Part shown: one piece after another, positions 1 through 64,000 of the stretch
Layout: each line of letters begins with the position of its first letter
How positions within the stretch are numbered: the stretch's first letter is position 1
From: Macrostomum lignano
Lineage: Eukaryota
Reading direction: 5' to 3'
Assembly: GCA_002269645.1 (NCBI GenBank)
Contig: NIVC01000004.1
Coordinates: forward strand, 248,001 to 312,000
Length of the DNA: 64,000 bases
Notes under the pieces: model-generated
Seen by the model: only the letters and a program-made list of their open reading frames with translations
Database searches by the model: none
What the model was told of the DNA's origin: nothing
Translations under genes and position numbers: made by a program

Positions 1-1665
1 ATGACATCCAGCGACTCGGCTGGTGGCACCTTCGGCATGGGGTGGTTGATGTGCACAACGTCGCCCTCCGGCAGGGAGAACGAGGCGATCATGGTGAAGA
101 TGGCGCGGTCATCCTGCACGCCTTCGATGCTGCGGCTACTGTAGGAGCGGCCGTCTCGGACTCGTCTGACCCGAAACTCGACGGGCTTCGTCTTGTCACC
201 TGTGGCAGGGGGTGCGCGACCGTGATTGTAGGTAGCTAATTGAGGGTCTGAGAGGAGCTTCAGTCTTATTAATATAGGTGATCGATGCTCCCAACTGTCA
301 CTGGGTCCCCTCCCAACTGTCACTGGGTCCCCTCCACACTGTCTGAATTAAGGTCAAGACAGAACTTTATTGTGGCATAAAAGCACGAAAAACATTACAG
401 GCTACAAACCTGCCTTATATTGAAACTATTTGTTATCGATCGACTGACCCACCGCAACCCCCAACCCGCGCTAGCAAAGTACATGCAGCGAGAGAGAGAG
501 AGAGAGAGAGAGACACCAAAACAACTTAACCTAGCCCCCGGCCCCGCTCCCGGCGCGCACGCAGGCCAAGCTACCACATCCTGCTTGCGACGCCATGGTC
601 AAGTCGCGCCCAGTAAACGATGACAAGACCGCCCGTAGGCTTGGTTTGAGTCAAGTACAAAGTTGTATATTTGAGAAGAGCGAAATATTGCAAAGATTGT
701 GAGATACGAGGTGGTAGGTGGCGAGACTTAAAACTCAGGATCGATCACTACTGAATATTATCATGTCAAGGGGGAGAGAGAGAAAGTACACAGAGCAGCG
801 TACACCGGGGTAGGCCGGTTTAGCTAGTTAAGGCTGGTTGGCTAGTTAGAGTTACTCATTATTGAACTCAGGTGAGTCAGGTGCAGTGCAGTACATCAAA
901 ACACGCCCGGAACCTCATCTCCCCCCTTCGAATCGCAACGGGGACACGCCTCGATTCGCTCGGAGGTTGTAGCTCGGTCTCTGAGCCGTAGTCGCCTTGT
1001 CAGTTCCGGCTATGCCCTCCGCTAAGCGGTCGTGGCCACCGGGCTCGGGGTTACTCGGGACTGAGCTCGCCGCCGGCTTGTTCTCCGCCTGCTCTGACGT
1101 GGCCGAGACCGGAGGTCCGTCGCTGCCGGGCGTCACCGTTGGTAGGTCGGCGGGCTCGCCGTTCAGGTCGGTTGTCGCAGTCGCGCCGCCTTCATTGTTG
1201 TCAGGCTCGTGTCGCCGAAGTTGGTCCAGGTGGGCGAGTGTGACCGTGACCCAAAGCTACCACGTTGGGAGGACTGGATCCCTCCCAACTGTCACAGGGC
1301 CGCCGCTATCCCTTCCCCACCCGCAGGGCTCCAGACACTCACCGGCAGCGATGAAGTAGCTATGGAGGCTGTGGCAGAACCTGTCCTGCGGCACGGTGCG
1401 ATAGGCGGCCGAGAGGCACTGGGCAGCCACCTGACCGCCAAAGATGGCCCGCTTCGTGCCCTGCCACATCTGCGAGTCGCTGGGGAAATAAAATTATGCT
1501 CAGCGGATAAAACTCGATCCCGAAAAAATGCGATTAGAAAATAATGCCTCCAGCTGCTTACCTGGGCAGCAGCACGGACCGGAATACGTCCTGGCCGAGC
1601 GGCTCCAGCTCGAACAGCAGTCGGGCCAGACTGGCGAAGTAAGAGACTCGAGACGCCGTAGACTC
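1..1665 (-). CDS. ACOT8: Acyl-CoA thioesterase 8 (TesB family), 5' part; exons 1665-1562, 1479-1343, 199-<1; continues off the window
   Basis: Joined exons read ...LFELEPLGQDVFRS...IFGGQVAAQCLSAAYRTVPQDRFCHSLHSYFIAAGDKTKPVEFRVRRVRDGRSYSSRSIEGVQDDRAIFTMIASF. This matches the ACOT8/TesB motifs LEPLDEDLFRG, FGGQ, HSLHxYF and RxRxGRSFxxR. Splice sites are GT-AG with compatible phases (2,1). No in-frame ATG upstream of the acceptor at 1666-1667. Confidence 0.88.
344..1260 (-). mobile_element. 5'-truncated Ty3/Gypsy fragment (pol C-terminus, PPT, probable 3' LTR about 344-917) inside an ACOT8 intron
   Basis: Minus strand encodes VTLAHLDQLRR...RPSYNLRANRGVSPLRF, a typical Gypsy pol tail. It is followed by the polypurine tract GAAGGGGGGAGA (929-918), then TG, an internal (CT)n, AATAAA near 370 and a CA end. 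The motif ctcccaactgtcac occurs on both sides (288-301, 310-323, 1282-1295). Confidence 0.6.
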
Positions 1666-1769
1666 CTGAAGATTAACAGGATTTGTTTTGATGGAGCAGT
1701 AAATTCTACTGTGCCTCTGATTGTTGCCCTACTAGATCATGCCCTAACCGTTTGAGGACACGGGGAAGA

Positions 1770-2175
1770 GCGGAGTGGGATTCAAGCAAGAGTGAAGTGG
1801 GACACAGGGAAGAGCGGAGTGGGTCAGGTGTGGGACACAGGGAAGAGCGGAGTGGGTCAGGTGTGGGACACTGGGAAGGGCGGAGTGGGACAGGTGTGGG
1901 ACACTGAGAAGGGCGGAGTGGGACAGGTGTGGGACACTGAGAAGGGCGGAGTGGGACAGGTGTGGGACACTGAGAAGGGCGGAGTGGGACAGGTCTGGGA
2001 CACTGGGAAGGGCGGAGGGGACAAGTGTGGGACATGGGAAAGGCGGAGGGGGACAAGTGTGGGACACAGGCAAGAGCGGAGTGGAACAGATGTGACTCGG
2101 GGGAAGAGCGGAGTGGGTCAGGTGTGGAACACTGGGAAAGGCGGAGTGGGACAGGTGTGGGACACTGGGAAGGGC
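1770..2175. repeat. About 33-bp G-rich minisatellite (gtgggacaggtgtgggacactgagaagggcgga)n
   Basis: About 12 units visible directly; explains the repetitive ORFs at 1706-2246. Confidence 0.95.
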
Positions 2176-3137
2176 TTGTATCGGGTAAGTCTGAAGACAG
2201 GTGCAATGAAGAGATAATCCCGACGAATCGTAATATTAATCCCTAGAGATTTAGAGCAGAGGAGACTAAGCAAATGAGAAGCAGGTTGGACAGGCAGTTT
2301 CTGCCGGGTCGAAAAGATCAGACCTGATATCTAGTAGCCTAGTGAATATCAAGGACTCATTTTTAGCACAGAAAAGCGAATAAGGGTTATTGAAGTAGAA
2401 AATTGAATGTACCGGTAACCTTGCTGATATAAATTCCACAATAGTCCATAGTTGGATGGCCTTGAATGCTGTTTAGCGTAACTAGGAAACTGGAAACTGG
2501 ATTGGGGGGTCTCTGAATACTAACCGGGAGGCCTAAACCACAATTCGACAGTCAATGTTTAGCCTCTTAGACCAATTTCAGCCGCAGATAAACACAGAGG
2601 CCCAGTTCAACTATACACAGTAAATTATAAAGTCGAATTCCACAGCGATTTAATGAGTGAACGACGAACACGAAAGGCGGTGATAAACGATCGAACACGT
2701 GAGAGCGGGTTTTATTTGTCACAAAGTTGGTAAAAAGAGCAGCCGAAGCAGCCCGGCGGTGCAGCCAGAACTAACTAATAACCGATAATTAAATAGATTA
2801 AAATATTATAAGAGACTCGGGAGCAGGCGGATGGAATACTGTGGAGGCGGGAAGTGCTGACTGGATGTGCTGGTGGCGCGGACAGAGGAAGTGCGGAGCG
2901 GACCCGCAACCAGTGGACTCGGGCAGTAGTATGCAGGGTATAGATAGAAGATTTTGGAAAATAGTAGAAAAGATTTTTTAGGCGTAGAGAGCAAAAAAGC
3001 ATCGACCAGTGTTCAGATTGCACTAGCAAAAGCTGACGAGAAAAGCATAGAAAAAAGAATACAACGCGGATTGCAGTGCGGATTTGGAGACGGGCGCCAT
3101 TAGAGTGCGTAGGATAAAAGTACACATTTCAGACTCG

Positions 3138-4900
<1,763 letters not shown>

Positions 4901-6659
4901 CTAACAGAAGGGCCAGGACGGGGCCGTGTTCGCCTATTTATGACAGAAACAAACTGGCTGAGTCACGCCAGCCGAATCTCTTTCCCTCCCTGCCCACTCC
5001 CTACCAATGGAAGTTCAGCCAGCCATGCAAGGCAACGCTCGCCTAACGGGGGTGGGTTCGGGTTGCCGGGGACGGCTGCAAAGCCTCCGGATCGAGGCAA
5101 CGCAGTGTGTAGCAGCAGAAAAAGGATGAAATATAGGTTGGTTAGTCAATAGTGGCTGTGCACTAAACAGACTGCAAAACTAAATGCATGCCGCCAGATT
5201 CAATGCACTGCACAACTCTGGTCTGATAAGAGAAAAGAGGAAGGACAATTTCCTTAGATTCTATTTCACAAATAGTCGATATAGTCGATACAGAACTGCC
5301 GCGTTCGCAGCAAAACAGGCTTAAACCCTTGCAATTGTCAGCTAGAAGAAATGAAACACTACCCGGAGACATTAGATCTAACCAGAAAGTCAGTCTGCAT
5401 AAGGAAAAAAGTAAGAAATTTGAGCAGAAAAGACAAAAAAACGGGCCGGACACAAAGGAATGCTAATATTTAACTTACCAAATAATAGCTAGGTCTAGAC
5501 CGTCTAGTCTGCTAACTGAGAGCTGTGTTTGTGCCTTGGACTGACTTGGCTGAGCGAGAGAGGAGCGAAGGGAAGGACAGTCTTACTTTATTTCCTGCTC
5601 CACCCTTTTAGCTGGGACCCCCACCCCACGCCGGGGGTTGGCTGTCTGGGACTGGACAAGCCCGGAGTGGGGTGGGTGCATTAGCCCTTGCTGCGGCCCA
5701 GCCCATCCCGCCCATGGTCAAAAAACACGCCTTGCTGAGTCAGGCGCAGCTCAACCGCTGGATTGGGGGCAGGGGTAGAATTATATTTTATGAATCGATA
5801 AATTCAATCAAAAATGCAAGCCTTAAACACTGTTTATACCCTGACATAATAGTCTATTTTAGCATTATTATTACACAGCCAATTGTGCAGCAGTTAGTCG
5901 ATTTAAAATCAAAAGCCATAAAATAGAGGGAAGGCGGCGATGTACACAAACTAATTGATTTTACAGCTGTCTGCACGAGATACTAGAAGACTGACTGGAT
6001 GGGCCACTTAGCCCATTTGCGTGTAAGCTACTGCCAGTTAATTAAGTAGAAAGTTAAACAGAAGAATTTTAATGCATTTTAAAGACCGCTAATTTATCTG
6101 CTCTCGTTGCCTGCCTCTTAGCTTAAACCCTTTAACTGAATCTCTCCATACAAAACCTCTACCAGTCCCACTGACCCAATTTTATTGCCTTTCTCGGCGT
6201 TCATCCTAAGCTGCAATGTACATTTCAGTGGCTAATGTACATTATGGGCTGAACCAATAGCAAATTGTTTACGCCTACAGGCTAGGCTTCTAAACTTATC
6301 AGTCAGTCAGCTGCTTAAAGTAGCTGATGTATGTATTATTTCTTGCTACTGAACTGGAAGTAGAAAGCTGTTTTACCACGCATTTTATGCCTAATTGGCC
6401 CATCGAGTTTATTAGTATGTGATATGCACTGACAAGAAATGCCTCTAGCTCTGACAAACATGCGAAAATGGATACTCAGCCTCAGACGCATTCTGCAATC
6501 AGCACTGTAAAAACTCACCCAAAACACTTTGAAAATTATTCAATTGTGACAGTTTAAATCCATCGAAAGTCTGTATTATTTCCCTCTAAAAATAGTACTA
6601 ATACGTGTACACTTCAAAGAAACAGGCAATAGAGTTAACCTAAATTATGGGGTAGCTGA

Positions 6660-6970
6660 AACCTGTGTTGAATGATGGGATAGCAAAACCCTGTGCTGAA
6701 TGATGGGGCATAGGAGCATCTTGTGCTGAATGATGGGGCATAGGAGCATCTTGTGCTGAATGATGGGGCATAGGAGCATCTTGTGCTGAATGATGGGGCA
6801 TAGGAGCATCTTATACTGAATGATAGGATAGCAGAACCCTGTGCTGAATGATAGGGCATAGTAGCATATTGTGCTAAATGATGAGGAATAGCAGCATCTT
6901 ATGCTAAATGATGGGGCAGAACCCTGTGCTGAATGATATGGTATATTAGCACCCTGTGCTAAGTGCTAGG
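6660..6970. repeat. 30-bp minisatellite (tgtgctgaatgatggggcataggagcatct)n with degenerate edge units
   Basis: Four perfect units plus about six diverged units seen directly. Confidence 0.92.
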
Positions 6971-6981
6971 GTAGACATCTC

Positions 6982-7246
6982 CAGGGGCATAGCCAGGATT
7001 TTTTTTTGGGGGTATCGGTTAGCTGTTATCAGAAAGCAAGGGCTTGAGATCCACATATCCCCTTAATGTATTTCTAGTGCATAATACATATGATTACTCT
7101 ATTTGTTTGTTAATTGTTATTCTTTCGATTTGGATACCTTTCTCTTCCTTAACGGTCACAACTGCAACTGAAAAAAGGAAAAAATGTTGCTTTGGAAATT
7201 TGGGGGTATCGGCCGATATACCGATACCCCCCTCGCTATGCCCCTG
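6982..7246. mobile_element. Non-autonomous hAT-type MITE, 265 bp
   Basis: TIRs CAGGGGCATAGC / GCTATGCCCCTG; 8-bp TSD GACATCTC at 6974-6981 and 7247-7254. Confidence 0.9.
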
Positions 7247-7770
7247 GACATCTCATGTAAATAATAGATTAGATTAGCAGACTTAAGTCAATTGTCTTTT
7301 ATCTTTTCAAGGTAGGTATCAATTCTATTGATCAGAGTTTTCTCTGCATAAGGAAAGCTATGCAAAACCTACATACAAGAGTAAGAGAATCCTATATACT
7401 AAAAATTATTGGCTAAAATGTCTTGCATTTTAAGACTACTTGTTAGGTTGCATTATGTGTTAAAACAATCTATATGTTTGTTCAATGTGTTAAATAAATA
7501 CAAAAATATTTTAAAACTAAGAATGATTATCTAGTTTGAATATGCAACCTACTAGTAATTAGGTAGAATACCAACTTACAGTCCTATGAATAAGAATTGA
7601 AAGTGAATCTCTTTGTTATATTTTTTGCTTATTTATTTTTTTGACTAGCTAAAATTAAATACAATTTTGTGTATTGCTTTGGTTCTATTTTTGGCTATAA
7701 ATATAAGTTTGTTATGGTTTTGTATAAAAATATATTGGCTTTGAACATGTTTATTTTAGTATTCTTCTTA

Positions 7771-8839
7771 TGAGGGCTGAGCAATAAGTTTCTAGATATG
7801 CATAGTTGAGAGGTGGCTGACAAAATCTAATATCATAGGTGTCAAGTACATTATATGTATATATAATGTTTGTTAAAGTTTCAGACATATTAGTCATATA
7901 TATAGTGTCTGGCCTGTTTCCACAATGACTAAGGATAATGTTGCTGCTGTCTAGGCCATGGTTAAGGATGATACCCAGTGACTATGGCCCAGATAGAGGC
8001 AGAAGTGGGCATCTTATCAGGATCCATCATCCTACATTCACAGCTTAACTTAAGCAAGATTTCTGCACCCTAGGTGCTTCATAAGCTGACTCCGGAGCAG
8101 AAGGAGGCTTGGGTTACCTGGTGCCATAGCCATACCATGCTTGACAGATTCAATGGAGGTAGCTCAAACTCAGTCTGGGATATTGTCAGTGATGACAAGT
8201 CTTGGATCTATAGTTTCAACTTGGAGACTAAACAACAGACGGCCCAGTGTATTCTAGTTAGCAGCATACCAATATCCAAGCTTCAGCGAGAGCTCAGCGT
8301 GGCGAAACAGATAGTGACCATTTTTGTGGCAAAAACTGGTCATCTGGCTATAGTTCCACTTGTGTAGTAGCGCACAATCACCAGTGACTAGCAGGCCAAC
8401 GTTTGCCTGCCAGAAGTGCTAAGCACTCTCTCTAGGCATTGCCCAAGGACTCCAGCTTGGGGCATCCTTTTCTATCACGACAATGCCTTAGCCCACAAGG
8501 CTTGACAAGTGGCGGAGTTCCTGGCTAGAAAGCACATTCAAGAGCTTGGTCATCCACCCAATAGTGCCAACCTGGCCCCTTGCATTTTTTTGTTTTTATA
8601 AATCAAGTATAGGATACATAGAATGCACTATGGATGCACCAGAAGCTGCAAATAGAGGCATTCATCTGGTATATGGAGGAGGTGCCTACTTTAGATTAGT
8701 CCAGCTGCTTTAGCAAGTGGTTCAAGTGCATGAAAATTTGCATTGAGTCTGCTAGAGAATACTTTGAAAAGAAAGATATAACTGTTTTTTCTTTTTAACT
8801 ATTTCTATTTCTATCTAGAAATGTATTGCTCAGCCCTCA
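7771..8839 (+). mobile_element. Decayed mariner (DD34D-type) element
   Basis: About 26-bp TIRs TGAGGGCTGAGCAATA..TTTCTAGA at both ends, TA on the left. Interrupted transposase remnants HKLTPEQKEA, DDKSWIY, HDNA and HPPNSANLAPC. Confidence 0.85.
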
Positions 8840-9251
8840 ATATTGTTAGTTTGCACTTATTTAATTATCTGTTTGAAGTCTTTTCAAAGAATCTTTATAA
8901 TGATAAAATATATATCAATTTAATATATAGTTGTTGTTTAGAATAAAATAGTTTTATGATAAATATTAAATATATATTGGTTAAATACTAATTAGAACTC
9001 TTGCTTTATACAACTAGGCCTAAGCCATTTATCTATTCTCTAGAATTATGATTTTAATCTTATATAGTTTGTGGTTATTTTAGTTATATTAGATTTATTT
9101 GTGTATATACATAGATATTAGATAACAATTAAAAAGAACTAAAACCGTAAAAGCAATATATTTGACATAGAAATTAGTCAAATATAAAAATTTATATAGA
9201 AAATAGTCATTAAAAAATTAAGACTATGAGTGCTATCATTTTTTGCTATGT

Positions 9252-9283
9252 GACATGTTTTGCCTCATATCAGGCATCATTAG
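9252..9283 (-). ncRNA. Degenerate minimal type I hammerhead ribozyme motif, probably inactive
   Basis: Minus strand reads CTAATGA-T-GCCT-gatatg-AGGC-AAAA-CATG-TC. Two G->A changes restore the CTGATGA...GAAA core, with intact stem II and a palindromic CATG loop III. Confidence 0.45.
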
Positions 9284-11269
9284 GGCTTTGGCCCTTAAGA
9301 TGAGCTTAAGCATACACCTAGAATAGGCCCTACTCTAGAGGGCATGGGCACCATGATTGGCAAGTTGCTTATTTAGGATTGGTCATTGGTCATTATGGTT
9401 TTTTATAACTTTGTTAAGAATTGAAATGCCATGTTCCCAGCTCTTTTCGGGCAGGTGTCACATACTAATTTCAATGCTCTGGTAGTAAACAGAGACCAGA
9501 GTATCACTATAGGGCCTATACTACATAGGTAGAACTATCCAACACCTATATGTGAGAATTTAAGAATATGTGCAAAAGATATTGGCCATGCACAACTAGG
9601 CCTACCTGCACAACCACAAAGAATGCTGTGACAGCCTAATTGATAAAAAAATTTCCACCATCCATTGCTCAAATGAGTTATGACATGAGTTTATACTACT
9701 ATGACTGTACTGTATGACATGAGTATAGTCTAGACAAAATTGTTATTGCTTTCGATAGGAAGCAGACCCAATTTTCATCTTTTGATATGATGTGTCCTTC
9801 TTATAGCTCTATTGATATTCATAAAGCTTTTAGTTCAGAAAAATTAGGATTTTATGCTAATTAGCTAATGCAAGCAATCGGTCCAGATGTTGTTTATATG
9901 AAAATTTAATCGGAAATAAAAATTGAAATGTCAGAAAAGGTTAACAAAATATGTTTTCTGTGTTGTATATAACGCAATGTTTCGCCTTGTTGCAATTTTT
10001 TACGTTATCAGTTAACGTAGTTTCTATCACAGACTAAAAAAATAAAAGCAGAATTTATCTATTGTATTATTTACAGATTTAACTTGTACACTAATTACAT
10101 TATTTATATGTTTTGTCATGTTCTATGACAATAATTATCGTAGTATGCTTTAAATAATGACGTTTTAAAAAGTCTATTTTTTATTAGTTTAATAACTTCC
10201 CTTTTTATAGTTCCCCGGAATAGAAAGCTGTTGCCGTAATTATTTGACTTAATCGAAATTTAGTAAATTAAAGTTGCCCAACAGCCCAACCCAATCATGC
10301 CTTAGATATTTTCTTATGATTGGCGATTGCTATTCCTATAGTTTTGAGTCTATTAACTACAGTAAGAATCAAATGTCATTTTAAAATGCTTTTCGAGATA
10401 AAAGATTCATGATTCATGATTATTTTAGTTCTCAGTTAGAAGGACAATGTTGAGTCTAAAATCAAAATAATTGTTTTCTATTTCTTTCAAAGCAGGTCAG
10501 CAGGACTTGATTCAATGTCTTTGTAAATATTTAATAGTTTCAATATTTAGTATTCCTTGAGTAACTAAAATTTTAAAGCTGTCAACTGTCATAAGATAAT
10601 TTTGAAATTGCAATAATTTCATTTATTTCTATAGTTCTCTGTAGCAACAGTTTTAAGGTGTATTTCAGATATATTTAAATTGAATTGTACTTTTATGACT
10701 TATAAAAAATAGATTAATTTTATTTGCCTTAAATTTGTAGGTAGTTTTGAGCTATATTTAATTTAATTTTATTGCAAACATTCTTATCAAATCAACTCTT
10801 GTCTTCAATAAGAAGTATATATTTGTGAAGAATGTTTTATATAGGATAGGCCTATCATAACCAAGATGGCCATATACTAAGATGGCCACAGCTCTAAGTG
10901 GATGCTTGGATAAGAATAGGTCTATATATTTCCTTATTTCCTATTGGCTGTGATTGAGGTGGGGTATGACCTAGCTTCAAGTCTTGGAGAAGACATTTTG
11001 TTAGTGATATTAGATTAGTAAAACAAAAAAGATCTCAAAAAGAATGAATGCAATAGCTAAGTTGATTTAACTAACATTCTAAATGTTTTTTGTCCAAGAA
11101 CACTTTTTAGGATTTGCAATTGGAAAATTTTTTGAATATATAGTAGAAAGCTAAACACAAATTCATTGAACTTTATAATTTACTTTTCCTGGCAGATTCT
11201 CATCAAAAAACTCTGTTGGTTCATTTAATTATAGGCTAATCTCTGCAGAGTATATATTTTTACTGTGAG

Positions 11270-12640
11270 AGGAGAGGGCAGAGAAGAAGGGGAGAGAGTA
11301 GGGAGGGAGAAATGGGAGGAGAGAGTAGAGGTGAGAAGAGGGAGAGATGAGAGAGATGAGATGAGAGAGGAGAGAATAGATAGGAGAAAGTAGAGAGCAG
11401 ATAGAAGACAGTAGATATGAGAGAGGAGAGAGATAGATAGGAGAGAGTAGAGAGATGAGAGTGGAGAAAAGAGATATTAGGGTGGAGGGTGCAAGCAGAG
11501 AGAAGAGAGGAGAGATGTTAAAAAGGGTAGTACAGATTAGAGATGAGGGAGAGAGGAGATGATAGGAGAGAAGATCGAGACAAGAGAGGAGAGAGAATAG
11601 AGATGATAGGAGATATGAGAAATGAGAGCAGAGAAGTAGAAAGAAGAGAGGAGAGAGAGAAGAGGAGGGAAGTTTTGAGAGAGGGGAGAGTGAGGAGTGA
11701 GAAGAGGGGAGAGAGGAGAGTGTAGAGAGCAGAGAGAAATGAGAAGAGATAAGAGAGCAAGCAGAGATAAAAGAAGAAAAATGAGAGTCGAGAGATTAAA
11801 GTTAAGAGAAAAGAGATAAGGTGGTAGAGATGACAGAAGAAATGAGAAATGAGAGATGAAAGATGAAAGAGAAGAGAGAGGAGAGTGGAGAGAGAAGAGA
11901 AGAGAAGAGAGGAGAAAGGAAAGAGAGGAGTCATTGACGGGAAATAAGAGTACAGGGAAAAGACATGAAAGAACATATAAGAGATTAAAGTTGACAGAAG
12001 AGAGAGGGGAGAAGAGAGAACAGAGACGAGAGTAAATTGACAAGAGATGGGAGAGTAGAGAGAACAGAGGAGAGAGAAGAGATTATGGAGACGAGAGGAG
12101 AGAGTAGGGAGAAGAGAAATGTGTGAGAGCAAAGAAGAGAGACAGAGGGAGAAAGAAGTGGAGTAAGCAGAGAAGAGGGGAGAGAATCGACAACAAGGGA
12201 AAAAAGAAAGAGTATGGAGAGTATGGAGAGGGGAGAAAGTAGAGAGAAGAGAGATGGGGAGCGGAGAGCAGAGAGATAAGCAAGAGGAGAGAGGAGAGAG
12301 GAAATAAGAGAGAAGATATGAGATGAGAGAGAAGAGAGGAGAGAAAATAGAGGAAATGGAAGAGACGAGAGTAGAGGAGAGCAGAGAGAAAAGAGTGAGG
12401 AAAGAGGAGAGAGAAAAGAACAGGGAAGAGATGAGATGAGAGAAGAGAGAGGCAAGAAAAAAGAGAAATGTGAAAAGATAAGAGAGCAGAGATAAAAGAA
12501 GAGAAAGGAGGGATGAGAGAAAAGACGTGAGAGAAGAGAGGTGTGGGAAGAGACAAAAGAAGAGGGGAGAGAGGAAAGAGGAAAGAAGAGATGACAGGAG
12601 AGACGAAAGATGAGAGAGAAGAGAGGAAACAGAAGCGAAG
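11270..12640. repeat. 1.4-kb polypurine (GA-rich) low-complexity tract
   Basis: Almost purely G/A on the plus strand; source of the spurious Leu/Ser-rich ORFs. Confidence 0.95.
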
Positions 12641-12723
12641 ATAGAAGTTCAAAGGATCCGAGGGATGTACATGTAGAGAGAGGCAGAGGTCAGAGTTTTC
12701 CTGACTTTTCCAATACACGTTTT

Positions 12724-12792
12724 AGATCGACATTGCCTGACATTCTGCGCAGCACCCCAGCCAACGAGATCAATGCTTGCCTCAAATCTTAA
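12724..12792 (+). mobile_element. Helitron PIF1-like helicase fragment
   Basis: FRSTLPDILRSTPANEINACLKS resembles the Helitron helicase motif DFRQTLPVIPRSTPADELNACLK. Short isolated fragment only. Confidence 0.55.
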
Positions 12793-13259
12793 TTTTACAC
12801 GAATTTACTCCATTTTATGTTCATCTCCATCCTAACTATTAACAAGTTTTTGTTTGAGTATGACTTCAAATTTTAGAATACGTGCGAAAATAATTCCGGG
12901 GATTGGAATTCCACGGGTTCAAGATCCACAGGTTTTAACAGCTTACAAGTGCTCGTATAAAAACTATTGCTTCTAAAATTAAAATTGTAAAAAAGAAAAA
13001 AGGGTTTTTCAAACTATTTTTGGAAAATCCAAAGTGAAAAAACTGAAAGTGGGGGTCACGGGGGGCGTGGCCTAATTGGAGGGGGGCAGGCCTACTACTA
13101 GCACAACACAAGACGCTTGATTTTTGTTATCATGGATAATAGTTTCAAACCTATCTCAATATACTAAAACTGATGTGTTGTTTGTATATGTTAAAAGTTA
13201 AAGGTAGAGGTTAAATTAAGGTATTAGTTATGATAGAAGTAAGCAAAAATTGGAATGCC

Positions 13260-13830
13260 CTCTTATCTCTTATCTTTTCTCTCTCTCATCTCTGCCCTCT
13301 CGTCTCTCATCTTTTCTCTCTCTCATCTCTGCCCTCTCGTCTCTCATCTTTTCTCTCTCTCATCTCTGCCCTCTTGTCTCTCATCTTTTCTCTCTCTTAT
13401 CTCTGCCCTCTCGTCTCTCATCTCTGCCCTCTTGTCTCTCATCTTTTCTCTCTCTCATCTCTGCCCTCTTGTCTCTCATCTTTTCTCTCTCTCATCTCTG
13501 CCCTCTTGTCTCTCATCTTTTCTCTCTCTCTCATCTCTGCCCTCTTGTCTCTCATCTTTTCTCTCTCTCATCTCTGCCCTCTCGTCTCTCATCTTTTCTC
13601 TCTCTCATCTCTGCCCTCTTGTCTCTCATCTTTTCTCTCTCTCATCTCTGCCCTCTCGTCTCTCATCTTTTCTCTCTCTCATCTCTGCCCTCTTGTCTCT
13701 CATCTTTTCTCTCTCTTATCTCTGCCCTCTCGTCTCTCATCTCTGCCCTCTTGTCTCTCATCTTTTCTCTCTCTCATCTCTGCCCTCTTGTCTCTCATCT
13801 TTTCTCTCTCTCATCTCTGCCCTCTCCTGT
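13260..13830. repeat. CT-rich compound minisatellite (tctcatcttttctctctctcatctctgccctcttg-like units)
   Basis: Seen directly; open in three frames only because the unit contains no stop codons. Confidence 0.95.
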
Positions 13831-14293
13831 ATCATCTTTATATCACCTCTTAGGGCCTACTATAAGTAGGAAATTAAGACTTGTAACCATTTTTGTCTTT
13901 AACCCAATATACTCATAAAATTTTCTGACTGCCTGTCTAAACCCCCATTGCAACCCCCTATCTCCCCAGCCAAAGCTATCATCCAATAGTAAACCAGTTG
14001 TCATTTTCCGTGACCCCTACCCTAGCTGTGGCCATCTTGGTCTTACACCAGGCCTATACTATAAGATTTCATGCTAAATTATTTTTTAAAAGGAGGTAAA
14101 GTAAAATTTGTGATTTGTGAATTTGTTGTTTGTGATTTTTGTGGCCTAGAAAATATAGTAAGTGGATAACACTGATAGCATTAAATATTCATTACAACTC
14201 TACACATTGCACTTCTGCTGTCTGAGTTAGATTTTCTTAGGTTCACCAAAGCGTGAATGCACAACTGTCTTCTCATGTCTAAATCATTGCAGA

Positions 14294-17200
14294 ATGCGCT
14301 CCGATTCGGCAGCCGCGTCGACCGACACCAGTGGCGACGCAGCCAGAAAAGACACCGCCGCCGCAACTTCATCGCCGCCGCCAACCCCAACAAGCCGCGA
14401 CCTGCGCAGGAGCGGACGGTCCCGCCGCCGCAGCAGTGGCCCACTTGATGACCAGCCGGCCAGCCACCGGATCAACGGGGTCGAGTACCGCCTAGGCGAC
14501 TGCTGTTACGCCGAGGAGCCTGGCCGGCCGGACGAGCCATACATTATTGGCCAGTTGGAGGAGATGCGGGTCAGCAGGCGCGAGGCGGCCAGCGTGAGGC
14601 TGCGCGTGTTTTGCCGGACTCAGGTGAGCTGCTGAGTTTTCGCGGAAAAGCGTTTGCTTATCGAAGAACCCCTCGTGCTCTGATCTGCTTGGCGCATTCA
14701 CCCTTGCAATCGCCTTGACAATATTCCTGTCAGTTTCTAAGAATTGGCATCCAACCAACCCTAGAACCAGCCTCAAACCAATCCTAGAACCAGCCTCAAA
14801 CCAATCCTAGAACCAGCCTCAAACCAATCCTAGAACCAGCCTCAAACCAATCCTAGAACCAGCCTCAAACCAATCCTAGAACCAGCCTCAAACCAATCCT
14901 AGAACCAGCCTCAAACCAATCCTAGAACCAGCCTCAAACCAATCCTAGAACCAGCCTCAAACCAACCCTAGAACCAGCCTCAAACCAATCCTAGAACCAG
15001 CCTCAAACCAATCCTAGAACCAGCCTCAAACCAATCCTAGAACCAGCCTCAAACCAATCCTAGAACCAGCCTCAAACCAATCCTAGAACCAGCCTCAAAC
15101 CAATCCTAGAACCAGCCTCAAACCAATCCTAGAACCAGCCTCAAACCAACCCTAGAACCAGCCTCAAACCAATCCCAGAACCAGCCTCAAACCAATCCTA
15201 GAACCAGCCTCAAACCAATCCTAGAACCAGCCTCAAACCAATCCTAGAACCAGCCTCAAACCAACCCTAGAACCAGCCTCAAACCAATCCTAGTACCAGC
15301 CTCAAACCAATCCTAGAACCAGCCTCAAACCAATCCTAGAACCAGCCTCAAACCAATCCTAGAACCAGCCTCAAACCAATCCTAGAACCAGCCTCAAACC
15401 AATCCTAGAACCAGCCTCAAACCAATCCTAGAACCAGCCTCAAACCAATCCTAGAACCAGCCTCAAACCAATCCTAGAACCAGCCTCAAACCAACCCTAG
15501 AACCAGCCTCAAACCAACCCTAGAACCAGCCTCAAACCAATCCTAGAACCAGCCTCAAACCAATCCTAGAACCAGCCTCAAACCAACCCTAGAACCAGCC
15601 TCAAACCAACCCTAGAACCAGCCTCAAACCAATCCTAGAACCAGCCTCAAACCAACCCTAGAACCAGCCTCAAACCAACCCTAGAACCAGCCTCAAACCA
15701 ACCCTAGAACCAGCCTCAAACCAACCCTAGAACCAGCCTCAAACCAACCCTAGAACCAGCCTCAAACCAACCCTCAAGCATCGGCTCAATTTCCTACTTG
15801 ACGAATTGTCCTGGACAATCTGAAGAATCTCCTCGGAGAAAAAATAACTATTCAAGAGCTCTCTGAGCCACAAGCCCTCCAAACCTGATTGGTCCTTGCG
15901 CCTTCTCAACGCTCAGGACGTGCCGGACGCGGCCTACGAGGCGCAGGGCTGCCGCGACAGCATGTTTGAAGGCGACCCCCGTCAAGAGGAGGCCCGCCTC
16001 CGCGAGCTTTTTCTCAGCGAAGCTCGCGAATCCTTGCCGGCCGCCAGCCTGCGCGGCCGCTGTCGAGTGGATCGTTTTCCGGACCTGGCGGCCGCTTCTG
16101 CTGGCTACCGCCTGCGGCCAGACGCCTTCTACTGCGTGTTCAACTACAGCCCCGAGACCCGGCGGCTGTCCAGCACAAGGACTGAAATTCGAGTCGGCCC
16201 ATCGTTTCAGGCCGAGCTGCCCGACTGCAGGGACGAGGTGCGCGGTTGGCTGGGCCTTCATGGGTTTGGGCTTCTGCGCTTCTTGAATGGCTGTTGGCGT
16301 TGGGCAGCTGTAGGCTCCTGCTGGGTAGCTGTAGGCTCTTGTTGGGCAGCTGTAGGCTCTTGTTCGGTAACTGTAGGCTCTTGTTGGGCAGCTATAGGCT
16401 CTTGTTGGGCAGCTATAGGCTCTTGTTGGGTAGCTGTAGGCTCTTGTTCGGTAGCCCAGGCTCTTGCTGGGTAGCTCTAGGCTCCTGCTGGGTAGCTGTA
16501 GGCTCTTGTTCGGTAGCCCAGGCTCTTGTTGGGTAGCTGTAGGCTCTTGTTGGGCAGCTGTAGGCTCTTGTTGGGCAGCTGTAGGCTCTTGTTGGGCAGC
16601 TGTAGGCTCTTGTTGGGCAGCTGTAGGCTCTTGTTGGGTAGCTGTAGGCTCTTGTTCGGTAGCCCAGGCTCTTGTTGGGTAGCTGTAGGCTCTTGTTGGG
16701 TAGCTGTAGGCTCTTGTTGGGCAGCTGTAGGCTCTTGTTGGGCAGCTGTAGGCTCTTGTTGGGCAGCTGTAGGCTCTTGTTGGGCAGCTGTAGGCTCTTG
16801 TTGGGCAGCTGTAGGCTCTTGTTGGGTAGCTGTAGGCTCTTGTTCGGTAGCCCAGGCTCTTGTTGGGTAGCTGTAGGCTCTTGTTGGGTAGCTGTAGGCT
16901 CTTGTTGGGCAGCTGTAGGCTCTTGTTGGGTAGCTGTAGGCTCTTGTTCGGTAGCCCAGGCTCTTGTTGGGTAGCTGTAGGCTCCTGCTGGGTAGCTGTA
17001 GGCTCTTGTTGGGTAGCCGTTTTTGTCTCTTTGTGGTTAGCCATTGACTCTTACTGAACCAAAAACAACTGCCATTGGCTTAGGTCACTAAACCGATAAT
17101 AACATAATCACAGGCACAGTTTTGGGCCTATTCTAACAACCATTTTAAGCATTTCCCTTCCAATTGGTGTCATCTGTTGCTTTTCCCAGTCTAAAAGTAG

Positions 17201-19337
17201 ATATCTGCTGCAGACCGCAACTTAGCTTTATCTTGCATTAATAATTCAACAAAATATTCATTGAGCACAAGGCAGAAAATTGTGATAAGCGCTCAGTTCC
17301 AGCAATGAGGCTCAAGTCAGGATGGCCGAGTGGTCTAAGGCGCTGCGTTCAGGTCGCAGTCCTCTTCTGAGGGCGTGGGTTCGAATCCCACTTCTGACAA
17401 AATTTTTGTCACTTTTCGCAAATTAGTTCTGCATTCGAGTCCAATGGTGAAGGTTGCTTGTTTTTATAATTTTAGGCATCAAGGCTTAAGTTCTGGTATA
17501 TTACGTTTCTTACAGTACTATTAGTAGTGCGATCTATCAAAATCATTTGCCTATCATTCCGCAGGTTCCACAGATGCACCCGCTGGCTGACGAGGCTGGC
17601 CGGGTCTGGGAGACTCCCCGCTGGCTACCCGGCCACCTGGAGGACGAGGAGCTCCACATGTACATCCGCGCTGCCCGCTCCTTGGCTGCCTTCGCCGGCT
17701 TCTGCGACCTCGGCAGCGCCAGCGAGGGTCAGGCATCGGCCGGCACCGACCGGACGGCGCAGCGGGCCCTCGACGCACTTCACGACCTCGACTACGATGT
17801 CCGGCTGGCTCTCCGCGTGCTGGTACGCAACCCGCGACTCAACGGCGCCGGTGGCGGTGGCTTCGACGACGGCGACTGCGGCGCACCCTGGTCGCGCGAG
17901 TGCGTGCGCCGCTTTCAGAAGGGCGTCCGCCAGTACGGCAAAAACTTCTGCCGAATCCGGCGCGAACTCCTGCCAGAGCGCCGGGTCGGCCAGCTGGTGC
18001 ACTTCTACTACCTGTGGAAGCGGTCGCCGGCTTGCCCGAACGGTGCCCGGTCGGCCGGGAGACGCGGCGGCGGTGGCGGCGCCGCATCGCCAGCCGCTCA
18101 GTTCGAGCCGCTCTGCCGCAACTGCGAGCAAATCCCGGCGGCCGGAGACGGCGACCCGCTCTGTGGCGAGTGCCGCCAGTTTTACCTCAAGTACGGCGAG
18201 GACCGGCCTTGCCACAGCTCCCGTGCCGGTGCCAGCGCAGATGACACCGACGGTGCCAACGAGGTGGCGTCGGTGAAAGCCGAAGCTACCGCTGCCGCCA
18301 GCATCACCAATACTGCAGAGGCAGGCGCTAGCGAAGACGCTGTAGACGGCGACGCCGAAGGTGAGCGCGAGGACTCGGACAGCTCAAGCAGCGAGGACAG
18401 CAGCGGCTCCAGTGACAACTCGAGCGATGAAGCGATCGCTGCCTTCGATGACCCCCCGAGCACTTCGCGCACAGCAAGCAGGCGCGATTCCCCCTCGCCG
18501 CCTCCGCCGCCGCCTTCGTCCACAACGCCGCCTTCACCGACGCCCTCCCGTCCGGCTCCTGTCTGCAGTCCGGCCCCTCTGCCCTGCCGTCTGGCCGGCG
18601 CCCACGTCAGCAGCGGCGGCCGCTGCCTTCAGCGAGTCTGGCTACGCAGCGGAGGCCGCAACTCCTGCGCCCGCACCGACCTGCATTTTCAGGCGCCCGC
18701 GACGGCCAGCCGCGCCGACTCCAGCCGTCAGCCCACCTGTCGACCTGTCGCTGCCGCTCCCGCCTCCTCGTCGGTCCCGGCTGCATCGCCCTGGCCAACT
18801 TCAGCGCCGCTTTCTCGACCTCGTTCGCCAGTAGGAGCCGCGGCGGAGGAGCAGCAGCGGAAGATGCTCGCCGCCGCCTGGCAGTCGGAGCAAGCGCGCC
18901 TGGCCGAGTTCGCCTACCTGCAGTCCGCCAGCTGCAGCAGCGCTAGGCAGCCGCCGCCTCCGCACTTTGGCCCGCTGATGCAGCCGCCACTATCGCCACA
19001 CGAGTTCGCCGGCCACAGCGCCGCCTTTGGCCCGGATCCGTTTGCCGCCTTCGGCCGCCCCGCGATGCCGCTGCAGCCTCCGCCATCGCCGCACCATCAC
19101 CAGCGACAGCAGCTGATGCAGCATCATCTGTTCAGAGCGCCGCAGCCCCCGCCTTCGTCGGAATTCGCACCCCTCTTTGCAGCTGCCGCGGCGGCTGCTT
19201 CCCAGCAGCATCATCAGCAACAGCAGCTTCATCAGAGTATTGCTCAGCGTCATCAACATCAGGTGATGTGCGACCCCCGCTGCCTTCCATTCGACCCCGC
19301 TCTGCTGGCCTTCCCGCCGCTGCCGTCGCCTCGCTGA
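14294..19337 (+). CDS. RERE: RERE/Atrophin-2 (EGL-27-like) co-repressor: BAH-ELM2-SANT-GATA-short atrophin region, about 807 aa; exons 14294-14623, 15917-16237, 17565-19337
   Basis: Motifs YRLGDCCY (BAH), RELFLS, NYSPETRRLSSTRTEIRVGPSFQAELPD, MYIRAARSLAAFAGFCD (ELM2), WSRECVRRFQKGVRQYGKNFCRIRRELLP (SANT), CRNC...LCGECRQFYLKYGE (GATA-like) and RNSCARTDLHF (atrophin). Both introns are phase-0 GT-AG. The true start may lie in an upstream exon. Confidence 0.95.
14754..15776. repeat. 23-bp minisatellite (aaaccaatcctagaaccagcctc)n, about 44 copies, in RERE intron 1
   Basis: Seen directly. Confidence 0.97.
16300..17015. repeat. 21-bp minisatellite (gggcagctgtaggctcttgtt)n in RERE intron 2
   Basis: Seen directly; gives the spurious TATQQEP and GSCRLLL ORFs. 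Confidence 0.96.
17316..17399 (+). tRNA. tRNA-Leu(CAG) in RERE intron 2
   Basis: GTCAGGATGGCCGAGTGGTCTAAGGCGCTGCG-TTCAGGT-CGCAG...GGTTCGAATCCCACTTCTGACA: A and B boxes, CAG anticodon, long variable arm, downstream T5 terminator. Confidence 0.97.
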
Positions 19338-20244
19338 GTTGCTGGGCGCAGCCTCTTCTAGCAGATGTTTGCGTGTCTTCAAAATCACAGCGCATTTCAG
19401 GTCTTAAGTGAGCAAAAGAGCTCAATAGTGCTCGTCCTGTAGCTAGCAATGTTCACTAGCTTACCTTGTAAAGCAGAGCTCATTGCTTCTGATTTTTACA
19501 TTTAGATTGGTATCAAGAATCTTGATAATCTCATATTATACATTAACTTCTCATTTTTATGCTATCAAATTTCCCTTGAACTGATGCTACTTGCGACTGT
19601 TGCCTCCGTGACTCCCGTGTGCCTTCAGCGACTTGGCTCTCCCCCAGCTCACTTAGCTTGCTTGCATTCAGTGGCACTTGATGTCTTGACTCAACTGACT
19701 ACGCAGGGACCCGATACCTTTAGATTTGTTACTCTCAGTGTATTTTTTCATTTTAGCTTTTGGCTTTTATGTGGCTTTAAAACTGAAATCAGGTGTCCCA
19801 TGATAGTTTTTCATTTTCATTTCCTCATCTAGTGCAAATGTTTACCCAATTCTATTTAGATTTTTCCTTTTGGTTCACCAGACGTGGTTATTTGTTTTTG
19901 TTTAGTGATAATAGATTAGTCTCATTGACCCATTCTCGAGACACTAATTAATCACCTTTTATAGACTGATATTGGAATAATGATAGCTTTTATTGAAAAA
20001 ATCAGAGACTGCTTGAAAATACAATTTTCAATGTCAACCCATCTCGGGTAATGGTGTGTACACTGGACCTGTAATTATTACATGAATAATGGAAAATCAG
20101 AATCTAATTCGATTCAAAAGTACACCCGTAAGCTTACGCCTGCTCAAGATCCTTAAGTTTGCTATGCACCAAACAAATGTTCGGGCATATAACAATTACA
20201 CACCTGGCACTGCAACAGCGCATCTTCACTCTAAATGTAACTAA

Positions 20245-21000
20245 GGAATATAAAAGTGAAAATCAACATAAATTAACTTCTTTCGACGCAAAGAGTAAAG
20301 AGTAAAGAGTAAAGAGCAAAGAGTACACTGATCAGGTTAGTGCCTTCACTTAGAACACCTTCAGCAAATGGCCCGCACCACTATGGGAAATGGGAAATCT
20401 TTCATCAAGTTGGTACGCCCATTGTCTCCAGCATTACCAAGCGATGGGCACTTACCCACGGTGCTCTCGATTTCAGCAGCGAAATCTAATTTGTTGAGCT
20501 TGGGTGGTAAGACCGGATGCCTGAGTCCTCGTTGTAGACATTGTAGACGTTGTTGTTGTGGGTTTGACTCTTAGTCTGCTTTTCGAGCCATAGTCTACCC
20601 AATTTTGCCTCCAGTCTCGTCTTGACTTGTTTGACTTGGACTTTCACAGCTCGTGAGACGAGTTGAGAGAGCACGCGGCGTAGGTCATGCAGAAGCTCAA
20701 CTTTTCTTTGAGTTTTAGCTTGAAGCCTCGAATTTGCATTAGCAGTTTTCTTGCTTTCTGGGCATTGAGCTTGAGTTGTCTTCGGATGAGTTTCTCAGCG
20801 AGTCTGGCTGCGCAGCGGAGGCCGCAACTCCTGCACCCGCACTGTTATAATTACAGTAAACGTTTGTTCTTTTTATCTCTTATAAAAGTTGTTGTGTGTG
20901 AGTAAAAAATACATCAGATCCTGAAGATGGTCCTTGTTGGACCGAAACGCGTCGAAAGAAGTTAATTTAACTTATGTTGATTTTCAATTTATATTCCTTT
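20245..21000 (-). mobile_element. Penelope-like element fragment: N-terminal ORF remnant flanked by inverted pseudo-LTR copies
   Basis: Minus-strand remnants AEKLIRRQLKLN..., VKTRLEAKLGRL and LPPKLNKLDFAAEIESTV. Region 20245-20289 is an inverted copy of 20949-21000. The right copy carries a hammerhead motif, as known for PLEs. Confidence 0.6.
20921..20953 (+). ncRNA. Minimal type I hammerhead ribozyme
   Basis: CTGAAGA-T-GGTCC-ttgtt-GGACC-GAAA-CGCG-TC: full catalytic core, perfect 5-bp stem II, palindromic CGCG loop III, GUC cleavage triplet. Stem I has only 2 bp in cis. Confidence 0.75.
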
Positions 21001-22804
21001 GCGTTCTAAAGCGTGCTACCTTACCTCAAACGTAACTAAACATCAGATTATTGGAATGATCATGTGAAGTAACTATATCGTATTCAAAAGCTTTCGGTTC
21101 CGATTTATAGTTCTCGATATAGTTCAAAAGTTTTCGATTTATAGTTCTTTCGGCAGCCATGTGTTTTACATGTATGCACAGTTTCTCGTAATTTTTATTG
21201 TAAATTATTGACTACTACGAGCGTATCAGTTAGAAACGCATGAACTGCACGGAATAACTTGCATATGTACTTTTACTGCCATCAAAATTACATAATTACA
21301 GAAAAAATATACGAGGCAGTTTTCTTTGACGTTCAGGGTCAAATACGGTCAAGCTCTTAGTTTCAGCGAATTTCCGAGTGTATACGGTACATTAAAGTTA
21401 CAGTACATATACACGTTACAGTGCAGTCATCACATATATTCATTCCAATAGAAAATTTCAGAGGTCGATGAAACGGAGAAGCGCTGTGAAACCGGGGCCG
21501 GTTGCAGAGGCAATCTTTATTGACAAAATTAGCTATTAAAAAACGAGAATAAAATGAGAAATTAAGCTGTGTTGTAGTGTGCAGCTACTTAGAAAATTTT
21601 ATTATTTGATGGAAATTATAAAACGTTTTGTTTTTTGCTTAATTTATATGCACCAGAAAAAAATTAAATTTGTCTTCTTCTATTAATTCCTTCCTGAGCA
21701 CTGCCAGCAGTGGCGCAGCCAAGAATTTGTGGAGGGGAGCGGAGTTAAGGACCACTGTAGTATCACTACTGTTGCTCACACACTCCTTTGGACGGACTCT
21801 GGAAGGTAGAGACCACAGATATTATCTATTTTCGACCCAAAGTAGGCCGGAGGGGGTACGTGGCTTTGTATTTAGGCTAAAATGTGCTTGGCTCCCTTTC
21901 ATTTTTATTAGGTTTCCCTGAGCGTCCCTGTGCGTCAATAGTGCGTCCCTGAGCACTAGGAAGGTTGAGGAAAATCTGATCGCAATAAAGAGAATATAGA
22001 ACACAGTTTAGGCCGTAAAAAATAAACTAGTTAAAACAAATAGTATCAACAATATATATCTTGTTACATCTTCACGCAAATAGCTTGACGTGTCTGTGTT
22101 TATTTTAAATCCTAAAATATAAATGTAACTAACGTACAAAAATATGTCTTTGCAAATGAACTTTTTTATGTGTAACGGATAAGGTCAACTTTGTATTTTT
22201 CTATAAATTGCATGCGCTCACTCACTGCTTTATAGTGTATCTTTATTATAGATGTTATTCCATTTGAATATATGTAAAGCACAGTGTAGTTTTTGAAGGT
22301 AATTGAAGGTAATAATATTACCTGACTTTAAACTTAAACTTTAAGCTGCATCTTGATTAAACAGAAAGTTGTGATTTTGTTTATGATTATTGCTTGTGAC
22401 TCTGAAAATTATTAAAAATAAAAAATTTTTTTAAATATCCTATTTTCAAGACTAGTCACTAGTTATTAATTTTATTGTATTGTATAATATGATCATAGGC
22501 CTATGACTTGATATTTTAGCCTAATTTATTGATTTCAATGATCATAGGCCTGTAGCCAACTTAGGCCTATAATTTTTTAGGCTCTATGCTATGCCTATGG
22601 GCTATAGTAATTTTATAAGGCCAACCAAACTATTTTTACTATTTTTAAACTTTCTCAAAACTTAAGTACATTTTTTATCATACCTTGTAGATCAAAACTT
22701 AAAAGTAGATTATTATACTCTTGAAAACAATTTTTATTTCAATTCAAGAGTTTCTTTTTAGGTCCTCAAATATTAAACCTATATACTATACTATACTATA
22801 CTAT

Positions 22805-24205
22805 GGCAATGGCTAGAGTTCTGGAACTGGAACCCATTTTCTAAGGGCTATGAATCTGGCAGTGGTATTCCACTAGTGCCATTTATGGGTATAATCAGTG
22901 TTGGGCAAGTTACTTAAAAAAAGTAACTTGCGTTACTGTAACTTAAGTTACCAATTTTTAAAAAGTAACTTACGTTAGCCTAGTAACTTTAGACAAAAAC
23001 CTGGTAACTTTTAAGTTACTGTCCGTTACTCACTTCCGTTACCCATGTTATTAACAAAATTTTCTGCTTTTTTCACATTGCACATTTTTTCACATTGTTG
23101 TTACCGAAATTTGCCATTGGGCATTGGGATTAACCGATTAACAGACAGAGACAGGAATTGGCGACACGATGTGAGGCAAATAGAAGGACCAATGGGCAAT
23201 GGCAATCAATAATTAAAATTATAAATGATAAAATAAACGAATATCAATAATTCAATAGAGTAAAATAAATAGAACTGTATAAAATGGTGTAGTGTACTGC
23301 AGTGCCAGTGGAGGGACTTGTGGAGGCTACAGATGAATTTCTTTCTTTGGTTGTTTGTTTGAATCAAACTTGAAAATTTTTAGTAACGAAAATGGGCCTT
23401 TTCATATAGCTAGTTCTGGTTCCAGAATCAGAACCAATTTGTGAAGTATAACTTTTTGTCTCCATAACTAGAGGGAGATACGTGCTATAAAGTTTTTATT
23501 ATTGAATGAAAATCGCTAAGAAGAAAGTGAAAAATTGTGCTATGTGAGGTTGTTAAGGCAGTCAAACATTCAACAGAATTAAATAGTTATACTGCTGTTT
23601 TTCTTGGAAGATCCGAACCGATTCTGATTCTGGAATTGGTAATATGAAAAGCCTCAATGAAAGGCGAAAATATTTTACCAATATTAACAAAGTAAAACAT
23701 GTTTCAAGTATTTCTTCATTAATTAAACGCAATACCATATGATACTATTCACTTAATTTTGAATTTATGAATGAAAAATGCAAAAACATGTGACAACCGG
23801 CGTACTAGCTAAGCATTTCAGTTTTTAATTTAAATATTGCGATTGTTGCAAAGTAACTGTAACGGACTTCCGAAATTTGAGTAACTTACCGTTACTCCGT
23901 TACTAAAATAAAAAAGTAACTTGCGTAAGGAACGCTTTACGAAAAAGTAACTTGCGTTACCATTTGCAAGTTACTCGGTAACGGAAGTGCCCAACACTGG
24001 GTATAATATAGCAGAAACATTTTACTTTTAACAGGTGGTTGATATTGAGATTTTGTTCAAGATGAGATCAAAATGAAATGATAAGATTCAAAACAAGACA
24101 CTTCTAATGTTCAAAGACTTCATTAGTAGATAACTGCCTATAGAACACTGCCGGATCCATAGCCATTAGTGAATGGGTTCTGGTGCCGGAACTCTAGCCA
24201 TTACC
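22805..24205. mobile_element. Older non-autonomous TIR element (about 60-bp imperfect TIRs) interrupted by a younger hAT
   Basis: ggcaatggctagagttctggaactggaacccatt...ggcagtg (22805-22865) versus the reverse complement of 24143-24205; the differences include CpG decay. TSD and superfamily not resolved. Confidence 0.6.
22896..23999. mobile_element. Non-autonomous hAT element, 1104 bp
   Basis: TIRs CAGTGTTGGGCA / TGCCCAACACTG; 8-bp TSD GGTATAAT (22888-22895 and 24000-24007); many subterminal GTAAC/GTTAC motifs. Confidence 0.92.
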
Positions 24206-24994
24206 CTATACTATGGTATATAGACTAGTCTAAAGGCTCTATTACAAATAACATTACATTTTGCAAATGAATAACATAAGTGCATATAATATAAAAAATA
24301 GGATAGGAACAAGTGGCTCATTCATAAGTATGAACATAGACCCTATATTAGAAATGTATATCTATTATAGTTGTAGTTAAAAATGTGAAATAAAAATCTA
24401 AATTATCTTTCAATAAGGCATATGAGACAACCTTTTATAGGAGCATATATGACTATGATATATAATAATCTATTTATTAAATGACACAAAATAAGGATAC
24501 CAAATTTTGCTATACTTAATAAATGAGTTAAAAAACTAGATACTTTTTAAAAAGCATCTGTGATATGCTTAAAGTCTAAGTAGATAATATAAGAATATTT
24601 ATATTAATTTTATATATAATACAAAGTTATATATATACAATTTTTCTAAATATTTCTAATATAATACATTTGCAAAGGCATACTTTTAAAGTGTATGCCT
24701 TTAGATATAAAAGTTATGTTTTGGATTTTGACAGATTTTTGGATTAACAAAAAAATTCTATATAGCATTAGTTAATTATAATTTGTATATAGCTTTTGCA
24801 TTTAATCCTTAGTTTAGATATATAGATGACAGATAGATAGATGATAGATTATTTTGATATATATATATATAGTCTATAATATAATGTATTATGTATATAA
24901 TAATGTACCCATATTTAGTTTCCTGTTTTTTTAACTTATACATTTCAACGCACAATAGCACAAGAAAAGCTAAACTGCTCCTCCAACCTCAGGG

Positions 24995-27900
24995 ATGAAC
25001 CCCCAGCCTCCGCCAATGCAGCCAAGATCGATAAGCGGATGGCCGCTGCCGCTGGGCTGCAACAGTGCGGAGGCGCTGCCACCTTTCCTGACTGGCGCGG
25101 TGCCACCACTGCCGTTTCCCATCCCGTTCAGCCACCTGCCCGGCATGCAGGCCGATCCACGCCTGCGCGTTGCTGGCCTCGCCAGGCAGGACAGCTTTGA
25201 CGAGGTGGCCAGCGGCGGCAGCAACGCCAGCGCTGGTGTTGGCGGCGGTGGGGTCGGCGGCGGCCCCAGCGGAAGCAGCGCCGGAGGCGGAGCCGCCATG
25301 TCGCACAAGCAGGTCCGCCAGCGCCTCCAGGAGGTCATTCTCAACAAGCAGCGCAACAGGGAGCTGTCAAACTCGCCCCCGGAGTGGGCCTCGCCGCAGA
25401 GCAGCTTTGAGTCGGCCGGGTCTCCGCCCACCCGCTGGCAGGTAGGGCGCTGCCGGTTATGTGCGACCTTCGCTAGCCAGCTGGATAGGGTGTGAAGGCT
25501 GCTCCAGAGAGACGGTGCATATATAGGATCAGATGGAACCGGGGGAGATCGAGAATCCCTTATCCAGATAGACAGAGACAGATTCGCACGAAAATATGAA
25601 ATGAAAATTCCCAACCAGGTGCAGCACACATTCCCACTGCCGGCCGGATCCCCATTGAAGGACTTCCCGCTGCGCAAGACCAGCTCCGAGCCCAACCTGA
25701 AAGTCCGCACGGCCGCCATGCGCCACCAGCGGGGCGCCGCGCTGCTCGACCGGACGGCCAAGCGGCGGCTGCGCTCGCTTCTTGAGCGGTCAGGCATCGG
25801 CAACGCCGCCGCCCCAGCAGCAGCGACAGCCACCGCCGTCTCCTCAGCTGCCAGCGGTGCCTCCGGCCAGTCGGTGGAGTGCCACGCCTCGCTGCCCAAC
25901 TTGGCTGGCCTGAAAGCTCGCCTGAGCATTGCCGCCGCCGCCGCTGCAGCAGCCGGCGCTGGCGGTCCCGCCGCCCTCTGCCGGCCCGCGGAGTCGATGC
26001 CCCGCCGGCGGCCCGGCAAGCAGCTCAGCCGGACCCGGTCGGCGCCGCTGCCGATGCCCGTCTCGGCGGTGAAGGCGCAGCTGCGGCAGAAGGTGCTGCA
26101 CCGGTCCGGCTCCGCCGACGATGCGCCCGCGGGCCCGCAGCCGCCTGGCTCCGCCGCGCCTCCGCCCTGCTGCGCCAGTCACGGAGCTGCTCCTCAGATC
26201 CGCGAGGAGGCCGAAGAGGATGGCCTGGCGATGCTGGAGCGGGCCTGCAGCACCCCGCTGATGCAGCTGCCGTCTCCCATTGCCGAGGAGCGGCCGAACG
26301 ACCTGCTGCCCGCTGCCAGTGGCACCGCGTTGGCCTACGATGAAGGCATGCTGGCGCACCGCTGCCTGTGTAACCAGAGCCGCCTGCACCCGGAGAACCC
26401 GCTCCGCCTGGAGCTGGTCTGGCAGCGGCTGGTCGAGACGGGACTGGCAGCTCGCTGCATGCGCTGTCGGTAAGTGCGCGGCGGTTGGGGATCCGGGATG
26501 TTGGGTGGTTGAGAATTGAGGATCCGGGATGTTGGGTGGTTGAGAATTGAAGATCTGGGAGTTGGGACAAGTGGATCTACAGTAAAATCAATAATATCGT
26601 TCCTTTGCCCCAAAGGTCCCGCAAGGCGACCATCGAGGAGCTGCGCCTGTGCCACGGCGAGATGTACAGCGTGCTGCACGCCACACAGCCGTCGCAGCGT
26701 ACCCGCCTGGACCCGGCCCTGCTGCTGAACTTCAAGTTCGCCCAGCTGCCCTGCGGCGGATTTGGCGTGGACACGGACACGGTGTGGATCGAGGGCGGCA
26801 CCGCCCAGGCCTGCCGGTTGGCCGTCGGCGTCCTGCTGGAGCTCTGCCAGCGCATCGTGCTTGGCGACTGCCGCAACGGCTTGGCGCTCATCCGGCCGCC
26901 CGGCCACCACGCCGAGGACTCGCAGGCCATGGGCTTCTGCTACTTCAACTCCGTGGCCATCGCCGCCCGCAGTCTGGTCCGCTCCGGCCAGGCCGCCCGT
27001 GTCTGCATTGTGGACTGGGACGTCCACCACGGCAACGGCACGCAGTCAGTGTTCTACTCGGACCCCAGCGTGCTGTACATCTCGCTGCACCGCTACGACG
27101 GCGGCGCCTTCTTCCCCGGCTCCGGCGCCGTGGAGGAGATCGGCGAGGGTCCCGGGCTGGGGACCAACATCAACATCGCCTGGTCTGGACAGGTGAGACT
27201 CCTCCAGAGTCCATGCTGGGTTATCTATAGTGGCGAGCCCCTCTAATTAGTCTGCTGTATTGGCCAGCCCCTCTAATTAGCCTGCTGTTGAATTGGCTGT
27301 ATTGGCCAGCCCCTCTAATTAGCCTGCTGTTGAGTGGCTGTATTGGCCAGCCCCTCTAATTAGCCTGCTGTTGAATTGGCTGTATTGGCCAGCCCCTCTA
27401 ATTAGCCTGCTGTTGAGTGGCTGTATTGGCCAGCCCCTCTAATTTCCATGCTATTGAAGCTAGTGTAATAAATCTCCCTTATCTTCCATCAAGCTTCCCA
27501 GTCTCACCTGACCCCTCCCCATCCCGCAGGTGATGGGTGACGCTGAGTACCTTGCCGCATTCCGCGCCATCGTGCTGCCAGTCGTTGCCCAGTTTTCCCC
27601 GACGCTGCTGCTCGTCTCCGCCGGCTTCGACGCCGCCCGCGGGCACCCGTCGAACCTCGGCGGCTACTGCCTGTCACCCGAGGGCTTCGCCCAGCTCACC
27701 GCCCAGCTTATCCGCGCCACCCCCGGCGGCCGCATCGCGCTGGCACTGGAGGGCGGCTACGACCTGGCCACGCTGCCCGACTGTGTGGAGGCCTGCCTCC
27801 GGGTTCTACTCGGCGAGCCCGAGCCCGCCCTGTCCGACGCCGAGAGGCACCGGCGGCCCAACCCGGATGCGGTGGATCTCATCCACCAGGTGGTCCGCCA

Positions 27901-28030
27901 GCAGCGCCAGTTCTGGGGCGACTGCCTCGGCCTGCCAAGCGCCGACACCATCGATATGAGCGTCGAGGAGGCGACGCGGCGGCTGCAGGCGCTGACTGTG
28001 TGCGGTGGTCCCTCGGAGTGCGGGGTGTAG
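24995..28030 (+). CDS. HDAC4: Class IIa histone deacetylase (HDAC4/5/7/9 orthologue), about 771 aa; exons 24995-25441, 25619-26469, 26616-27132, 27530-28030
   Basis: MEF2-binding helix VRQRLQEVILNK; 14-3-3 sites PLRKTSSEPNLK, LSRTRSAPLP and ERACSTP; deacetylase motifs RPPGHHAE, GFCYFNSVAIA, DWDVHHGNGTQ, FFPGSG, SAGFDA and LEGGYD. Splice phases 0, 2, 0 are consistent. An upstream exon is possible. Confidence 0.97.
27230..27445. repeat. About 40-bp minisatellite (ggctgtattggccagcccctctaattagcctgctgttga) in HDAC intron 4
   Basis: About five units seen directly. Confidence 0.9.
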
Positions 28031-28166
28031 AGGGGGGCGGTCCCTCTGAGTGCGGGCGGTCCCTCTGAGTGCGGGATGTTCACTGTATTCTAAAAGTGAC
28101 TATTTTAAGTCGCTGTCACTCCAGTCTGGGACTGATTGCCATATTAGATATGGCAGGCAATAATTC

Positions 28167-31100
28167 CTATTTTTAACTGCTAAAAATAGCCCTTATTGAA
28201 CTCGCATCGGATCCGGGCAGCAGAAAATTTCATCCCATTTCTGTACCCTGAATTCAGTCGAGTGGATCTTATTTAAACAGAATTGTTGCTTTTTAAGTCT
28301 AAATTTAGCAGCAATAAACTCGAGGCCGTCATGAGTTCCAGTTTAGCGCAGCCCATTGTCCCAACTGCTCCCCCATTGTGCGTCCTTAGCTAGCTAGTCT
28401 GCGGCAGCGCGCCCTGGTGCCGCTATTGCTGTTAGTGATTCTGTGAAACTGTTCTAAATTCGGCACCCCCAAGCGCCCGTTTAAATTTCCTGTTGTGTGG
28501 AGGCCTGCGGCGCCTTCGCATCTGGTTATTTATGTGTCTGTCTGCTTATATATAGATTTGTGTTCGTCAGCGCAGATGCCACAGCACATATTGTGTACAG
28601 AACAGTTGCGCAGTCTGTGTGCATTCTCTCTTGTTTTGTGCTCAGCTTTTGACCCCTCTAATTTGCCAGTCAGGCTTTGCCCTCAGCCCGTTCACCGCTT
28701 GTGTTTGTGAATGTCCAATCAGCTGCTTTTTTGTGTCTGGCGCCCGGGCCGCGTAGCTGTAGCCCTCCTTGTACAGCCCCTCCCCTCATCCCTGACTGTC
28801 CGTGCACGCAAGCCAAGGCGCCACAACTGCTCTCTCTCTGCTAAACTTCTCTTGCACGCTTTCGCGGGTCCGCCACGTTTTTTGATTGATTAATTGATTG
28901 ATCGAGAGTATATTTGAACTGACTTTTTGACTATAAGGATTTATTGTTGTGCCGGAGGTAGACACTGCACTTTAATACACTGTCAGCCAGTTCGCGTGAT
29001 CCCTTTTGTGTCCGAGCTGTTAAAAATTTTACACCCGTCTTCTCGGCGTTAATCTTCGCTTTCATTTTTTATCCAACAATCGGGACTGGCTTGCTTCTGA
29101 ATCGACTAAATTTAGCCTGGCCTCCACTGTGCTGACCCGGCCGCTCGCCTGTCTGCCCTCCCGTCCCACTCACAGGCCGGCTAAATTTAGAGCCCGCGGC
29201 CCGCCTTATCCCACTTCCCCAGTCAGCGTCTTCCGTAGCCGCCCTCCCCGTTCGTCTCCGCGGCCTCCTGCTCTGCCCTAATCCCATCTTCCCGCTCTGT
29301 CCCTCCCGCTCCCATCCCCGGGCCGTGCGGACTTGACCAAGGAAGAGAAGCGCGGGCTGGCGAGGCCGGCAGCGGCAAAGGCGGCAGGGTAAGAGGGGAC
29401 AAGTCGGTGTTGACCGCCCTGCGCCGCTCCCACTCTCGCTGGTCCGGCAGGGATTTCTAATTTTAGCTGGCTTGCGACTGGTCGTTAATCCCCCCTCTCT
29501 CTCTCCAGTTCCTCAGAAATCCCACTTCCTAGACACTAAACGGACGGAGGGGGCTCACTTCGCCTCTGCCTGCCTCCCTCCCTCCCTGTATTGGCCCAGC
29601 TGCGCCGTGCGCCTCATCGAGGGAGGGGTCCAGATTCCTTACTGACTGGCTGCAATCCCCCTTGCCGCCGTTGATCCCCGACTCTGTAGCAGTTTCTGAA
29701 CAGAAGCAGCAAGGCAAGACGCGGCTGCCACCCTGCCAGGTCTGCTTCCCCGTCTTCCCCTAGCAGAGAGCCATTCATCCGTCAGTAGCCGCGCAGCGCT
29801 CCGCCTGCAATTCAATGCCTGCTGCACTTCCTACCTTGCGTGTTCAGCTTCCCTAATAAACAGCCAACAATGCTAATGCACTATTCATGCCACTCCCCCC
29901 GCTAGTTTCTCAAACTTGCCGGCTGCTGCTTGAAGCTGAAGCGAAAGTATGAAGCTGACGCGCCTGGACTGCGGGGAGGCACCGTGGCAACTTGGCCGGT
30001 GCCGGCCCGACGGCCCTCACTCATCCATTGGAATGCTGCTGTTCCGCCGGACAGCTAATTGCCCTCCGCAAGCCCTCTGCAGTGCGTCATGTCTGCCTGT
30101 CATACCCGGCTTACAGCATCATCATTATTCCTACGTTTAGCAACGCTTCTTTTCTTCTTCAACTACCCGCTACTTCTGCTGCTGCGGAACGGAGCCAGTG
30201 CAAAAGTTCTGCAATCCACCGGCAGGGCCGGACTCTTGATTGTCCGCGTGGAAGAGCTGAAATAAGAGACTGGCAAACAGGGGTGCGAGGAAGACAAAAG
30301 GCAGCGGAGCAAAGCAACAAAACCCCAGGCCGGTGTCGCTTCACAACCGCGCCTCTCGGCTGCCACTGCGGCGCTCAACTTGGGCGCCCGTCCTCCCGAC
30401 TGCTGGGCGGAAGTCGATCCCCCATGGCTTGTTGTCCCGCCCAAGTTTTCCCCGCATTCCGTGCAGAGGGACGGCTGGGGAGCCTCGGTTTGATGTCACG
30501 GGATTTTGCCGCCGGCTACTCGAGCGCCTTTCCCAGTGTTGATGGGGTGCAGGCACAGCCTGCGGCTCACTTTCACCTGAGCGCACCCCCTGCTGAGAGA
30601 GGCGAACTTAGAGAGGGGATTAATCCCTCCTCGGAGCGGGTTAGGAGAGTCAAAATTCTGGCAGCTCGAGTCAGCGAGATTTTTTATTAATCCGCCCCCC
30701 ACCTCTCCGCCATTCACCTGGCAGCGCCTTGGGCCTCAGCAGGTCTGGCGGGCCCGACTGCTCACGTCAACAGCTCGGGCCGGGATGGAACGGATCGCGT
30801 GTGCAGCTCGGATTCTGGCTAAATTTAGCCAGCCGCATCAATTTCTGCTCGCAGCTTCCCGGTCCAGTTCGTGCTCCCTCTTTTGCAAAAAAATCCCCAT
30901 AGTGGGAAAAGGGATTTGCTCGCCTGTGGCGGCTTAGCCGAGCTGCCGAGGGCGTGAAATCTTTGTCCGCTCTATTTTTAGCAGCAGCCGGGCCCCTGTT
31001 TGACTTCCCCGGTCGAACTTCCTGCCTCCCCACCCCGCCGTGATTAAAGAAACTTTTGCGCCCTCGCGCACTTTGCCCCGTTTTCCACTGTTGCTGTTCG

Positions 31101-31410
31101 GGTTGCCGAATCAATTTAGTAATTAAAAAGAATTTGCCTGCGCGGCAGGAATGCAAATTCTCGAGCACTCAGGCGGACAAAGCGCGGGGGGAGGCAGGCG
31201 GTGTTGCGGGGCCGGTGGCTGCTCGGCTTCGCCCACAGGCTCTGCCCGAGCTGGGCTTCCTTCAATACCTGCCGTCCCTGCTGCCCTGTTTACCCGCGAC
31301 CAGGCCAGCCATCCGGTTGCCATTTTGGGAATTCGCTCGCCGCCTTGGCAGCTGGCAGATCGGGGCTCCATCCGGATCTGGCCCCTGCTTGCCGAGGCCG
31401 CTATAAATAG
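28167..31410. promoter_or_regulatory. Cluster of MEF2 consensus sites CTA(A/T)4TAG; candidate enhancer or promoter region
   Basis: Perfect sites start at 28180, 28299, 29106, 29181, 29457, 30819, 30972 and 31401; a relaxed CTATTTTTAA is at 28167. Flanks are non-repetitive, and CAGCTG/CACCTG E-boxes are interspersed. Confidence 0.6.
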
Positions 31411-31669
31411 ACCCGCTTCCCCTTTCACTCAAAGCACGTTTCCCGGCCTGTTTTTTCTAAATCCAACTCCCCTTTTATCCTGATAGTGCTTCCTGTCTTC
31501 TTTGTCTTTCCCGAATCCTTTTCAGGCTTTGCAGTTCTGCTTCCTTTAATGCCAGCAGCCCGGATTTGTCGCCTCCTTCATCCTCAGATTGCAGCTTCTC
31601 AGCCCAGTCATAGCCTTATAACTCAAATTTCTAGATTAATTAGCCTTCTCAAATCCTCAGATCCTTTCT

Positions 31670-34575
31670 CATCTCCCCAGATTCTCATCTCCCCAGATTC
31701 TCATCTCCCCAGATTCTCATCTCCCCAGATTCTCATCTCCCCAGATTCTCATCTCCCCAGATTCTCATCTCCCCAGATTCTCATCTCCCCAGATTCTCAT
31801 CTCCCCAGATTCTCATCTCCCCAGATTCTCATCTCCCCAAATTCTCATCTCCCCAGATTCTCATCTCCCCAGATTCTCATCTCCCCAAATTCTCATCTCC
31901 CCAGATTCTCATCTCCCCAAATTCTCATCTCCCCAGATTCTCATCTCCCCAGATTCTCATCTCCCCAGATTCTCATCCCCCAGATTCTCATCTCCCCAAA
32001 TTCTCATCTCCCCAGATTCTCATCTCCCCAGATTCTCATCTCCCCAGATTCTCATCTCCCCAGATTCTCATCCCCCCAGATTCTCATCCCCCAGATTCTC
32101 ATCTCCCCAGATTCTCATCCCCCAGATTCTCATCTCCCCAGATTCTCATCTCCCCGAATTCTCATCTCCCCAGATTCTCATCTCCCCAGATTCTCATCTC
32201 CCCAGATTCTCATCTCCCCAGATTCTCATCTCCCCAGATTCTCATCTCCCCAGATTCTCATCTCCCCAGATTCTCATCCCCCAGATTCTCATCTCCCCAA
32301 ATTCTCATCTCCCCAGATTCTCATCTCCCCAGATTCTCATCTCCCCAGATTCTCATCTCCCCAGATTCTCATCTCCCCAGATTCTCATCTCCCCAGATTC
32401 TCATCTCCCCAGATTCTCATCTCCCCAAATTCTCATCTCCCCAGATTCTCATCCCCCAGATTCTCATCTCCCCAAATTCTCATCTCCCCAAATTCTCATC
32501 TCCCCAGATTCTCATCTCCCCAGATTCTCATCCCCCAGATTCTCATCTCCCCAGATTCTCATCTCCCCAGATTCTCATCTCCCCAAATTCTCATCTCCCC
32601 AGATTCTCATCTCCCCAGATTCTCATCCCCCAGATTCTCATCTCCCCAAATTCTCATCTCCCCAGATTCTCATCTCCCCAGATTCTCATCTCCCCAGATT
32701 CTCATCTCCCCAGATTCTCATCTCCCCAGATTCTCATCCCCCAGATTCTCATCTCCCCAAATTCTCATCTCCCCAGATTCTCATCTCCCCAGATTCTCAT
32801 CTCCCCAGATTCTCATCTCCCCAGATTCTCATCTCCCCAGATTCTCATCCCCCAGATTCTCATCTCCCCAGATTCTCATCTCCCCAGATTCTCATCCCCC
32901 AGATTCTCATCTCCCCAGATTCTCATCTCCCCAGATTCTCATCTCCCCAGATTCTCATCTCCCCAGATTCTCATCTCCCCAGATTCTCATCTCCCCAGAT
33001 TCTCATCTCCCCAGATTCTCATCTCCCCAGATTCTCATCTCCCCAGATTCTCATCTCCCCGAATTCTCATCTCCCCAGATTCTCATCTCCCCAGATTCTC
33101 ATCCCCCAGATTCTCATCTCCCCAGATTCTCATCTCCCCAGATTCTCATCCCCCAGATTCTCATCTCCCCAAATTCTCATCTCCCCAGATTCTCATCTCC
33201 CCAGATTCTCATCTCCCCAGATTCTCATCCCCCAGATTCTCATCTCCCCAGATTCTCATCTCCCCAGATTCTCATCTCCCCAGATTCTCATCTCCCCAGA
33301 TTCTCATCTCCCCAAATTCTCATCTCCCCAGATTCTCATCTCCCCAGATTCTCATCCCCCAGATTCTCATCTCCCCAGATTCTCATCTCCCCAGATTCTC
33401 ATCTCCCCAGATTCTCATCTCCCCAAATTCTCATCTCCCCAGATTCTCATCTCCCCAGATTCTCATCTCCCCAGATTCTCATCTCCCCAGATTCTCATCC
33501 CCCAGATTCTCATCTCCCCAAATTCTCATCTCCCCAGATTCTCATCTCCCCAGATTCTCATCTCCCCAGATTCTCATCTCCCCAGATTCTCATCTCCCCA
33601 GATTCTCATCTCCCCAGATTCTCATCCCCCAGATTCTCATCTCCCCAGATTCTCATCTCCCCAGATTCTCATCTCCCCAGATTCTCATCTCCCCAGATTC
33701 TCATCTCCCCAGATTCTCATCTCCCCAGATTCTCATCTCCCCAGATTCTCATCTCCCCAAATTCTCATCTCCCCAGATTCTCATCTCCCCAGATTCTCAT
33801 CTCCCCAGATTCTCATCCCCCAGATTCTCATCTCCCCAGATTCTCATCTCCCCGAATTCTCATCTCCCCAGATTCTCATCTCCCCAGATTCTCATCTCCC
33901 CAGATTCTCATCTCCCCAAATTCTCATCTCCCCAGATTCTCATCTCCCCAGATTCTCATCCCCCAGATTCTCATCTCCCCAGATTCTCATCTCCCCAGAT
34001 TCTCATCTCCCCAGATTCTCATCTCCCCAAATTCTCATCTCCCCAGATTCTCATCTCCCCAGATTCTCATCCCCCAGATTCTCATCTCCCCAGATTCTCA
34101 TCTCCCCAGATTCTCATCTCCCCAGATTCTCATCTCCCCGAATTCTCATCTCCCCAGATTCTCATCTCCCCAGATTCTCATCCCCCAGATTCTCATCTCC
34201 CCAGATTCTCATCCCCCAGATTCTCATCTCCCCAGATTCTCATCTCCCCAGATTCTCATCTCCCCAGATTCTCATCTCCCCAGACTCCCTCTCTCATCTC
34301 TCCAGATCCGCTCTCTCATCTCTCCAGATCCCCTCTCTCATCTCTCCAGATCCCCTCTCTCATCTCTCCAGATCCCCTCTCTCATCTCCCCAGATCCCCT
34401 CTCTCATCTCCCCAGACTCCCTCTCTCATCTCCCCATATCCGCTCTCTCATCTCTCCAGATCCCCTCTCGCATCTCTTCAGATCCCCTCTCTCATCTCTC
34501 CAGATCCCCTCTCTCATCTCCCCAGATCCCCTCTCTCATCTCCCCAGATCCCCTCTCTCATCACCCCAGACCCCC
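31670..34575. repeat. 2.9-kb minisatellite (ccccagattctcatct)n with 14-bp variants, grading into a (ccagatcccctctctcatct)-type unit at the 3' end
   Basis: Seen directly; source of the spurious 1031-aa ORF. Confidence 0.98.
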
Positions 34576-35089
34576 CTTTAATCTGTGCAAGCTCATCGCA
34601 CTCCTGCCACAGTTCGTCAAGCACGCGCCAGCCGAGTTGCCGGGACCGCACCCGGCCGACAACGGCAGGCACTTCAGCCTGCTCCAGTCCTTAATGCCAT
34701 TCCAGGCGAAACTGAAGTGCTGCTGATCAGCCGACAGCCGCGATGGCTGGGCCTGGCTGCTATTTTATTCCTGATCCGCTTATCGGATCCGCAGTCGGCG
34801 CATGCCCCCCCCCCACCCCGGCTTAACCCGGCCGGCCCCGTTTCCTACCTGTTGGTCCTGCATTTGAGAAGGGATTTTTGGGCCAGCTCGGCTGAGTTAC
34901 TGAGATCCCCCCCCGCCTGCGCCCCAGCATCGTGACATGGCGCGTGGGCGGCAGCGCTTGCGTGATGCGTCTTGCCTAAAAACAGTTTTTTTACTTTGCC
35001 GCTCCCACCAGTCAGTTACTTGTTCTGTGTTCTTTTGGAAGGCTTAATAGCACTTTTTGATTCTTCTGTGCGTTCGTGGTTTCCAATTC

Positions 35090-35285
35090 TCTACTCCTCG
35101 CTACGTCTACTCTACTCTACTCTATTTTCTACTCTATTCTACTCTACTCTACTCTACTCTAATCTAATCTAATCTAATCTAATCTAATCTACAATCTACT
35201 CTACTCTACTCTAATCTAATCTAATCTACAATCTACTCTACTCTACTCTGTTTTACTCTACTCTATTCTATTGTACTCTACTCTC
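35090..35285. repeat. Compound pentanucleotide microsatellite (CTCTA)n/(AATCT)n
   Basis: Seen directly. Confidence 0.92.
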
Positions 35286-36353
35286 ATCCAGAATTTGCAT
35301 TATAAGTTGACCTTTTTTGTCCTGTTTCCGAGCTGGGTCAGATCTCCAAGTACGTCAGAAGGCCAATTTCGGTCGGTTTTATTGTCGATGCTTTTTCTAG
35401 TTTCTATTTTTAAAAGGTTTCCACCCCTACTTCTGCTGCGATAGCAGGCAGGCCAGGCCACACACCTGGCTCGCATTGCTGGGACTGTTCAAGCCTTCTA
35501 CACTGGGCGCCATTGTCTATTCATCTCTCTTTACATTTGCAACAAAAAATTCTTAGTGCATTCGAGGTTAAAAGCAGCTGATAAAAGGTGGTCCGAAACG
35601 AGAGACCTCATGTGAACAATTCAATTGCTCTAGCAATGTGATTTCAAAGCCAAACTGTGCGAAATACTGTAGAGTATTGGGACTGCAGCTCTCATTAAAC
35701 ATAGTGTATGTTTACGCTTAGCTTCAAGTTGTACTACTAACAGTAGGCTGTAACAAAAAATTGCTAAGCTGTTGCACGTTATGCATAAATAAATAAGAAG
35801 AATAAAAAATCAAGAGCAGGCAAAATTTACTGCTCGTAATCCCTATCAACCATTTAATCGAAGCTTCTGGTTATTTTTAAATTCCGAAGAAAAATCCACG
35901 CAAATTCGGGTGCTTCCACACCGGAAGCAAAATTATTCTCATGGAGTCTCTTGAAGCAAAATTTTTACTAGAAGCGTGAATTTTAGCAAAGCGGTTTACT
36001 GCTGATTGCTGCAACAGACAACTGAAATTGAAATTTGCGAAGAATGAAATAGGAAAATATGGGTGTCTTTCAACTGTGGGATATTCGGCAGCCTGCAATC
36101 TCATTGAAAAAATGCCCAACAACAGTCAAAAGTTCCAACTACCAAGCAAAGATAATTTTATTTACCTTTTTTGTGCATTACTTTTTAAATGCAGTTTTCT
36201 CTCTAAGTAAGCTGCGTGATTTGCACAGGTGGAACTTTGGACTGTTGCTGAGTTTACAAAAAATCAGAGTGCACAGCTAAATGAACAATTTTTTGAAAAA
36301 CTTGCATTGCAAAATCATGCAGACCAGAGTCTCAGTGGCTAATGCACATGGAA

Positions 36354-37339
36354 GGGGAGCACCCCAACTGCCAGCCGACAACTGCCAGCCGAGAAAACTG
36401 CCAGCCGGAAAACTGCCAGCCGACAACTGCCAGCCGACAACTGCCAGCCGACAATTGTCAACCAAGAAAACTGCCAGCCGGAAAACTGCCAGCCGACAAC
36501 TGCCAGCCGACAAGTTCTAGCTAATTGAATCTACTGTAGCCTACTTATTAGCTAAGTCAAAAGCACGAAACTGTTTGGCTAGCAAAAGGCTTGTGGGGTA
36601 GCATTAAATATCGCCCTTCCCTTCCCTAATTTTTTCAGATTTCCATTAGAAGTATATATGTGAAGGAGAAGGCATTCTGTAATGCCTATTGTAAATATTT
36701 TTGTATTGAAAGTTCATTTACTTTATTATTTAATTTGCGATTGCGATTGCTATATGACGCAATCCTAGAAAAGTCTATTAAATTACTTTACTTAAATAAA
36801 GCTTTCAAAGAAAGAGCAAAGGCTACCTAAAATACGAAATTCGAACCAAGATGTTCCTGCAGGAGCCGAAAGTTGCCAGCTCTGATTCGTTCGCGCACGT
36901 GCCGCACAAGCTTACAAACTTTTGTTGGCGATAAAACAAAACAACTTGTAGCTGGGCTAACTGATTTCTGTAACAATGCAATGGCAACCTGTTTTTGCTG
37001 AATAATTAACTGATTTAATAAATAGTAAACGAAGCTGTCTACTTTCTAGCTAGATCCTGAATGCCATATTGCGGAAGGTGTAGTATACGCCGGAAAATTC
37101 CGGCGTACAAACGCTTTGTCTGGCGTACATCTAGCGTTTTTCTCGCTGGCAGTTTTCCGGCTGGCAGTTGTCGGCTGGCAGTTGTCGGCTGGCAGTTGTC
37201 GGCTGGCAGTTGTCGGCTGGCAGTTTTCTTGGCTGGCAATTGTCGGCTGGCAGTTTTCCGGCTGTCAGTTGTCGACTGGCAGTTGTCGGCTGGCAATTGT
37301 CGGCTGGCAGTTTTCCGGCTGGCAGTTGGGGTGGACCCC
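36354..37339. mobile_element. Unclassified non-autonomous DNA transposon, 986 bp, with inverted subterminal repeat arrays
   Basis: TIRs GGGG(AG/TC)CACCCCAACTGCCAGCCG; (ctgccagccgacaa)n on the left mirrored by (ttgtcggctggcag)n on the right; direct repeat ATGGAA at 36348-36353 and 37340-37345. Confidence 0.85.
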
Positions 37340-37345
37340 ATGGAA

Positions 37346-37635
37346 GTGGGGCGGGGGTATAGAGAGGCCAACCATAAAATCGATAGTCCCGACCACCCCA
37401 CACGCACAGGCGATAAATTGGGGCGGAGGTATAGAGAGGCCAACCATAAAATCGATAGTCCCGGTCACCCCACACGCACAGGCGATAAAGTGGGGCGGAG
37501 GTAATAGAGAGGCCCATCACAAAATCAATAGTCCCGGCCATCCCACACGGACAGGCGATAAAGTGGGGCGGGGGTATAGAGAGGCCAACCATAAAATCGA
37601 TAGTCCCGACCATCCCACCCGCACAGGCGATAAAC
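37346..37635. repeat. About 70-bp tandem repeat, four copies
   Basis: gtggggcgggggtatagagaggccaaccataaaatcgatagtccc...caggcgataaa repeated. Confidence 0.9.
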
Positions 37636-37869
37636 TGGAGCTGGTGGAGACATAAGTTGGGGCTGCAGATGTCAGAAAAGTATACTCAGCAACATTCAAA
37701 AGTTCCACCCTCCAAATTGCGAAAACTTCACACTCACAATTCAACCCTCAAGTTACGCAACTATAAAGCCGCCGCGAGGAAAGGAAAGTTGATTGAATAT
37801 CAATACTCGTAGTAAACGTCAGTCGCAAAATCTTAAATTTCTTATGCAATATTCAGTTAGAATCGCGAT

Positions 37870-38230
37870 GTGTGTAGGATCCCCTCGCACGCAGAAGTGC
37901 GGCGACTCTGCGGGGCATCCCAAGGATGAGGCGGCGCAGAAAGTCCTGGGGAAGCTGCTCCGAAGCGTTTTCAATGGCATGACGCAGAGCTCTCCGCAAA
38001 ATGCATGGTGGATTCTATTTTCGAATGTTGCGTTTTAGGAAGTCCCCAGACATGCTCGATGGGATTCATGTCTGGGGACCGGGGCGGCCAGCGCAGAGTG
38101 CGCAGCTGTAGCTGTTCTTTCGGTTGACTGACAGCATCGGCTTGGTGTGGCGGCGCGTTGTCCTCCTGGACCATTAAGCAGACCCAAGCCACCCCCAAGC
38201 GGCAATAAGCTTTGCGCGTGCCGTATGTTG
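37870..38230 (-). pseudogene. Tc1-family (DD34E) transposase C-terminal fragment
   Basis: EDNAPPH...WPPRSPDMNPIEHVW with 34 residues between D and E; after a frameshift it continues as LRRLILGMPRRVAALLRARG. Confidence 0.85.
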
Positions 38231-38396
38231 CGTCACTCGCAATAAGTGAAAAAATCATCTCGCTTTTGACTGTTGCTGAGTATGCATATACGCTCGTAGA
38301 AAAAATGATTTCTTTCCAAGGGAAAGCTGTTAGTAAGACTAAAACCCTTTACCTATATATTCTGAATGTAACTACAGCAATAACAGCATATATAAC

Positions 38397-38949
38397 TAGG
38401 GATTGCAATCCCGGGATCCCGGGATCCCGAAATCCCGGGATTGGGCCTAAACCCCGGGATTTCCAGTCCCGGGATTCGGGACCCCAAATCCCGGGACTAA
38501 TTTTTGTTAATATTTTTACAAAAAGTGCTGTAACATAAACATAATTAGGCCCACAACTAGTTTATTATACTGCGCTAATTTCCGTTAATTGCCTCACGTC
38601 GTGTGGCACCTTTTTAAACCCCGCATCACAGATTTAAATGTGAAATGAATTCCAATTTAAATTTTGATATGATTTGCTTCTTTACTACTAATTAGTACAT
38701 TTATACTACTTACTTCAATAGGTCACAAGATCATGCTGTTTATCATCTACAAATAGATCATTATCTCTATAAAAATAAAAAAAAGTAAGCAAAAAAGCGT
38801 TTAGCGCATATTTTGCCTGAAAATTTCAACCTAGAAGCATAAAAATCTGTATTATTCTGATCCCGGGATTCAATCCCGGGATTGGCCAAATTCCGGGATT
38901 AAATCCCGGGATCCCGGGATCACAAAAATCCGGGATTTTGCAATCCCTA
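38397..38949. mobile_element. Non-autonomous hAT element, 553 bp
   Basis: TIRs TAGGGATTGCAA / TTGCAATCCCTA, subterminal CCCGGGAT repeats, 8-bp TSD TATATAAC on both sides. Confidence 0.92.
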
Positions 38950-39118
38950 TATATAACGTTTGCTGGAAGCGAAAGCCTTACATTTACAAGTGGTTGCTTC
39001 TAAAGTGAAAAAGCAGCGATATTACAAATTAACTTCGAATTTTCGAAATCTAAGAATGAAACAACTCCAGCTGAGTAGCAGCGCCTCATGCACAGGTGGC
39101 TTCGTTTTAACAAGAAAA

Positions 39119-57866
<18,748 letters not shown>

Positions 57867-60800
57867 CCCAGCGTCCTAGGATCCAAAAGCGATCGGTAAG
57901 AAGGAAAAAAATAATTAAAAAATGAAATTTGGAACTGTATCACAGGATTCCAGGCCGGGCGTGTTTGCTTAGTGAAAGCGCGGATTCAGCGCAGGCGAAG
58001 GTTTAAGACAGATGCGCGCCTCCTTCAGCCAGCCCCGCCATTGGTCCGGCCAGCTTTGCCAGCAATTGGGCAGCGCCAAACTTTCAAGCCTCCCCGCTTT
58101 CCCCAGGCAGTGGGGCGCAGCGCCTTTAAATGTGTCATTTTCTGCATCGCGTGACAAACTGACACGAACAGCCGTGGCAGCAGTGCGTTTGGAATTTTTT
58201 TAGCTTTGAAATTTAGTCTCCGGGCTCTGACTGCCTGCTTCGTTGAGAGGTCTCAGAGATGCTTTTCTGGGCTGGCTGCACTCATGTGGGACTGTCTCAT
58301 TTGCATTCGTTTCTTGTAAGTTGATACCCTCTCAGTTTCCGCTGTGACTTTCTGCTAAGGTGCAGCAATGCGTTCGGTAACTCTACACCTGGAGCCAGTC
58401 TCTCCTTCTCCCACGTTCCTCCGGTCACTCCACTTCACTTCACTCTCGAGCAGCAAGTTGGCCCCAGCTCGCACCCTCTCCACGGCTTGCGGCTCCACTT
58501 CGGCGCTCGGCAACAAACAGCACTGGTCGGAGCTCTCGGCCTCATCTTGTCCTCTTAATTGACACTTGCTTTCTCGGTAAAGCAAAAAACAATTGTATAG
58601 AGTTGTGGAGAAATTCCCTTATGAATTCCGATTGGGGCCCGCTCGTGGTGCGAGCACAGGCGTCTTATAAGCACTCTTGTGTGAGAAGAATTGGGATATT
58701 TGTGTGACTCATGCAAGCAAATTGCTCTCATTGATTGTCTCGTAAACAACTCGAAAATTTGCTGTTATTGCCCTGATGCTTTTCTGAAGATTTTTATGCA
58801 TATTTTCGCTTTCTAAAAGCTATCGTATGTCTCTGCATGGAGCTTCATATTATTACTGTCTGAAAAAAGAAAATGTGTTTAAATTAAGCTCTTGTACTCG
58901 TAATTTCATTGCCTCAGCTGCTTTGAAGAGAGACCGGAGTTACTGTCGCAGTACTCAGTGAAACGATAAATTAATGCTTTTAGAGCTGCGCCTGGCTCCA
59001 ATTCGAGAGATTTCGATGGTTTCTCTAAGTGACAAAGGATCGGCCTCGACTCGAAATTGTCCGAAAATTAGAGTTATGCGTTGCTCATTCTAAAAGTTAT
59101 AGGATAATTGTAACGTGAGACCACACACACAGTCCCCCCACGCCGATTCGTGCACATCCTTTTTAACCAAGAAGTTAGAGATTCGAACTGGTCTAAAATG
59201 GGTCCGGTAAACTGGATGATAATATGCAGAGTCGAGTTTATTTCTTACTATCAGTATGAAAAAGCATCATTGATGGTATAGTGGTAGTGCAGCTTTGCGC
59301 CGCAAGGGTCAATTGTGACTATTTTCCTGTGAGAAATTTCTCAACCGCAGATGCAAAGAGGGTCTAGACTACTACCGGAGTGTAACTCATTCTAATAGCG
59401 GTCCTTTGACTGGGCTATATAGTTTTACGAGAAAAATAGGGAGGTGCATAAATTTTACTACCGGAACTAACCAGTAAATGCACCAGGAAATCAAAAGTTG
59501 GTCGAATTTCTACTTGAAAGTGGACCAAAAATTCACATTTTAATCATCCAATTTCCATTTCCATGTTCTATTTCCATTAATCTAAGAGGTTCAAGCTAGG
59601 TAAGGGATCGGGAGTCAGCCGACCCTAGAAATATTCTTGATTTGCGCCTGCAAGATTTTGAGGAAATTATATAGAATTAGTAAAGACCTAGGAATAATTA
59701 CAAACATACATATCTTAATATTTGGTCAGCTACATGAAAACTGGATTATAATCAAGGACCACTAGTAACACTTCGTTTTATCGTTACACTTCAAGTCTAG
59801 TAGTCCTTGATTATAATGCACCTAAGACGAAAAAAGTTGCTACAATATAAAAGTTGTCGAGACTTCCGGACTGTTTAGTGTAGACACTGCATGTAAACAA
59901 ATACAAATACAATAAATATATTTTGTGCAAGCAGCTGGCCTAAAAGCTAATCCCATTAATAAGTTTAACACGTATTAAGACTGAAAAGCTTGAAAAGAGA
60001 CAAATCAAGAAAAGAATATAATAACATTTTTATTTATAGAGAAAATTCAATTATGTTGTATTATATATTAAATATCGTAGGGTTTCCGAGGGATAGAGTA
60101 TTTCACGTGCCGTCGTGACATTAGTAGTTAAGGTGGCTATATACTCCTAATCTATGTACTATTTCCTTGCAACTTTAAAACATCATCTATTTAGTTTCAT
60201 GCACATACAAAGACAGAAAAGTATATATTTTACCTATTGCAAGATGGGGTTTACTTAATTCTTTAGCAATAATAAAATTCTTAAACTTATTTCACTATGA
60301 AACAAATTAACACTAATTTTTCAAGAATATAAGAAACCATCTTATTTTACAGTGTCGCAAAATCCTTGTCATAATAAAATGCACAATAAAGTTTTAATTT
60401 TAACAATAACATTTAACATTAATTATGCCATTTTAAATATGCTATTTTAAATTCAGCTTATTAAATAAACTTAAAAATTACAACACTCGAATTAAATTGT
60501 ACCCTGATTACTATTTAGAAATTAGGCTGAAATGACCATTTGATTTACTGTCCTAAATGATCATAATTATGTACACATCTTATTTTTAAGTATATAAGTA
60601 ATTCATACTTGTTGTTGAATATAACTTTGGTATTCACTTTCATAAAAGTGTGTTAAAGATGTATTTTCTAGTTAATTTTCTATAGATGCTAGATTATCTT
60701 AAAAGTAATTTAGATATATGGTTTTAAGCTTAAATTCTTAAGGTAAGTTTTTAAAGGAGCAATAATTACCTATAATTGATATCAATCAACTTTCAGAAGT

Positions 60801-61114
60801 ATCTGGTGCAGATACTGATAATATTTATTGAAAATGTTATTAAAATATACAGAATATATATTTTTAATTCTCTTAGCCAATAGCTATCTATATATATATA
60901 TTACTAATGGTCAGGACAGTAGCGCAACCAGAAATTTTTCAAGGGGGGCGGATTCTGAGGGTAAAGTCCCCGGAGGGGGGGGGCAGTGGAGGGGTGGCTT
61001 TGTTTTTGGCAAAAATTCGCTTGGTCCCCCCTTTGGTTTTTTTCGGTCCCCCGCCTAAGGTAGTTTTAATTGTTAATATATCATATATTTTCACAGAGCT
61101 CAGAAACAAAAATC

Positions 61115-61252
61115 ATGAGCACAGAGACATCAGGTGATGCAGCCCTGGCTGCTCAGCTGGCCCAAATGGAGATGGGAGGAACAGCAGTGGCTGGGCAGGG
61201 ATCTCAGCAGCAGCCACCAGCTCAGCAGCAGCAGCAGCAGCCACCACCAGCT

Positions 61253-61284
<32 letters not shown>

Positions 61285-62330
61285 ACCACCAGCTCAGCAG
61301 CAGCAGCAGCAGCCACCACCAGCTCAGCAGCAGCAGCGACAGCACAATGGTCTAGCGCCAGAACATCTAACAAAGCTACGCGCTGATGTTAATGTTGTTC
61401 AAAAGAATGCCACAGTGAGTCATAAACTTGTTCTGTTTTTATTAGTCAGTCAGGCGTTTCGCAGCCAGCGAGGAGGCAAGCGGTTTTGCTCATTCCTCTG
61501 ACCCCTGACCGCTCATACAATGTGTACAGCGGCCTGAAATTGTCGTGTTGTCATGGGCGGGAGTCGCGTGCCGCCAGGTTTTCGTGCACGAGTCGGCTGC
61601 TCCCCTTTCTGTGTTTTATTTGCCTTCATTTTTCCTTATCGCCGCTTAGGTGTTTGCCGAGATGCTGGCCGAGCAGGAGGATCCGGCGGTCACGCCGGAG
61701 GCTGACGCGCAGCTGCTGCGAGAACTGGCCGGCACCAACCAGCAGATGCAGGCCCGCATGCTGGAGCTCATCGGCTACCTGGGCGCCGTCATTGGCGGCC
61801 CCAGCGGCGGCGGCAGCGGCAGCGGCAGTGGCGGCGGCAGCGGCGGCAGCGACAGCCCCGGCCAGCTGCTAGAGGACCTGCTGCGGCTCAACGACCAGCT
61901 GAACGACTCGCTGCGCCGCTTCGATCGGCTCCGGCGGGCCTGGCAGGACCTGGCCAGCGGCGGCTCCTTCAACCCCATGTTCGACTTGGCCGAGACCACC
62001 GCGCCGCCGGCGTCTCAGCATCCGCCCCCAACGCATCCGCCCCCGGCGAGTCGACCACAGGCTTCCAATCCGCCGCCAGATTTTCAATCGCGGCCCGCTG
62101 ACGCCCCCGTGGCTGCCGCCGCCGCCACCGCCGCCCCTGCTGCCCCTGCTGCCGCCCCTGCTGCCGCCACCGCTGCCCCTGCTGCCGCCACGGCCCAGGC
62201 TGGCAATCCGGGCGGCCTACCGGACTCGGAGAAGGAGCTGGCCGAGATGGAGACCTGGATGGGGCAGGGCGGCGGCGGCCTGTTCCCTGCTGGCGGCAGC
62301 TCGGACTCGCCCGCTGTCAGCGGCAAATAG
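61115..62330 (+). CDS. TOM1-family GAT-domain protein, about 326 aa; exons 61115-61414 and 61650-62330; no VHS exon found
   Basis: HLTKLRADVNVVQKNAT|VFAEML...AQLLRELAGTNQQMQARMLELI...QLLEDLLRLNDQLNDSLRRFDR aligns to the TOM1 GAT domain; the C-terminal ELAEMETWM resembles the TOM1 ExIExWL box. Phase-0 GT-AG intron. Confidence 0.8.
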
Positions 62331-63402
62331 GGGCCTCTGACCGATGCGAATTCCAAGTTATTCACCCGCTATTGGCTATTTGCACAGGCCACTGCCAAGG
62401 GGAGCCTGGACTGGCTTAGTGTGCTAAAGGACTTCTATTAGGGCGACTGGATTAGAAATTGAAATGAAAAAGCATAAAATCAATGACAAAAAAGTAATTA
62501 TGTTGTTTGCTACACAGGTATCTTTTGATGAGAAATTCTTTTCTAATCTTTTTTGAGTTTTTTAAGCGATTTGGCGTTCGTTCCCTGTTCTCATTTAGAA
62601 GTCCATGAGTGGGCAACTCCACAAGCACCGGCCCGCCCCCACACACAGTGCCCTCTTGCCTGCTGCAGATGCCAATGTTTGTGTATCTGTTTGAATTGCT
62701 CGAACACTTTCTCCCGCCGATCCGGACTGCACGCTTTGCAACTCTGATAGAGAGAGCCTTCCGCATGACACCGCCGTGTTTTAAACGGCTTTCGCTATTC
62801 AGCCTACTGCCAGTAGCCCCAATTGTATCTCTGCTATGATAGCTTACATGTATATTTATTTAACATTATTAATCATTGGATATAAACTGCATATGCTTTT
62901 TGGTAAAAAATATACACAGTAAGATTTTATAGTTATGACAATCTGCACGCAATAATGATGAATATCGCCGATTCCCATCTGCCCTCTCCGCCCCTCCCAG
63001 TCACGGCCTTCAGCTGCTCATTTTTGCGCTTCAATCGGCCCCGGTTAAGCAATTATCGCCACATTCAATTTTTTAGTCTCGCCGGGCCGTCTGGCTCTGC
63101 GACCAGAGGTCTGATGCGGCTTCTGAGTCTGTATTAATTTCATTATTGCAGTAGTTCGCTGCTTGTCACTTTCCTGGGCGTCATTAATAGAATCACTTTA
63201 TTATGCTTATCAGTTTAAAATACACAAATACACTCATTCGCTCTATACTGGTCTGCAGAAGTTCTCTATTTGAATTAATATACTTTAAAATAATGCTCAG
63301 GTCATTTTAAAACTCCCAGCTTTCTACTGAAAGTAGTGCAAGAGTCTGCAGTAAATTTCAATTGATTTGAAGACCAAACCGGTTCCAGATCGCAGCTCCA
63401 CA

Positions 63403-63805
63403 ATGCAGGCCGCCACGGACAAGCTGGAGGGCGAGGCGCTGAGCTCCTGCTTGCGCCAGCTGGTGGTCAACTGCGAGCCGCTGCTGCGCGAGGCCTCCGG
63501 CCAGGAGCAGGTGGACGAAATTCTGCAGCACTTGGAGGAGAATGACGAGAATTTTCATAAGTTAGTGTCCAACTCTCTCTTTGAACTCGTGTCCCTACTA
63601 TCATTTGCAAATTACAATGGCTGGAATCGCTCCCTGCTGTTTTATTCAGATACGAGCTGGTCAAGGCCCTCCGGCAGCGGCTCAACCAGGTGATAGAGCC
63701 GCTGATTGATGAGGAAGAGCAGATGCTGAGCGTCAGTCGGCCTAGAGTAGACGAGAGCGGTGACGTCATTGACAGCATCACCGAGAGGATTTTTAACTCT
63801 GACGA
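63403..63805 (+). CDS. TBC1D32: TBC1D32/Broad-minded homologue, first two coding exons 63403-63560 and 63650-63805; continues off the window
   Basis: EILQHLEENDENFHK|YELVKALRQRL closely matches the TBC1D32 N-terminal motif [27 protein letters not shown] (recalled from memory); phase-2 GT-AG intron. Confidence 0.85.
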
Positions 63806-63829
63806 GTGAGTTGCTTGGTGTGGTGACCT

Positions 63830-64000
63830 GTGGGAGAGGTGGTGAGGCACTGGGAGAGGCAGCGGTGAAGGCACTGGGAGAGGTGGTGAGGCACTTGGAG
63901 AGGCACTGGGAGGGCACTGGGAGAGGCAGTGGTGAAGGCACTGGGAGAGGCAGCGGTGAAGGCACTGGGAGAGGCAGCGGTGAGGCACTGGGAGAGGCAG
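63830..64000. repeat. About 24-bp minisatellite (gcactgggagaggcagcggtgaag)n in a TBC1D32 intron
   Basis: Seen directly; truncated by the window end. Confidence 0.9.

Follow-up and report, generated by a model that had tools for sequence, protein, structure and literature searches.

The MEF2-to-HDAC9 loop to which the initial annotation of this DNA appealed is documented in vertebrates, where MEF2D binding and dependence on two promoter sites have been reported for HDAC9 (PMC6954409), and the MEF2-HDAC9 negative feedback loop has also been described elsewhere (PMC8287581). The Macrostomum lignano locus analyzed here, part of a 64-kb stretch of contig NIVC01000004.1 (hereinafter the window; adding 248,000 to a window coordinate gives the contig coordinate), resembles HDAC9 in that MEF2 consensus sites adjoin a class IIa HDAC gene whose product contains a predicted MEF2-binding helix. 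The two differ in layout: in place of two promoter sites, the flatworm has eight perfect sites distributed across 3.3 kb of DNA 3' of the gene. Furthermore, the HDAC9 loop is a vertebrate system with binding data, and the flatworm array is a candidate predicted from its sequence. The proposed HDAC9-like arrangement thus holds with respect to the adjoining sites but not to their location, given that no strict site is present in the promoter; the 5.6 kb of AT-rich DNA upstream of the HDAC gene (to the ATG) contains only relaxed MEF2 sites, at chance level.

Several other known systems share features with the flatworm cluster. The decamer CTAAATTTAG, which is present in the cluster four times along with canonical variants, is identical to a decamer in the promoter of mouse Klf2 that was regarded as a functional MEF2 site and mutated accordingly (PMC4108324); in the mammal, however, it is a single proximal-promoter site. 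Like homotypic enhancers (for example, the MEF2-dependent muscle and neuronal enhancers of Drosophila and vertebrates), the cluster combines several sites for one factor in unique non-coding DNA, over distances from a few hundred bp to a few kb, but its density of perfect consensus sites is unusually high. Among the usual muscle partner motifs, neither E-boxes (10 vs 14.6 expected) nor CArG boxes (0 vs 0.27 expected) are enriched in the region, and the same is true of GATA and MCAT motifs; instead, TAATCC/GGATTA is found 5 times (1.07 expected; 20 of 5000 shuffles get to 5), with co-enrichment of CAGCTCGG (5 vs 0.28 expected). Composite MEF2/TATA core promoters exist in muscle genes, for example Xenopus MyoDa. 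The last site of the cluster, CTATAAATAG, similarly meets both consensuses and is followed by initiator-like CA dinucleotides at the usual distance, but whereas the composite promoters serve muscle genes, CTATAAATAG is a candidate by its sequence. In M. lignano, the tissue-specific elements tested to date are found no more than 2 kb upstream of start sites (PMC5730564), unlike the present cluster, which is 3' of the gene. Overall, the cluster is a real and striking candidate for a kind of array that is already known.

The gene upstream of the cluster was initially annotated as a class IIa HDAC, and this assignment is well founded. Its catalytic domain (Pfam Hist_deacetyl) scores 441 bits with HDAC4 and 425 bits with HDAC7, compared to 293 bits with a single HDAC6 domain, and both the helix and a 14-3-3 motif are kept, so that, judged by these features, the protein is a genuine class IIa HDAC with a predicted MEF2-binding helix. 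The gene is compact (3 kb), with the TAG stop codon at 28028-28030; protein P0001 (BOX15_Mlig032713g1) is 99% identical to the HDAC query, and locus L001 is 100% identical to positions 15010-38030 of the window. The helix SHKQVRQRLQEVILNKQR and the phospho-site motif LRKTSSEPNLKV were identified by comparison with a human HDAC4 segment (STEVKMKLQEFVLNKKK and FPLRKTASEPNLKL, taken as the sequence of the human protein). The human counterpart of the helix comprises HDAC4 residues 167-182. At the positions of the human MEF2-contact residues V171, L175, F178 and V179 (PMC10954479), the flatworm HDAC has V, L, V and I, respectively. The catalytic position is occupied by Tyr (EGGY), in contrast to His (H976) in human HDAC4; Drosophila HDAC4 likewise has Tyr (Y1142) at the equivalent position (PMC10763444). 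A search with the long HDAC protein retrieved M. lignano proteins only, followed by matches to double-domain HDAC6, a 165-aa C-terminal query yielded only short distant fragments, with its own gene absent from the matches, and a PDB search for the MEF2-binding peptide of HDAC9 or HDAC4 returned nothing useful.

Table 1. Features of the HDAC locus and the adjacent site cluster (window coordinates; matrix, JASPAR-cluster JC_0192 MEF2A from 10.1101/2024.09.03.611027 File S1, maximum 18.68 bits)
Feature	Position	Strand	Basis or remark
Class IIa HDAC gene	24995..28030	+	coding exons ~24995-25440, 25610-26440, 26620-27190, 27530-28030
SHKQVRQRLQEVILNKQR codons, counterpart of MEF2-binding amphipathic helix	25301..25354	+	BLASTP vs human STEVKMKLQEFVLNKKK
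LRKTSSEPNLKV codons, 14-3-3 / nuclear-export phospho-site motif	25670..25705	+	aligned to human FPLRKTASEPNLKL
Second 14-3-3 motif, SRTRSAPLP	26027-26053	+	translation
Catalytic-site LEGGYDL, Tyr retained	27746-27766	+	translation
Near-site CTATTTTAAG (reverse strand CTTAAAATAG)	28100..28109	.	matrix 13.05 bits
Relaxed MEF2-type site CTATTTTTAA	28167..28176	.	matrix 12.24 bits, reverse strand
MEF2-type site CTAAAAATAG (canonical)	28180..28189	.	matrix 18.61 bits, window top 3
MEF2-type site CTAAATTTAG (palindrome)	28299..28308	.	matrix 9.3 bits
First AATAAA after HDAC stop, possible poly(A) signal	28313..28318	+	283 nt past stop; role inferred
Relaxed site TTATATATAG	28546..28555	.	matrix 10.0 bits
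MEF2-type site CTAAATTTAG	29106..29115	.	strict scan, matrix 9.3 bits
MEF2-type site CTAAATTTAG	29181..29190	.	strict scan, matrix 9.3 bits
MEF2-type site CTAATTTTAG (reverse strand CTAAAATTAG)	29457..29466	.	matrix 13.58 bits
MEF2-type site CTAAATTTAG, inside GGCTAAATTTAGCC	30819..30828	.	strict scan, matrix 9.3 bits
MEF2-type site CTATTTTTAG (reverse strand CTAAAAATAG, canonical)	30972..30981	.	matrix 18.68 bits, window best
MEF2-type site CTATAAATAG	31401..31410	+	strict scan, matrix 17.70 bits
TAATCC/GGATTA (Otx/Pitx-type homeodomain) motifs, 5	29279, 29486, 30617, 30621, 30688	.	motif scan, 29279..30693
16-bp-unit minisatellite TTCTCATCTCCCCAGA, ~165 copies, then 22-bp variant	31666..34575	.	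3' boundary of cluster
Convergent nephrin/SYG-2-like Ig-superfamily gene	3' end 39119		convergent to HDAC

An exhaustive scan of the window detected nine matches to CTAWWWWTAG, eight of which are clustered within 28180-31410 (Table 1) whereas the ninth starts at 6586. All eight sites of the initial annotation, and the site at 6586 as the only perfect one outside the cluster, were reproduced, but its single relaxed site has to be replaced with two YTAW4TAR sites (28167 and 28546); an additional near-site is located at 28100. Dinucleotide shuffles of the whole window contain 0.78 strict sites on average and 3 at most. When the analysis is confined to the DNA from the HDAC stop codon to the minisatellite (28031-31665; 55.5% GC), 0.025 sites are expected from the mononucleotide composition, and 5000 dinucleotide-preserving shuffles gave a mean of 0.020 and a maximum of 1, with none reaching 8, so the claimed excess (8 sites vs 0.02 expected) is indeed far above chance. 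Among S-W8-S decamers, 8 of the 12 in the cluster region are CTAW4TAG compared to 1 of 99 in the rest of the window, and an AT-island effect is therefore insufficient to explain the cluster. The comparison with matched windows also came out in favor of the claim, on the scale of ~172 kb of M. lignano DNA: no other 3.3-kb window contains more than 3 CTAW4TAG sites, and the two GC-matched windows with 3 sites are both at another HDAC paralog. The first relaxed and strict sites are located 137 nt and 150 nt, respectively, from the HDAC stop codon, and four MEF2-like sites fit within 210 bp just after it. Overall, the sites form three tight groups, in addition to single sites, with the members of the sub-groups (2-4 sites) spaced by 75-153 bp. 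Tandem duplication had been discounted at the outset, and the DNA described as non-repetitive and non-coding, and we agree on each count. The flanks are dissimilar, with shared similarity limited to the motif plus 3 to 6 nt; a search of the window for a second copy of the region or for a repeat family with the motif found none; and the region, which is single-copy in the window, contains no annotated gene (NCBI annotation, 28031-38030). Among annotated genes, that of the HDAC is the closest to the cluster, and the same holds for its promoter among annotated promoters.

These observations suggest that the 28100-31410 region is probably a MEF2-type cis-regulatory array, in which eight perfect sites and three near-sites for a MEF2-type MADS-box factor make up a homotypic set. 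Our preferred but tentative reading is that this array is a MEF2-driven enhancer of the HDAC gene that closes a feedback loop. The occupancy by MEF2, the activity as an enhancer, the cell type and the target are all inferred, as follows. MEF2 dimers would fill the sites, and the array would enhance the nearest annotated promoter, that of the class IIa HDAC, in cells where MEF2 is active, most likely neurons, as suggested by flatworm chromatin data, and possibly muscle and parenchymal cells as well. Because the MEF2-binding helix is retained, the HDAC would in turn associate with MEF2 at these sites and elsewhere, damping the MEF2 output. The result would be negative feedback like that of vertebrate MEF2-HDAC9, mediated by a 3' site array instead of two promoter sites.

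The choice of the HDAC as the target is favored by its promoter being the nearest annotated one and by the excess of sites at a paralogous HDAC locus, L004, and is disfavored by the TATA-like end of the cluster and by the remaining paralog. The L004 locus contains 4 canonical CTAAAAATAG sites (0.5 expected; 2 of 300 shuffles get to 4) in GC-rich DNA, some of them 3.3-4.4 kb upstream of the gene and the others inside intron 1. The flanks of these sites are alike, and two of the four are inside a 245-nt inverted repeat with 100% identity and therefore count as one, leaving three independent sites. At the remaining paralog (three assembled copies, L002, L005 and L006), the sites are not significantly in excess (32 of 300 shuffles), and the flanks of the three HDAC paralogs share no DNA similarity beyond the motif.

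With respect to the cell type, muscle or neural activity had been suggested, and the neural option appears likelier. Single-cell ATAC data from flatworms show the MEF2A motif as a marker of neurons in comparison with muscle (10.1101/2024.09.03.611027, Table S3C), and MEF2A and TAATCC motifs are both neural accessibility markers in M. lignano, a planarian and a schistosome (10.1101/2024.09.03.611027, Tables S3A, S3C); the TAATCC motif (JC_0071 oc) is given as a marker of both neural and muscle accessibility in flatworms (10.1101/2024.09.03.611027). In the flatworm Stenostomum, a MEF2 ortholog is a brain marker (PMC12569384). The learned 'WC' MEF2-like motifs of the ATAC study that we examined are 24-25-nt repeat-like matrices and were uninformative. 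By analogy, the array would be active in neural cells more than in muscle, which is the less likely site.

The "unannotated transcript" mentioned in the initial annotation is a serious, if somewhat unlikely, rival to the HDAC as the target because the cluster ends in a TATA box and the M. lignano elements tested are upstream-proximal. Under this scenario, an unannotated + strand transcript would start at ~31427-31431 and have the array as its upstream regulatory region and core promoter, with the last MEF2 site doubling as the TATA box and the HDAC gene a mere neighbor. Indeed, CTATAAATAG at 31401 holds a perfect TATA box, TATAAATA (31402-31409), followed by initiator-like CA at 31426-27 and 31430-31, 25-29 nt downstream, and is a candidate core promoter for such a transcript; the remaining sites are all at most 3.3 kb upstream of CTATAAATAG. 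For the M. lignano genes tested, 2 kb or less upstream of the start sites sufficed for tissue-specific expression (PMC5730564). In addition, the AATAAA at 28313, if it is used, would leave most of the sites outside the HDAC mRNA, with only the first sub-cluster in 3'UTR DNA; a second AATAAA is present at 29855. Against a local transcript, the NCBI annotation has no gene at 28031-38030, and the DNA 3' of the cluster consists of the 2.9-kb 16-bp minisatellite, further repeats and transposon remnants. The long ORF that traverses the minisatellite is a mechanical consequence of the repeat unit, which lacks stop codons in the three + strand frames, and an Rfam scan of 27900-39300 detected no family at threshold (sub-threshold matches are in repeats) and no miR-1 or miR-133. 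Furthermore, a distance of over 3 kb separates the four MEF2-like sites next to the HDAC stop codon from the putative start. The longest of the ORFs in this DNA (29992-30690, 232 aa) was rejected as a gene, with one weak seven-stretch match (E = 2e-5, 1.84 billion proteins) and no Pfam evidence. A search with the ORF at the 5' end of the validated M. lignano muscle promoter MYH6 gave no match.

A different question is whether the sites, chiefly the four CTAAATTTAG decamers, are bound by a non-MEF2 factor, for example another protein that binds AT-palindromes, such that the likeness to MEF2 sites is partly a coincidence. This possibility appears improbable. In its favor, one decamer accounts for half (4/8) of the strict sites, and the additive MEF2A matrix, which penalizes T at positions 6 and 7, gives it no more than 9.3 of 18.7 bits, a score exceeded by many random AT-rich matches in the window; the co-enrichment of TAATCC and CAGCTCGG points in the same direction. 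However, the three top MEF2A scores of the whole window (17.7-18.7 bits) are all inside the same cluster, and the matrix of RLM1, a MEF2-type MADS factor, accepts either A or T in each of the four central positions, so that CTAAATTTAG fits this broader consensus. Of the 16 half-sites, 15 are followed on the 3' side by A or C (background ~0.5, binomial probability ~3e-4), in agreement with position 11 of the MEF2A matrix (A 0.42, C 0.40), and the CTAAATTTAG palindromes show the same preference as the other sites. In the Klf2 promoter, moreover, CTAAATTTAG has been validated as a MEF2 site (PMC4108324). The flatworm cluster shows that this palindrome can dominate a set of sites even though it is underrated by standard MEF2 matrices. 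The original identification of the motif as the MEF2-type MADS-box consensus is therefore upheld, with eight exact matches far in excess of chance.

Still less probable is a role of the array as a MEF2-dependent enhancer for a different neighbor, namely the nephrin/SYG-2-like Ig gene or the BAH-ELM2-SANT-GATA (RERE/MTA-like) gene that is located upstream of the HDAC gene. The HDAC and Ig genes are convergent, with the cluster located between their 3' ends, and the best match of the Ig protein is C. elegans SYG-2, a nephrin homolog (1.7e-19). Nephrin-family genes function at synapses and in muscle of other invertebrates, and enhancers are able to act across such distances. However, the 5' end of the Ig gene is ~26 kb away and its 3' end 7.7 kb away, beyond repeats and transposon debris, the start of the RERE-like gene is at least 14 kb distant, and the HDAC promoter is much closer; moreover, the M. 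lignano elements tested to date are proximal (PMC5730564).

The motifs are very unlikely to be RNA-level elements of a long HDAC 3'UTR. The cluster does begin 137-150 nt past the stop codon, and long 3'UTRs are present in class IIa HDAC mRNAs of other animals, but the motif class is reverse-palindromic, the asymmetric variants are found in both orientations (CTAAAAATAG at 28180, CTATTTTTAG at 30972), as expected for a dimer recognizing DNA, and the flank preference is symmetric on both strands, all of which argues for recognition of double-stranded DNA; the AATAAA at 28313 is an additional argument against this explanation. Finally, repeats abound in the M. lignano assembly, which is also redundant in part (PMC5730564), but chance, a dispersed repeat or an assembly artefact can be practically dismissed given the shuffling results, the single-copy status of the region in the window, the lack of a motif-bearing repeat family there and the presence of the same ten sites in an independently assembled second copy (L003, contig NIVC01001887.1). 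This copy differs from the window by 35 events in 3570 bp (~1%), with ~1 change expected within the sites, so that site retention is uninformative with regard to constraint. At this low divergence, the substitution rates between the two copies are 0.68% in the cluster, 1.17% in AT-rich intergenic DNA and 0.26% in exons; the 16-bp minisatellite array is longer in L003 than in the window.

Whatever its target, the cluster is among the cleanest sequence-only enhancer candidates, and flatworm transgenics could make use of it as a compact driver that responds to MEF2 and is probably neuronal. M. lignano allows direct tests by transgenesis, RNAi and single-cell chromatin data. A broader proposition, that MEF2-class IIa HDAC feedback predates the vertebrates and here takes the form of a 3' array of ~10 sites that is mainly neuronal, with more than one HDAC paralog involved, is unlikely as a whole; under this proposition, the array may also provide MEF2-HDAC complexes with a platform for multi-site bridging such as has been proposed from the structure of HDAC4-MEF2A-DNA (PMC10954479). 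If MEF2 does drive the HDAC gene, feedback of the MEF2-HDAC9 type would go back to an old circuit of bilaterians and would not have been invented by vertebrates.

Scanning both strands of the 64-kb window in full gave nine CTA(A/T)4TAG sites, at exactly the positions given in the initial annotation, including the one at 6586. Eight of the nine lie within 3.23 kb; the single relaxed site reported previously has to be replaced by two YTAW4TAR sites plus a near-site. In the unique, 55.5% GC segment that runs from the HDAC stop codon to the minisatellite following it (28031-31665), 0.025 sites are expected from base composition, and none of 5000 dinucleotide-preserving shuffles contained eight or more (mean 0.020, maximum 1). 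AT islands do not account for the excess: 8 of the 12 S-W8-S decamers in the region match the motif compared with 1 of 99 in the remaining window; among all 64 XYZ-W4-revcomp(XYZ) families, CTA alone stands out. The comparison with other windows proposed in the initial annotation, run on 172 kb of M. lignano DNA, yielded at most three sites in any other 3.3-kb window. A dispersed repeat carrying the motif, considered there as an alternative origin, is not what we find: there is no second copy of the cluster region within the window, and similarity between sites extends no further than 3-6 bases of their flanks, so that the motif is not carried by a repeat family. Judged by its sequence, the region belongs to a known class of element, the homotypic cluster of transcription factor sites, and represents a new and unusually clean example.

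Features of the site cluster, its neighbourhood and the paralogous HDAC locus L004
Feature	Position	Strand	Remarks
Beta-tubulin gene	3138-4885	minus	
BAH-ELM2-SANT-GATA gene	14294-19337	plus	
HDAC gene	24995-28030	plus	
Nephrin/SYG-2-like Ig-superfamily gene	39119-57866	minus	long, with Ty3/gypsy insertion
GAT-domain gene			in window
Strict CTA(A/T)4TAG sites	6586, 28180, 28299, 29106, 29181, 29457, 30819, 30972, 31401		full scan
Relaxed YTAW4TAR sites	28167, 28546		
Near-site	28100		
TAATCC/GGATTA homeodomain motif	29279, 29486, 30617-30626, 30688		five instances inside cluster; one is the palindrome GGATTAATCC
8-mer CAGCTCGG/CCGAGCTG	29012, 30771, 30804, 30938, 31246		five copies vs 0.28 expected; four of five flank the last MEF2 sites
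Perfect POU octamer ATGCAAAT	31151-31158		250 bp upstream of the TATA-like MEF2 site
Tandem duplication, GGGCGGTCCCTCTGAGTGC x2	28035-28072		perfect, 19 bp, from 5 nt past HDAC stop codon; deletion in second locus copy
Minisatellite	31666-34575		16-bp unit TTCTCATCTCCCCAGA, ~165 copies
(GTCT)136 microsatellite	39805-40348		in SYG-2-like gene introns
Ty3/gypsy gag-pol ORF	48266-51760		in SYG-2-like gene introns
L004 MEF2 sites	three 3.3-4.4 kb upstream of ATG, one in intron 1		
L004 inverted repeat	5366-5610 / 6744-6988		245 nt, 100% complementary, upstream of the third HDAC paralog; one canonical MEF2 site per arm

The HDAC gene is on the plus strand and the Ig-superfamily gene on the minus strand, so their 3' ends converge on the cluster from either side; no gene is called in 28031-38030 in the public annotation. 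Locus L001, which contains the HDAC gene, is 100% identical to 15010-38030 of the window and places the window at NIVC01000004.1:248,001-312,000 in assembly Mlig_3_7. The Ig/FN3 transmembrane gene has Caenorhabditis elegans SYG-2 (nephrin family) as its best match, and its introns also contain mariner transposase fragments. The region most likely represents a predicted MEF2-responsive regulatory array. The strong rival is an unannotated transcript beginning near 31430: the cluster lies 3' of the HDAC gene, it ends exactly at CTATAAATAG, which includes a perfect TATAAATA followed after 25-29 nt by initiator-like CA dinucleotides, and for the M. lignano genes tested, 2 kb of upstream DNA is enough for tissue-specific expression (PMC5730564). 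However, beyond ~31430 there is a 2.9-kb minisatellite followed by further repeats and transposon remnants, and neither Rfam families nor credible ORFs were found downstream of this point; such a transcript is rather unlikely, if far from negligible. The minisatellite unit lacks stop codons in all three plus-strand frames, which explains why one frame remains open over 1031 codons; in L003 (16821-~22700), the second assembled copy of the locus, the array is much longer.

The assignment of the sites in the putative array to MEF2 was assessed by scoring the window with the MEF2A matrix JC_0192, taken from a flatworm chromatin study (10.1101/2024.09.03.611027). The top three matches in the entire 64 kb are the sites at 30972, 28180 and 31401 (17.7-18.7 bits of a possible 18.68), and the site at 29457 scores 13.6 bits. 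The four identical palindromes CTAAATTTAG reach only 9.3 bits each because the matrix disfavours T at positions 6 and 7, which weakens the original count of eight exact sites. The count is restored by three observations: mutation of the MEF2 site in the mouse Klf2 promoter targeted this very decamer (PMC4108324); RLM1, a broader MEF2-type MADS matrix, tolerates either A or T at each of the four central positions; and in 15 of 16 half-sites TAG is followed by A or C, in agreement with JC_0192, a preference common to the palindromes and the canonical sites. Asymmetric variants are present in both orientations within the cluster, as expected for a dimer on double-stranded DNA but not for an RNA-level motif, which is accordingly ruled against. 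Taken together, these features lead us to accept the cluster as predicted MEF2-type sites, and recognition by a factor other than MEF2, which the low-scoring palindromes might suggest, is improbable.

The protein encoded upstream (best match, 99%, to an M. lignano protein) is a class IIa HDAC, as originally assigned: its catalytic domain reaches 441 bits with human HDAC4 and 425 with HDAC7, compared with 293 with a single HDAC6 domain. The high rank of HDAC6 matches reflects only the two domains of that protein. In an alignment with human HDAC4, the stretch SHKQVRQRLQEVILNKQR matches the MEF2-binding helix, with V, L, V and I at the four hydrophobic contact positions V171, L175, F178 and V179 described in the HDAC4-MEF2A-DNA structure paper (PMC10954479). 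The 14-3-3 motif LRKTSSEPNLKV is present and the catalytic Tyr is retained, as it is in Drosophila HDAC4 (PMC10763444). At least three class IIa paralogs exist in M. lignano, each with one to three assembled copies (protein models P0001/P0241, P0002/P0244/P0245 and P0246/P0003, the window HDAC being P0001), and the helix, 14-3-3 motifs and catalytic Tyr are found in all of those detected. The only complete model, P0246, begins just before the MEF2-binding helix and lacks a glutamine-rich N-terminal domain ahead of it.

The second copy of the locus (contig NIVC01001887.1), which has the same upstream neighbour, keeps all ten sites; with 35 difference events in 3570 bp, the sites would be expected to hold about one change, so that its absence is uninformative. 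The substitution rate between copies in the cluster (0.68%) falls between those of exons (0.26%) and AT-rich intergenic DNA (1.17%) and is not decisive as a sign of constraint. The older paralogs are more informative. At the locus of P0246 (L004), 50-58% GC DNA holds four canonical CTAAAAATAG sites whose flanks are the same, against 0.5 expected (2 of 300 shuffles reach four); two of these are in the perfect inverted repeat and were counted as one. Either this repeat arose by inverted duplication very recently or it was produced by the assembly. In the three copies of the other paralog (L002, L005, L006), all sites are non-canonical and located in AT-rich DNA, with no significant excess. Within M. 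lignano, to which this comparison extends, two of three HDAC paralog loci thus show an excess of sites, which is suggestive rather than proof. The sites at 28299 and L004 11185 are identical over 14 bases, cttttaagtCTAAA, made up of nine flanking bases and the first five of the site, in otherwise unrelated DNA; this might reflect a composite element or chance.

The nearest annotated promoter is that of the HDAC gene, 3-6 kb from the cluster, which together with the paralog evidence is suggestive of HDAC as the putative target. With regard to cell type, the muscle partner motifs E-box, CArG, GATA and MCAT are not enriched in the cluster region, and TAATCC (Otx/Pitx type) occurs five times against 1.07 expected (20 of 5000 shuffles reach five). 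In the flatworm single-cell ATAC study, MEF2A and TAATCC motifs are reported among those with greater accessibility in neurons than in muscle in M. lignano, planarian and schistosome alike, and a TAATCC-type motif is listed as both a neural and a muscle accessibility marker (10.1101/2024.09.03.611027). A MEF2 ortholog is a brain marker in Stenostomum, another early-branching flatworm (PMC12569384). Our best guess is therefore that the array would function in neurons.

If MEF2 acts via the array on the HDAC gene, the resulting loop would resemble the vertebrate MEF2-HDAC9 feedback loop, the closest known system, in gene class and motif. However, the flatworm sites form a 3' array, whereas the HDAC9 loop relies on a pair of promoter sites (PMC6954409); site number and organism differ as well, and loop function in the flatworm is predicted from sequence. 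Hence, the cluster is treated as a candidate for working like the MEF2-HDAC9 loop and not as a member of that system. MEF2-HDAC regulation, like everything past the sequence itself, is what we infer; the statistics of the cluster are exceptional, and the feedback hypothesis is open to direct testing in transgenic flatworms.
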